The notes under the pieces were generated by a model. The model saw nothing but the letters and a program-made list of their open reading frames with translations. It had not been told where the DNA came from and ran no database searches. DNA of 64,000 bases from Amphiscolops sp. MND2022 (Eukaryota), in assembly GCA_964187785.1 (NCBI GenBank), contig OZ076415.1, positions 27,094,001 to 27,158,000 on the forward strand, written 5' to 3'. The position numbers and the translations under genes were made by a program. This document shows, piece by piece, positions 1 through 64,000 of the stretch. How positions within the stretch are numbered: the first letter of the stretch is position 1; every line of letters begins with the position of its first letter.

Positions 1-26
1 TTTGCAGACACAACACACGAAGAACG

Positions 27-540
27 TTGGACAAGCACTTGCTTAAGCCCACGAGAGTGGTTTTTGCTCGTCATCAAATGCTCAGCACCAGTCCAAAGGA
101 CAACAAATCCATCGTACAGTTTTTCGGAAGGCTGAAACGATTTGTTGAAGACTGCGATTGCACCAGTTTGACCGTCCAAGCGCACAAAGACTATCTAAAA
201 TCAGGGCTCACGTCTGACGACATTCGGGCAAGACTGTTGGAGCTGGAAGTCTTCAAGGTCGACATCGATAGCAGCATATCAATTGCATGCGCTATCGATC
301 TAATCCGTGACTTTTCGAAGTGTTTTCGAAGCCTTGAGCATTCAACGTAGCTGGCTGCGGCCAAGCCGTTCTCTCAGACAACTCGGCAACAATCTGATTG
401 ACTTGCCAACACGTCGAACAAGCGTCGTTCGCGCTGTCAGTGCTGCAGTCTAAAACAGCACCCATGCTCAAATTGCTCAGCCAAAAAGGACACTTGTAAC
501 AAATGCTCAAAAGCAGGACACTAGGCATCGGTGTGTAGAT
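27..540 (+). pseudogene. Gypsy gag remnant with CCHC zinc knuckle
   Basis: VFARHQML...FFGRLKRFVEDCDC...SGLTSDDIRARLLE, then SAKKDTCNKCSKAGH*ASVCRS in another frame. Confidence 0.8.
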
Positions 541-1224
541 CGACCGCTGCTGTCTTGCAACAGTCAACTGATGACGAAATCGAGACTGCCGCTGTTTGGT
601 GTAGTACTGACCTGCCGCCTGCCAAGCTACTTGTCAACATCAATTATGCCGGAAGCAAAAAACCAGTTCAAGCAATGATTGATAGCAGGTCCACGGGTTC
701 TTGTATCAGCACCTCAACAGCTGCCAAGAATGGTCTTAAGGTCCGCACTAAACTCAAGGTAACTGCCTTGGCAAATGGCGACTCCCTGGTTACGTCAGGT
801 ACATCTCAAGGTAAACCTAACAAGTTGTCTTAACTGTCGCGGAACACTTTGTTGCGGATGTTATACTCTGGCTTGACGTTTTCCGACAGCATCATTCTGT
901 CAGACTGGAGTAAATTGGTGATCGACCGGAGACTGTTATATGCACCCGGGATCAATGAATTGGTCATCCCGGAATTGAAAATCTCCCCTCCGACCATCTA
1001 TCCAATTCAGTCTATAGTGCAAAACCAATCGCTACAAAATCGCGCAGTCACAAATCGCAAGACGTGGCTTTCATGGAGTCCGAAGTTACCCGCCTGCTCA
1101 CCGAGGACATAATTCAAGTTTCAACGTCTCCTTGACGAACATCAGTCTTTGTGGTTAAGGACGGTCCCCAGCCAGGAATGGTGATTCGCTTTTTGCAGAC
1201 AGAAAAATTGTCATACGTCCGAGA

Positions 1225-1704
1225 ATGCGTTTACTGTCCCAGATATACAAGACCTGTTTGATCAAGCAATTGGAAACACTGTTTTTTTCGAAAATCGATT
1301 TGAAATCTGCGTACCATCAAATCCCTCTTCACCGAAAGGACATGCCAATCACTGCGTTCGAAGTAAACGGACGTCTTTTTGAGCTCACCAGACTTCCCTT
1401 TGGGATCCCAATCGCTGTAGCGGCAATTCAATGAGATATGACATTCTTTGTGCACCGGCGCAACCTGAAGCGAAAGCACTCATATCTTGATGATGTGTTT
1501 ATTGGAGGCAAATCCGAGGAGGAACACCAAGAAAACCTGAGGAACTTCCTAAAAGCGGCCGAGGTTGAGGGTCTGACGCTGAACAAAACTAAGTGCATTT
1601 TTGGCTTTAAAACAGTGTCAATACTCGTTCACATCGTGGGAACTGGATCTAAACGCCCCAATCCGAGCCACATCAATGCTCTGATGGTTTTCCTATCCCC
1701 GTAA
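1225..1704 (+). pseudogene. Gypsy reverse transcriptase remnant
   Basis: FSKIDLKSAYHQIPL, TAFEVNGRLFELTRLPFGI, YLDDVFIGG, LTLNKTKCIFG. Confidence 0.9.
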
Positions 1705-2269
1705 ACTCATCCCAGTTGAAACGTCTTCTTGGTTTCTTTGTGTACAACGAAATGTGGCTTGCAGATTACTAAAATAAGGCTGCTCCTTTGCTCACAGCAC
1801 AGAAACACTGTCTTTACTGCTCAATCAAGCTTCTCGACTGGCTATCGCAACTCTCGAGAAGGAAGTTGCCTCCGCTGTACTCTGGCTTCCCCGAGCAAAC
1901 GAGCCCCTCGTTCTCTAAACCGACGCGCCTGGAACCAGGAGCGCGACTCCGTCAGGGCGACAAACCTGTCGGCTTCTTCTTGAGAACTTTGAAACAGAGC
2001 AAAAAGAAGTAATCGGTGTCGAACGGGAAGTTATGGCTATCATCCAAGGCTTTCGCCACTTCTCGGACCTGTTACGTAAGTCAAGGGTTTTAGTTCACAT
2101 CGGCGCTCCCTTTCATATTTGAATCCAACTCTTCCAGAGTAAAAAGTGACCAGTTGATTCGCCGGTGCTTGGAACTATCGGTTAACAACTTCAAAGAAAG
2201 CTATCAGAAGTGTTCTCAGAACGTGCCAGCTGACGTCTTATCTCGATTAGCAACCACGCAGAGCAGCTG

Positions 2270-3482
2270 TGAAACCTTACACGAGACATTTGCACATCCG
2301 GGAGTGACCCGACTGTACGAGGACATTCAAAGGCACAAAGTCCCAACACACTAATATGAGGCAGGAAAGGTTATCGAGACCGGCAAAACGTGCGCTCATT
2401 GGAAACCGCGCTTTTTGCAGCGATCGAATCAGATCTCCAAACCTTGTGAGCGACTATCAATTGACATTGTTGGCCCTAAACCAATGAGTCGAAGCAGAAA
2501 CCAATACCTTCTCACAGTGGTGGATGAATTGATTAGGTCTCTGTTCGCTTTCACTCTCCGGAACATCACGTCTAGTAGCGTCATCAAATCTTCTTTGACA
2601 CTATAAGACAACTTCGGAAACCCCGGATTCATTAACTCCGACCGGGGCACACTGTTGGTTTCATCTGAATGTCAAAACTTCTGCCGCCAAAATGGAGTTG
2701 CCACCTTCAAAACTAAGCACTGCCATCCTCAAGGCAGTGGTCAAAACGAGCGCTACAACGGAATTGTGTGGAAGGCCGTTCAGTGCCTGTGCCACTCCGC
2801 AAACCGCCCTGACTGGGAATGTGTCCTACCTCTCGCCGATCCGGGCACTCATCATTACCGTCACCAAGGAAGAAGAAGAATAGATCAATTAACCTTCGGG
2901 ATGTGGCAGTACAAATGACTTTCTATCATTGATTCCAGAACAAAGAAAATACAATAATAGAATTGACACAAAACGAAGGCAAATGCAGATTGCAGGGTTA
3001 TGAGAATTATTCGATGCTTGCAATAAAGAGTCCACATAAAGCAGAGTCCACATGAACGCTTTTTTTGTTTCAAACACGGTGAGCCTCTAATCCGTCCCTC
3101 CAGGAGCGCACCTCCACTCAATGCAGACACTCCCGAGTACATCCACAAACTTGTAAGGGCAAAAGACCAAGCTGCAGTTGTGCCTGTACAGATATCCGGG
3201 GTAATCTACCCTCACCTTGCACGAGTCTCCTTTGGCGATGGGCGAGTTGACACGGTTTTCACCAGTGACCTCTCTAGACGACCGCCGGATGTTGACAACG
3301 AACGAACGATCTCTCAACCAGGCGATCAGTGCAGAGACAAGGAGACCAACGTAGACCCTGACATCGGAACTCAGTGTGAACGACCTGAATCTGTGGAACC
3401 AGTAAAAGAGTCTCATGTCAGTCCGGACTCTCCTGTTCCCACCTTGCGACGCTCGGCAAGGAACAGGAAACAACCTTCATAA
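2270..3482 (+). pseudogene. Gypsy integrase remnant with C-terminal region
   Basis: HETFAHPGVTRLY, PCERLSIDIVGP, YLLTVVDE, SDRG, GQNERYNGIVWK; C-terminal VPVQISGVIYPHLARVSFGDGRVDTV (3180-3482). Confidence 0.85.
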
Positions 3483-3520
3483 CAGGGCGACTATGTGTTG
3501 GCGACGAACTAGAGACTTTC

Positions 3521-3545
3521 GAAGAAGGAGTGTTATGATTGTAAT
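3521..3545 (+). other. Polypurine tract and probable start of 3' LTR
   Basis: GAAGAAGGAG (3521-3530) directly followed by TGTTATG just after the integrase stop; the LTR end could not be located. Confidence 0.55.
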
Positions 3546-3978
3546 ATAAATATGTAGTTAACAATACTGGTAAAAAATGTAGTTATGTATTTTATGTTAG
3601 CCTAATCGTTGTATGTTTGCTTCAGAGGTAGATAGTAAAATTGTAGAAACCAAATATGCAGAAAAGTGATAAAAAAGTTGAAGAAGAGTATTCTTCAAAC
3701 TTTCCTACCCATAGTAACCGTAGAATTCTACAAACTTACTATTAGCCGCCTCAGATGAATGCTTATCAAATAGAAACGTATTTTTCCAAAATAGAAACGC
3801 AAGTATTGTTTTATCCCACGACTCACGACATTCACGGCTACTACACTTCTTTCTATATACTAGGATTTTGTTCGCTCTTCTGCGAATTGTTGAAGTTGAT
3901 TGTTAGAGCATTGACAATTCTGATAATTCTTTCAGTAATTAGGGGTGATTTCTCTGAGTCCCGATGATTCATCTACTT

Positions 3979-4335
3979 TGACTTTACGAGGAATTCCCAT
4001 ACAGCAGACAGCAGAAATCTCATACAGCAGAAAATTAAAATTCGGTCCCATACTGCAGGATGTTTATTAATGCTGCAATCGGATTGGCTGAAATTTCAAA
4101 TGGAATCAAGTTCACTAGGCGCAAACGCGTGTCAGCTTTTGTCGGAGTTATTATTAACGTAGTCAACTATTTTCATATACTCCTAGTGCCCTAAATGCAG
4201 GAGCGGAGCGACGTACCAAATGGCTATGCCTCAATACATATTGGCTGTCTTAGAACTGAAATGTAGTAATTTCAATTCTGCTCTATGGGACCGAATTTTA
4301 ATTTTCTGGTGTTTGAATAGGCCCTGACTTTACGA
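3979..4335. repeat. Small element with a 25-bp inverted repeat, flanked by an 11-bp direct repeat
   Basis: CAGAAAATTAAAATTCGGTCCCATA (4028-4052) is the exact reverse complement of 4284-4308; TGACTTTACGA at 3979-3989 and 4325-4335. Confidence 0.55.
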
Positions 4336-4443
4336 TCACTTTAATGACCATATTGCTAGTAATTATCAGTAGTAGCATCTCTTGTTCAATAAATCTTGTC
4401 TCTTTTGTTAGAACATCTAGAGGCTATAGCAGTTGTAAGAAAA

Positions 4444-4964
4444 AACAAAACTGGATCGTCTAAAGTGGGTGCTATATCTAAAACTCAAAAAGCGCAACGT
4501 TTTTAAATATTTCAATGGGGACCCTTTAGGTTTTTTGAAAACCCACTTTATTGCAAAGTATTAAAAATAATTGAAGGGGGACCCTTTGCAGACAATGAAA
4601 AATGTTCGAAAAAAACCTAAAAGGGGAGACTCCTTGGGATTTTGAAACTACAGTTGGCTGCAAAATATCAAAAAACTTGGAAAGGGGACCCAGAAAACTT
4701 GAAAGGTAAACCCATTAGAGACAAAAAATCGAAAAATTGCACAGTGCCAAAACAAATTCAAAAGGGGGACCCTATAGTCTCGTCCGGTTTTGTATCTTTT
4801 GTTTAAAATGGAATAATCGAACGGGGGACCCTTTCCATCAACTTAGATGCGTTGCTGGTCTAATAGTTCTGTAAAAAGCGTCCACTACGCAAAACTTGTT
4901 GTTTGGAAAAAACTAGTCACTGTAATAGTCGGGCTTTTTTCCTTGAAGGAAAAAGGCAAGGACT
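4444..4964 (-). mobile_element. Helentron/DINE-1-like non-autonomous element, family A (degenerate copy)
   Basis: GGGGACCC central repeats; on the minus strand the 5' AAAAAAGCCCGACTATTACAGTG block and 3' TTTTGAG..TAGATATAGCACCCACTTTAGACG block match other copies. Confidence 0.75.
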
Positions 4965-5118
4965 GGGTGATAAATAAAAAAAGGCAATACTTTTGTCACT
5001 TTTACCTTACCTTTACTGTAAGGGAAATTTTCGGTCGTCCTTTGAAACAATAAAGGTCAATTAAGATTCGCAAATAAATTTGAACTAACAAACTTGTGTT
5101 TTCAAACCAAAAATTAGG

Positions 5119-6599
5119 TTAAACAAGGAAATTAAAAGTATGAATAGACCAAAAGTCACAGTTTACGGGAAGAAAAATCTGGCTCTCCAAGTTTACTGGC
5201 AGAAGTGACTTTCGATATTCTGTGAATTCGTGTTTAACTTTGCTGAATAGATTTTCTGCTATGTTGGATGTTGGTGGATCCATTTTAGGTTTCCAAATTC
5301 GGCTTTTGTTTTTTGTTCTTTTTGGAAAGAGCTCAATCGGCCAGAGATTGTCGCACTTCATCGGTTGTTCAACCACTTCGCCTGCTAAAACCTTCGAAGA
5401 ACTTTTTTGTTCGTTGTTCAACGGTTCCAGATTGATGTTTTTTGAAAGTGCCAGTTCAAAGTTTGGTGACTTAAGACGTCCATTGCAGGCCAAGAGCGAT
5501 TGTAACTCGGGATACGATATAAGCAGCTCATCAAATAAATTTTTTGCATCTGCAATGTCACACGTAACCTCTTGTAATTTTTTGTTGACTGATTCAAACT
5601 CTTTCAGTTGGCTCATCACAGTTCGAATAGTGATTGAAACTGTAGCAGTTGGGAGACGTTCAGCCAGCTCCGACTCTGCACTGTCAATAAATTCAAGAAT
5701 ATGCAAAAAACGGTGATACATGGCAAATGTTGAACTCCACCTAGTATTGTTTCGTGTCTCAGGTCGTAAATGTGTTGATTCTCGCAATTTAGCAGATTGC
5801 TTCAAAGAACTAAGCTTCTTCAATAAGTATGTATTTTTGTAGTGGTTAGTGTGTGAGATTCTTCAATTTTCTGCACTGCCAAGTTCAACCGATGACTGTA
5901 GCAGCCAATCATCGGAACTTTAATTAGGTCTGCGACAGCTTGGTTAGTATTTTTGTTGTCGGCTACAAGAAAAATAATGTCGTCCATCGTTTTGCCGAAA
6001 ATCTCGAAAGTGAAAGTAATGAAATTAACCTGGCACTGTGCTGATAGTCAGTTCCATCCAGTAATGGGGAAAATAACAAAAACGGCGTTTTCGCTGGCTG
6101 TTTTCGTGGTTCTCGTAAACAGCAAAATCTGCGAGGTAGTGTGTAGACGTTTCCATATCTGACCATCCGTCGATGAGAAAACCGAATTTGGAAGGTAATT
6201 TTTGAGAACTTTTCTTCTCGACAGATTTTGTTACTTTTTGCATATAACCAACCAGTGTATGACGTTTTATTGGTCCTAGCTTGATGTATTTTTTCTAACA
6301 ACCTGTTTGTCTACCATGCTAAACGGATGGCCTCCGGTAACAATCAAGTCGATCCAGCCATGCAAGTTTTCCGCTTTCTGAGTAACTGTTCCAAAGAGGC
6401 TGTTATATGTCACTGAAGTCTCATGATCCTGTTTTTCCTTTTCGTAGTTCGGGTGGCACTGTCGTACGTGGCTCATGAGGTTTATGTAGCCTTTTTTGAT
6501 GTCTTGTTTACACGACGATCCACAGCGACATTTGAATGAATTCTCTCCGATTTTTGTGAAGAAGTAATCGACTGTAGCTTTAGTTGTTAAACCGGACAT
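5119..6599 (-). mobile_element. hAT-like DNA transposase pseudogene (BED finger plus C-terminal dimerisation-like motif)
   Basis: N-terminal YFF...FKCRCG...GYINLMSHVRQCH (BED-like); FGFLIDGWSD (catalytic D region); C-terminal PPTSNIAENLFS...RKSLLPVNLESQIFL..NCDFW; frameshifted across ORFs 6276-6701, 6025-6243, 5119-5823. TIRs not found. Confidence 0.8.
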
Positions 6600-6729
6600 T
6601 TTATGACGTGGTAGCGCTATGCTTTTGTGCGATGTGTTTACACAAAGAGTGGCAGCTAGTCTAGTGTGAAAACCGCAAATCGTTCTATTTGCTTGGCTCA
6701 TTCTGATTGGCTGAGCGATTTTACGGTAT

Positions 6730-7303
6730 GGAACCAGTTTGTAGAAAACCAGTTTGTAGAATACAGTTTGTAGAAAATTGAGGCCCAGTTTGTAGAATTT
6801 TTTTCTACAAACTGGATTCTACAAACTGGTTAGGTCCATTTTGTAGAATACCAGTTTGTAGATTTCTGGAATTGAAGAATAACAGTAAGACAAATAATGT
6901 TGGAAAGATGCATAATATAAAACGTGCCTCGAATATATTCCCATTTCCTCTAGTGCCCCGCGGCCCCTTGGGGCCGCTTATGCTCCCATCTTGCTAAGCG
7001 ATGTCGAACAGGAGCAAAGACCTAGCAAAACCGGAGATCGCGAAGCAATCGTAGTTGGAGCTGGTCCTTACGACGGTGAGGGCGAGCGTGCATAGACCGG
7101 ATATGCCTCAACTTTCAGTTTTTCCATCTTTTTCCTTTAGGCCGTGGAGCTCTCAGGAGCTTGTGTGAAGGATGTCCAGTTTGTAGAATTTGAATACCAG
7201 CTTGTAGAATTTAATGATGCAGTTTGTAGAAAAAATATATACAAACTGGACCACCAGTTCCAGTTTGTAGAATTTCTACAAACGGTATTCTACAAACTGG
7301 ACC
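6730..7303. mobile_element. Foldback-type MITE with CCAGTTTGTAGAA repeat arms
   Basis: Direct and inverted copies of (C)CAGTTTGTAGAA at 6732-6865 and 7175-7303 flank a unique centre; no TSD found. Confidence 0.7.
6928..7107 (-). repeat. 180-bp GC-rich structured core (copy 1; copy 2 at 20800-20979)
   Basis: About 18 mismatches in 180 nt versus 20800-20979; invariant GCGGCCCC-TT-GGGGCCGC hairpin. Confidence 0.9.
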
Positions 7304-7305
7304 TA

Positions 7306-7412
7306 ATGTTGTTTGGATCAAAACATCCTCTTTTCTTGTGTTCACTTCGATTTTGCGGAGGCTTTCGACACTGTGCCTCATGATCTTCTCATCAAAAAGC
7401 TCCCGTCTTTCA
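7306..7412 (+). pseudogene. Short LINE RT fragment
   Basis: Close match to ~10092-10190 (CLDQNIPFSCVYFDFAKALDIVPHALLNKKLLSF region). Confidence 0.75.
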
Positions 7413-10400
7413 CAACATAGTTTCATATTATGATATGAGTGTTCAAAACTCAAAACAAGGAACCAACTCCTGAAGTGCCGTTGCAAAATGCTCATGCAAA
7501 AAAGTGGCGAAGGACGATGACCATCAGGGATTGGATGCCATGGATGTGTGAAATAGTTTCATGGCCAATGTGTCTCACTCTCGGACAATGAAGTCAAATG
7601 GTTGGGCTCCAGAATGAGCTGCCTCTGGATGTGCGATGCCTGTCTTGAAAGCAACTCTCCGATCCTACCCGAAGCTTAGTCTCTTTCATTACGAAATGAT
7701 AACATAACGACCTATTTCAAATCCATCAGTGTTAAAATCGATTCTTTTCGTGAAGTTGTTTCGAAACAAAACTCCAAAAACTTGGCAGATTCTCCTGCTA
7801 ACAAATCTCAACTAAAAGTTGTTGTGGAAAAAAGTCGAGAGGAATCATTGCCAGAGGTTATGGCAAAATCTTTCAAAGACTCTTTTAATACGACTGTTTC
7901 GAATAATGATCGGCCTCAAAATATTGTATCCCCCAATGACCAATTTATTATCACTGGAGTACCCGGAGCCATAGGTCCCTTATCTGATCTCCACGAATCT
8001 GACTCCAGTCGTGTGAATAATATTATTAGTTTTCTGAATGAAAAGTCAGAGGGCAATATCAAATCCATTCGTCCACTCGGCAAAAGGAAAAACAAAACTG
8101 ATACCAAATTGTCCTCAAAATTGTGGCAAAGACCTTTACTGGTAACATGTGAAAATGACAGTGGTTGGTTTATGGAAAGATGCTTCCAAAAGAGCTACAA
8201 ACTCCAACAATTCTATTATCCTGTATAACTGAAAAAAAGTTTCTCCATTCAGCTGAGAGGTCACTTGAGGAAAAAGTTCTATGCAAACGTTATTTAATGA
8301 TCCATGGAGAAAACGCTAACAAGCATGACTTCAAAATCAAAAACTTGATTTTCTATTATAAAGAAAAAGAAGCTAAGATTATTGATAAATGACCTTCTGT
8401 CCTAAATGCCGCTGTCATAAACTGTCAATCTCTGAAAAATTCATCTAAACAACAAAAACTAAAGCGTCTAATCGTAGCCCATGATATCAAACTTTTACTT
8501 CGGTGCGAAACCTTTCTACATTCTGATATAAAGACCTCTGAAGTCATACAAGGTTCCTGTTTTAAAGAGATTGACCGTACTGATTGCAACAAAGGGGAAC
8601 ATGGTGGACTACTGATTGTTCCCAACCTATATTATCCAGCAAAATTTACTGATTTCTCAATTTTGAAATTCTGCAAATTTAGCTTGGGCTGTTTAGTCAC
8701 CTTTCGCAGTTCTTGTTCTATGTATGTATTAATCTACAACCCTCAATCAGGTTCACCATATAGAGAACCCTACTCATTAATAGTGGAATGTCTCCAGGTA
8801 TACATAAGCGAATTCCAAACTCTCTGCTCGGTAAATGGCATACAATAATTCTCTGACAACGTGCACTTTGTCGGTGATTTTAATTTTCCAGGAATTGACT
8901 GGAAAACCCTGAAGGGATCAACATCTCATGAAAATGAAGTCATTGTTTTTCTGTTAGATCTGCATCTAACGCAATTAGTTACGGAAAGGACTCATATAAA
9001 TGGCACCACCCTTGATCTTGTCTTTACAAATTGCCCTGAAACCTTTTATTTTGTCCATTCTGAAAAATTTTACCGATCGTTTTCCGCTAGTTGTTTACAC
9101 ACGGAAAAACTCCCTTGAAATGCTACAGTTTCTTCCAACTAGCAAACAATACAGTGGATCCTCTTTAAGTCTGACAATATTCAACGAGAATCCTAACCCA
9201 CTTTATTGTTTCCTTTCCAAATGTTTCGCTTTTCTGCTCAATTTTGTCGAGATGTGGTCATGAAAAAATCACTGTCAAAAAACGTAAAAAGTGCCAATTA
9301 TATCCATATTCCTTCTCATCTCATACTATCCACCTAGTATATTGTAAAAACACTTTACGAAAAAATTGGATAAAAATTTGAATTCCTCTTATGCAGCTCT
9401 TTTCAAAATCTGTGAACAAAATCTATCTCTCCCCATTGAATTAGATAAAGCTGCTTTCGTTGAAAACCTACATTTGAAAGATTCTAATCATTGTTTCAAG
9501 TTATTACGGTCTCTTAATGCAAAAAGAGGCTTACCACATACGCTCAAAACTGGTGATAATACATCAACTGACGATTTGTCGAAATGCAAACTGCTAAATA
9601 AATGTTTTGCCCCCGTTTTCAAACCAGCTACTCTGATAAACGTTGATGACATGGTATATCCTGAAAACGTTGAAATTCGTTGGACGACCTCGATATTAAA
9701 TTAGGAACTATCGTATCCCTCTGAACACTTGCTGACGACTCAACTGCTTGTGCTTCCGATGGCATTCCTTGTTTTGTGCTTAAACATACTGGCTATCTTT
9801 TTGCACCTGCAGTACAATATCTGTTTTTCTCAATCACTCAATCTTGTGGCTGGCCTTCTGAAAAGAAATTGGCTTGCATAACCCTCTGCATATGTCTGGA
9901 TCTATTTCTTGGGTTTCTAACTACCGGCCAATCAGCATTTTACCATGTGTTTCACTTAATCTAAAGAAAATACTTTTCGATCATATTTATCCTCGTGTCA
10001 GAGCTAAAAGCGTTGAATCACAATTCGGTTTTATGACTAAGGGAAATACAGTAACCCAACTGATTCACTATCTCGATGCCCTGTATGATTGTTTGGACCA
10101 AAACATCCCCTTTTCTTGTGTTTACTTCGATTTTGCTAAAGCTTTAGACATTGTGCCTCATGCTCTTCTCAACAAAAAGCTCCTGTCTTTCGGTTTCGAA
10201 CAAAATATCACAATGTTACTTGCCTCATATCTCTCGGACTGCCCATTATGTGTTCGCTCTGATGACATTAGCTCCAGCATTCTTCCCATAACTTCGGTAG
10301 TACCACAAAGCAGTACCGTGGGTCCCCTGTTGTTCCTCCTATTTATAAACGACTTACCCTCTGTTATTCAATACACATATGATTTTTTCTTTTCAGATGA

Positions 10401-11252
10401 CCTCAAACTGATCGCAATGCTACCCAACATTGAAACCCAAATGGATATCGACAGTCTACTACAATGGGCTGATGATAACGGAATGGAGTTTAATACTTCA
10501 AAGTTGAAGCTTTTTACCTGCTCAATTTCAAAGCAACCTTCGGCGTTACGCCTTGGAGAATACCTTGGAGAATTCGTTTCCGTTGATCAATTATTGGGTT
10601 TAGGTGTCCTGATACCATAAGATTTAAAATGGAAAGATCACATCTCAAAAGCAATCCAAAAAAAGGTCAAAACGTTTCTTTTTCTCAGACGTGTATTACC
10701 TCTAGTCCATCAACTGGAAAGAAGTTAAGGTTGTATGAAACGTTAGTTCTGAGTATCCTTTTATTTTCTTCACCTTGTTGGGCCCCTTGTTGTTTAAGAG
10801 TACAGTTTTTGGAAAACTTCCAGAAAAAAGTGCTTCAATGGATCTGTGCTGGCCTGGATTTTGAACGTACTTTGGGAAGATTGGATCTCCTTCCGATTTG
10901 TTATCAACTTGTTCGGGCCGATGTCATTCTTCTCTGGAAAAAAGTGAACAAACGTGTCGATTTCCATATTGCGATGCCTCTGAAGCAAAAATGTAATCCA
11001 ACCAGAAATTCACTTGATCTTTTTGAAATCAGCTACTCCTCAAAGTAGAAATCCATAGGAAAATTTTGTATTCGTGCTCCGTGGATAAGCAATGTGTTAC
11101 TTGCAGACGAAGTCATTGACTTTATTTGGCAGCGGTAAAAATTCAAACAAGCACTTTCTGAATATTTGAAACATCTGACTAGAACAAAGTTTAACTACAA
11201 CAACATGTGTACCTATCATGTGAAATGTAGATGTTCTTTGTGTCATTCCTGA
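7413..11252 (+). mobile_element. Degenerate CR1/L2-type LINE (PHD ORF1; APE endonuclease + RT ORF2)
   Basis: ORF1 PHD remnant IGCHGC..FHGQCVSL..WMCDAC (~7480-7650); APE motifs VGDFNFPGIDW and THINGTTLDLVFTN (8861-9100); RT YRPISIL, QFGF, YFDFAKALDIVPH, VPQSSTVGPLLFLLFINDLP, FSDD (9874-10620); Cys-rich end CTYHVKCRCSLCHS* at 11252. Confidence 0.9.
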
Positions 11253-13499
11253 TATCGTATTTCTTTTCTAAATATATATATCTTTCAAACATGTAAATGC
11301 ATCATTCATACGTATTGTTGTTTACGCTTCCTGTCTTCAGCGAATTGAGTCTTTTACTACTACTAATTCGGTTTTACACAACAAAAGCATCGTCTTGCCA
11401 CCTTTATTGTGTGAGGTAAATTACCCAGCGTTCCTTTATTGTAAGGACTTTTATGAAAAGACACCCAGACACACTTTATAATACTTGAAAAGAGTTCCTA
11501 AAACTTCACGGATCCTCCTAGCTGAAAACTTCATACCCAAAACTAATAATATTTGTGAAACCCCGTTAAATATTGCCTTGTGGTGCTTACTGTTCTCCTT
11601 TCTAAGGTATTTTTTGGAGAAACTGCTTCGAGGAGGGCAACTTCAGCGGTCATCACTTAGTGCAATTATCAACAAGCGTATTCGGGATGATGTCATTGAG
11701 AAAAAACCGAAACGCTACAGAAAACAGCAGGAGAAAAGCGAGTTAGATTGACGACTGCGTTCCATTTGCACTAAATTAGACGAAGGTAATGTTAAGGCCG
11801 GAATCAGAATGGCAGTCGGCGACGACAAGATTGCAGATTTCACGGTCGACAACTACGCTGCCCTTAAGCTGAAACATCCGCAGAGGGGAACTTGCTCTGT
11901 TCCGGACCCCACAGATATCGATTGTGTTTCAACCTCGGAGTTTTTGTCCACAAGGCTCTCATGTCCTTCCCCAACGGCTCTAGTGCAGGGTTGGATGGCA
12001 TTTCGCCCCAAACTTTGAAAGATTTGACTGCCAAGTCGAACGGGCAAACTGGACCGAATTTTCTCAGAGTCTTAACAAATCTTGTGAATGTGATTCTCGA
12101 AGGAAAAGTACCTTTTGAACTTCGGCCGTACTTCTTTGGTGCGAAACTGATTGCGCTAAAAAACTCCAATGGAGGACTTCGTCCTCTCGCTATAGGCAAT
12201 ACTTTCCGCCGATTGTCCGCAAAATGTGCCGGATACCATGTCTTCGAATCACGTCAAGCAAGATATGGAAAATCGACAAGAAGGTGTAGGTACCAAAAGG
12301 GGCGCTTAATTGGCCTCACATGTTTTCTGTTGTTTGATAGAAAGCCCTCAGCCCAAAGAAAACGTAATTTTGAAAATTGACTTCGAGAACGCTTTCAATT
12401 CGATAAACCGGCAATTCATGCTAGAGAAAGTTTTTGAAAAACACCCTGAAGTTTTTAAAGATTCACACTCGGCCTACAGTTAGCCAAGTTTTCTTTTTTT
12501 ACGGTGATTCAGTACTCAAATCTTGTGAAGGGACCCAGCAAGGAGACCCTGAGTCTCCAGTTTTGTTTTCGGATTCCATTCAGGATCTGATTGACAGTTT
12601 GGAGTCGAAAATAAACTTATGATACCTAGACGATGGAAATTTAAGTGATGATTACCGAACTGTTTTGAAAGATCCCAAAAAAATTGTTGATGCGGAAAGA
12701 ACGCTGGGACTCAAATTTAAACCCACGAATTGTGAATTTTTTTCCCTGGTGACATCATTGAAAAACGACGATCGACTACTTTAGATTTTTTCCAAAAACG
12801 TTGCCCCGGGATCGAAACACCAAAGAAAGATAAACTTATCATTCTTGGTTCACCGCTCGGCCCGAAATCACAAGCAGACTTATTGGAAAGGAAAATAATG
12901 AACTGGACAAAGTTAAAGGGATTGTTGAAAAACTAGATGCGCACTATGTTGAAAAATAGCTTCAGTTTGCCAAAGTTGTTGTACTTCCTGAGAACCAGTA
13001 CATGTTTTAATCATCCAGCTCTCTTGGAGAAAAATGGCAAAACCGTGCGCGACAAACTTTCCAAACTTTGTAACGTGAACGTCGACGATATTCCGAGTAC
13101 TCTGCTGGCTCTGCCCACTAACATGGGTGGTCTTAGGGTGTCAACCGCATCATTCGTAGCACTTCCCTCTTTTTTGGCCTCATGTTTTGGTGCGAGTGTG
13201 ACTTTCTCACGACGACTTTCTCGGAAACATTCGAAGATGTTTCGTTTACAAAAGCGCTTGAGAAAGGTTGAGTTTGACGAGTGAACAGGAATGTCCTCTC
13301 GGTGGAACCCAAAAAAAAATTGGACACAACCTGTCTTCGTCAGAAATGCCCAAGAGTTGATTTCTAGAAAGGATGACAGACGTTCGATAGTTTTCAACGC
13401 TCACCAAGGTCAATTCGGGTCTCAATGGCTGAACGTCGTTCCTTGCAAGAACAAAGGCCTGAAACTTGAAGATCAGCAACTTCGAGTTTCAATTGGTTT

Positions 13500-13848
13500 G
13501 GGTGGCTTCAAATAGGTCTAATTTTTCTGGTAGAAAGGACATAGGTCGAACCTTTTGATCGAATTGCAGGGATTGAATGGAATGCGGTCGAATTTTATCG
13601 TATTTGTTGTATGGCACGGTCGCTTCGCTCCCTTCGCCAAGTAGCAACATCGAGGTATGGCCATATGGCACGTCGCTCCGCTTCGCTTCGCTCCTGCATT
13701 CAGGGTACTAGGGGTATGTTAACATATCTGACCAGGTTATAAAAATTTCGATCCGAGTTGTTTCGATCCTATTCAAAAATTTGGTATGTCTACCTGAGAA
13801 TTAACTCTGATTTTCGATCCTGTTCCTTCGACCTATTTCCGCCCACCC
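13500..13848. mobile_element. Mutator-like MITE (GGGTGG TIR family), inside CRE copy 1
   Basis: Imperfect 19-bp TIR GGGTGGCTTCAAATAGGTC / GACCTATTTCCGCCCACCC; interrupts ISIGL..GANIC coding; homologous to 21541-21890. Confidence 0.85.
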
Positions 13849-14610
13849 GGTGCCAACATCTGCGTAGGGCATACGTGCCACTGTGGTAAAAGTTGAACGG
13901 GACGGTTTACACGGTCTTTCTTGCACCAAGAGTGCTGGTCGCTTCTCACGTCATGCTATTCTCAATCCTCTCATGAAGCAGTCGTTGGGATCTCTGGACT
14001 TGCCTTCAATGCTCGAACCGCGTGGACTGCACCGAATTGATGGCAAACGCCCAGACGGTGTTACCATGGTTCCTTGGGAAATGGGTAAACAGCTGGTGTG
14101 GAATGTCACGGTTGTGGATGGATGCTCTTGCACCCAGTCGCCTGAATCAAGGCTCTTTATGCAACCCGGGAACCACCGCCACCGAGGCTGAAGCGCGTAA
14201 AATGGAGAAGTATCGCGAATTAATTGACTATGGATACATTTTTTAGCCGGTGGCCTTGGAAGTACAGGGTTCTTTAGGCGAGAGCAGTGAAATTTTCATC
14301 ACGCGTCTCTGTGAAATGCTCTGTCGTTTGCACGACGATCAACAAGCTGGCAATGGCTCCTCAGATCGGCAGTGCGGCCTGTGTTCTAGGAACTGTGAGC
14401 GACAGAGTTGCGTTCGAAGAAATTTATTACATATAGCCTAATTTTTTTGACCTTTATATCAAAGCAGCTCTAAAAAAAATTCCATCGGTTGACTGCATAG
14501 TGGCTGGTTTGAGTAGTTTGTTGGTTGTTTTTTTTTGTTACTGGTATAGTGGCTGGTATGGCGTTCCCTACTTTCGTTGCAGACCACGGGTGTGTGTCTT
14601 CTTCCCCAAC

Positions 14611-14660
14611 ATGATGATACACATGGCACTTGATTGATGACGAAGATCCATGATATCTGA
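14611..14660 (+). ncRNA. C/D-box (snoRNA-like) module, type A
   Basis: Box C ATGATGA 14611-17, D' TTGA 14630-33, C' TTGATGA 14634-40, box D CTGA 14657-60; weak TTCC/GGAA terminal stem. Confidence 0.4.
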
Positions 14661-14676
14661 TAGAGGAAAAAAAACC

Positions 14677-15335
14677 TTTATGGAAATGCACCTTACCTTA
14701 TCACCCAGCTATGGAAAAGGCGCCGACTAAAAATAGAAAATACTGATTCATTTCATCTTCATGGCATAGTTTTTCGAGTACGTGGAATATTTAATGTTCG
14801 CTTCACTACTTTCAGAATCTGATGTTGGTTGAAGTGTATTCATGTGGTCAGAGAGTATGAAATCGTAGTGTTCTCACTGATGGCTTACGTTTTGTTGAGA
14901 CTATGGAGCTATTTTTCTGGTCGAGGTTGGTTGTAAATTTTGAATGTCATACGGTCCTATGCTCACAGCGTATCACATTCTTTTCTGAAATGGTTGCTTT
15001 GTTGAGGACATTACGTGGTAATTCAAATAGCTGAAAATGAAAAGTTATCAAACAGCAAACAATTTTTATCGGGCCTAGTGATAAGCTGGAATTCGATGTC
15101 GCGGATATTGTCAAAATTTTTACTGAAACGTCGGCTATGTTCACGTACCCCTGAAGCGCAAAGTCGAAATTCCGAAAAGCGAATTCCAGAAACTTCGAAT
15201 CATGAAATATGGTGCTCGTCTGGCAATACATTGCTAATCATGTTATTCAGTTACAGCAATTAGAATTGAATCATTTGACGACAGATTGCAATTTCAATGC
15301 GCTACTTTTCTGAATTATTTTCTCTCTATTCACGA
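14677..15335 (+). repeat. Near-identical duplicate of the ARL5 upstream region, exon 1 and start of intron 1 (22159-22817)
   Basis: Direct alignment by eye shows only scattered substitutions over ~660 bp. Confidence 0.95.
14880..14925 (+). pseudogene. ARL5: Duplicated ARL5 exon 1 ([15 protein letters not shown]; G2A and S6L)
   Basis: ATGGCTTACGTTTTGTTGAGA... versus ATGGGTTACGTTTTGTCGAGA...; donor G|GTTGGT intact; not followed locally by exon 2. Confidence 0.8.
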
Positions 15336-16422
15336 CGCTCAAATTTAAAAAGTTTTTGAAAAACACCCTGAAGTTTTTAAAGATTCACACTCGGACTACA
15401 GTTAGCCAAGTTTTCTTTTTTTTTACGGTGATTCAGTACTCAAATCTTGTGAAGGGACCCAGCAAGGAGACCCTGAGTCTCCAGTTTTGTTTTCGGATTC
15501 CATTCAGGATCTGATTGACAGTTTGGAGTCGAAAATAAACTTATGATACCTAGACAATGGAAATTTAAGTGATGATTACCGAACTGTTTTGAAAGATCCC
15601 AAAAAAATTGTTGAAGCGGAAAGAACGCTGGGACACAAATTTAAACCCACGAATTGTGAATTTTTCTCCCGGGTGACATCACTGAAAAACGACGATCGAC
15701 TAATTTAGAATTTTTCCAAAAACGTTTCCCCGGGATCGAAACACCAAAGAAAGATAAACTTATCATTCTTGGTTCACCGCTCGGCCTGAAATCACAAGCA
15801 GACTTATTGGAAAAGAAAATAATGAACTGGACAAAGTTAAAGGGATTGTTGAAAAACTAGATGCGCACTATGTTGAAAAATTGCTTCAGTTTGCCATAGT
15901 TGTTGTACTTCCTGAGAACCAGTACATGTTTTAATCATCCAGCTCTCTTGGAGAGAAATGGCAAAACCGTGCGCGACAAACTTTCCAAACTTTGTAACGT
16001 GAACGTCGACGATATTCCGAGTACTCTGCTGGCTCTGCCCACTAACATGGGTGGTCTTAGGGTGTCAACCGCATCATTCGTAGCACTTCCCGCCTTTTTG
16101 GCCTCAGGTTTTGGTGCGAGTGTGACTTTCTCACGACGATTTTCTCGGAAACATTCGAAGATGTTTCGTTTACAAAAGCGCTTGAGAAATGGTTGAGTTT
16201 GACGCGTGAACAGGAATGTCCTCTCGGTGGAACCCAAAAAAATTGGACACAACCTGTCTTCGTCAGAAATGCCCAAGAGTTGATTTCTAGAAAGGATGAC
16301 AGACGTTCGATAGTTTTCAACGCTCACCAAGGTCAATTCGGGTCTCAATGGCTGAACGTCGTTCCTTGCAAGAACATAGGCCTGAAACTTGATGATCAGC
16401 AACTTCGAATTTCAATTGGTTT

Positions 16423-16771
16423 GGGTGGCTTCAAATAGGTCTAATTTTTCTGGTAGAAAGAACATAGGTCGAACCTTTTGATCGAACTGCAGGGATTGAA
16501 TGGAATGCGGTCGAATTTTATCGTATTTGTTGTATGGCACGGTCGCTTCGCTCCCTTCGCCAAGTAGCAACATCGAGGTATGGCCATATGGCACGTCGCT
16601 CCGCTTCGCTTCGCTCCTACATTCAGGGTACTAGGGGTATGTTAACATATCTGACTACGTTATAAAAATTTCGATCCGAGTTGTTTCGATCCTATTCAAA
16701 AATTTGGTATGTCTACCTGAGAATTAACTCTGATTTTCGATCCTGTTCCTTCGACCTATTTCCGCCCACCC
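16423..16771. mobile_element. Mutator-like MITE (GGGTGG TIR family), inside CRE copy 2
   Basis: Near-identical to 13500-13848 at the same position. Confidence 0.85.
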
Positions 16772-17532
16772 GGTGCCAACATCTGCGTAGGGCATACGTG
16801 CCACTGTGGTAAAAGTTGAACGGGACGGTTTACACGGTCTTTCTTGCACCAAGAGTGCTGGTCGCTTCTCACGTCATGCTATTCTCAATTCTCTCATGAA
16901 GCAGTCGTTGGGATCTCTGGACTTGCCTTCAATGCTCGAACCGCGTGGACTGCACCGAATTGATGGCAAAAGCCCAGACGGTGTTACCATGATTCCTTGG
17001 GAAATGGGTAAACAGCTGGTGTGGAATGTCACGGTTGTGGATGGATGCTCTTGCACCCAGTCGCTTGAATCAATGCTCTTTATGCAACCCGGTAACCACC
17101 GCCACCGAGGCTGAAGCGCGTAAAAAGGAGAAGTATCGCAAATTAATTGACTATGGGTACATTTTTTAGCCGGTGGCCTTGGAAGTACAGAGTTCTTTAG
17201 GCGAGAGCAGTGAAATTTTCATCACGCGTCTCTTTAAAATGCTCTGTCGTTCGCACGACGATCAACAAGCTGGCAATGGTTCCTCAGATCGGCAGTGCGG
17301 CCTGTGTTCTAGGAACTGTGAGCGACAGAGATGCGTTCGAAGAAATTTATTACATATAGCCTAATTTTTTTGACCTTTATATCAAAGCAGCTTTAAAAAA
17401 AGTTCCACCGGTCGACTGCATAGTGGCTGGTTTGAGTAGTTTGTTGGTTGTTTTTTTGTTACTGGTATAGTGGCTGGTATGGGGTTCCCTACTTTCGTTG
17501 CAGACCACGGGTGTGTGTCTTCTTCCCCCAAC

Positions 17533-17582
17533 ATGATGATGCACATGGCACTTGATTGATGACAAAGATCCATGATATCTGA
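17533..17582 (+). ncRNA. C/D-box module, type A (duplicate)
   Basis: ATGATGA 17533-39 ... TTGATTGATGA ... CTGA 17579-82. Confidence 0.4.
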
Positions 17583-18077
17583 TAGAGGAAAAAAACCTTA
17601 ATGGAAATCTGCCACTGTGGTAAAAGTAGCCTAATTGTTGTGATGGACTTGTTGAATGGCTTCAGAGATGGCAATGATTTGAATTTGAGACAACTGGACA
17701 ACATCTCTGACGCTGTTTTGTTGGCTTGTCGCTGCACTTGGGCTGAAAGATCTATCACAACCCGGTAAGATAGTTCTATTTGTATTTCATTTAGTCAAAT
17801 TGAGGCTCAGCGTTTCTACCGGTCTACTGGGATAGTGGCTGGTATGAGTAGTTTTTTGGCGTTTTTTTTAAATGTTATATTTCATTAATTTTAATTTTAA
17901 CTTATCTTTTTAACAAATCAAGTCTCCAGATTTTTCGATGGCTTTAGAAACCCCCAGCCCGGTTTTCCCTTGTTTTTCTCCATCCTCGTTTTTGGTCGTT
18001 TTGTCTCCCCTCTGAAAATGAGCATTGTAACACGTGTCGTGTGCAGTGCCTGAACCATAAATCGTAGGCTCTGAAAA

Positions 18078-21000
18078 ATGTCCCGGAGAGGAATCAATAA
18101 GTTCTGCTCCGCCCAAAAATGTTGTAAACCCTCTGGCAGAATTTTCTGGGTAGGATGTTCAAAATGCCGTAAATGGTTCCATATCAAGTGTGTGGGTAAT
18201 ACAAAAAAGCAGTCGGAGGAGGAAGATTTTTTCTGCAGACCTTGTCAAGTTGTGGATACGGGTGCTCCACTGCCGCTTACTGTTGATACTCTAATAGCTG
18301 TCACTAAAGCAAACCCCACCATTCTAAAACGAGTACCCAAACACGCACGCATTCCATTAGCGAAGCTTCTCAATGAAGCGCTTGATGGCATAGTAGCAAA
18401 GCCACACGATAAATCGTGCTGGGTGAGTTTCTTTTTTCAATTTTGCGCTATTATGAAACAACCAAACGATCTGGCAAACGACAGAAATCTGATCTGGGGA
18501 GTATCATATGCGAGAGAATCAACAAAGGTGCAGCTCTTGGCGATCTTGTCGTCCCGCGTGAAGTGAAGGACTCTAAACTCGAGCAAGAATGCGAAAAAAG
18601 GATCAAGTTGATCTCCGCCAAGCTCGATGAGGGGAACGTCCGAGCGGGAATAAGACTAGCAGCGTCTGACGACTCAGTAATTCTTGACAACAACACTTAC
18701 GAAAAACTTCAGTCGAAACATCCTCTCGAGCCCCAAATCATGCCCAACAAAATGCCGAAGATAGCCTAATTACGTTTGAACCCATCGTAGCGAAGGCAAT
18801 CAACTCCTTCCCTTCTGGGTCTTCGGGAGGACCAAGCCTACTTGTGCCCCAGTTGTACAAAGACCTTATCGCGAAGAGCAACGGGTCCGTAGGAAACGAG
18901 TTTCTCCAGAAGCTAACAAGCGTACTAAATATTGTCTTGGAAGGCAAAGTCCCTGTAGGTTTGAGACCTTTTTTCTTTGGTGCTAAACTTATCGGTCTTC
19001 GGAAAAAAGACGGCGGAATTCGACCAATTGCTGTTGGAAATACCCTGCGTCGAATATGCTCGAAATGTGTGAGCTCTTTCGCGACTGACCAACGACGAAT
19101 TGATTTCCATGGTACGCAGTTTGGCTGCGGAACAAGTCGTGGAGCTGAAATCGCTGCACATGTTTTTCGAAACCTCATTGAGAACGAGCAGAATCCTGAA
19201 AACGTTATTCTAAAGATGGACTTCAAAAATGCTTTTAACTCGCTGAAACGTGACAAAATCTTAGACACCGTTTTCCGAAACGACGCCAGATTTACAATTA
19301 TACGCACTCTGCATATAGCGAATCCTCACATCTTTTCTTCGGAGAGAAAGTTATTCAATCGCAAGAGGGCTGTCAGCAAGGGGACCCTGAAGGCCCAGCT
19401 CTCTTCTCCGACACTATTCAAGACCTCGTTAACCAAATGGTTTCACAATATAATGTTTGGTACCTCGACGACGGAAACATTTCGGATGACTATCGGAAGG
19501 TTCTTGAGGACCTCAAACGAATCATCGCTAGCGCCGACGAGTATGGGTTATCACTCGAGAAAACTAAATGTTACCTGATTTTCCTTAGAAATTGTACCGA
19601 AAGTTCAAAAAAAAGAATCAAAACGCTTTTTGACGAAATTTTCCCGGGTATTAAAGTGGAGGATCGTGAGAATTTGGAAATTTTAGGGTCGCCAATGAGC
19701 GCAAGTACTCGACGAGACCTGTTGAACAAAAAAATGATTGAATTGCAAAAAAATATCTGAAGTCGTTACGAAATTAGATGCCCACTATAGTTTCTACTTG
19801 TTGAAGAACTGCTTTAGTCTACCTAAACTAGTCTACTTTCTTCGTACCAGCCCTTGCTTTGAAGAGGTGGACCTCCTACAGCAGTATGATTCCATTATCC
19901 GCAAATCATTGTCCAAAATCTGCAATGTGAATTTTGATGAAAGCAGCTATACTCAAGCGATTCTCTCAGTCTCCAAAGGGGGCATAGGCATTGCATCGGC
20001 TTCCCAGATTGCTCTTCCTGCTTTTTTAGCTTCAGCATCGGGTGCCAAACGTGCTTTGTCGTGTATCCTCCCGGAAGACTATGTTGATGCATCGTTTGAA
20101 AAGGCTCTGGATTTATGGTTGGCGAGGGCGAACCTGACAGAAGCACCGTCGGACTCCATTCAAAAACATTGGACCTCTCCTCTGAGCGATGCTACTTTTG
20201 ATCAACTTATTACAGACCTTGATGCGGAAAATGTCAAAAGGCTGAATGCTTATCAAGACCACTTTGGTTCAGCTTGGCTGAATGTTGTACCAAGCAAAAA
20301 CCTCGGTCTGAAGTTGACAGATCAGCAACTGCGCATCTCCTTATCCCTCCGCCTGGGATCGAAAATTTGCGAGAAACACATTTGCCGCTGCGGTAAACTT
20401 GTCGAAGAGAACGGACATCAGTGCCAGAAGCGCGGGACTTTTCTCGAGGCATCACAACCTCAACTCTCGTGAAACAGGCGCTGAGTTCCATCAAAGTTCC
20501 CTCAATTTTGGAACCATATGGTCTGACCCGAACAGATGGAAAGCGCCCAGATGGAATTACCCTAGCGCCCTGGGAGGTAAATGGTCACTTGGCTTAATGC
20601 CATTTGGCTTAAAGTCATTTGGCTTAATACAATTGGTCACTTGGCTTAAGTTTTTTAAGCTAAGTGTCTCGGGTATTGGTCACTTGGCTTAAAGTCATTT
20701 GACTTAAAACCACTTAGTTGAAAACACGTGACAGATTTTCTCGAATTTATCTTTATAACGGAATCAGCGTATTAATTTAACATGTCATATCAAGTACCCC
20801 TCGGATATGTCCCCATTTCCTCTAGTGCCCTGCGGCCCCTTGGGGCCGCTTATATTCCCATCTTGCTAAGCGAGGTCGAACAGGAGCAAAGACCTAGCGG
20901 GAACGAAGATCGCGAAGCGATCGTAGTGGGAGCTGGTCTTTGCGACGGTGAGGGCGAGCGTGCATACACCGCATATGCCGCACATTATGGTATTTCCGGG

Positions 21001-21514
21001 AGTTGACATATTTATTCCTCGAGTTGGAACGGAGTTGGCTTAATTTTGTGGTCACTTGGCTTAAAATTTTTAAGCCAAATGACTCGACGAAAAAATTAAG
21101 CCAAATGGTATTAAGCCAAGTGACTGGTAACCCCCTGGGAGTAAGGCAAGCAATTAGTCTGAGATGTTACTTGTGTCGATCTCCTTGCCCCCAGTAGAAT
21201 AGAGAACGGGTCTGTTGCCAACCCAGGCACAGCAGCGGAGGATGCAGAGGAATTGAAAACGGCTAAGTACGTTTGTTTGACTGACAAAGGATACATCTTC
21301 CAACCTTTAGCCTTTGAAATTCAGGGAGGAGTCGGACCTTCTACGTCTACCTTCTTCAAAAACCTCTGTAAAAAGTTGTGCGTGTGCAATCAAGAAAATA
21401 GAGCCGGGTCCTTTTTCAGGCAGAGACTCTCTCGCAATCCAGGTAGGCAATGCGGCCAGTGTAGTTGGAACGGTTCGGGACGAAGACCACTTAAGCGAAC
21501 TTTACTACTTGTAA
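18078..21514 (+). mobile_element. Near full-length CRE-like RLE non-LTR retrotransposon, copy 3 (PHD-RT-CCHC-RLE), frameshifted
   Basis: PHD CSAQKC..WVGCSKCRKWFHIKCVG..FFCRPC; FFGAKLIGLRKKDGGIRPIAVGNTLRR; MDFKNAFNS; QQGDP; WYLDDG; LKNCFSLPKL; HICRCGK; KRPDGITLAPWE; YIFQPLAFE. Confidence 0.92.
20576..21132. mobile_element. Foldback/Mutator-like MITE with TTGGCTTAA repeat arms
   Basis: TIR GGTAAATGGTCACTTGGCTTAAT / ATTAAGCCAAGTGACTGGTAACC; TSD CCCTGGGA(G) at 20568-75 and 21133-40; removing it rejoins LAPWE with GKQLV*DVTCVD; contains the 180-bp core at 20800-20979. Confidence 0.92.
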
Positions 21515-21540
21515 ATCCGCGTTTTAATGTCTTAATGTCC

Positions 21541-21890
21541 GGGTGGCTGTAAATAGGTCGAATTTTTCTGGTCGAAAGGACAGAGGTCGAACCTTTTGAT
21601 CGAATTGCAGGGATCGAATGGAATGCGGTCGAATTTTATCGTATTTGTTGTATGGCTCGGTCGCTTCGCTCCCTTCGCCAAGTAGCAACATTGAGGCATG
21701 GCCATATGGCACGTCGCTCCGCTTCGCTTCGCTCCTGCATTCAGGGCACTAGGGGTATGTGAACATATCTGACTACGTTATAAAAATTTCGATCCGAGTT
21801 GTTTCGATCCCATTCAAAAAATTTGGTTTGTCGACGTGAGGACTAACTCTGATTTTCGATCCCGTTCCTTCGACCTACTTCCGCCCACCC
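21541..21890. mobile_element. Mutator-like MITE (GGGTGG TIR family) with 9-bp TSD
   Basis: TSD TTAATGTCC at 21532-40 and 21891-99; TIR GGGTGGCTGTAAATAGGTCGAA / TTCGACCTACTTCCGCCCACCC. Confidence 0.93.
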
Positions 21891-22089
21891 TTAATGTCCG
21901 TTTTGTTTCATTAAGAAATATATGTCTTCTTTGCTTCGTAATCGTTACCAGTTCACATGCCTCTTTGAGTTTCTGGATTGAAGTTCCTCCTGGGTCCTTT
22001 GAACTCTCTGGTTGCATGATCTTTTCCTTATTTTTTTATGTCTCCTATGTTGGTTGGATTTTTTTGTCTGCCGCCCGGGCTGGGGGCAC

Positions 22090-22149
22090 ATGATGAATAC
22101 AGAAGCGTTTTTTAAGAAACGCTGATTGATGACGACGATCCAATTCTGA
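22090..22149 (+). ncRNA. C/D-box (snoRNA-like) module, type B
   Basis: Box C ATGATGA 22090-96, D' CTGA 22122-25, C' TTGATGA 22126-32, box D CTGA 22146-49, terminal stem GGCA/TGCC. Confidence 0.5.
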
Positions 22150-22361
22150 TTGCCTATTTTTATGGAAATGCACCTTACCTTATCACCCAGCTATGGAAAA
22201 GGCGCCGACTAAAAATAGAAAATACTGATTCATTTCATCTTCATGGCATAGTTTTTCGAGTACGTGGAATATTTAATGTTGGCTTCACTACTTTCAGAAT
22301 CTGATGTTGGTTGAAGTGTATTCATGTGGTCAGAGAGTATGAAATCGTAGTGTTCTCACTG

Positions 22362-25300
22362 ATGGGTTACGTTTTGTCGAGACTATGGAGCTATTTTTCT
22401 GGTCGAGGTTGGTTGTAAATTTTGAATGTCATACGGTCCTATGCTCACAGCGTATCACATTCTTTTCTGAAATGGTTGCTTTGTTGAGGACATTACGTGG
22501 TAATTCAAATAGCTGAAAATGAAAAGTTATCAAACAGCAAACAATTTTTATCGGGCCTACTGATAAGCTGGAATTCGATGTCGCGGATATTGTCAAAATT
22601 TTTACTGAAACGTCGGCTATGTTCACGTACCCCTGAAGCGCAAAGTCGAAATTCCGAAAAGCGAATTCCAGAAACTTCGAATCATGAAATATGGTGCTCG
22701 TCTGACAATACATTGCTAATCATGTTATTCAGTTCCAGCAATTAGAATTGAATCATTTGACGACAGATTGCAATTTCAATGCGCTATTTTTCTGAATTAT
22801 TTTCTCTCTATTCACGAGGCAATTCTCTCTATTCAAATTTATGCAAATAGTTGTTTGCCTGTGTTGAGTGCTTTCTCTGTTTCAGAGTACAAAGTAATCA
22901 TCGTTGGACTAGATAACGCTGGTAAAACAACCATTCTTTACCAACTGTGAGTATGTTTAATTTCTAATTTGTCGAGCAATGCTTTTCCATTCGATCAATG
23001 AAAGATCGTACAGTCAACTTTGGGTGTGTTCACGTTTTTATGCACATTTTTGAGTGCAAATTTTTTCAATCAATGGAGCGGTAGTAAATGCTTTTTATTT
23101 CTCGGTATGCACAAAAGGTACGACGATTGAACCACGTGAATACTAATTAATCTCACGATTTTGTATTCGATATCTGAAGAGCATCCAAATGGTTCCTTTG
23201 AATATTTTATATTTTTATTAGGATAACAAAACAAAAAAATAGATAAGGTCTTTATCTTTGGCTGAAAGGGTCTCGTTTCAGATATTTTTCGGCCATACGT
23301 TTTTTCAGATTTCCCTCAAAAACAGATTGATCATTTCCATAAGACTTAGCTTTTTTGACGCTGAAGCGGGGCGGGCTTTGACGTTCTGTTCTCCGCTTGT
23401 TGAAACTTGTTGACTACTTTATTCGTCTCTGCAGCTTTTAATTTAAAAAAGTCAGGTGTCTCATTAGGCGGTTCCTTTTTGATTGACCGTTTACTTTCGA
23501 ACCGTTTTTTGCTTTAAGCAAAGAATTTTTTCGTCCAAATAAGTTACGAAGAATTGTTTACATTCGTTATTTAAATGCTGTTGTTCATGTGTAAGGGAAG
23601 AGGGCACGCCCTTTGAAGTTGGGTCTGTCTTTAATTTCATTGTTTGTCATTTACTGTGACAGTTTTCATTTTTCGAAGGGAGAGTTGCAATACATGAGTA
23701 GTCAAGTTCAATTGATAAAGTCCTCGAAAATTCGACAAGTTGATTGAATATTCGAAGGCTATTTTGATCCTCAATTCAACTTTCCGGATTATTATTGTCA
23801 AGATGTTTCATGATTTGAAATTATCAATATTGAATTGTCATTTGTCTAAGAGATCACTACTTAACGAAGAACGTCTAGTTGGTGTGTTATTCTTTATACA
23901 CTCCCTTATGTTCAGTGTGAACCAAGTTCAAATAACCAAGTTCAGTGAGGTTCAAGGTAATATGGAACTGATTCATTACACAGATCGCTGCTACACAACG
24001 GATTCATTTTCCAATAGTGTTTTTGTTCAGATATTTTGATTGTGACATCTACTATGACATCATTTTTGGTTACCTTTACAATTGTTCATCGGTTGAACTA
24101 AGAAACTATCTGTCGCTATTTTTTTCAAAATCGATTTTTCCAGCCTTGAGATATTTTTTTCACAATTTTTTGATGTTTCAGAAGGATTCCCTTTCTAATT
24201 AATGCCCTTTTCATTCATTCCGGATTTTTCTCGAACCATATTTTTCTCCAAAACAAGCCTTGAGCATTGTCTAAAGACATGGCACTTTTAAAGCCTTAGG
24301 GCGGTCACCAACATGGTACGTTCCTAGCTTGTTTAAATCAAGTAGGTTTTGTTTTGGTTCACTGGATTTTGCTGTTGAGACTGTTGTTTCTTAGGCTTAT
24401 GAACGAAGTTGTTCACACGTCTCCCACGATTGGAAGCAATGTTGAAGAAATAACTTGGAAGAATGTGCACTTCATCATGTGGGATATAGGTTGGTGACTT
24501 ACATTTTTTTATCTTGACCTGTCTGGAGATAATTTTTAACACCTGGTGTCCACTAAGATAACATCAGTCCAAAAGTGTACTTTTGCACCAGGTTTTAGAA
24601 TTTTCAAATTGGGGGCGACCCGTATCGAGAGCACCAGTTGAAACTTTGAAAGTAGGAAAACTGCTAATTTTTCCGGTTGTGATATCAATTCGTTTCTTAC
24701 ATTTTATTATCAGTATTTATTTTTTAAATGTCGATCATTTCCAAAAGCAATGAAAATTTCAATTTCTTGGTAATTTATTTGAATAACAATTTTTCGATGC
24801 TTATATAGAACGCCTTGATAAAACTTTTAAACGATGCAACACTGGTTCGAGTGATTTTTTTTCAACGACGCTTTAGACCTTAAGCAGACCCCCCACTTAG
24901 AGTAGAATTTCTTTTGATTCGTTCAAAATTTTCAATTCAATATTCTTGATGCTATAAGGTATGCTCTGTTCCATCGGTTGATAGCTAGCATCGGGTGATA
25001 ACTCACGTTGAGAACTTGTTTTTCCAGGAGGTCAAGAATCCCTTCGACAGAGTTGGAGCACTTACTACGCCAACACAGATTTTGTAGTTCTTGTTGTGGA
25101 CAGCAGTGACAGAGATCGACTTGCTGTTACCAAAGAAGAGTTCTATCGCATGCTAGCTCACGATGTAAGTACTACATTCAGTTGTCTTCTTCCAACTCAC
25201 ATAAAACCAGAATCGAGTTATCGAAAAGAAATTTTTGTTTGCATTGTTTCACAGCTTTGTGAACAGTTAACACTGGGCGCAATTGAACCAGTTCGAAATG

Positions 25301-26969
25301 ATAAATAATAAAAGATGGTTTAAAACTTTTCCATTTAAAAAAGATTCACCTCGTCAATTGCATTATGGAAACTTTTATAATAATGGTATATGATTGCTCC
25401 ACCATTCGAAACATTCCAACCGGGCCGTTTTTCCAAAGTGGCGAAATCACAGCCCATGTTACTTCTCAGCTTTAGAAAAAATTTAAACCAGGGTCAATGA
25501 AACACGTTTTCGACAATTGATTTAGTAAAAAAGAATTATTTAAACAACAAAATCTTCACTGTGTATCCATGATAAGATAAAACATCAAGTTCAGAGACAT
25601 TTAAAAATTTTTGCCAGAGGGAATCTAGGAAGCTCACTTAAACGGCATTTTGGTGCTAAAATCAAGAGCTGAACCACATTGCTTCATGAAGGTAGGTATT
25701 AAGGATTCTAGTATGCACGAAGAGCCGCCTTGTGTTGTTTCCAGGATTTATACAAAGCTCAGGTTCTGGTGTACGCTAATAAACAAGACATCGAGGGTTG
25801 CATGACGGCTAGTGAAATTTCGCAATCACTGAGATTGACAGCTCTAAAGACCCATGGCTGGCACATACAATCATGTTGCGCAATCACCGGGGAAGGGTAA
25901 GTTACATCCGACCTACAAACTGAAGTTATTGTAGAACCAACTGATCAAAGAAACTTCGTTTTTCAACCGCCTGTTGCTCCGGTCCTGTTAAACTTTCAAA
26001 TGTTTCAAATTTTTGAACCGTTTTGATAGAGCGATTTTGTTAGTGAATGAATTGGGAAAACGTCTTATTTGCAAGTGTTAACAAGACGGGAACGTCCCAA
26101 GTCGGCGCCATATCTTAGGCTCAAAAATATTCAAGGAACAACTATTGGAAAAATTTGGAAAAAAATTTTTTTTCAAAAAACAATTTTGATTTTTTTTCGA
26201 AAAAAAGTATTTTTTAGGTCGCACAATGCCGAAAAACTCAAAAAAAGGCCATTCAGGCTCATTCAACGTTTTCTACAAACCGAAAAATTCAAGGGGGTAC
26301 CCTTTGATAAATTTCGAAAATTTTCGAAAAATCGCATAGTGCCGAAAAAAAAACCCAAAGGGGGGACCCTTTGGTCTCACCTGTACTTTTGGAAGCATTA
26401 AAAAATTTATGGTTTAGTGCGAGAATCGAACCCACGCTCTCCGGCTGGGTCGAAGATGGAAGATGAACAAATATGAAAGATGAACAAAAATTGTAAGAAA
26501 AGTGGACCACTCAGAGTGAGATTGTCAACTGAAAAAAAAACTACTCACTGTAAGAGTCGGGCTTTTTTCCTTAAGGGAAAAGGCGCCGACTAAAAACGCT
26601 TGTGATTTGTTTTTATGATGGCATTGTGGTATACCACGAAAAAATTCGATCACTTTTACGTCAAATATACCTTTTCTTCGTTAAAACGTTGTTGATAGAT
26701 GATGCTTAGAAGAACAGTTTTCACCCAAATTTTCATGGTTTAGAACGGATTTTCCAACTAAAAGTTTCTCGAATTGATTTTTTTTGCTCAGGTAGTGATA
26801 TTTAAAAAACCACATGCGTTTCATCAAACCAATTAAAGGTCAAAATTTCAAAAGTCACGGAAATTTCCATGTGGCGGAAAAACCAAGTGAAGATAGTTGA
26901 TCTCATGAACAAATATGTTTTAGGTTGACTCAAGGTCTAGAGTGGATTGCTTCTAACGTGAAAAGATGA
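22362..26969 (+). CDS. ARL5: ADP-ribosylation factor-like GTPase 5
   Basis: Exons 22362-22407, 22886-22946, 24395-24489, 25028-25164, 25745-25896, 26924-26969 (GT-AG; 537 nt, 178 aa). [46 protein letters not shown]. Confidence 0.93.
26080..26596 (-). mobile_element. Helentron/DINE-1-like element, family A (ARL5 intron 5)
   Basis: On minus: TTTTTAGTCGGCGCC...AAAAAAGCCCGACT; 3' GGCGCCGACT plus GACG-TTCC-CGTC hairpin plus TTGTT; internal GGTTCGATTC B-box. Confidence 0.85.
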
Positions 26970-27329
26970 CAATAACAGTAATTCAATGCCGATCTTAGAT
27001 GTTTGATGGTGTAAATATATGGAGTGGCAAATGGCCTCCGCTGTCAAGTTAACCCCGTCGTCTCTTGATTCTGATTGGATTGGAAGGTTTATGGATACAT
27101 ACTAGATACCATTTAGTACTTTTATCGGCGGTTTGTTCCTTCGTTACTGTGGCGTCACCTATCCATGTTTCTCCATCAGTAGTTTATTAATTAAGCTTTT
27201 ATATGATCTGCTCATTGTCATTAATTATAATTCGAACGGTATTTTAACTAGGCAGTTATGATATGATGATCTATACTTTCATTAGATTTTGTTTAATTTA
27301 TTTTGTTTCGATTCTCTTATCTTTTTCAT

Positions 27330-28309
27330 CAGAGTGTTCTTTACACTTGCGATAAGCAAGTGTTGTGGGAAAGTGCGGGTGCTTTTTTTCCGCGCGACAA
27401 CTCTCTCATTTCACGCGGCAAGTCGCACGTTTCACGCGTTCGTGGTCTAGTGGTGAGATGCTTGCTTTTCAACCCAGAGGTTTCGTGTTCGAACCCGTGG
27501 GTATGCGCTAATTTTTACAAGTATTCCGAAGCAGAAGGTTCTCACTTTCGGCACTATGAGACTTTTCGGCTTTGTGGCTTTTTTCGAAATTTTTTAAATG
27601 TCGCCAAAGAACGAATGCATATTTTGCAACAGAACGAATGTTGAAAAAATCCCAAAAGGTCCCTTCTTTCCGAATTTCCGGCACTATGAGACTGTTCAAA
27701 ATTCTCATTTTTTGTTTTTTTTTCGAAAAAAAGACACCAAAGAGTCCCCCTTCAATTTTTGAAATTTTGCAACAGAATGGATGTTAAAAAATCTCAAAGG
27801 GCCCCTCTTTCACAGTTTCCGGCATTGTGAGATTTTTCAAAAGGAATAATTTTCGAGTTAAAATTAGGTTTTCTCAAGCCTAGCACGCTATATCCGTTTT
27901 TTTTTTTAAAAAAAAGACCGGTGTTTTTTCTATGCGACTTAAAAAAAATTTTTTTCACCGAAGCCCTTCCTCAATTTTTGCCAGAAACGAAACGTTTTGC
28001 GAGAGTTAAGGACTCAAGGTTTTCGGCACTATGCGACTTACCGGAGACCATCAAAAATATTTTGGAATTTTTTTTTCCTCAATTTTCTGTTTTTTCAAGG
28101 TTTTTCGTTGAGAAAGATGGGTTTTTTGCTGTTTTCAGTTGGGGAAAATGGTTTTCGAGACTTATGCGTATCCCTTCGGGTATTTTTTGGCGCTGTAAAA
28201 TTGATGAAATTTTAATGTCCTTTTACCCTTGGTTCCCCGTATGATATTACTTATTTGGTTTTCTTCAAAAGTTCGGAAGTGTTTGCGAAGCACGGCTTCG
28301 CCTCTGTGT
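27330..28309. mobile_element. Non-autonomous element, family B: hairpin ends, tRNA-like head, AAAGGGTCCC-type central repeats
   Basis: Hairpin ACACTTGC-GATAA-GCAAGTGT 27343-63; terminal GCGAAGC-ACG-GCTTCGC-CTCTGTGT 28285-309 (also 31989-32013, to 58938, partial 54022). Confidence 0.65.
27436..27507 (+). repeat. tRNA-derived (Glu-like) cassette, probably non-functional
   Basis: A-box TGGTCTAGTGG, loop CTTTTCAA, B-box-like TGTTCGAACCC; stems broken. Confidence 0.6.
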
Positions 28310-28593
28310 AAAACATCCTAATATTTAAGTATTTCAAAATTTATCTTTCACTGATGGCCTCAACCATAAATCACTTCAAAGCTGAAAGTTGAAATCTTGA
28401 GGTTGAATGCCAATTTTCTATGAAACTTATTACGTGGTTGTTTTCAACTTTCGAAAATGCAAGTATTGTTATACGAGTCGAATATAGCCTAAAAGTTTTT
28501 TAGTCTGGTGCATATTCCAGCTCATAGTTTACAAGATAATTTCAAATTGTCCTTCACTCGAAATGATTGAAAACCCAATTTCAGAATAGCTTG

Positions 28594-30486
28594 ATGGCTC
28601 TGATGAAAAACTCGATTGCAATGTTGGGACGTATGTCCGGTGCCAGCCATTTGCAGAAATATTCTCGTTGTATGGCCTGGTGGTCTCACGTTGAAATGGC
28701 ACCCCTGGATCCGATCGTGGGCCTGACTGAACTTTTCAACAAAGACACAAGTCCCAAGAAAACCAACTTGGGCGTGGGTGCTTACAAGGATGAAAATGGA
28801 AAGGCTTGGGTTCTCCCTTCTGTTTTGAAAGCTGAGCAAAGTGTGATGGATGCTAAACTTGATAAGGAGTATTTGGGAATTGTGGGAGATAAAGAATTCA
28901 CGAAACTTGCCATTCAACTTGCTCTTGATTCAAAGAGCCCTGTTCTGGAAAGGACTTCCTCTGTTCAAACCCTTTCAGGTACAGGGGCTCTCAGAGTTGC
29001 TGCTAATTATTTGAAGAAGTTCCACGACAAACCGGTCTGGCTGCCTATCCCTAGTTGGGGAAATCACACACCCATTTTTGGGCACGCCGGCTTGCAAGTG
29101 AAAGGATACAGATATTATGATGATAAGACCATTGGTTTGGACATCGAGGGTATGTTGGAGGCCCTGTCTAAAATTCCCGAGGGCGATACAGTTTTGTTCC
29201 ACCCTTCTGCCCACAACCCCACCGGAGTTGACCCGACGCAAGATGAGTGGATCAGAATCGAAGAGGTTGTCCGTGACCGTAAACTACTGCCCTTATTTGA
29301 CATGGCCTACCAAGTACGTTTATGCTTTCATTCTGTGTACGATGCAAATACCAATATATGAAATCAAGTTTTTGAAACTTAGTTTCACTCTTTTTGCTTT
29401 TTTTCAATTTTTGTGTGGAGTTGAATGCAATCTCAGCGTGAAAATTGATTACATGTAGAAGTTTTCGTTTCTCTGGGCACCGTGTCTTTCCTCTTCGAGA
29501 TGACGATGACTCATCTCAAGTTATGATGCCATGACTCATTTCAAAGCATGGCTGAAGCAAAAATTGAGCCTTTCATTTCGTTTCAGGGTTTTGCCAGTGG
29601 TGACATTGAACGAGATGCTTTCCCAGTGAGGCATTTTGCATCACATGGTCATCAGTTTATTCTGACGCAGAGTTTCTCCAAAAACATGGGGCTATACGGA
29701 CTCAGAGTTGGTGCTTTAAGTTTTGTCTGTGAAAGTGCCGATGAAGCTCAACGAGTGGAATCACAAGTTAGTTTGAGACTTTTGATTCATTTAGGCTGCT
29801 GTTAATAAATTTCGAAAACTGACAAAATTGACTCACATTTTTTCAGAAGTTTTTGTTTTTGCCTCATTTTTCAAATTTTTTTTATAAAGAAAAGATTAAG
29901 ACTTGAATTCGTGTTCGTATAATAAATTGAACGTAGACGTCACTAGAAGTGAAGAAGTTGAATGAGTCGATGTATGAATTGTAAGATAAACGGTCATCGT
30001 ACTCAACTTAAACGTATTCAATGATAAACCATGTTTTAAAACTATATGGTGATTGTTTTGTTCAAGACTACTATCTCTTGTGCTCGATACTAGATGATTG
30101 CTGTTTCGTTTCAGGTCAAGATCATTATCAGACCAATGTACAGTATGCCGCCTAGTCATGGATGCAGAATTGCCAAGACGATTTTGAGAGACGACGCTTT
30201 GCGATCTGAATGGATAACAGACGTGAAAACGATGGCCAATCGCATCATTGGAATGAGACATTCACTAGTAGACGGTCTTAAGGCTGCAGGTAGCTTGAAA
30301 GACTGGTCCCATATCAGCAGACAAATCGGCATGTTCTGTTTCACCGGTCTGTCTCCCGAACAGGTTATGAAAATGCGGGAAGACTATTCCATCTACATGA
30401 CCAAAGATGGTAGAATTTCAGTCTCTGGCTTGAACGCAAACAATGTCGAGTATGTGGCAAATGCTATTCATGCCGTCACCAGGTGA
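28594..30486 (+). CDS. GOT2: Mitochondrial aspartate aminotransferase
   Basis: Exons 28594-29313, 29587-29766, 30115-30486 (423 aa); N-terminal presequence-like segment then WWSHVEMAP, NLGVGAY, AHNPTG, DMAYQGFASG, PLP lysine SFSKNMGLYG, QIGMFCFTG, TKDGRIS. Confidence 0.96.
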
Positions 30487-31723
30487 ATGAAATGATTGAA
30501 AAACAACGTAAAGGTGTAAAAAAATTGTTTAATTGTAAACCTCGCACAATGAAGCTCTATCGTTAAAACTTTCGAATCTTAACACTATGAATTTAAGGTC
30601 ATCAAAGGTCACTATTTTATGTAATATAAATCAAAGCATCCTTCACCTCGAAGAGACCCCAACTGCAATTTTTGTAAAGGTATTTGTAATATATTGAAAA
30701 CTGAGTGAATAAATATGTCCAGATGATGGATGGATGTTTTGATTGAACCATTTCTGTCGAATCTCGCCAACCAACTTTTTGGACTCGAGAACTGCGCTTC
30801 CTGCTTCTATCATACCATAAACATAAACTGCCATAGCTGAATCTGGTTATTGAATTGAACCTTATTGGATTTGTATATCTAACTTCATTGCTGCATTCTA
30901 ATATAACATGATGACTGATCATTTTTCTCGGAAGTTGTCTTTTTTCTCGGGGATGGCCTTGTTCACGTGTTAGCACCGTTATGATTGATGAAGTTTATTT
31001 CACCATGTGGCGAAATTTTGATTGAATTAATACTTTATTGATAACGCTTTTCTTGTTGAGTTAGTGGGAATTTACTAGTAAGTGGATGATGACAGCTCTA
31101 GAAGAGTTGCTTTTTTGGAGTAGAAATATTAGAAATCGAAAATTGCGATAAGATTATTCGTAGTTGAATTATTCAGAATTGAAAATGATAATTTGTAATA
31201 TAAATTTCAAAACCGAAATTGGTTGTATACTCTGCCTTCCTTTTTCCGTAGCACTTCGCCAAGTAGTGGCACGTCGCTTCGTTTCGTTCCCGCATTCAGG
31301 ACACTATAGTTTTGATGTCAAACTAATGAAATTTTCACCTGTTGAGTCGAGATGAACTCAAATCACATTTCGATCCTAATTTTGCAAACTGTTAGATTTT
31401 ACATATTCAACACTGCACAGCAATCCCTAATTAGGAACCAATGCTGTTCGTTTTAAGGGCTGAAGCCTATTGGGGACCGCTTGGCATCAAAGGCTCAACT
31501 GTCACTGGAAAGCGGTTTCAACTTCGTAAAATGTTTTTTAAAATTTGAATTCCTACATCTTCAACCGATGATAAGATATGAGTGGAATATATAGATTATA
31601 ACAAGTAATCTGAAGGAATCGCTCACAAATGGTTTTTGTTATATTATAGGCGTGTATTCTAGCATATCTGGGTTACTTCCCGCGGTGATGCGCACAGCTC
31701 GTGAAACATCTTGTCGCACCTTT

Positions 31724-32013
31724 TTTTTGCACATGACGAAGTCAATGTGCATTGCAGTCCAGCTAAGAAAGTTTTTTTTCCACAATAGTCAACTTCATAA
31801 TGAGCGCCTTTTAGACAAAAGCCAAAACCCCTGAGAGATTCGAACCTGCAGCCTCCCGATTGCACAGCATAAGTGTTGACCACTGTGCCATAGGGACGTT
31901 ATTGAACAAAGTTGAACTGTTGAATATATACGCATGCGATTAAAATAATATATATACGCATATTAAAATAATGTCTTCGTCATGTGTTGCGAAGCACCGC
32001 TTCGCCTCTGTGT
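31724..32013 (-). mobile_element. Dispersed ~290-bp element with tRNA-like cassette (31828-31897) and GCGAAGC/GCTTCGC hairpin end
   Basis: Near-identical to 58649-58938; minus strand TGGCACAGTGG (A box) and GGTTCGAATC (B box). Confidence 0.85.
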
Positions 32014-33084
32014 CGAAATTCCATTCCTCCCAATTTACCGGGCCCACGGCGAGTTTATATCAGGTTCCATGTAACAGCTTCTTGGAATGACCGATGGCGG
32101 GAAATGTTCCGAAAACTTCTGTTACTTGTCTTCATTTTTCGATTTCAGTTTTCAAAAAAAATCAATTTTCGATTTTGCAAAGTAAAATTCAAAAATTTGA
32201 AGTTGCAGCTTCGAGCTCTATAAGATAAAACCCAATTGCTTAGTGTCTGTCGTCAACTGAATTTTTATCAGTCGGATTATATGAAATATTGGTAGAGTAT
32301 TATGTATGATGATGTCATTTGATCGGTTTTCTTTCAATCCAGGTGTCCAAATCCAGTTAACCGAAACCTCGTCATTATTATTCGGCGCTTTGTCAGTTTT
32401 GAACAACTCTTGCGGCTATAGTTTGTTAGACCTCTCATAAGCTGACGCTCACGGAACTGAATTAATGATTGGTCACCTTTAAGTTGAGAACCTCCCGGGA
32501 ACGGACCGAGTCGACGGCCCAACTAACGTTTAGTTCAAAAGTTAAGTATTCAAAATATGCTCAAAGAATATCCAAAGACACTTCATGCTCTAAAACGCTG
32601 TTTCCTAATTGAAAACAAAACGGGGCAATCGTGTCTGGCTTATGTTCAAAAACAGAAAAAAGTTTAGCCCAGCCCGGGATTCGAACCCCAAGGTTTTGGC
32701 CAAGCACCCGTATTACGGTACTGTCAGTACTACCAGCTTCCAGTTGTTTCATGTAGAGGATTGGGAAAATCAGAACGAAAGAACCGTGCTTAACTTAGGT
32801 TTTTACTTTCTTAGGAAGAAGTCACTTCGAAGAAGCCTGCTTACAAGAAGCTGCAGGATGGTTTTTATTATTTCTACGATAGTTAATTACTCGTTCGCCG
32901 AGAGCTTCGCCTACATTTTGAGAAGAGTTCAAGACGTCTTTTTGTACCAAAATATTTGAGGAAATTTCAGGAACCTTGTAGCAGCCATATGGTTGCAAAG
33001 TTTGAAACTACCTCAAAATGTTTGGGAAGTTTTCGGGAAAATCTTGAGGGTCCATGAATTGAAATAACTTTTTCTTTTCCACCA

Positions 33085-33285
33085 AAGGGTCCCTCCTTCA
33101 AATTTTTGGAGTTTTGCGACAGAATTGATGCTGAAAAATCCCCAAGGTTCCCCCTTTCAGTTTTTTCGGCATTGAAACTTTTTTCAAATTTTTTTCGGGT
33201 GCTATAGAAGAATACTTCGACATTTTGAAGTCCTTTTGCTATTTTTGAGCCTTAGATATGGCGCCGACTTGGGCCGGTTTATTCT
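33085..33285 (+). mobile_element. Family A element, partial (3' half)
   Basis: AAAGGGTCCC repeats and TTTTGAGCCTTAGATATGGCGCCGACTTGGGCCG. Confidence 0.7.
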
Positions 33286-34246
33286 GTTCGAGGCTTCCAT
33301 TCAAGCAAGCCTTAGCCCTTAGAAGTCTCTGCTAATTTTCTATTTGTAAGCTTTGTTTGTTTTCTTTCAGCAGATAAATTGAATTAAATTGAAACCGTTG
33401 GTGTTCGAATTTTTTGAGACAACACACGGCAGATGTTCGTTCTTTTCGGGAAAGTTCTGGCAATTAAACGACTTTCCGCAATATTTTTTGAACCAAAAGT
33501 TTCGAAAATTTTCCCACGGGCAGATAGATTTCAAAAAACTCTTGATGGTTGCTATCAGTGTTTACATTTTTGGTACAAAATCCAAAGTCGCAACATTGCA
33601 ACTTAATTTCAGGAACAAAATGTGAATCTAATCAATTTTCAGTTCAGTAGAGAAATTTCATTTTCAATCACGTTTTTCAAGTTTTCTTCCTGTTTCTCAA
33701 TTTTTAAAAAGGGCATACTTTGTGTTGGCAAGTGAATTTCGAAATGATTCATAGAAATCCATGGAACCTCAAAAATTCCGTGCTTTAGAATTTTGAAAAT
33801 GTTTTTGCCTGATTGCATTTTTTAAATCTTGTGTGCATCAATTGCGAAAGGCGTGGGTTGACACGCTTATCGATGTCAACGCGTGAATTGGGGTCTCAAT
33901 ATAAGCCAAGTATGATTAATGCTATGAAAACAAGTGTTCGTTCGATGATCAAAGAGTTTTTTCTAGTGAGCAGAAAAGAACAAGTTTGGAATCCTAATAG
34001 TTACCCAAAATTTGCTACATATATATTCCTATTCTCTGATGAGAAGTTAAGCTAATGTATGAATGGTTTTATGAAATGCCGTTGTTTCACAATGTGTACT
34101 AGAACAACCGCGCTAGAAGAACGTAATCAATTGGGCGCTAGTCTCAAAGAAGTCCTTGTAGAATGGAGTTCTAGTTCTGTTACCTTTTATGAATGTTTTT
34201 GATTTTACGATGTTGGCTTCACATGAAAAACCGGTTGTATTTCAGA

Positions 34247-37200
34247 ATGATAATGGACAGCTCACTGAAAACTAACTTCTATTCCCAGCTAGTGGAACGA
34301 TGTCTCAAGAGCTCACAGCTCAACATAGTCAATTTTTCTTTCCCAGATGAGCTCAAGAAGTTTTCTGACGTGGAACTCAAGAACGCATGTGAACAAGCAA
34401 TGAGAGATGCGTTATTCTCTAATGTCCAGTTGGGTCGCCTTGGCCAATCTGGATGTCTGGGGGTTATCCAAGTGTCTATTAGTCTAGTGCAGAGTTCGCA
34501 TTGCGCGCCTAATCTGCCCTTCATTCTCCTGGAAGACATGTTCGAATGTATAACAGTACCTGAATGCGAGACAGCATTCTCTTTCGTGGAAGACAACATT
34601 GAAGGTTAGCAGTTGGGGTGCCCCGTGTTTCTATGTCTCCCTTACATCGCAGTGGTTTTCTACAGACGTATCAACTCAAAACATGTGACCTGTGGTCCGG
34701 GTATGACGGAGCTAGCGGAAAATCACCCTAGAGACGACTCTAAGTCATCGTTTAACCTTTCAATTAGATCGTATAGTTTCTTCAATGAGACTACTAAGAG
34801 TACTGTTTTATATTCAATCGCAGATGACTTCTTTCTTCGACGAAGTAGTGTTATGTTTCGGAATACGCAAGTTGGTATTCCAAATAGGGTTTTGAAGTGT
34901 GAGGTGCGTTGCGTCTTTGAAGAGGAGCATCACAGAACGGATCTTGTTTCAGTTTGGAGACGCGAATCGATGCTACAGGCGGGCAAGAATTATCTCCTGA
35001 GAATGTGCAACAATCTTCTTCGCAGACTATCTACGTCCCGAAATACCGTTTTATGTGGCCGCATTCATCTATTCTTGGCTCATTTGCTGCCTCTGGACGA
35101 GAAAAGTGCTTTGAACATAATGGGCGCTTTCAACCTCGATAACATCACAATTTTTGGCAACGAAGCCCCCGAGGAAAAGACAACCGATGACAAAGCAATG
35201 TAATATTCATTCGAAACCTTCGAATTTGACCTTTTGATGTGAAAGTTTTGACATTTTCAATTACCCCCATTTTTCTTCGGTTGGAGTAAATTTGTTTCTA
35301 AATTCATCTCATAGTATTGTGAAAACACGTCTTGAGAGCTCAAATTAATCATGTCGAAATTTCGAGTGATATATCAGACCGACTTCTGTTGCGTCTATTT
35401 GACCCATTTCGAATTAAATATAAAGATGTTATTAGTGTTATTGGATGTATGCCCAGAAATGTTCATTCATGGATTGGGAACCCTGAAACCCATACATTCT
35501 ATTTATCCTTATTGTTTCGCAGGGAAGTTGATTCCAACGAAGTCAAAGAAAACGGCGATATTGGGAAGAAAGCTGAGCCAGCTGTGGATTATGCACTTTA
35601 CAAGAAGTTTTGGTCCTTGCAAGATTTTTTCCGTAACCCCAACCAATGTGCAGAGCGAGAGAAGTGGTTACTTTTTGCCAGTAATGCTGCCGCTGTGCTC
35701 AAAGTATTTTCTCAACACAAGTTGGAGAATGTGGCAATGAAGAAAAAACCAAACGAGTCGTCTGAAGCCATGGAGACAGAAGATGACAATATTCAAGTCT
35801 ATTTCGCAAAAAATTTAACCAGGTAATTTTCATTTGTTCCAATGTGTTGTCTGATTTCTGGTATTGGTTCTGTGAACGCTGGAATATTGTTGAAACCTGA
35901 TTGCTGTACCTTTCCGTCTGTGCAATTGACTGAAATTTGTTCTGAGAGTTGCCTTTGACGGTAATGCGATAGTAATATTAGTCCAAAAAGTATCCCACAT
36001 TCACTCTTTCATATTTCTAAGTAAGTTGGAATTTCATCTATATTTTTTTTCAAGCAAGGTTACTTAATTGTTCAACACGATTGCCAACCATCATCTGTTA
36101 TTACCAATTATTCACTGAGAGCTTTTAAAGTAGTGAATGCGGAAATGCAGTGGAAAGCGAGTTCATATTTTACGTATAGTTTAATTTTTCAGTTATTGAA
36201 GTACCAAAACTTTTAGTCCAAGATTGTGATGCTTTCAGTGAACCATATTCGGTTTGCACTCTTGCAAAATCTACCTGGAGTTGAAAGATGTTCATTTTTT
36301 AAAAAATGTTTCATCCCCAAAATGTGAGGAAATGATGTATACTTCGTGAAATTTTCGGAGTTGTAGAATTTCACTGAGCCCCAAAGGGGCTGAATTTGGG
36401 AGACTAATTATTCGCTGAGATCTTACCCCTCCCAAATAACGCCTCATGAAATCAATCGGTACTCCTCGACCATATGATTATAAAACTGGACACTTAAGAT
36501 CACTTTAGCTTGGAAGAGGAGTGCCGATTAATTGTTTTGTTTAATTTTGACTGGAGAATTATTGAATTTTTTTACTTGCTGATGATTTTATTTAATGGAG
36601 CTTATTTGAAATATTTGGACGATTCTCTGCTTTTCGGTGTGTGTGCGTGAATCTACCGGGAAGTGGTAATGAACCCCGAAATATCTCTTAGGGAACAATC
36701 ACGCGTTATTTGAAAATAATGGAATGTAAAAACAGATGAATCAATTTTCTTAATGCTGAAGGACTTTGACTAAGATCATATTCTTGTCTGTAGTTTTCCT
36801 TGCAATCTTTCAATCTTACATGGTTCAATACATTTGTATCGCGCCCTGTAATTGCACACTGCACAGAATACTTCACGATAAAAAAAATCACGGAGTCGTA
36901 TGGTTAGTGATTAGAACTTTGACTTGGGAAGCCAAAGGACGGGGTTCGAATCCCACTCAACAAAAAGTTTTCGAATCGAATTATTTAAATTATTTTCGAT
37001 TATAACGTATATAAAGTGATATAATCAGGATATAACCTCAATATTTCGGATGTAGTGCAATTTTTCCACCAATCAGGCGGAGATTGAGACTATATTAGTG
37101 ACATTTTTAGTCGGCGCTTCATGGAGTGAAACGCGACTATTATAGTGACTTTTTTTCTGTCCACACGAACTGACCAAAATAGTTCTTAAAAGTTCTACAA

Positions 37201-40200
37201 AATATTATTGCACCATTTGGCCTAGCGAACTGAACCAAAAAAGTTTTTCCTGTTTTTCCGCGTAACATACCATACCGGGCGAGACCAAAGGGTCCCCCTT
37301 TCAATTTTTTTTCGGCATTGCGACTTTTTTTTCGGAATTTTTCCCAAAGGGTCCACACTTCAATTTTTTGCTGTTTTGCGTCAGAATGGATGTTGGAAAA
37401 TCCCAAAGGGTACCCCCTTTCAGTTTTTTTCGGCACTGTGAGATGTATTTTCCGAAAATAAAAATTTTCCCCCTTCAATTTTTTGATGTTTTGCGACAGA
37501 ATGGATGTTGAAAAACCCCAAAGGGTCCCCCCTTCCAGTTTTTCGGCATTGTGAGACTTTCGAAAATTTGTTTCTTCTCCAAAGGGTCCCCCCTTCAACT
37601 GCGACAAAAATGTTGACAATTTCGGAAGTGTCCCCCTTTTAGCGCGCCAGGGGCTCGCGCTAGCGGGCCCCGGCGCGCCACTCGGACCATTTTTTTGCTT
37701 TTTCGATTTTCGAGTACTGTAAATTGACTCTTGGAAGTCCTTTTGCTATTTTTGAGCCTTGGATATGGCGCCGACTTGGGCCGGTCCCGGCTTGTTTATA
37801 TTACACATATAATTCTATCTACTTTCTAATTGTCGGATAAAACGTATAGAATTTGGCTATAATGTATCAGGTTGTTACAGATGTTTACTAATTTCGGCCT
37901 GAAATTTGGAAGCTTTCGAAGCGCTCCCTTTCGGCTAACTGAGTTTTTAATTTGTGACGAAACTAAAAGCTGAAGGAATTACCCCTTAGCAGTTTTTTCG
38001 GTCTATTTTTTTTGCTTTTTTCATGCTGCAAATAACTTTCCCTTTCTAATGCTTTGGTACTTTGTGGTACTTTGCAACCAATTAGGGAAAAAATCCCAAG
38101 TGCTTCCTCTTTTGATTTAATCGGCACTGTGCGACTAATTCATCAAAAACAGGCCGTTCGCGAATTTGAAAACCCTTAGGTTTTCCAAGTCCTCAGCGGG
38201 CGTCGACTTGGGCCAATCTCGATGTTACCCAATCGAATGTGTTAAATTCTTTCGTGATTCTTAGGAAAAGCCTTTGTCTGTAATCTACTGGGAAAACATT
38301 AATCCTCTGTAAAATATCTGCACTCTTTGGGTATTACACTAATTACAAAAGTCAATCAAATTATGAAAGTGGTAAATGAGTTGTTAGAAGGTGACCTTTT
38401 GGCCGCGTGCGTGGTTTCAGTCCTTTCAGACCTTGAGTCTTGAAATCACTTCTCTGATGGCCTCCGCCGCTGAGAGAAGGAAGTGCTAATGTATATCCAT
38501 TGGGCTCAGGTGCCTTGTATCCAAACGAAACAAAACCTGAGCCAGTCTTTGGCCTGTTGGGCTCATCCAGTCTCCATGCCCGCCGCATCATCAGGTCGAA
38601 ATAAGCATCATTGTCGATAGAAGCACTTATTCCTGAAATGCTAGATATTATAATTTTAAAAGGTCTACAAAACATCTCTCTCTTGGCCGACTTGCCCACT
38701 CTTTAACAGGAGCATATTACACTTGTTTTGTAACAAAAAGTGCCCGACTTACAGTGGCAAGTTTTTTGTCAGACCACAGACCTCACGCTGAATGGTCCAT
38801 TTTTAAAAACTTCACGTCTAAGCTCTAAAGGTGCTCAAGGAGGCCAAACGGTACTTTGAGTTTTTTTATAGTTTTACCGTATCCTCGTAACTATGGGGTC
38901 CCCTAAGGTTTTTTTCACCACTGCGACTTTTTTATTCAATAATTTTTTAAAATATATTCACTCATTTTTTTTATTCAATAAAAGGGTCTCCTTTGCTTTT
39001 TCCAGGTTTTCAATTAGGAATGGACGTTTTTTGAGCCTAAAAGATCACTTTTGGGTTTTTCGGCACTGTGCCACTTTATTTGAATGTTTTTTCATCTATT
39101 TGTACATTTTAATGTTTTCATTAAGAGAAAGTATTTGAGGATTTAGGTCACCCCTTTGGATATTTTTACCACTCCGAAAGTTATTAAAATTTTGAGCATT
39201 TCTGCAAGACTGCGCTTTTTGAGCTTTAAGCGGGGCGCCGATTTTAGACGTTTCCGTCTTTTTATTTTAGGATTTATGCAATGCTTAAATATTGGTTAAC
39301 AAAATTTTGAGTGGGCATTGTTTTACTGCGAGTTCAGATTTTAGAAAATGTAAATGATATCCAAGCGTTAGATATTTTGAAGATCTTGGCATGTTTTGTC
39401 ATACGCTGGAATCTAAGTTCGATTTCTGTTTTTCTTCGAAGCCTTCAATTTCGAAAGCAATTTTGCGTGAAACAACAGGTTACTTACCTGCATAATAACT
39501 CATGAATTCTTCTTTGGTAACTGTCCCGTCTTTGTTGTCTGGTGAATCAAACTTGTTTAAAAACTCAGTCAGAATTTGGTCCTCGCTCATTTCCCCAGTT
39601 TTGTATCTTTCGTCTTGAGTGACATCATACACTCCCTGATAATCAAGCAAATCAAAATACTTTTGAATCGTCTGAAACATTGCAATGGGCTATCAATTAC
39701 TTAATCTAATGAAAATGGTTCAAAGCATCAAATTCATGTTTTTAGCCGAACAAGTACTCTTCTGAATTATTCGCAGCCATTCAGATTTTCTTCAACTGGT
39801 TAATTTTAGTCCTTGTCCCATCATCAAAATGCTTATAACAAATGTTTTTATCAGTAGTATTTGAGCCAAACTCAGAAGTAATTAGTTAAGGTTTTGTAAA
39901 GGATTAAGTTTTGGGTCATTACTATCTACGGACTTGGATATGAGTAAAAAGATCAGAACAAGCCCAAATATGAAATCAGGAGTGTTTGGGAACAAACCTT
40001 CAAATCGTCGATTTCGATTGTCCCATTGTCGTTTTGGTCTAGCTTTTTGAAAGCGCGTTCAACTAAGGCTGTCCGTTTCTTATTTAAAGTATCGCCCCTG
40101 ATTTTAACCAGAAACTCGTCGAAATTGATGGATCCACTGTTGTCTTTGTCTATTTGTTTGAAAGCTTTTTCTAAGTCTTGTTTCGCCAGCCGTAGTCCAA

Positions 40201-43200
40201 TATCACGCACTCCTAGAACACAATGTTTCAAATTGTTACGCCTGTTTTTGAAGAAAAAATTAAGACTTCCCGGTGAAATGAATTTTACATGAGAAAGTTT
40301 TTTAGTAAAATTAAATTCGCTATCAGATGTGCCAGGGTTGGATAAATAACATGTGACCATAATGGTGAGTGAAACTAGTTCAATTGAAAATCATGAAAAG
40401 CTCAAACAAAAGATGGTCCGTCTCACCTGGCTCCAAAAGATCACGAGCTCGAAATTTTAGAGTCTGTTCCGGAAGGTGGGATAATAGTAAGCAAACAGTG
40501 AAGTCATCTTTTTTCCAGACAAGAATATCTTTTTAGTCGGCGCTTTTCGTAATAAAAAGTGTCCGACTTTCACAGTGGATTGTGTGCTCACCAATTCTGA
40601 ACCCGCCGGAGGACTTTTTTGGGATCTCTGATTTTAAGTTGCTAAAGGTCACTGTGGATATTGATGACTTTGCGCTTGCTGAGCCTGAAGTGATGTGCCG
40701 ACTGGAGACGTTCTCGTCTTGTTAATTGTTAACATTTTCCCAGCCATCATCTCATATTTACTTGAATTTGAATCTGAATTTATCTGCTATTCAATGAAAA
40801 GAACCGCAAGCTAATACAAATCATATACAATCATCAAATAACAGAACAGACTCCAAAGGCATATGGAAGGCTATATTAACAGAAGCCTGATAATAAGTAA
40901 TTCATAACATATCAAAACAAAAATATGAGGAATGGTAATTTTTTCTCATTTTTAAAGAATTAAATAAGGTAGGTAAGGAACCGTTTGATAATTTGTACTT
41001 AGTTGTATTTACTATTTCTGCGATAGCAGAAATATTATTGAAACCTCAAGATTTCCAATTTTTTGTTCAGTACAGTTTTTGTCGTGATACTGAAAAATTC
41101 AGATATTTTGTTCGGCAGTGAGTATAAGCGTGAGATTAAAATTTCCCAAGCTGCCGACAACAATTCGTTTCTCGTACGATGGAACGAGCGAGTGGTAATT
41201 ATGCATTCGTACGCCGATTTCATTGAGATGAAGCGAGCGAATGTTCGTAATTATGCTTTCGTACGCCGAGTTAATAAAATGAAGGTAACGAGTGTTAATT
41301 ATTCGTTCGCCGAGAGCTTCGCCTGCATTCAATTTGCGAATGCGAAACCTCGTCTTCGCCTAGTAGTTATATTTTCTTAAGTCCGTGAAGAATTAAAGAA
41401 GAAGATATGCTTCTGTTATTGAAGATGAAAGCCTAAAAGCAGAAATGATAGTGTGTCCCCGCACGGGCCTATTTTTAGTAGGCGTTTTCGAAGAAAAAGC
41501 ACGACTCCTTACAGTGGCTAGTTTTTTTTCGTCAGTTCAACGCGATCGGTCCACTTATTTTGTTCAACTTCTTGGCCGAGAGGATTTTCTGGGGTCTAAG
41601 AAGCAGGAGAGCGTGGGTTCGAGTCTCGCGTTAAACCACAAATTTTTTATGCTTCCAAAAGTAGAGGGGAGACCAAAGGGTCCCCTTTGCGGTTTTTTTC
41701 GGCAATATGCGACATTTTTCCGAAACTTTTTTTGAATTCTATCAAAGGGTCCCACCTTGAATTTTTTGAAGTTTTCGGTCTGTAAAAAACGTTTAATAAG
41801 CGTAGAGGGCCTCTTTTTGGGTTTTTTGGCAATATGCGACTTTTTTTTACCAAATACTTTTTGAGAAAAAAATTTTTCAAGTTTTTCCTATTGTTGTTCC
41901 TTGAATATTTTTGAGCCTTAGATGTGAAGTCGACTTGGGCCGTTCCCGGCTTGTTTCAACTTAGGGGACACAGATGCCTTTTGTGGTGAACCTGGTGTCC
42001 TTTGGGAACTCTCACAGAAAACCGTGCAACACAGTACCTACTTCGCGTAATGGTTACTAACAAGGGAGAACCCAGCAGACACTGCATAGAGCAGGCTGGG
42101 TTATGCCCGTCTTCCAATGCGATGACTACTTTCGGGTATAGCATTGAATTGCTTCGTTTTAAGTCATTTTTTTACTGAACACAAAATCAAGATCCCTATT
42201 ACCAAGGATAAAGTTTCTCAAAAAGTTATGACGGAAATGTTTTACTTACCACTTCATCACTCATAGATTTTATCAAGGTACAGTCTGGTAACATGGAAAC
42301 TTTTACCAGCTTGTTATAATAAAGTTCAGGTACTCGTTTGCATAATGAATGATTGAGTTTTTGGTTTTTCCGAAGGGAGCATGTACTTCCCTCCTAGTGA
42401 CTGATCTAAGTCCAAAGCCAACATCACTAAATCGGAGCTACCAGTTTTTTATCATGGACATGTTCAGATTTCACGCATCTAGTAATAGTTTTTAGCAGCT
42501 CTTTTACATGCAATTTGTAAACAGTTGGTAATTCATTCTCAACCATGAATTGATGGACACTGGCATGTTTAGGAAGAAAACATCGATCTGACTATTCATT
42601 TTTCAATTTTCAGAACGGGATCAAGATGCGAATGTGACGTACATCCATATTTTAGGACGCCGTATTGAACAAGTGGGGTTACGCGCGTTTTATAATTTGA
42701 CAACAATTGAGATCTTGCTAAGATTGTTCTCGCCCTCAGAACAGTGCAATTGCAAAACAACAATTTGTTTTTAACTCTAGCACAATGATCATTGAATGTC
42801 AACTTATCATCAATAACAATACCTAAGTACTTTGATCAGAATTTTATGAACTCCAAAATTCAATTCAAAGGGCACGTTATTACCAAATACTACTGTATTA
42901 GATTTATCCACCTTACATTTAAGTTTCTTCTCTTTCATCCATCTATCAATTTTCTCTATGGATCCATTCAATTTAGTGAGATCAAATGATGGAATTTTCT
43001 CTGATATAATTGTCATCAGCGAACAGGGTGAAATTTGAATCCACACTCAAAGGTATATCGTTCACGTATATAATAAAGAACAATGGCCCTAAAACAGACC
43101 CTTGGGAACACCACACTCAATATCAAGTGAATATCACATTTGTGCACCGACTTGTAAATATTGAGTTCTATTACTGAGATAGGACTTGAAGAAGAAGAAG

Positions 43201-46200
43201 AAGATTTATTATTATCATTTGTTGCCCGCAGGCTTACAAATTTAACGAACTAAACATTGTTTCAGCTGAGGTGTGTAGAAGCATATCATGGATAGCACCA
43301 CATAAAACAGAAAGATTTTTCAAGAGCTTTATATTATTGGTATTCATCAGCTGGTCATACTTGATAACATTCGGGGATGATTGATAAAGTCCGGGTAAAA
43401 GGATCTTACGTCTATTTTCAAACTTTTTACACGCAAACAGGAGATGGTACTCATCTGGAGTTCCTGGCAGCCCACATAGTGTACATTCTTCTGCCGGACG
43501 TCCTAGATATCGTGTTATTACTTTGGTTATTACTTTGAGCAAATTCTTAACAAGTCCGATGACGCCAAAATTATCCAGTTACTCAAGTAACTTTGAATGA
43601 TCTATTGTATCAAATGCCTTCTTGAGATCTAATAATACGCAACACGAAGGTGTTTTTAGTCGGCGCTGTATCCTTTTAAGGAAAAATGCCCGACTATAGC
43701 AGTGACCTTTTTTTTCAGACTACAATCCTCACACTGATCGGTCCACTTTTTAGAAACAATCCTGAAACCACCTAAGGCGCCAAGTCCGGCCAAGGGGCCA
43801 AGGCAAACTTAGTGCAAAGGGTCCCCCCTTTCGTTTTTTACTTTTTCAAGGTAACCTACAAAACCGACCGAGACTAAAGGGTCCCCCTTTTGATTTTTTT
43901 CGGCACTGTGCGACTTTTTTTTCGAAAATTTTTTAATGTCCCAAAGGGTCCCCCTTTGAGTTTTTTGTTATTTTGCAACAGAATGCATGTTTATAAATCA
44001 AAAAGGGTCCCCCTTTTTACATTTTTCGGCACTATGCGACATTTTCCGAAAGAAAAAAATTTCGAAAACTTCGAAAAAAGGTTTTTTCCAAAAAAAATGT
44101 TTTGCGCTTTTTGAGACTTAGATATAGCGCCGACTTTGGACGTTCCCGTCTTGTTCCATCTAGGCAGTATCTTATTTCTTCGATAACCGAAGCAATCGCA
44201 TCAACTGTCTTGTGTTTCTGACGAAATCCAAATTGTTTGGCATTTATCATTTTGTATTTCCGTAATTAACTCATCATCTTTTCATGCAAAAGGTGTGCAA
44301 AGACTTTAGCAATTGGTGACAGAAGAGCAATGGTATGATATGCAGCAGCTAGGTGAGACCTGTTTTTAAATGAAACAAAGTTTTTACTCAAATTCGAAAA
44401 TCCGTTTCTTTTGAAGTACAGAAGCGTTTTCAAATAACGTGACTCAAATAATAAGCCTTATTATAAGCCTTCCTGAGGAATTATTCTTGAAGATAGTCAG
44501 ATACGAATTTTTTATCTCGAAAATTACTTGGAATTCTTCTTAGTTTACAAGAATAAACATTAGAAATTGCTATTTTTGGCAGAATTCTATTCTAAATTTG
44601 AAAGTGAATTAGATTTTTTTTTCATCTGTGAATTAGATTTTCATGAACCCTTTCATGAATTCTATCACTCGAATTGGTTCGAAATTAGAAAAAGTACAAC
44701 CATTTTGTGCCCATGAGCACAAATGGCAGACTAATCCCCCAAACATACGTTCGCTCAACACCGGAACATTCTCAGTCTTATTTTAGCAACGCATACTAAA
44801 TTTGCATGAAAAATAAACGTTTCATTTTAATAAAGAAGAGTATGTTTATAAAGTGCCCCAGCTCTTCATTTCAAATTTCAGCATGAGAAAATCGTTCAAA
44901 GCTTGTAGAAAATTGATATTTGCTCAAAAGTTCGATAATGGAAGTTTTTGTATTTTGGCACTTAATTTTTAGGCACTTCTTTTGACATTAATTTACATAT
45001 ATCTAGATACATATGCTACGAACCTAATTTTTTCGTTGTTGGATTCTGTAGAAGGAAACTGTTTTGAGTATAAAATTAGAGCATTGTCAAATTGGGTAAA
45101 AAAATCTCCGGCTGGAGTAACCTTTAGAGAATTCGTAGAAGTCTAATTGTTGGTCTCCACTGTCATCGAAGTTGCGGAACACCCTTCCGAGGTCTCTGAT
45201 TCCAGAAGCACCTCTGCTCAAACATTGCCACTTGATCTTCTCTATGGGGTCCGTAGCCTTCTGCACCTCCACCAACGCCTTCTTTTTCAATTCCGATTCA
45301 TGTCTGTGTGTCGCAGCCATTCTTCGGAGCTCTTTTGGTTGAATATGTTGTTAATTCATGAGTCTGGTTCAACTCGAAAAGTGATGAACCTTGTAGTTTT
45401 TCTATATAAACTGGAACTCCGCCGTTTGGAATTTTTTAAGGCGAAGGTTTTCCGACCGAAGTATTTTTCAGAGGCAATCGGTACTCAATGTCTGTTTGTC
45501 CCGCTGCCAATGTACTACGATGACTGTAATATTACGTAAAGTGTTCAAATTGTATATTGATGACTATGTGTGTTTGAAATTTTATGTTGAGCTACTATAG
45601 AGAAAAAATGCGTTTTTGTAGAGTATGACTGCACCGTGAAGGAGCACGTGCTTCTATTCTCAGACTGAAACAAAGCCAAGTCAGTTTGGCTGAGGGGACT
45701 GATGCCTTATTTGTCCTATCTTTCTGCCAAAATTAAATCTATATTTCAAGACAGGGGATGATCGCCCAAGTCTCTATTTTTTACTGTTGTCCCGTTACAC
45801 CAATTAAGTTTTTATTAGCCTAAGCGATTTGATAAGACAAGTTTTACAATACCATTCCTTTGTCACACGGTGACCAAAGTACCGGATACATGAATTTCTT
45901 CTTGTTACTAAACCATTTTTCTGATTTTATAGCTTTCAACAGATTTTTATGATTATTCATGCTTAGAATCATTTGCGTGGAGCCAAATATTTCGCTTTCA
46001 TTGCCGTGAAATTATGCTCCTGAAGTGGCTTCAAGTAAATCCTGATTGAGAGCCTATTATGTGTCTATTCAATCACCCAATTTCGCAATTTTTGTTTTTT
46101 TTTTCAAGTCATCTTTTGAGTTGCTCAAGCACTATTGCTCTATTGTTCGGAAGTTTTTAGGAAGAAAAAGTTTTTGAAAAGCTTTTTGAACCAGGAAACC

Positions 46201-49200
46201 TTTCGGATAGCCATCAGTTTCTTCGGCAAGCAATCAAATGTCAAGAAAAAACATCCCTCGGTCGTGTGCAAAATTATGTTGGCTAATGTTTTTTCAATGT
46301 AGTTTTGCTGGGCTCCTTCCTCTCGTACTCTTCAGAAGGAAACAATAATTGCAGTCGAATAATTTGAAATGTGCAAATGGCTGTTTCAGCGAGAAGCTGT
46401 TCGATCTGCAGTTGGAGGATATCAACTTCAGGAGACACGTGCTGATCCAGATGCTGGTCCTCTTCCAGTACATCCAGATGAAGGACGTCAAATTCAAGCC
46501 CGCCTCTTTCCAGGCCATCTCCGATGACGTCATTCATTGGGTCAACAACACTCAAGAAAAGGTATTCACGGGGAAATTAGGCTCTTCAGGAACTTAACCA
46601 TTGTAGTCAACGGTTCAAGTATTTCTGAATTGAAATAAAAATCGCCGAGATTTTTTTTAGTTGGCGTTGTCTAGTTAAAATAGTAACTTCTCAAACTATT
46701 AAAGTAACTTTTTTTTAAAAAAATGAGAGACGAATGCGACATGGATATAGCAATTGGCCTAGTTACAGCTCTATTTTCCGAAGCAGGAGGGTGGGGTTTG
46801 GTTCCCCGCAGCCATCCTATTCTTTTTTCAACAATGTACCTCGTGTAGATCTTGCGCGTGTTCTTTTTTTGAAATTTTCGTTTTCCCGGCATTGTGCAAC
46901 TTTTCGAAAAAAATTCTGGGTTTCCAATTGGAGAAGAGTTTTTCGAGCCCAAAGGGTTCTCTGGGAATTTTTGGAATTGAGATTCATGACAATTATCATC
47001 GGAACCATAAACTTGAACATATTTAACAGACCTAGCGTTTTTTAGTCGGCGTTTTTCTAGGGAAAAGTGCCCGACACTTACAGTGGCTAGTTTTTTGAGG
47101 CTTCGAGCGAGCGAAGCGAAGCGACGAAGTCTCTATTGTTCCGCGTTTACTAGCGTTTTGGTTTTTTTTTTTCGCGTGACATACCCTCTGCATTTGTATT
47201 AATTGAAGGCTATTTTCTCAGAGCCTATTTTTCCGCGACCATCCAAACTTTCCAAAAAGAAACGCAACTTGATGCTCTTTCTAACCGTGTAAAAACTTTC
47301 CGAAAATTTTCCACCGGCGCGATTTTATTAGCTTCGAAAGCGCGAAATTTTCGAAAATTTTTGGGGTTTTTGTCGATTTTGCTATTTTTCTTTTCGCAAA
47401 CCACAGCGAATTGGCCCGATGTAGGTACTAACCGACGTAAAACGATGTTTTCTTTAATTTGGTGAAAGTTTTTTTATCCTAGAATTATTGGGCTTTGCGA
47501 AAATGACCATTAAAAATAGGAAAAATTTTCGGTTTTTTTGCGTAAAAAATTTCTCAACCTATTTTCAAGTAGCAATCAGTTCTAATCCAAGCAGTGGTGT
47601 TTCTACTCGATAACAGGTCTGCTTAGCTGCCCAAAGTTAGAAATTGGAAAGTCACAACGTTTACGTCGGACAGATAGAGACAAAAAAGTTTTCAAATTTT
47701 TTGAATTTTTGATAAATTGCTCTCTTTATTCAATTTTGTAAAAGTTTTGGCCTATTTTCTCGGAGCCTAATACTTCGAGACCATCCAAAAACTCAACAAA
47801 TTGTTGGAACTGAATTTGTTGGTGAAGATTTAAACGTTGTTGGATTTTCGGGCAGTGAGAAAATAGCGATTCAATATCGAAAATTTTTTTGGAACATAAT
47901 TTTTTTTCGAAAATTTTGGAGCTTTCACTAATTTTGCTCATTTCTACATTACAAACAACGTCGACCCGGCATAAAATACGTCCTATCCGACTTCTTTCAC
48001 ATGTTTAAAGTTTCAATGTGCTACATTTCTTGGTGGTTAAGAAAATGGCGATTGAAATTCTGAAAATTTACGTTTTTTCCCAATTTTTTCCAAGCTTTTT
48101 TCTGTTAATAGTTCTGTTAATTGAGCATTCTCGTGCCGTATATAACCTTAGCTATTCGTCATAGCTAATAACTTGGTAATATGGTTCAAATGCACATGAT
48201 GATAGTCAATTATGGCTGCGGGACCTGTCGCTCGAAGCCGTGCGCAAATTCCTTTGCGCCTATGTTTTTTCTTTTTTCCGTCAGACTACAATCTCACCCT
48301 GATTTGGCCACTTTTCTTACAATCGAAACTACTAAAACTTCTACCATAAGGCCAAGTCCGGTCAGCGGAACTTAGTGCAAAAGGGTCCCCCTTTCATTGT
48401 TTACTATTTCAACGTAACCTACAAAACCGGACGAGACTAAAGGGTCCCCCTTTCGATTTTTTTTCGGCATTGTGCGACTTTTTTTCGAAAATTTTTTAAT
48501 GTCTCAAAAGAGTCCCCCTTTCGAGTTTTTTGATATTTTGCAACAGAATATATGTTAATAAAGCCCAAAGGGTCCCCTCTTTTACATTTTGCGGCACTAT
48601 GCGACATTTTCTGAAAGAAAAAAAATCAAAAATTTCAAGTTTTTTTTCAAAAAATATTTTGCGCTTTTTGAGCCTTAGATATAGCGCCGACTTTAGACGT
48701 TCCCGTCTTGTTTAACATTGAGCGGGCGCCGGCTTGAGACGTTCTCGTCTTGTTACCTTGTGCAATCACTGTAGCTAAAACCTAAATGGTTTTTGCTCGC
48801 CTTTTGAAGTAAAAATCAAATTGAATGATGGTAATAAACCTTGGAATTCACTAAGAAAGAAAACATCAAGTGACACTGCGAAAATATTGTTTTGCTTTTT
48901 AAACAGGTATACGCCCTTCTAGAGGAAACTCCACCAAATGGATCTGAACTTGTGAAGACCTTGAAGCATATTCTATCACGCGAACTCATCTGGAACACGT
49001 GGAAGAACTCAGGGTGTCCTTCGTTTGTGAAGCACGCCGCCCCGGTTAATGAAGATGTTTCCATGAGTCCTGCCGCTAGTGGAACCACAAAGGCCAGAAC
49101 CAGACGCGCTTACATCGGAGACTCCTTCACCAACGATGGAATGCCGTCGGCCAAACGTGCAAATTTAGGTTAACTGTCATTTTTGTGAGCATTCCATGTT

Positions 49201-52200
49201 CCGTTCACCTTTCCTGTAACTTAAAGTTTTAATGACTTCTGTATCAAAAAATCAAGAGGATTTGTGTTATTTCACAAGAATTTTGTTACCTCACGAGTTG
49301 AGGTTTACTTGGACAAAATTCATGATTCGTTGAGAAATTTTCACAGTCTTGTGTTCTAGGGAACAAAGAACTAACAACTCTTTGGAACATAGAACCAGAT
49401 AACTTGAAGGCCTGTCGAGCTGAGAACCGTCGAATTTTCCCCGAAGTGAAGGACTTCTTCCAAGAGGCGTCCGAACAGCTGGAGCCTGGAGCAGGAATTG
49501 AAGACGAGTACAAGTTGATTTTGAACCCAAACTATCAGTGGTGCGCTCTCCGTTTGCTAGCAAGACGAAGCACTCTTTTCTTTCAACCCAATTCTCAGCT
49601 ACGCACAATACCTGACTTTCTCAAAGGTTCGCTTTTCAACTACAATTTAGTTCGCTTAGTAGATTATCTGACTCGAATCAGTAACATGATCAGGAGAACG
49701 TGTTAGTTGTTTCGTATGAACTAAAAACTCCCGAATCTTGAATGCATTACGAAGTAATTCGCGCAAGTGATAAGTTGACATTATTTTGAAAATTTTATCA
49801 AGAGTAAAAGTAGCAGTTTGGTTTAAAACGTTTCATTTTGCAAGCTTTTTAAATAGAATGTTATTGATGCGATTTCTGTAGGCTCAAGATTTTCTTGAAT
49901 TTCTATACTTTTTCTCATTTTCAGCAATGATAGAAAAAACATTCAACACGAAACCGGCAGCGAATACCACGAAGACCGAAAACGATGCTTCTCGAGTGGG
50001 AGAGTCAATGGTTTCTCAGCCACCGAGCGAAGCGGGTGACAAAAGTGTCAACAACTCTGCTGACGCAGAAGACCACGAGGACGAGAGTAACGAGAACGAA
50101 GACACGTCTCTGAAAGAAGAGACTGGTATCAACGAGAGCCGAGTGCCCGATGAAAATGAAATGACAACCATTGCGAAACATATACCCACGGAAAATTTGA
50201 AAGACCTTGCTGTCCAACTGGATTTCAAAGATGAAGAAATAGAATTCTTGATGAAGGTCGGTTATTTTTCGACTATTGAAAATTTCATGTCTGGAGTTAT
50301 CAAAAAGGAGTATCTGTTCGCATGTCTCCGTGGAGCATGATCAGTTTGCAAAAATGAAACTTTTCGATTTCATCACGAAGTGAGCTTAAATTTAGTTGTT
50401 TGATATTTTATAGAGGATGGCTTAAATTGCCAATTCCTAAATTTCTGGCTTCCTGCAGAGATCAAAATCCAAGATGGTGTTTCAAGAATTGAAACTGTTT
50501 ACACATAGCTATGGGAAATTTAAACTTTTGAAGTTTTTGTTCAACTTGAATTTCTTTGACGCATTTTTGTACTGATTAATTGTGCCATTACTTCAAGCAA
50601 ATCGGTGTGAATGTTGTAGGAGCCGCTTTGGTGTGTGAACATGCTCAAGCAGTGGATTGAGCGAGAGGGCGAAGATGCCAACGTGGGCAACTTAGTGCAG
50701 TCTCTACTGGACGTTGATCTGCCTCACATCGTGTTTAGAGTCTACCCCAAATTGCTGCCCTCTCAGTATCGCAAAAAGGTATGTTCGTTTGACACCTGCA
50801 TTGGAAAGGAGCGGAATTTCATTTGAGGGCCCATTTCATTCAGATTCCTTTTAAGGCACTAAAGTTAGTTACGTGGCACAGCTACTTAAGAATTTTTAGT
50901 TTTTTTCCAAAAAGTCGAAACTTGAACTTCATTTCAAAATGCATTTGTTACTTGCATTGTACGCGCGAGGCGAAAATTGAAAAGCATAGGCGCTAAGGTG
51001 CTTAGTGCAAGTCTCGTGAAGAATTCGTTTGATGAAAGTTGCGGCATTTCGCCAAAAGAGCTCACGTATAGGACGTATTATCACAAAACCTTCCTGAGAT
51101 AATCATGAGAAACATTCAAAATTTCAAAAACGAATTTTTCTGATTGATAAGTAAATGAAGCGAAAAAAATCTCCATCTCTTGTATGCGAAATTGTCTCAT
51201 ACAATGGGTGACAAAATTATACTCAGTCGAATATTTCAGCAAAATCTCTAAAAATATCAAGTTTCGACCAATTTTTAGTGTCTAGATCAAAGACTGAACC
51301 CCATTTTTGTCGGCTAAAAGATGGCCCATATCTGTGGCGTACTGAATTTGTATATATGATCGGCACTGGCGAAGTTGGAAAATAAATTTGAAGGAAAATA
51401 AATGACGCCACAATGAATATTACATCAGAAGTAAAATCGTTTTCAGCGTATTTATCCTGATATTCGATTTTTGGCCTGAGGTAGCCGTGACTTTACCCGC
51501 TGGATAATATAACTGAATGGTAATATAGAGGAATTTGCATGCATCGACTTTCGTCTACTCGGGTCGGTTGCAAAGTTACATAATAGTTTCATCTCTGTCG
51601 ACCAATCACAATTGAGAATTCAATTCGTTTCTGCATTATTATCGAGCAGTTATACTCCCTATCACCATGGCCTGAAGCTGTGACATAATTGATTTTTCAC
51701 AGTTTTGTTTCTGCGTCAAAAAATCATAGTTGAAATTTTGTTGACCAAAAACTAGTCAACGGTTTCATGGAGTTTTTGGAAGAACGTATAGTATAGATTA
51801 GGAGCAACCAGGGCTCAAGTTTGACAAACAAATGAAAATGTTACAAGTTTGAGGACACTTTTCTTGGCTCGTGTAAAAACTACACTCGTGATTTTTCGAA
51901 TGTGGATAGTTTTGAATACGTGAATTATAAACGATACATTTTCAGAACCTTAAATGGAAATATACCGAAAACTAATAAATTAATTAATCTGTTAATAACT
52001 GGTCTTTAACCTTATATCTTAAACTGGTCCCATGTTTTATTTTTAAGTGTTCACAGGCAGTTGTGAAAAACGCCCGGAAATGGAATTTTTGATCAAATTT
52101 TTCTAAACTTTGCGCAATGTGTCCATTGAACCATTCAATGTTTTTGTTGAATGAAAATTAGGCTAAAGCTTTTAAAATGTCGGTTAGTTACGGTCAATGT

Positions 52201-52286
52201 TCCTTTTTCAGGCTCTAGAAAAGCTGAAGGAACCCCAATTAGAGAATGGTACGCAAGAAAACGCCGAGCCCATGGCTGTGTCGTGA
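34247..52286 (+). CDS. THOC1: THO complex subunit 1 (Hpr1 ortholog, C-terminal death-domain-like region)
   Basis: Exons 34247-34604, 34953-35199, 35523-35822, 46390-46561, 48907-49168, 49360-49626, 49925-50256, 50620-50778, 52212-52286 (in frame, 723 aa). GKNYLLRMCN.LLRRLS, FWSLQDFFRNP, LQLEDINFRRH, WNTWKNSGC, GNKELTTLWN, WCALRLLARRS. Start codon and last exons less certain. Confidence 0.9.
36892..36959 (+). repeat. tRNA-like cassette (pseudo-tRNA/SINE head)
   Basis: TGGTTAGTGA A-box-like, TTGAC-TTGGGAA-GCCAA arm, GGTTCGAATCCC B box; acceptor stem poor. Confidence 0.55.
37104..37796 (+). mobile_element. Helentron/DINE-1-like element, family A
   Basis: TTTTTAGTCGGCGC 5' end; AAAGGGTCCCCC repeats; GGCGCCGACT 37767-76 plus GCCG-GTCC-CGGC hairpin plus TTGTTT. 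Confidence 0.85.
38361..45320 (-). CDS. CAPSL: Calcyphosin-like EF-hand protein, nested antisense in THOC1 intron 3
   Basis: Exons (minus) 45320-45122, 40212-39998, 39635-39488, 38632-38361 (277 aa). CLSRGASGIRDLGRVFR, EF hands DDSGDQQLDFYEF, DKDNSGSINFDEF, DQNDNGTIEIDDL; KDGTVTKEEF..YYAG.SASIDND.YF..MMR.AW. Confidence 0.88.
38724..39263 (+). mobile_element. Family A element (degenerate)
   Basis: AAAAAGTGCCCGACTTACAGTG; 3' GGGGCGCCGATT plus AGACG-TTTC-CGTCT hairpin. Confidence 0.7.
40531..40723 (+). mobile_element. Minimal family A element (~190 bp, lacks central repeats)
   Basis: TTTTAGTCGGCGC...AAAAAGTGTCCGACT; GTGCCGACTGG plus AGACG-TTCT-CGTCT plus TGTT. Confidence 0.75.
41472..41956 (+). 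mobile_element. Family A element with internal tRNA B-box
   Basis: TTTTTAGTAGGCG 5' end; GGAGAGCGTGGGTTCGAGTCTCGC; GTCGACTTGG plus GCCG-TTCC-CGGC plus TTGTTT. Confidence 0.8.
43187..43540 (-). mobile_element. 5'-truncated LINE 3' end inserted in the host LINE
   Basis: CTLCG..DEYHLLFAC (CCHC), stop, AATAAA, (TCT)n tail; host frame NLLK|SYLSN restored on removal. Confidence 0.75.
43655..44155 (+). mobile_element. Family A element inserted at TT without TSD
   Basis: Removal gives GAAGGTGTTCCATCTAGG, which on minus restores in-frame CLDGTPSCC of the host RT. Confidence 0.9.
47040..48712 (+). mobile_element. Family A element split by a family C insertion
   Basis: 5' TTTTAGTCGGCG...GCCCGAC..ACAGTGGCTAGTTTTTT to 47096, resumes ~48270; 3' AGCGCCGACTTT plus AGACG-TTCC-CGTCT; an extra 3' end at 48720-48754. 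Confidence 0.8.
47097..48266 (+). mobile_element. Helentron/DINE-1-like element, family C, copy 1
   Basis: SubTIR GGCTTCGAGCGA 47099-110 / TCGCTCGAAGCC 48228-39; 3' hairpin GCGCAAA-TTCC-TTTGCGC 48242-59; T-runs both sides. Confidence 0.88.
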
Positions 52287-54310
52287 TAGAAGCAAGCGAG
52301 GACTCAGGACTGGTCTATTGAACTTCAAGAAGACTTTGTTTAGCTACCAATGAAAGAAAGAAATTCTAGTTGATAGAAGAATCAATGGCCCTGAGTGATA
52401 CTTTCTTTTTGCCCAATTTCTCCTTTGTGTTGAACTGAATATTTTGATGGAAATTGTTGTTCATGGTAGTACATGATATTCATAACTAGCCAATGAGTGA
52501 ATGTTACTGTCAAGTTTTTTTCTCCAAAATTTAATGAATATCTCCTTTCATCTTTTCATCGCCTCAACAATGCCTCTAGCTACCAAAAATAAACAGAGCA
52601 AGCAAAAAGACTTACGGAAACCTGGAACTGCTTGAGAAAAATAGATTAAAAATCAAGACATTTTCGCATAATTTGGTGATTGCTTTTTTTTACTATACTT
52701 GCCATAAACGAGCGTTGTGGTTGCTTTCTCCGTGTAACAACTCGCTAATCGCATCTATGTAATTCGCAAAGCTAATCAACTCAGTTTTGCAATCTCGCTT
52801 TTTTACATATGGTAAAGTTTAATAGACAATCTCCAATAATGCAAAATTCTTATCACAGCAGCCGCAAATCTCTGAAAACGGTTTTTGCAAAAAAACCGCA
52901 GCTCCTCGTTTATTTTTTTTGCAAATTCGGATTTATCAATGCTTGAAAATTGTTTCTAGTTGTTAGCTAGCTGCGGCTTATTGAAAGTACTTTGAATTTT
53001 TTGAAAAATTATCCCGCAGTTGCCTGGAAATCTTTAGCAAACAAGTCGCCCTCTTTTAAAAACATTTTAGTCGGTACAATACAAAATGTGCCCGAATCTT
53101 ACAGAGGCAATATTTTTGTATGTTGTCACATTGAATAGTCGACAATATAAATCAATATGTTCAACGCCTTTCGTGATTTCATTCGTCAGGAATACACATG
53201 TAATGATGTGTATAACATTTTTGAGAAAATCAGGTGGTAGCAAGCGTTCCGGCGAATCTTGGTGCGAACCAGTGATTAAAAAAATCCTTATCAGGATGAC
53301 TGATGGTTGTTCCAGCCGATGCCTGTAGACGACTGAAAAAGTTCGACCAAAGAGATCTGGCGTACCAAGTATCTGGAGTCCGAGAAGTTTGACATGTCCT
53401 CCTTTTTTGACATTTTTGTGCGAATGACAAGCTTTATATGAACTTTTTGTCGATGAGACTTCCAAAAGTTTTTTTCACAAAAATGTTTAGCACTTTTAGA
53501 TTTCGATTTTTTTCAAATTCAGATTTTTGATTTGAAGTACTTAAGCTAGTCTCAACTTATTTCCCTTTTTTAAAGTGTATATGAAGCTGTTCTTTCAAAT
53601 TTCTTCTCGCAGTAACGTCACCCTTTCCAGTTCTTTGTCTTCCCTGCAAACTTTTTAACATCTTCTTTATGTATGTTATGCGAGCCTTGATCTAGACTCT
53701 GAACCGCCTACGCTTTCATATTTTTTCGTGTTCACCCTGAGTATTTCCGGGATCAAAGTGAACCTTGCCAATTTTTCCTCACCGTTTATTTTTTTCTTTA
53801 AAAGATTATAATCATCTTTGCTCGACGTTATTCGATGATTGTAGTGAGCAATTGTATTGTAAAATTTCAATTTGAAAATTTTTGGTTTTGGAGTTTTCGA
53901 ATTCTAGGATGTTTCACGATTAGCAGTTGTTGAACTTTCATACTTTAGTGCATTGAACCTTTCTCTCATTCCAGCATCTGGTTATGCTAGAAATTCGTGT
54001 CTTGCGCAAGTATAATTAAAACACCGCTTCGCCTTTGTCAAATGATGGATTTTTTAAAGGATAAGTAGTTGTTTTTCTACAGCAGTAAAAATGACCTTTT
54101 CAACTAAAAAAATCTTCCGTTCTCATTTTTTGGCAATATTTTCATCATTTATTCAATCGTAAAAGCAGGTTATCACAATTGTTATTAGCTTATATCGAAT
54201 TACATCTCGATACATATTATATTCCTATTATGTCATTTCGTTTACATCATATTGTTGAAGTTATTTAATCATGTACAAGCGTTTCCCTCCTCATTTCAGA
54301 AACTAATTGC

Positions 54311-57300
54311 ATGGGAAATGTTTTCTCTCAAGAAGGACAAGAACGTGACTCAGAGCTATTCTTAGGTTCTGGACAGCAATTCGTGCAACTAGAAGTATCC
54401 CGGTTACCCTACCCCCTCCCTTGTGAAGATGCAGGCTCCCCTTGCCCCGATGGCGCCACGTCTCAACGCTCATGTGCGGACGCAGACTCTGCATTCACGT
54501 CCGCATTGGCCGGACTCATTGCCGGCTTTACAAACATAATTGTCACTTTTCCTATTAATAAGGTAAATGTTTCACTGACTATGTTTTCTACTAAAATTGG
54601 AAGTTTTCACTAGAACTTCAAATCGCTATTTGTTTGTTGTTTTTTGAAAAATAAGCACTGCATATGCTGTAGCTTAACATCGACTGATGCTGGAATTTTC
54701 ACAAAGTTTTTTCTCATGCGAGTGCGCTTGTATGTTTTCATCATCGTTATGCTTATTTTGTTTCCTCGCCCGGAGAAACAATATTGCTATGTTACTGCTT
54801 TTTTTTTCATTGTAGTTTAGCATTGTAGTTTTAAGGTCATGCTGCGTCAACAATTAGATGGTTTGATAACTAGAACGGCCATTGACCAAATGAAGAAGGA
54901 AGGAGTCAATTATCTGTATCGAGGAATGACTCCAATCCTCTTACAGAGAACGACCTCCACCTGTACCATGTTCGGAGCTTACGGTAGATTTAGTGCTCAC
55001 CTAGAATGTTCTCATCGGATTAGACACGTGCTTCCATCGCGACATCAGAGGAACTTCGTAGCTGGCCTCATGTCAGGTAACATTACAGTCGCAGACTTAC
55101 TTTTTGTACCTTTTGTTTTTCTTCATGTCTTTTGATTTAACACTCCTAAAATGGGGGCCTTTAGAGACTCCTCCAGAAAGTGTGGACAGTTTAGTGGCCC
55201 GTTATTTCACCTTTTTCGACAAATTTTCATCCGAATTTGATGATAAATATTCAAAGTTTTGTTCTGTCCGTTTTCATTTTCCGCCCCCACAAATTTGTGT
55301 TTGGGAGAGAAAACCATAATCTGTGTTGCGTTTTTTTTACAATCTCCATTTTTTATTATCCTCGTGCTTAGAAAAAGCTGTCATTTCTCCCAGTACGCTT
55401 TATCCGAACTTTTAACGTTATATACGAAGTAAATTGCGTTTTACTAAGGAGGAACCGGAAGTTTGAAAATATTGCGCTATTTCCGAATTTCTGACGTTAT
55501 ATCCGAACTATGTGTTTTACTAAGGAGGAGGGAGGTTCGAAAAAACGCGCTCCTATTTGTCTCAACACATTTTCATAGCAGGCATTTTGTTGGGTGTTTC
55601 CTCTTTGAGTTGCTTATAAGTAACGAAAAAATCTTTTTCTTTACCCGTATAACCTGATGAGTTCTTTGTGAATTTTTATTTTCACGTTTTTCAGGTGCTG
55701 TGGAGTCTTTGTTGACTCCTTTTGAACGGGTACAAGCTTTACTGATTGATTCTAAACGACACATGCAGTTCAAAAACACTTTAGACACATTTCGACACCT
55801 GGGGGGCATTCACACGAAAGAGCTATACAGAGGCTACACTTGTATACTCTTGCGTAATTGCATTACATCATCTTTGTGGTTCTCCATGCGCAGTAGACTC
55901 AATGAAAACTTGATAGCAACTAGCGGTCTTGATGAGCCATCGTCAAAGTAAGTGCTTTTTCTATCAATGGAAAACAGTTTTTATTTAAACTTTCGCCCCA
56001 ACAGTGAACTTAATTTTGAATTCTTCTGGGAAAAGTCCTTTGGAGCATCCTATGTAGTAATTTGTTATTGATTGTGGCGTTAAGGAGCAGGACGAAACAA
56101 ATCGAAGAGTTGGATCATTTTTGATAAAGTTTAGAAACTTCAGGGACCCTGCATGGAAAATTTTGTAAAAACTTTCCTGCATCTTGTAAAAACTTATAAA
56201 ACTTTCCTGCATCTTGTAAAAACTTATAAAACTTTCCCTGCATCTTGGAAAATCTTGAAAAAATTTTCATGCGCTTTGAAAAAAAGACCCTGCAGTCTAT
56301 TAAAAAAATTGAAAAGGTTCAAGCAATTGGTAAAGAAACTCTCGTGCAATTCAGATCAAAAAGCCAAAAAATAGGCATCTCAAGAGAAACAGAACTGCTT
56401 ATTCGGCGTCCACGCCGCGGAATTGGTGTAACTATGATTTCTTTTCTTAAGCCTCATCAGAAAAACGTTCTCAGCGGTAAAAAAAATCTAAATTGAAGAA
56501 TCAAAATAAACAACAATTGTACAACAAAAAATTACAAAAAAAACGGATATACAAAAAATTCGCAAAAGTCCAGAACTGACACTACAACAGATAGCAATGT
56601 TCCTTTGTACGGGTTGGGTGCAGACTCCTGCATCTTTAGAAAAGACTCCAGGCGAAACTCCCTGAAACAAGCAGTGGTAAAGTTAATGGGCCAGCATTCA
56701 CCTCACATAACTTGGAGGACTCACAAAAAATCGGAAATTGCAAAACTAGTATTTTGATGGTTTTCTATTTTCTTATATCCAAACTCTGAAACAAAAGATG
56801 GATCCAAGAAACTTTCTCAGAAGCCCTGTAAAAAGGGTTTTAGGACCATATCGGTACCAATTTAGGACTTATTTCACGGAAACTTCTACCGGAATATCAA
56901 TTCGAACTCATTGCCAAATAGTTTTTTGGAACAATTTTTTTTCGAAAACTTAAAACTTTCACCAAAATTATGAAAAGCTACATTCCACAATTGAAAAGCC
57001 GCAATGTATGAAGGAAATAATAATACCTAGATTGTAAAAACACGAAAGGCTGCAATCCCAAAGCGGAGATCCAAAAGTCCAAAACTGACACTAGACCTGA
57101 TAGCAATGTTCCTTGGTACCGGTTGGTAAAACTAAAAAGTGATTTTAGACGTTATTCCACGAAAATAATGATTTTAGACGTTATTCTACCAGAATACGGT
57201 GATTTTAGACATTATTCTGGTAAAATACAGTGAATTTAGACGTTATTCTAATAAAATAAAGTCTCTGGATCTTTTTTTAAATAAGAAGTCATCAGAAATG

Positions 57301-59814
57301 AATTAGAATGTCCCAAAATTCAACTGAAATTTTCGGATTAGAATTTTTCCTCCCGAAAAACACCTAATTTTTCAACTCATGCGGAAAACTTCAACAGAAA
57401 TGCTCGCAAAAACTTTTAATAATCCTTCTCGTTAGTTTGTCATATTTTCTGAAAATATTTGACGCTGAAAAGGTTGAAAAAATAATTCAAACTTCAACCA
57501 ATCAAAACAGCCTAATTTTAATATTCCGTTCTAAAGTAGTTCCCTAAAAATGCCGTCTAGAACTTTGTTATGGAATTGTTTTCGTTTCTTCTAGCCCGAT
57601 AAGTGATATATATTGCCTATTCCGACAGTTTTAATGCAAAAAAAATTTTACCGAAAAAAATTTCAGTAATACGAATTTGTTTGCCACACTGGCACACGTA
57701 AAAATTTTGTTTACATCATATGTTAGCGTCAGCACTCATAAAATTTGATGTTTTCCCCGCAGAAACATGGAAAATTTCGCGGGGAATTTTTTTTGAACTT
57801 CCTTGATGTTGCTCTGAAAACCCGCCAAATTGTATAGAAATCCTAATAAAAACCTGAAGAAATAGCATTGCATCAGGGAAATACTTTAGCATTAATGATT
57901 TTCCATGAAACTCCCAAAATCATGCTAAAAGTGTTTGGCAACCTATAAAATCATGCAAAAGTTTCAAGCAGTTTCAACTAGGGTTGACAATTTCAACCTA
58001 TTGCATGTTCAACCTTCCGCGATTTCGACCTATACTAATTTAGGCTAATTACTCCTAATTAGTTATAATTTGTTTAGGTGGTTTCCTTTTTCATACTTTT
58101 CTAAATTCAAATGAGCCAGTTTTTACGCCAATTTTGATACGTTTGGCTTCTTCGTGAACAATTACCAATAATTAAACCTGTTTGATTCTTTATTAACTGT
58201 TGTACTGAAACAATAACTCAATCGAATTAGGAGTAATTAGCTATTAGCTAATTAGGTTGAAATTGCATAGGATGAAATGTCCTGACACCTGCTCGAGTTC
58301 CATCAGGTGTGAAAGTAACACTTAACTCACCTAATAATTGTCCATTTAAACCATGAATCATCAACCATTAGACACTGTAACTATATCCAAATAGCTTTGT
58401 TAAAATGTATTCCAACATTGAAGGCGATAAGACAGGAACTTCCTACTACGTTTTCGGCACGTTTCTGTTTAAAAAAAACAAACAAGGATGTCCTTTTTGT
58501 GAAGTGTGAGCAGCACCCTAATGGTATCTGCTGTGCCCAATTGGATTATGTTCGACATTTTTGCTGATGTAGCATTCTCGACTTCTAGCGGGTTTTCTTG
58601 AATGGGTTGAATTTTTGAGAAGTGAAAAACGTAAAACGTAGTAGCTTGTTTTTGCACACGACGAAGTCAATGTGCATTGCAGTCCAGCTAAGAAAGTTTT
58701 TTTTCCACAATAGTCAACTTCATAATGAGCGCCTTTTAGACAAAAGCCAAAACCCCTGAGAGATTCGAACCTGCAGCCTCCCGATTGCACGGCATAAGTG
58801 TTGACCACTGTGCCATAGGGACGTTATTGAACAAAGTTGAACTGTTGAATATATACGCATGCGATTAAAATAATATATATACGCATATTAAAATGATGTC
58901 TTCGTCATGTGTTGCGAAGCACCGCTTCGCCTCTGTGTAAGAAAAACATAATTTCATCAATTATAATGCTAATTTGCTTAACTGACTAACTCCGATAAAA
59001 CTTAGGCGATCTTTTTTGACGAAAATTAAATAATATCGGCCGAAACGTACGAATTCAATTTCATCGTTAGTGTTATTGAAATCACTGTGTGAAGTGCGGA
59101 AAGAAGAATCAGTCTCACGTAGTCTATTGGGGATTGTTTTGCAGAGTCCAATTATGTCAGATCAAAAATTTAGAAAAAAATCTAGGATTTTGATTGATTT
59201 TGTCTAGCATCCAAAGATGTGAAAATTTCATTATTACACAAAACATTTAGTTTCCTAAATGCAAGAGCGAAGTGAAACAACGTGCAACTTTTGACGAGGG
59301 CGCGAGGCGCCCCGTAAGGAGGATGGCCGAATCATACAATCACTTTCGATTTCTAATTCATAGTGAAATTGTCATTTTCGGTCCTGTATAAATCAATTCT
59401 TAAATTATTTGACATTGAATTTTTTTGTTGCAATTTTTGATTCTAAATCATTAGACTCTGGAGAGGCAATTCGTCTATTGTATACCAGAGTCAAATGCGT
59501 GCTCATTAACGTCATGGAACCAGGATAATTTCAGATCCAACAAACTGTTCTTCGACTTCTGCACGGGGTCTCTGCTGGGTGCCTCTCTCTCGACTCTGTT
59601 CTACCCCCTGGCAGTGGCCAAGATGCACATGATGACGTGTGTCTCCCAACCCTACATCTCCATCCTGCAGGCGCTGAAGCACACGTACATCCAGAGGGAC
59701 AGAAAAGTGTCCAGACTCTACACCGGAGCCCTCATTAACTTCCCCAGAGCCATGCTAGGCTGGGGAATAGTGAATGCTGTTTATGAATTTGCTCTGACTG
59801 TCCTGAAATCCTGA
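54311..59814 (+). CDS. SLC25A51: Mitochondrial carrier, SLC25A51/MCART1-like (putative NAD+ transporter)
   Basis: Exons 54311-54562, 54836-55076, 55695-55947, 59535-59814 (341 aa). Carrier repeats TFPINKVMLRQQ, LTPFERVQALL, FYPLAVAKMHM; LYRG motifs; WGIVNAVYE. The paralog (51/52/53) cannot be resolved by eye. Confidence 0.85.
56150..56260. repeat. Tandem repeat, ~30-bp unit (AAAACTTTCCTGCATCTTGTAAAAACTTAT)
   Basis: About three copies visible. Confidence 0.8.
56564..57126 (+). repeat. Two ~54-bp direct repeats (56564-56617, 57073-57126)
   Basis: AAAAGTCCARAACTGACACTA...GATAGCAATGTTCCTTKGTACSGGTTGG. Confidence 0.7.
57135..57255. repeat. Tandem repeat, ~30-bp unit (GTGATTTTAGACGTTATTC core)
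   Basis: Four degenerate copies. Confidence 0.8.
57975..58275. mobile_element. MITE-like inverted-repeat element
   Basis: CAATTTCAACCTA / TAGGTTGAAATTG and CTAATTACTCCTAATT / AATTAGGAGTAATTAG inverted pairs. Confidence 0.55.
58649..58938 (-). mobile_element. Second copy of the tRNA-cassette element (31724-32013)
   Basis: Near-identical sequence; tRNA-like part 58753-58822. Confidence 0.85.
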
Positions 59815-60546
59815 ATGAAAATGTTGATTTGAGTAGCCTCTATTTTTAAACGTTGCAGTAGGAACTTGATTAGATTATTTGTGTGAGAACTTGATTAAAT
59901 CATTTGTAATATACCATTTTAACAAATACAGAAATTTTATCCAATTCAACTCATTTTATCTAAGAAGAAGTGTCTCGGGCTTGGGCATACGAATATATTC
60001 CATTAGTTATGTGGTGAAGATTTTAATGGAGTTATAGGTTCACTAGTTTGTGATCTATCAAGTTTCTCTAGAAATTTTTGAGAAGCCTTTTGACTGATAA
60101 CTGTTCATTTACGGCTTCGTAGATTTTGCGTAATCCGTGTTATGATAACTTCTAGCACATCCAGAAGCTGCAACAGAACAAATATTATGGATGGACAGGA
60201 CTCCTGAAGTCTTGAATGATTTATGTAAGTTGAACTCCTCTTTCAGCTGTCATTTCTATCTACAATGGAGACTATTTACAAAATTGGATTTCTTGTCAGA
60301 TTTGAACTGAATCCCGAAAATTGAAATTTTGGAAGCAAGTCCCCTCTTTAATGTCACAGTGTTCAGCAACAAATTAGTTAGCTACTTAGTATTTTCTTGT
60401 ATAAAGAAGTATTTTTTTCAATAATAAGTATAAATTGTACTGAAAAGTGTCAATATTTTAAATTTTTGAAATTTTTTGCAAGGTCGTAGTTTATGTCATA
60501 CTTTTTGGTCTTAATTCGGTAATAATTCGGCTTCGGTTATTACCTG

Positions 60547-60728
60547 TTTTTCATTCGCCGCTTTTTGTTGACTCTTACAGAAGCTTTTTGCCAGACCTTA
60601 CACTCCTCACTGAATGGTCCACTTTTTGAACGGAGTTTGTCATGCCATTTAATTTCATAAAAGCTATGCCGAGCATATGACAGATTTGAGCCTTAAGTGA
60701 GCGCCCACTTGAGACGTTCTCGTCTCAT
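60547..60728 (+). mobile_element. Short degenerate family A element
   Basis: GACTCTTACAG, TGAATGGTCCACTTTT, GAGCCTTAAG..GCGCCCACTT plus GAGACG-TTCT-CGTCTC. Confidence 0.6.
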
Positions 60729-61556
60729 TATTTCTCATCCTGATTTCAGTTCAATATCTAGCTCAGCCAATATCAGTCCGTTTACTTTGGCGAGTAAACC
60801 AAAGAAAATCGTACGGCGATAACTCTTATTTGGAAATTAAATCAGAACCAGTTTACATAATTTATTCCAAATTCAGTAGTGTGATTGAGAAATCATCCCC
60901 CTATGCGCTGAGCGTCGTTATCAACCATTTAAAATTGCTTGTTTGCTCTCATTTTTAATTTTGGTTAGTGCATCGAGTGAAATCTCAGCCGGTGAAAGAA
61001 CCCTTCAGATATTTTCCGAATTTTGAGTAGATTTTTCAAATAAAATCGTTTCATCGGATTCTGCAGATTGTCTTGAATTCCTTGATATATTTTTGCCAGA
61101 AACATTCTAAATGAAATGATAATCGCAGTTTTTCACCGCGAAAACCTAATTTATTCTCTTGATACATGTAAATCGAAGAAAATTTACCTTTGGAGCTTGA
61201 TATTCCGAAAAGGGCTGATCATTTTGAAAATCAAAACATATCCATTAGTAGATTTGAGCGGGTTATTGGGGTACAAACGTTTCTGAAAACCTTCTATGTA
61301 AAACAGACAAAATAGGTCCAATTTTGCTCAAAGTCATCTATTTGAAACTTTCGAAATTTTTGTCTCGGAAAATTTCAAAAAATACTAATGTAAACCAGCT
61401 GAAATTTTTAAAAAACCTAATTTTTAAGTTTAAATAAACTCTAATTTTTAGGAGACGCGAAGCCTAATGGCCATTCGATTTTCAGAGGCAAATTTCACTT
61501 TTCTGTGTGGAAAGTGACAGAACCATTCGAGCTACTGGCATCATGCATATATTTTT

Positions 61557-63396
61557 GAGGCTTCGAGCGAGCGACGAAGTCTCTATTGTTCCGCGTTTAC
61601 TAGCGTTTTGGTTTTTTTTCGCGTGACATACCCTCTGCATTTGTATTAATTGAAGGCTATTTTCTCAGAGCCTATTTTTCCGCGACCATCCAAACTTTCC
61701 AAAAAGAAACGCAACTTGATGCTCTTTCTAACCGTGTAAAAACTTTCCGAAAATTTTCCACCGGCGCGATTTTATTAGCTTCGAAAGCGCGAAATTTTCG
61801 AAAATTTTTAGGGTTTTTGTCGATTTTGCTATTTTTCTTTTCGCAAACCACAGCGAATTGGCCCGATGTAGGTACTAACCGACGTAAAACGATGTTTTCT
61901 TTAATTTGGTGAATGTTTTTTTATCCTAGAATTATTGGGCTTTGCGAAAATGACCATTAAAAATAGGGAAAATTTTCGGTTTTTTTGCGTAAAAAATTTC
62001 TCAACCTATTTTCAAGTAGCAATCAGTTCTAATCCAAGCAGTGGTGTTTCTACTCGATGACAGGTCTGCTTAGCTGCCCAAAGTTAGAAATTGGAAAGTC
62101 ACAACGTTTACGTCGGACAGATAGAGACAAAAAAGTTTTCAAATTTTTTGAATTTTTGATAAATTGCTCTCTTTATTCAATTTTGTAAAAGTTTTGGCCT
62201 ATTTTCTCGGAGCCTAATACTTCGAGACCATCCAAAAACTCAACAAATTGTTGGAACTGAATTTGTTGGTGAAGATTTAAATGTTGTTGGATTTTCGGGC
62301 AGTGAGAAAATAGCGATTCAATATCGAAAATTTTTTTGGAACATAATTTTTTTCGAAAATTTTGGAGCTTTCACTAATTTTGCTCATTTCTACATTACAA
62401 ACAACGTCGACCCGGCATAAAATACGTCCTATCCGACTTCTTTCACATGTTTAAAGTTTCAATGTGCTACATTTTTTGGTGGTTGAGAAAATGGCGATTG
62501 AAATTCTGAAAATTTACGTTTTTTCCCAATTTTTTCCAAGCTTTTTTCTGTTAATAGTTCTGTTCATTTTTGATTTTTTGGCCGTTTTCTCACAAGGGAT
62601 TGCTTCAAGACGATTCGAAAAACAGCAATATTTTGTTCTTTAGCAGTTTTTCCAGAAATTTTTGGCCGGTGCGTATTTATAACGAAATACGAAAACCGTA
62701 AATTTTTATTTTTTTTGCAGACTTTGCTCCTTTCCTGTAATCAAACCACTTGGAACCGCGGCAGTGTAGGAACTGACCGTCATTCAGGACTGTGATATTA
62801 GCCTGGATAAAAGAATTCATTGATACGCGAATTTGCCGTCGAAAAAACTGCGATTGAAAATTCTTCCGGAAATAGTTTATGAGCCGATTTTTACTAGTTA
62901 TCGGTTCAATGGGATCTCATATCATTTCCGCTCAAACCATATAGTCCTAAGACTGTAGGCGAAAATCTCGAAGCAATTAGATGCATGCGGAAAGTACTCG
63001 AATAGACGAGATAAATGCGCTGTGGAACGTCTTTTTACGCAAATTTGGGTTTTTTCTCGAACAATTAAACTTCATACATTAAAGGTCGTTCGTGGTGCGG
63101 GCCTTCTGATTCTTTTCGAGTAATACTCGGATCGCAATCAGTAAAACGAGAAAACCACCCACAGGTCGTTAAAGGTGCGGGCCTACTATTCTGTGAGGAA
63201 TAGTGAAACGAGAAAACTGGTTTATGAGCACATTTCAATTTCATTGTATTTTGAGCATTCTCGTGCCGTATATAACCTTAGCTATTCGTCATAGCTAATA
63301 ACTTGGTAATATGGTTCAAATGCACATGATGATAGTCAATTATGGCTGCGGGACCTGTCGCTCGAAGCCGTGCGCAAATTCCTTTGCGCCTATGTT
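61557..63396 (+). mobile_element. Helentron/DINE-1-like element, family C, copy 2 (extra ~725 bp at 62527-63250)
   Basis: Near-identical to 47097-48266 in both parts; same subTIRs (3' 63358-69) and hairpin (63372-89). Confidence 0.88.
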
Positions 63397-64000
63397 TTTT
63401 CATGGTGCTCCCACCGGGCCTTCTGGTGGTACAACTTTCATCCGGCTAACGTCGCTCCTCGGTGTGAGTCTTGACAGAAAATGTTCCTTGATCAAAGGTG
63501 ACATTTTTGCCTATTTGGTTTTCAAAGGGCTATATCTTCGAGTATTTGTGATGCAGTAAAAGTTCTTCTGAAAGATGCCCGAGGTACTTGTCCATGATCT
63601 AATGCTCGAGTGTTCAACAAGAACAGACTCCATCATAGTCCTATTTTGTGAGAAAATTTGGTTGAGTTGGAAATGCCATTTCCCCGCCAGTTGGCTACTA
63701 ATATCTCCCGAACTATTGGAGGTTCTGCCATTATAGGTAAGTAATTTTTTATGGTGCACTCTTGGAGCCTTTTCGTGGAAATACTTTCATCTCCGGCGAG
63801 TTTCGTGGGCGATTTTTTTAGCCTTTTTTGTTCTATGATGATTATTATATTTTCGAGACTATTTGCGAATTCTTTATTTATATTCTGAATATATTTGGTG
63901 TCAAAGAAGTATTCTTCACGAGCCTTGCCAGTCTCTTTCTGAGTGGTCCACTTCTTGTGCATTTTTTTTACCATAACTACACAGTACTTGATTTTGAACG

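Follow-up and report, generated by a model that had tools for sequence, protein, structure and literature searches.

A GC-rich block of about 190 bp, referred to here as the core, is a very abundant, hairpin-rich central module present in at least seven families of small cut-and-paste transposons. Two copies lie in the window (the whole 64-kb stretch of DNA analysed), each in the middle of a foldback element of about 560 bp. Both loci probably represent non-autonomous, Merlin-like MITEs of one broad group with a recombining central domain.

Two copies of the core

The two elements, their arms, and the stem-loop structures of their cores are arranged as follows.

6726..7308, plus strand: element 1, family F1, a foldback MITE with CCAGTTTGTAGAA arms and without a clean target duplication
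6732..6866, no strand: F1 left arm, with eight copies of a 13-nt motif in the order + + + + - - + +, spaced 14-15 bp
6927..7113, plus strand: core copy 1 (decayed), with private changes that include GCAAAACCGG, GCAATC, CCTTAC and TAG
6960..6977, no strand: hairpin H1 of copy 1, GCGGCCCC-TT-GGGGCCGC
7171..7306, no strand: F1 right arm, made of arm repeats
20568..20575, no strand: left 8-bp target-site duplication of element 2, CCCTGGGA
20576..21132, plus strand: element 2, family F2, a 557-bp MITE with termini GGTAAATGG...CTGGTAACC
20576..20720, no strand: F2 left arm, with TCACTTGGCTTAA and CCATTTGGCTTAA motifs laid out as in F1
20799..20985, plus strand: core copy 2, which differs from the F2 consensus at one position
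20832..20849, no strand: hairpin H1 of copy 2
20886..20943, no strand: nested palindrome, a 9-bp stem GCAAAGACC/GGTCTTTGC plus three more pairs
20962..20978, no strand: GCATA/TATGC stem with a variable loop; position 20972 is family-diagnostic
21035..21132, no strand: F2 right arm, made of arm repeats
21133..21140, no strand: right 8-bp target-site duplication of element 2, CCCTGGGA

The initial annotation described two blocks of about 180 bp that are some 90% alike. Indeed, a gap-free alignment over 184 nt (6927-7110 versus 20797-20982) contains 19 mismatches, for 89.7% identity. The shared block is somewhat longer, about 187-190 bp, and runs from CCTCGGATATG to CCCCACAT; an 11-nt direct repeat, ATATGyCCCCA, is present at both core ends. 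All four stems named in that annotation were found. They are perfect in copy 2 and carry three mismatches in copy 1: two in the 9-bp stem, and one in the inner GATCGC/GCGATC stem. In copy 2 the inner stem, GATCGC-GAA-GCGATC at 20908-20922, is enclosed by the nested palindrome, and joints in contigs reveal deletions of 42-80 bp centred on this structure. Within the window, GCGGCCCCTTGGGGCCGC, an 18-nt palindrome, is found at 6960 and 20832 and nowhere else, against a chance expectation of 0.01 matches.

Other F1 copies have the consensus at the sites of the private changes in copy 1. Further copies of this family lie at L001 5553-6062, with the flanking repeat CATTTTGCC, and at about L004 11002-11470.

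Element 2 is inserted inside a LINE, and element 1 probably is merely upstream of the promoter of a host gene. The hAT-like gene next to that element was rejected as an autonomous parent: it is low-copy (5 hits); its relatives look ZBED-like (ZBED1-type domain); no matching arm lies on its far side; and no cores lie near its relatives in other assemblies.

Arm families and abundance

The arms of the two elements had been described as unrelated. Their repeats do differ, as first stated, and are limited to these two elements, but the skeleton, period and layout are common to both: a 13-nt sequence, yCAnnTnGnnnAA; a period of 15 bp; and a matching succession of direct and inverted copies. The two are bridged by a third family, with a motif, CCATTTTGCTTAA, that matches the F2 variant at 12 of 13 positions and the F1 variant at 10 of 13.

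Eight fetched loci yielded at least seven arm types associated with the core. Their motifs are CCAGTTTGTAGAA (F1), TCACTTGGCTTAA (F2), GAGATCGAA (F3), CCATATTGCTTAA (F4), TTCGAAT (F5), TTAGATCTGA (F6), and GCCGAAACGTC (F7). The elements measure about 480-860 bp, with arms of about 100-145 bp on either side of the core. Among these families the core consensus is about 97-98% identical, and polymorphism within the core exceeds roughly 15% at only about four sites (20831, 20854, 20906, and 20972). The DNA copies come nearly all from one assembly, and about half were found through their open reading frame; sampling through diverged representatives of that frame led, in the single case fetched, to the same assembly as the other core-bearing loci.

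In one sequencing run, 16,563 contigs matched the element, and summed read depth over the core was about five times that over the arms. Thousands of contigs define sharp core edges, at 20799/20801 on the left and 20977-20988 on the right. In the reads, the flank types seen in the window are outnumbered by others. The core also is present in three further organisms, one of which shows only 5 differences over 167 nt. Scans for exact core patterns in metagenome, viral and prokaryotic genome contigs returned no match, nor did a full-text literature search with the hairpin sequence.

The direct repeat at both core ends prompted the idea of a satellite monomer, as in the bivalve pearl/BIV160-type MITE. 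This candidate was rejected: about 25 copies include no tandem cores, and no tandem core joint is present among the joints listed.

Superfamily

Hallmarks of the Merlin superfamily are target duplications of 8-9 bp, terminal 5'-GG, and TIRs of 24-462 bp, according to the summary of Feschotte 2004 in PMC8101967. The four clean F2 insertions all have 8-bp duplications: CTAAGTTC, GCTTGAGC, CCCTGGGA, and GTTGACAA. Duplications in other families are AAAAAAGC (F3), GTTTTTCAT (F4), and CATTTTGC(C) (F1, although element 1 in the window has no clean one). Four clean cases have duplications of 8 bp, and one has 9 bp. Terminal GG is found in F2 (GGTAAATGG / GGTTACCAG), F3 (GGCGGTGCG / GGTGGGGTA), F4 (GGGTACAAG / GGCTTCAAG), and a further family (GGTGGGTGG / GGTGGGCGG). 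F1 conforms at the left end only; its right end is not CC.

These features suggest that the elements most likely are Merlin-type non-autonomous MITEs, mobilised by an IS1595-like transposase acting in trans. The 64-kb window and about 190 kb of fetched loci yielded neither an autonomous Merlin element nor a DDE_Tnp_IS1595 ORF, so the superfamily assignment draws on target duplications and termini.

The elements initially had been termed Mutator-like, which the 8- and 9-bp duplications and 5'-GG ends do not bear out. Mutator and Foldback elements combine duplications of at least 9 bp with long TIRs; the arms here are long, but the four clean F2 duplications are 8 bp. A hAT origin was rejected as well: the 8-bp duplication fits, but the termini are GG rather than YARNG, and the neighbouring hAT-like gene is low-copy. 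Finally, the elements are not SINEs. ARAGORN found nothing, and Rfam gave no tRNA, 5S or 7SL match; moreover, the arms are inverted and the duplications are fixed at 8-9 bp.

Proposed exchange of the core between lineages

Sequences around the core cannot be aligned between most families. Exceptions are the right inner flanks common to F1 and F5 (score 101, versus 15 for shuffles) and to F4 and F6 (134 versus 16). The flanks of F1, F2 and F3 are no more alike than shuffles; an F1/F2 inner-flank homology that is apparent by eye was ruled out by this test. Moreover, the element at L007 1689-2110 is a chimera, in which an F2 left arm and the core are joined to an F1 right end.

Because of these mosaics and the one chimera, we infer that the core has passed between lineages, which appears to be the most economical account of the sequences. 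The initial proposal of a swapped or captured cassette stands in part: a module is common to elements with different ends, of at least seven arm types and including a chimera, but neither a structured RNA nor Mutator-like carriers are supported. A possible alternative to exchange is long divergence of related lineages, under very strong selection on the core. The arms of F1, F2 and F4 look homologous, as this alternative would have it. In addition, three flank types break from the core only 2-3 nt apart, which is tidier than random template switching predicts.

The 13-nt arm motifs, present in both orientations, are putative sites at which a transposase acting in trans, most likely a Merlin one, would bind, and each arm variant may be matched to its own transposase lineage. 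The core could move between elements by illegitimate recombination or, when excision gaps are repaired, through template switching or gene conversion; alternatively, a nested insertion could be mobilised from its outer ends. Recombinants that bear the core would then amplify to high copy number, either because the core aids transposition in cis or because it is the commonest filler available. Once inserted, copies decay neutrally with respect to pairing and strand.

The first of these two routes to amplification would make the core a transposition module that acts in cis and renders any Merlin-like MITE acquiring it hyper-active, whether as a palindromic DNA hinge, as a host-factor site or through a small transcript. 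This specific proposal is tentative, and on balance unlikely. If true, it would explain the presence of the same ~190 bp in at least seven arm lineages and several species, and the core would be a DNA-transposon counterpart of the unexplained SINE central domains.

Hairpins, transcripts and reading frames

The hairpins are genuine DNA palindromes, and nothing shows a functional RNA. That the core is a structured RNA gene, a ribozyme or a one-strand ssDNA signal, with its hairpins under selection, is improbable. Near-consensus copies do fold better than shuffles (z of -2.6 and -2.5 on the plus strand, and -1.8 and -3.0 on the minus strand), but the two strands fold alike, contrary to the initial view of a structured RNA read from the minus strand. 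On neither strand does any Rfam (15) family have a match centred on the core at E<=10. This includes hammerhead, HDV, twister and pistol, none of which could be fitted in the initial annotation either. A weak snoU54 match that touches the left edge of the core reaches 15.3 bits (E = 4), below the gathering score of 35, and other Rfam matches are chance miRNA-like ones in the palindromic arms.

Substitutions across 271 copies likewise ignore pairing and strand, an outcome that the initial annotation had itself named as refuting its reading. The inferred changes number 7.50 per paired and 7.11 per unpaired site; single changes create G-U pairs on the plus strand in 158 cases and on the minus strand in 143, and break the pair in 243; these counts reflect decay after insertion rather than selection on master copies. 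Of 10 double changes, 3 preserve the pair, which is not above the level for partners slid by 1-3 nt, and the RNAalifold covariation term of +1.36 gives no support. Each of the three stem changes in copy 1 does produce A-C on the plus strand and G-U on the minus strand, as had been pointed out, but all three are private decay of that copy.

Some observations do favour selected structure. A contig from another organism carries 20894 C>G together with 20935 G>C, which converts C-G to G-C in the 9-bp stem, and the other changes listed for this contig fall mostly at unpaired sites. All four high-frequency polymorphisms in the core also are unpaired (chance about 6%). On the other hand, H1 and the inner stem are broken in a contig from a fourth organism.

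Equally improbable is a role of the core as a small transposon-borne transcription unit on the plus strand, from which one would expect an RNA of about 175 nt that has a 5' stem-loop. The candidate signals are these: an initiator-like CCATTTC has TATAAAA 27 nt upstream of it; in F1-type elements the core is followed by a T5 run; and the AAGTATAAAACGTG flank, kept in F1, F5, F6 and F8, is the commonest left flank in the reads and occurs also in two other organisms. However, the TATA box is missing from F2 and F3, which are both abundant, and F2 has no run of four Ts either, yet both were amplified. Furthermore, no known small RNA matches the core, no RNA run was shown to hold it, and its substitutions follow no structure-aware pattern.

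Alternatively, the core might be an independent small mobile element that landed in the middle of MITEs by chance or target preference. Its sharp boundaries in contigs, its excess over any single arm type, and the flanking ATATGyCCCCA repeats all would fit. However, all families share sequence past these repeats (CCTCGG on the left, CACAT on the right), so the supposed target would need the same ~19 nt everywhere. Families also retain 0, 11, 14 or 34 nt of one left inner flank, which indicates nested breakpoints and not a single insertion boundary. About 25 copies include no solo core with a variable duplication. Overall, this origin too is improbable.

A Helitron 3' end or Helitron fragment is scarcely credible. 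The minus-strand GC hairpin does lie 6 nt from CTAG in both window copies, exactly as first noted. Helitrons end in a 3' CTRR after a GC hairpin, insert between A and T, and make no target duplication. Here, homology extends at least 27 nt beyond CTAG in every family, so the motif is internal; the whole elements have inverted arms and 8-9 bp target duplications. The proposed resemblance is thereby contradicted.

One reading frame spans the F2 core:

20782..21006, plus strand: 74-aa ORF, called as a protein hundreds of times in public catalogues

This ORF almost certainly is not a gene, and we give next to no credence to a real small protein. Most copies do have one frame that stays open across the core, and many of the hundreds of calls are exactly 74 aa; more than 800 come from one public assembly, and the translations form 827 clusters at 90% identity and 317 at 50%. 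However, such calls record only those copies whose frame is open by chance, and by our own estimate an open frame of about 63 codons at 58% GC arises in about one of six frames roughly half the time. Its start and stop codons fall within flanks specific to F2, and the ends differ in other families; differences between the F1 and F2 copies in the window are mostly non-synonymous; and no frame of the core has a Pfam match. Hundreds of spurious "proteins" in public catalogues derived from metagenomes trace back to the core ORF.

Comparison with known systems

The usual view of cut-and-paste transposons gives a cis role to the ends alone. A near-identical interior of ~190 bp, whose ends are swapped or diverged in many families and several species, is therefore unusual. 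It implies either frequent module exchange between MITE lineages or an internal sequence that boosts amplification.

SINE central domains (CORE, V, Deu, and others) likewise are blocks common to families with differing modules, and undergo module swapping. SINE families, however, are retroposons with Pol III heads and LINE-derived tails, whereas the elements described here have inverted arms, fixed-length duplications, and no tRNA-like part (ARAGORN). Foldback and Mutator-like elements share the long inverted arms built from short sub-repeats around a unique centre. Duplications of Foldback elements and MULEs typically are at least 9 bp; by contrast, those of the four clean F2 insertions are 8 bp, and no MULE transposase is linked to the elements.

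We know of no shared central domain described as a Merlin feature. The resemblance to Merlin lies in the 8-9 bp duplications and terminal 5'-GG, in a superfamily whose TIRs span 24-462 bp as given in PMC8101967. Internal sequences of Stowaway MITEs raise transposition frequency, as PMC2872659 relates from its reference 9. Stowaway belongs to a different superfamily (Tc1/mariner), and the effect of the interior, experimental there, is an inference here.

The closest precedent is provided by the CMITEs of the coral Acropora, in which an internal region is better conserved than the TIRs (Wang, Zhang, Meyer, Matz 2010, PLoS One 5:e10700; PMC2872659). Both systems involve a marine invertebrate host, are common to several species, and comprise thousands of copies. 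CMITEs, however, measure about 100 bp, with TTAA duplications, CCYT piggyBac-type ends and a 75-bp internal region (PMC2872659), whereas the present elements measure about 480-860 bp, with 8-9 bp duplications, GG ends, repeat-array arms, and a palindrome-rich core of ~190 bp. The published 60-nt CMITE consensus has no similarity to the core. Membership was rejected: the TTAA duplication, the ~100-bp length and the CMITE internal consensus are lacking, and only the contrast between interior and ends is common to both. As a larger, hairpin-rich and far more abundant example, the core would offer a better system than this one precedent for determining the cause of that contrast.

A core shared by two foldback elements

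The core, a hairpin-rich block of DNA, is a common and abundant central domain of MITEs (small non-autonomous cut-and-paste transposons) that are provisionally Merlin-like; it is real, and somewhat unusual. Its two copies in the window, 6927-7110 and 20797-20982, give a gapless 184-nt alignment with 89.7% identity, bearing out the claim of the initial annotation that two foldback elements carry the same core. The 18-nt palindrome GCGGCCCCTTGGGGCCGC has only two sites in the window, both in the cores, against a chance expectation of 0.01 matches. Each copy is central in an element of ~560 bp, with arms (~100-145 bp) in which a 13-nt motif is repeated, both directly and inverted:

6732-7306: element 1, arm motif CCAGTTTGTAGAA
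20576-21132: element 2, arm motif TCACTTGGCTTAA

Neither arm motif occurs outside the two elements within the 64 kb. All of the stems originally listed were found: every one is perfect in copy 2, and copy 1 has the three mismatches described, each A-C on the plus strand and G-U on the minus strand.

Element 2 has split a LINE, and the same retroelement resumes on the far side; an exact 8-bp duplication, CCCTGGGA, flanks the insertion.

18844-20472: RVT_1 ORFs of the interrupted LINE

LINE reverse-transcriptase fragments are present at 9874-10620 and 18078-20472, and a PHD-finger ORF precedes one of them. Cnidaria was the most frequent phylum in an atlas search with a LINE ORF, a weak hint at the host. 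Two host exons encode a class I/II aminotransferase and THO complex subunit 1 (28567-29361 and 34613-35203).

A minus-strand gene with hAT/BED-like motifs occupies 5119-6701; element 1 is 120 bp upstream of it, and a CCAAT box near 6700 stands between the two. The gene comprises several ORFs, split by introns or frameshifts, and its motifs include a BED-type finger, GWSD, CYSHRLNL, and a C-terminal dimerisation-like motif. It was considered as the parent transposon and rejected: it is low-copy (5 database matches), and its relatives in other assemblies contain a ZBED1-type domain (ZBED1_RNase-like_helical), with no core found near them. Probably it is a host or old domesticated gene, with element 1 in its upstream region.

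Abundance

Contigs from four public runs were compared with element 2. The best-matching run (organism A) contained 16,563 matching contigs, with a summed depth of 2-4.6 million over the core versus 0.4-0.7 million over the arms, and sharp core edges at 20799/20801 and 20977-20988. The commonest left flank, ...AAAGTATAAAACGTG (170 contigs), resembles copy 1 and not copy 2; the commonest right flank, ACCCCATATTAGGTGGGG... (104 contigs), resembles neither. Within the core, variation exceeds ~5% of the depth only at 20831, 20854, and 20906. Three further organisms also contain the core with the same alternative flanks, and in one of their contigs it differs at only 5 of 167 positions. Exact-pattern scans of metagenome, viral, and prokaryotic genome contig collections gave no match to the core.

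A protein search with the 74-aa ORF that crosses core copy 2 (window 20782-21006) returned 827 clusters at 90% identity, and an exhaustive search 317 clusters at 50% identity. Such ORFs are annotated as genes in a public ENA assembly. The DNA around eight of these "proteins" was retrieved (loci L001-L007 and L011), and blastn against the earlier-retrieved loci gave ~25 more core copies, about one per 6 kb. L004 and L005, near-identical contigs, appear to be one region in two versions, probably haplotypes. They differ by an insertion of ~96 bp inside an F3 core, directly after GCAAAGACCT (L004 14594-14810; L005 14605-14728).

Arm families and mosaic flanks

Arm families of the core-bearing elements, by arm motif
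F1 (element 1): CCAGTTTGTAGAA
F2 (element 2): TCACTTGGCTTAA
F3: GAGATCGAA
F4: CCATATTGCTTAA
F5: TTCGAAT
F6: TTAGATCTGA
F7: GCCGAAACGTC

One extra core context, read from its flanks, could not be assigned to any of these. The arms of the two window elements had been called unrelated, which is not supported. The F1, F2, and F4 motifs have a common skeleton, yCAnnTnGnnnAA; an F4 variant (CCATTTTGCTTAA) matches an F2 variant (CCATTTGGCTTAA) at 12 of 13 positions and an F1 variant (CCATTTTGTAGAA) at 10 of 13. Their layout is also the same: three direct motif copies, spaced at 15 bp, the first ~9 nt from the end; a fourth ~22 nt further in; and then inverted copies. From skeleton and layout, therefore, these arms look like diverged forms of one putative transposase-binding array. 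No such resemblance is apparent in the motifs of F3, F5, F6, and F7.

The inner flanks, between core and arm, form a mosaic across families in a shuffle-controlled local alignment of the 110 nt that border the core on either side. F1 and F5 have a right inner flank in common (score 101, versus 15 +/- 2 shuffled), as do F4 and F6 (134, versus 16 shuffled); the left sequence AAGTATAAAACGTG is common to F1, F5, F6, and F8, and the retained length of the common left flank is 0, 11, 14, or 34 nt, depending on the family. By the same alignment, F1, F2, and F3 resemble one another in their flanks no more than shuffled sequences do. Family core consensuses differ at only about four positions (~97-98% identity), a divergence close to the 2.7% by which F2 copies depart on average from the F2 consensus. 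One chimera (L007 1689-2110) runs from an F2 left arm and inner flank through the core directly into a terminal F1 arm, and in L004 an F2 element adjoins a truncated, inverted core.

Within 2.4 kb (L001 3652-6062) lie three core-bearing elements: a complete F2 element (duplication CTAAGTTC) within a longer one that has F2 ends (duplication GTTGACAA), and, ~220 bp beyond, an F1 element. This suggests that core-bearing MITEs cluster or nest. The long right inner region of an F4 element includes a (TAC)n microsatellite (L004 16140-16155).

Other readings of the core

The core could give rise to a plus-strand RNA of ~175 nt, from a putative small transcription unit in F1-type elements. At the left core edge of several families, TATAAAA precedes an initiator-like CCATTTC by 27 nt, and in F1-type elements a T5 run follows the core. 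However, the abundant F2 and F3 families have no TATA box, and the core was not demonstrated in any RNA run.

TATAAAA/CCATTTC sites
window 6912-6950
L007 1030-1072 (minus strand)
L004 11233-11270

A structured RNA read from the minus strand, as first proposed, is not supported. Near-consensus cores fold better than shuffles (z -2.6 and -2.5 on plus; -1.8 and -3.0 on minus), and the decayed copy 1 shows no such excess (z -0.9 and -0.6). Because the core structure consists of DNA palindromes, folding is symmetric between strands. A search of Rfam for a known RNA family (E<=10) gave no match to the core except a weak snoU54 at the left edge (15.3 bits, E = 4). RNAalifold on 15 copies returned a covariation term of +1.36; in that alignment plus-strand changes produced G-U 13 times and A-C 14 times. 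For more power, single-nucleotide changes were inferred from amino-acid differences in 271 ORF translations. These are as dense in paired as in unpaired sites (7.50 versus 7.11 per site) and show no strand bias: single stem changes gave G-U on plus in 158 cases, G-U on minus in 143, and a broken pair in 243. Double changes kept the pair in 3 of 10, and partners slid by 1-3 nt did equally well or better. Substitutions thus ignore both pairing and strand, the result that the initial annotation named as refuting its idea. A fourth organism's contig breaks two stems. The three G-U-on-minus changes do exist in copy 1 but are private to it, other F1 copies having the consensus. One caveat to the substitution test is that dead copies decay neutrally, whatever master copies require. 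Two weak points favour the RNA: all four of four common in-core polymorphisms are unpaired (~6% by chance), and in another organism's contig one C-G pair in the 9-bp stem has become G-C.

Internal deletions recur in the core, 20-90 bp long and centred on its nested 9-bp and 6-bp palindromes:

window 20868-20949 (contig joints)
L004 11248-11376
L007 1909-2070
L004 7906-7990

Deletions of 42-80 bp are concentrated on the large nested palindrome. The pattern suggests hairpin slippage at the DNA level, as expected from unstable DNA hairpins.

The core is unlikely to be a separate element that makes a duplication of its own: both ends bear the 11-nt direct repeat ATATGyCCCCA, but common sequence extends beyond it to left and right in every family, and different families retain different lengths of inner flank. 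Nor is the 74-aa ORF convincing as a real gene, since both its start and its stop fall in flanks specific to F2, its ends differ in other families, most differences between the window copies are non-synonymous, and Pfam gives no match; the translations (P0001-P0120 and P0126-P0276), annotated as proteins hundreds of times in a public assembly, are a spurious, MITE-derived "protein family".

Superfamily and precedent

Clean F2 insertions have 8-bp duplications (CTAAGTTC, GCTTGAGC, CCCTGGGA, and GTTGACAA), whereas those of Mutator/Foldback elements are typically at least 9 bp, which argues against the Mutator affinity first suggested. Target duplications also flank F3 (AAAAAAGC), F4 (GTTTTTCAT), and the F1 element in L001 (CATTTTGC(C)). 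Helitrons make none, and homology continues for at least 27 nt past the CTAG that had been likened to a Helitron 3' end. hAT ends begin YARNG, whereas F2, F3, F4, and one further MITE family have GG...CC ends. This further family, abundant and MITE-like, has termini GGTGGGTGGCTGTAAATAGGTCGAA...CGACCTATTTCCGCCCACC and GGTCGAA sub-repeats; one copy is inserted in the right arm of an F2 element.

Further GG...CC family
L002 10330-10700
L003 4190-4500
L004 15250-15400
L006 19977-20012

The defining features of Merlin elements are target duplications of 8 or 9 bp, a conserved 5'-GG terminus, and TIRs 24-462 bp long (PMC8101967); the duplications and terminal GG are alike here. Merlin thus fits better than Mutator/Foldback, hAT, or Helitron, provisionally, because no Merlin transposase was found in the window or the fetched loci.

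The best explanation for the spread of the core is that related non-autonomous lineages would exchange modules, possibly aided by a cis advantage of the core itself. The mobile cassette of the initial annotation thereby survives as probable module exchange between MITE lineages, to which the mosaic and the chimera point, without its structured RNA or Mutator-like hosts.

The literature searched contained no later work on a common internal MITE region than the closest precedent, the CMITE group of Acropora corals. Its six families have different TIRs and a common 75-bp internal region, better conserved than the TIRs, of unknown origin and with a suggested role in transposition (PMC2872659). The published CMITE consensus is unrelated to the core. 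CMITE elements are ~100 bp long, with TTAA duplications, and piggyBac-related (PMC2872659), in contrast to the ~560-bp window elements and the 8-bp duplications of clean F2 insertions; the likeness is an internal region common to families with different ends.

Follow-up and report, generated by a model that had tools for sequence, protein, structure and literature searches.

Two related non-LTR retrotransposon families end in a box C/D-like module

Families A and B are related, recently active non-LTR retrotransposons with approximately 3,000 copies together, and they share a short module (55 to 75 nt) that resembles a box C/D snoRNA. The module is element sequence and not a host snoRNA gene. 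It forms the 3' terminus of the elements, its boxes are conserved between the two families, compensatory changes maintain the pairing beside them, and the copies have ragged ends just past box D. Judging from sequence comparisons, we propose that it serves as a cis-acting 3'-end module of A and B transcripts, probably as a K-turn RNP and not as an rRNA guide, a reading to which we give an even chance. A bolder version is possible, though we put it forward tentatively. In this version, the RNA of an autonomous retrotransposon would end in a genuine box C/D snoRNP, borrowing host assembly both to make and to protect the 3' end, free of poly(A), that target-primed reverse transcription uses, and the approximately 3,000 copies would be a reservoir of orphan C/D units able to release snoRNA-like RNAs from host introns.

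The module in the window and in the genome

The window, i.e., the whole 64-kb stretch of DNA that was analysed, contains three modules, at 14611-14660, 17533-17582, and 22090-22149 (Table 1). These had been picked out in a sequence-only reading and are real, with all boxes relocated at these positions. Each consists of box C (ATGATGA), a core of the form (C/T)TGATTGATGAC(G/A)A(A/C)GATCCA, and box D (CTGA); a search with the core pattern found 3 matches versus 0.01 expected. The core occurs approximately 3,050 times in the genome (3,051 matches to the 20-nt core with at most 2 mismatches in 1.07 Gb, compared to 3 for the reversed control).

Table 1. Features of the window around the three modules (Copy 3 is the type B element)
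Feature	Positions	Strand	Basis or remark
Type A RLE non-LTR element, copy 1, degenerate	11892-14676	+	ORFs, self-BLAST, homology to type B frames and RLE-element proteins
Copy 1, RT N-terminal frame	11892-12380	+	
Copy 1, foreign 350-nt repeat inserted	13500-13848		self-BLAST
Copy 1, CCHC/RLE frames	13883-14246	+	
Type A 3' module, copy 1	14605-14674	+	box positions; sub-threshold Rfam C/D matches end to end over 14607-14662
Box C, copy 1	14611-14617		
Core, copy 1	14630-14650		
D'-like TTGA, copy 1	14630-14633		
C' TGATGA, copy 1	14635-14640		
Alternative C' register ATGACGA, copy 1	14637-14643		
GATCCA, copy 1	14645-14650		
Box D, copy 1	14657-14660		
Tail TAGAGG + A8, copy 1	14661-14674		
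Flank F, host sequence	14677-15335	+	98.9% identity to 22159-22817
Type A copy 2	15349-17597	+	DNA-level tandem duplicate of 12427-14676, 97.4% identity
Type A 3' module, copy 2	17527-17595	+	box positions
Box C, copy 2	17533-17539		
Core, copy 2	17552-17572		
TTGA, copy 2	17552-17555		
C', copy 2	17557-17562		
GATCCA, copy 2	17567-17572		
Box D, copy 2	17579-17582		
Tail, copy 2	17583-17595		
Left TSD of type B insertion, TTAATGGAAAT	17598-17608	+	one mismatch to 22159-22169
Type B RLE non-LTR element, copy 3	17609-22158	+	ORFs, domain matches, self-BLAST, protein homology
Copy 3, PHD finger frame	18078-18566	+	PHD E=4.6e-6
Copy 3, RT frames	18844-19760	+	RVT_1 E=3.1e-7
Copy 3, thumb/CCHC frame	19738-20472	+	
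Copy 3, foreign repeats inserted	around 20700-21250; 21541-21890		
Copy 3, C-terminal frame	21253-21552	+	
Type B 3' module	22085-22156	+	box positions; sub-threshold Rfam C/D matches over 22081-22158
Stem I 5' arm GGCA, type B	22085-22088		
Box C, type B	22090-22096		
Internal hairpin, type B	22104-22123		
Core, type B	22122-22142		
D' CTGA, type B	22122-22125		
C' TGATGA, type B	22127-22132		
GATCCA, type B	22137-22142		
Box D, type B	22146-22149		
Stem I 3' arm TGCC, type B	22151-22154		
Element end TA, type B	22155-22156		
Right TSD of type B insertion, TTTATGGAAAT	22159-22169	+	also first bases of flank F'
Flank F', second copy of duplicated host segment	22159-22817	+	self-BLAST

Two models had been offered for the module: either the retroelements carry it in their 3' UTR, or they insert site-specifically upstream of paralogous host snoRNA genes, so that the module would be host DNA. 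What spoke for the second model is that all three copies within the window are followed by TT(T/A)ATGGAAAT, a sequence initially counted as part of the module. However, TT(T/A)ATGGAAAT is no more than the 11-bp target-site duplication (TSD) left when the type B element inserted behind the tandemly duplicated type A copy; the alignment of type A copies 1 and 2 extends 11 nt beyond the tail into the flank, and the uninterrupted version of the type B target lies at 14677-14687. One TSD plus the tandem duplication accounts for all occurrences in the window, and in 87 other copies genome-wide the family 3' UTR is followed by the module and then by unrelated DNA. The TSDs (6 to 11 bp) fall outside the module and are unrelated in sequence between copies. 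Wherever a copy was examined, the module formed the 3' end of a family A or B element, and in copies with open frames it lies 194 to 247 nt downstream of the point where the conserved C-terminal protein match stops. The module travels with the element, and because flanks and TSDs are unrelated between copies, the first model is supported and site-specific insertion upstream of host genes is refuted, to the point that we regard it as barely conceivable.

A 350-nt block shared at 94% identity between type A copy 1 and the type B copy (13500-13848 versus 21541-21890) was considered as A/B homology and rejected, being an unrelated foreign repeat inserted in both; it interrupts the CCHC-coding region in A and the 3' UTR in B.

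Box conservation, kink-turn pairing, and 3' ends

The A and B proteins are 57.6% identical over the C-terminal 328 residues, which revises the approximately 63% (30 of 48 residues) first estimated from a shorter stretch. Outside the module, the 3' UTRs had been described as unalignable, and they are indeed mostly divergent, but one further collinear block of 20 nt aligns at 90%. What the two 3' UTRs have in common is confined to collinear islands; ACATGATGA, the D'/C' core, and TCTGAT are three of them, and GTTGGTTG..TTTTTTTGT is another. The boxes are among these few common islands. AUGAUGA and CUGA are exact in both families, are kept in the 29 A and 31 B copies parsed, and do not differ between A copies and B copies that vary in tail form, which we read as selection on the boxes. 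Our column-conservation profile covers the last 300 nt, and its core is biased by how the copies were selected. For type A, conservation between copies reaches approximately 60 nt upstream of box C, so that the recognised region may be larger than the module.

Beyond the G6-C1 and A7-U pairs, type A has U-A and A-U where type B has A-U and U-A, with a mismatch next in both; two compensatory changes thus preserve a 4-bp stem (stem II) beside boxes C and D. Stem I is a 5-bp helix in B (A-U, C-G, G-C, G-C, G.U; 65% to 81% of copies), and in A it is interrupted, with 4 pairs and 2 mismatches (A-U, A/A, C-G, C/A, C-G, C-G). The type B copy in the window has a GGCA/TGCC stem. D' is UUGA in type A, and the D'-C' spacing of 1 to 3 nt is tight for a K-loop. 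Rfam gave no match at gathering score on the window. The best sub-threshold matches are sR5 for A (21 bits, cut-off 40, E=0.003) and sR35 for B (18 bits, cut-off 60, E=0.011), and every weak match is a C/D family covered over the whole model. Minimum free energy (MFE) folds of the modules are no better than those of shuffles (z from -1.3 to +1.9). The initial C/D assignment is plausible in view of the conserved boxes, the two compensatory pairs, and the exclusively C/D character of the weak Rfam matches, but no match reaches gathering level.

Young B copies all end in ...CTGATTGCCTA; their exact end, ...CUGAUUGCCUA, lies two bases past the GGCA/UGCC terminal stem, and they have no poly(A). Other copies stop 0 to 10 nt after box D, often with 5 to 9 A-rich bases. 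Separately, contig depth falls at the element end, and a second organism has part of the B 3' UTR, with nothing over the module.

From these features we infer the following scheme. The module, as the 3'-terminal 55 to 75 nt of A and B transcripts, would act in cis; boxes C and D, the conserved A-U closing pair, stem I, and the 4-bp stem II could fold into a box C/D-type kink-turn. This may nucleate an RNP on host Snu13 (alone or joined by further C/D core proteins), on a protein encoded by the element, or on both. Such an RNP would halt 3'-to-5' trimming a few bases past box D, so that a transcript without poly(A) would keep a defined 3' end; the reverse transcriptase may then be offered this end to carry out target-primed reverse transcription.

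Alternatively, the tail may be recognised only by the element's reverse transcriptase, with the C/D likeness a by-product of a GAT-rich tail and no snoRNP protein involved. We take this possibility seriously, while rating it below an even chance. GAT occurs approximately 5 times in 35 nt of tail, type A lacks a proper stem I, nothing in Rfam reaches gathering level, the folds are not significant, guide pairing with rRNA is at chance level (see below), and the upstream conservation in type A and the second island GTTGGTTG..TTTTTTTGT fall outside the boxes. By contrast, a by-product of composition does not readily account for islands that coincide with exact RUGAUGA and CUGA boxes and a flanking A...U pair, for two double compensatory changes in stem II, for a youngest B lineage whose terminal stem is canonical and whose copies stop two bases beyond it, or for C/D models matched over their full length at the E values given above.

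The K-turn RNP reading has difficulties of its own. Besides the missing gathering score, the absence of a clean terminal stem in type A, the UUGA form of D', the tight D'-C' spacing, and the unremarkable MFE folds, ragged ends and extra bases are also expected from an imprecise RLE-type reverse transcriptase. Moreover, approximately 29% of B copies with intact C-terminal frames are without the module, and elements elsewhere that are approximately 45% identical are without the tail: at 80 metagenome loci carrying such elements from other organisms the core motif is absent, and there is no excess of C/D-like sequence. The relatives' transcript-like contigs (n = 3) end before the element 3' ends. 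Further lookups for relatives returned only A and B copies of the same species.

Guide potential and host snoRNA origin

It had been speculated that GATCCA pairs with UGGAUC in 5.8S rRNA, but the host 5.8S has GGGAUC and the pairing fails. Comparison of the guide regions with host 18S, 5.8S, and 28S gave best duplexes of 8 to 11 bp, which 65 to 100 of 100 shuffled guides equal; the 11-bp duplexes contain 4 to 5 G.U pairs. On these sequence comparisons, the module is predicted not to guide rRNA methylation.

SNORD19 guides 18S-G683 (PMC6984369), and the module might be a captured host SNORD19-family snoRNA that still guides 18S 2'-O-methylation at the equivalent of this human position. Type B has GAUCCAAUU immediately 5' of box D, in the same register as the Rfam SNORD19B consensus GAUCCAACU, and the type B guide finds its best rRNA match in host 18S AGUUGGAUC, a 9-bp duplex that includes one G.U. 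However, 72 of 100 shuffled guides reach 9 bp or better, and the SNORD19B model yields 15 bits where 50 are required (E=6). Type A differs in spacing by 3 nt and pairs over 7 bp only, not adjoining box D, and no separate host SNORD19 gene was found. Agreement is confined to the 9-nt guide and box D, which falls short of membership in the SNORD19 family, and we consider such a capture quite improbable.

Searches for a parental host snoRNA gene with the module's guide found none. If a free small RNA had been retroposed, an excess of module-only copies would be expected; there is none, with 1 of 71 for B and 2 of 52 for A. Three loci considered as a SINE partner sharing the tail (L001, L002, and L007) turned out to be type A modules into which a TIR element of approximately 370 nt, with 9- to 10-bp TSDs, has inserted.

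Comparison with known systems

CRE/SLACS, NeSL, Utopia, and R2 are RLE-type, site-specific non-LTR elements. Like these, A and B encode RT, a CCHC motif, and a C-terminal restriction-like endonuclease in one ORF, and their RT has weak similarity to solved R2 proteins (E about 1e-5). They differ in their dispersed sites and variable TSDs of 6 to 11 bp and are set apart by an N-terminal PHD finger. The label "CRE-like" used at first holds loosely, in the sense of an RLE-type non-LTR element, but not for the CRE clade proper, which inserts in spliced-leader RNA genes, as the copies are dispersed with unrelated flanks and TSDs.

The R2 3' UTR and the tails of "stringent" LINEs such as eel UnaL2 are conserved 3' tails recognised in cis by the element's own reverse transcriptase. 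The A/B module resembles them in being a short piece of RNA, placed at the extreme 3' end, that related families have kept while their 3' UTRs otherwise diverged; in both cases most copies have the tail, since it is where reverse transcription begins. It differs in that conservation falls on exact C, D, C', and D' boxes whose pairing is compatible with a K-turn, that no SINE partner with a shared tail was found, and that some copies are without the tail. Should the snoRNP proposal be wrong, A and B would still show clearly that families only 58% identical in protein can keep the same short 3' recognition module, and they would serve as a warning that such tails can pass for snoRNA genes or retroposed snoRNAs in annotation.

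Mammalian snoRTs are reportedly retroposed snoRNAs (Weber, 2006), and the platypus snoRTE elements are retroposed snoRNAs as well. In all of these, as in A and B, LINE machinery has raised a C/D-type RNA to high copy number. However, snoRTs and snoRTE derive from host snoRNAs, either through copying in trans or through fusion 5' of a LINE tail, whereas A and B are autonomous elements that have the snoRNA-like unit as their own 3' terminus; unlike for snoRTs, searches turned up no parental host gene, and copies consisting of the module alone are rare.

Finally, snoRNP assembly sets the ends of sno-lncRNAs and SPA RNAs, and also that of vertebrate telomerase RNA, through its 3' H/ACA domain. We know of nothing of this kind shown for any retrotransposon. 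Our proposal shares their logic, namely that a snoRNP blocks exonucleases and leaves a stable 3' end without poly(A), and telomerase RNA, like A/B RNA, is the template of a reverse transcriptase. If the tail does assemble a C/D RNP, it would show how snoRNA-like units can come to be seeded by the thousand through a genome, including in introns, where processing could occur. It would also represent a new retrotransposon solution to the 3'-end problem, parallel to the H/ACA domain of vertebrate telomerase RNA and to snoRNP-capped long non-coding RNAs.

The module as a 3'-terminal part of two retrotransposon families

The 55- to 75-nt module, with box C, D', C', and D arranged as in a C/D snoRNA, is a cis element conserved at the 3' terminus of two families of retrotransposon, type A and type B. 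In the 1.07-Gb host genome, its 20-nt core occurs 3,051 times with up to 2 mismatches, versus 3 for the reversed control, and a 27-mer specific to type B occurs 381 times. In each of 87 non-redundant copies, the module stands behind the 3' UTR of its own family, with unrelated DNA beyond it. Truncated copies in which both junctions can be seen have target site duplications (TSDs) of 6 to 11 bp, unrelated in sequence, that lie outside the module. Where a copy has open C-terminal frames, the core starts 194 to 247 nt past the point at which the conserved C-terminal protein match ends. The sequence-only reading had offered two models and asked whether the module travels with the element genome-wide. 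It does so in 87/87 copies, and, since flanks and TSDs are unrelated between copies, insertion beside host snoRNA genes is refuted and carriage in the element's 3' UTR stands.

Module-only copies are rare among those sampled, so there is no sign of a free small RNA being retroposed. A SINE partner sharing the tail was considered and rejected, the third context being type A modules split by a TIR element of approximately 370 nt. This element, with ends GGGTGGC...GCCCACCC and TSDs of 9 to 10 bp, entered type A modules at least 2 independent times (L001:1500 region, L002, and L007; G000:C1:40923-46578 and C1:3385000-3388019), with both insertions at TGATGA-containing sites (TTGATTGATG and ACATGATGA).

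Approximately 29% of type B copies with good C-terminal frames have no module and end elsewhere, some in microsatellites; this means either a tail that is not absolutely required or a rearrangement of these copies. At 3 loci with intact C-terminal frames (L145, L161, and L165; G000:C8:44.71 Mb, C9:43.84 and 43.88 Mb), type B is broken off within the 3' UTR, which runs straight into a microsatellite, (AAGTTG)3 or (TAC)n, where the module is expected. Copies of A and B are often nested in or adjoin each other's tails (L168 and L169 at G000:C8:56.11 Mb, L047, L052); one B copy stops immediately before box C of an A copy, comparable to the window, where B lies right behind an A tail. A low-coverage run from a second organism (X6) contains window 21923-22021, within the type B 3' UTR, at 97% identity; from 22021 its contig departs from the element, leaving the module uncovered.

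Type B encodes a PHD finger (E=4.6e-6) and an RVT_1 domain. Its C-terminal region, comprising a CCHC motif and a restriction-like endonuclease (RLE; pattern C.CG...H...C...RPDG...D), is common to thousands of proteins of approximately 900 to 1,100 residues in public data, and there is weak similarity to solved R2 proteins. The earlier label "CRE-like" fits only if taken broadly, for any RLE-type element. A profile of the C-terminal domain has approximately 6,100 candidate places in the genome; among the best 30 of these, 27 are readable in frame, and all 27 belong to A or B. The longest open frames have 961 residues, and both families have therefore been active recently. Metagenome relatives at approximately 45% identity have no such tail and no core matches, which indicates that the module is specific to this A/B lineage; the 38 kb downstream of these relatives gave one C/D-like match versus one on the control strand.

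Arrangement of the copies in the window

Box C, core, and box D are present in all three copies where the sequence-only reading placed them, as is the GGCA/TGCC stem around the third (type B) module. A pattern search of the window gave 3 core matches versus 0.01 expected.

Features of the modules and of the type B element in the window
Feature	Position	Strand	Length	Basis
Box C ATGATGA	starts 14611, 17533, 22090	+		window sequence
Core (C/T)TGATTGATGAC(G/A)A(A/C)GATCCA	starts 14630, 17552, 22122	+		window sequence
Box D CTGA	starts 14657, 17579, 22146	+		window sequence
Type B element	17609-22158		4.55 kb	self-comparison and TSD

In a self-comparison, 12427-14687 and 15349-17608 are 97.4% identical, and the host flank behind type A copy 1 (14677-15335) is 98.9% identical to 22159-22817. 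The two pairs show that a unit of the type A 3' part plus host flank was duplicated in tandem (12427-22830), after which type B inserted at the junction between type A and flank, splitting the second unit. Type B is bordered by an 11-bp TSD (TTAATGGAAAT left, TTTATGGAAAT right), and its uninterrupted target site lies at 14677-14687. The TT(T/A)ATGGAAAT that had been taken for a shared feature shortly after the module is wholly explained by this TSD and the tandem duplication.

A 350-nt block shared by the two families (94%, 13500-13848 versus 21541-21890) was set aside as a foreign repeat that interrupts the CCHC-coding region in A and sits in the 3' UTR in B. This very high copy repeat also occurs at 16423-16771 and, in part and inverted, at 4142-4211; its contig depth is 10 to 100 times that over the elements. 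Type A copy 1 is immediately preceded by a different non-LTR element (7782-11048), with a likely AP-endonuclease frame at approximately 8861-9118 and RVT_1 at 9874-10620 (E=3.7e-19).

Box conservation, 3' ends, and a candidate kink-turn

Types A and B are 57.6% identical over 328 C-terminal residues, and the two 3' UTRs (249 and 270 nt) have only four collinear islands in common: GTTGGTTG..TTTTTTTGT, ACATGATGA(W)ACA, the D'/C' core, and TCTGAT. The boxes, with one neighbouring base on either side, make up three of these islands. In a kink-turn reading, stem I is closed by a pair between the flanking A and U, G6 of box C pairs with C1 of box D, and A7 pairs with the base preceding box D. Beyond these, type A has U-A and A-U as its next two pairs and type B has A-U and U-A, with a mismatch following in both, i.e., two double compensatory changes beside the boxes, with only two lineages behind the count. 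Stem I has 5 bp in type B and is interrupted in type A.

No Rfam family reached its gathering score for the modules. The weak plus-strand matches inside the module (E-value mode) are all to C/D families, and almost all cover model and module in full. The best, all below gathering, are sR5 for type A (21 bits, E=0.003) and sR35 for type B (18 bits, E=0.011); type B also matches snoR16, SNORD19B, and SNORD5. The models set C' as AUGACGA, three bases past D', which eases the earlier caveat of a 0- to 1-nt D'-C' spacing at the cost of an imperfect C'.

At loci where the C-terminal frames are intact, type B copies terminate precisely in ...CUGAUUGCCUA, two bases past the terminal stem and without poly(A). 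The remaining B copies and the A copies stop variably, 0 to 10 nt past box D, often with 5 to 9 A-rich bases ahead of the TSD. At locus L019, UUGCCU is followed by the CAGAG tail known from other B copies, which suggests, from few copies, that an older tail acquired the terminal-stem arm by insertion.

We tentatively propose that the module assembles into a kink-turn RNP of the C/D type, by which the 3' end of the RNA is defined or protected. Trimming back to a protein-protected boundary would give ragged ends just past box D, although an imprecise reverse transcriptase would be equally expected to produce them. Recognition by the element's own protein only is a possible, somewhat less likely, alternative.

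Guide function and likeness to known snoRNAs

A working methylation guide is very improbable, as the match of the guide regions to host 18S, 5.8S, and 28S rRNA is no better than that of shuffled guides. Host 5.8S has no UGGAUC, which disposes of the suggested 5.8S pairing. The rDNA unit L040:2767-4200 plus L041:790-8405 (G000:C6:29048000-29067999) is odd in makeup: the SSU match has only 1,434 nt, with most of the 5' domain missing, the 5.8S is divergent, and the LSU match is stretched over 7.6 kb versus a 3.4-kb model, with a tRNA match overlapping its 3' end and an RT-like stretch inside (L041:5298-5900, 29% to an RLE-element RT). Insertions may have interrupted an rDNA copy here.

For the type B guide, the 18S site AGUUGGAUC matches best, in the SNORD19B register; SNORD19 guides human 18S G683, the homologous position (PMC6984369). 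This hints at a possible origin of the module from a SNORD19-like snoRNA, although the duplex has only 9 bp, one of them G.U, and the register is not kept in type A. A search of the host genome found no separate SNORD19 gene for comparison. The open-access literature yielded retroposed snoRNAs and no autonomous element with a C/D-like unit at its end.
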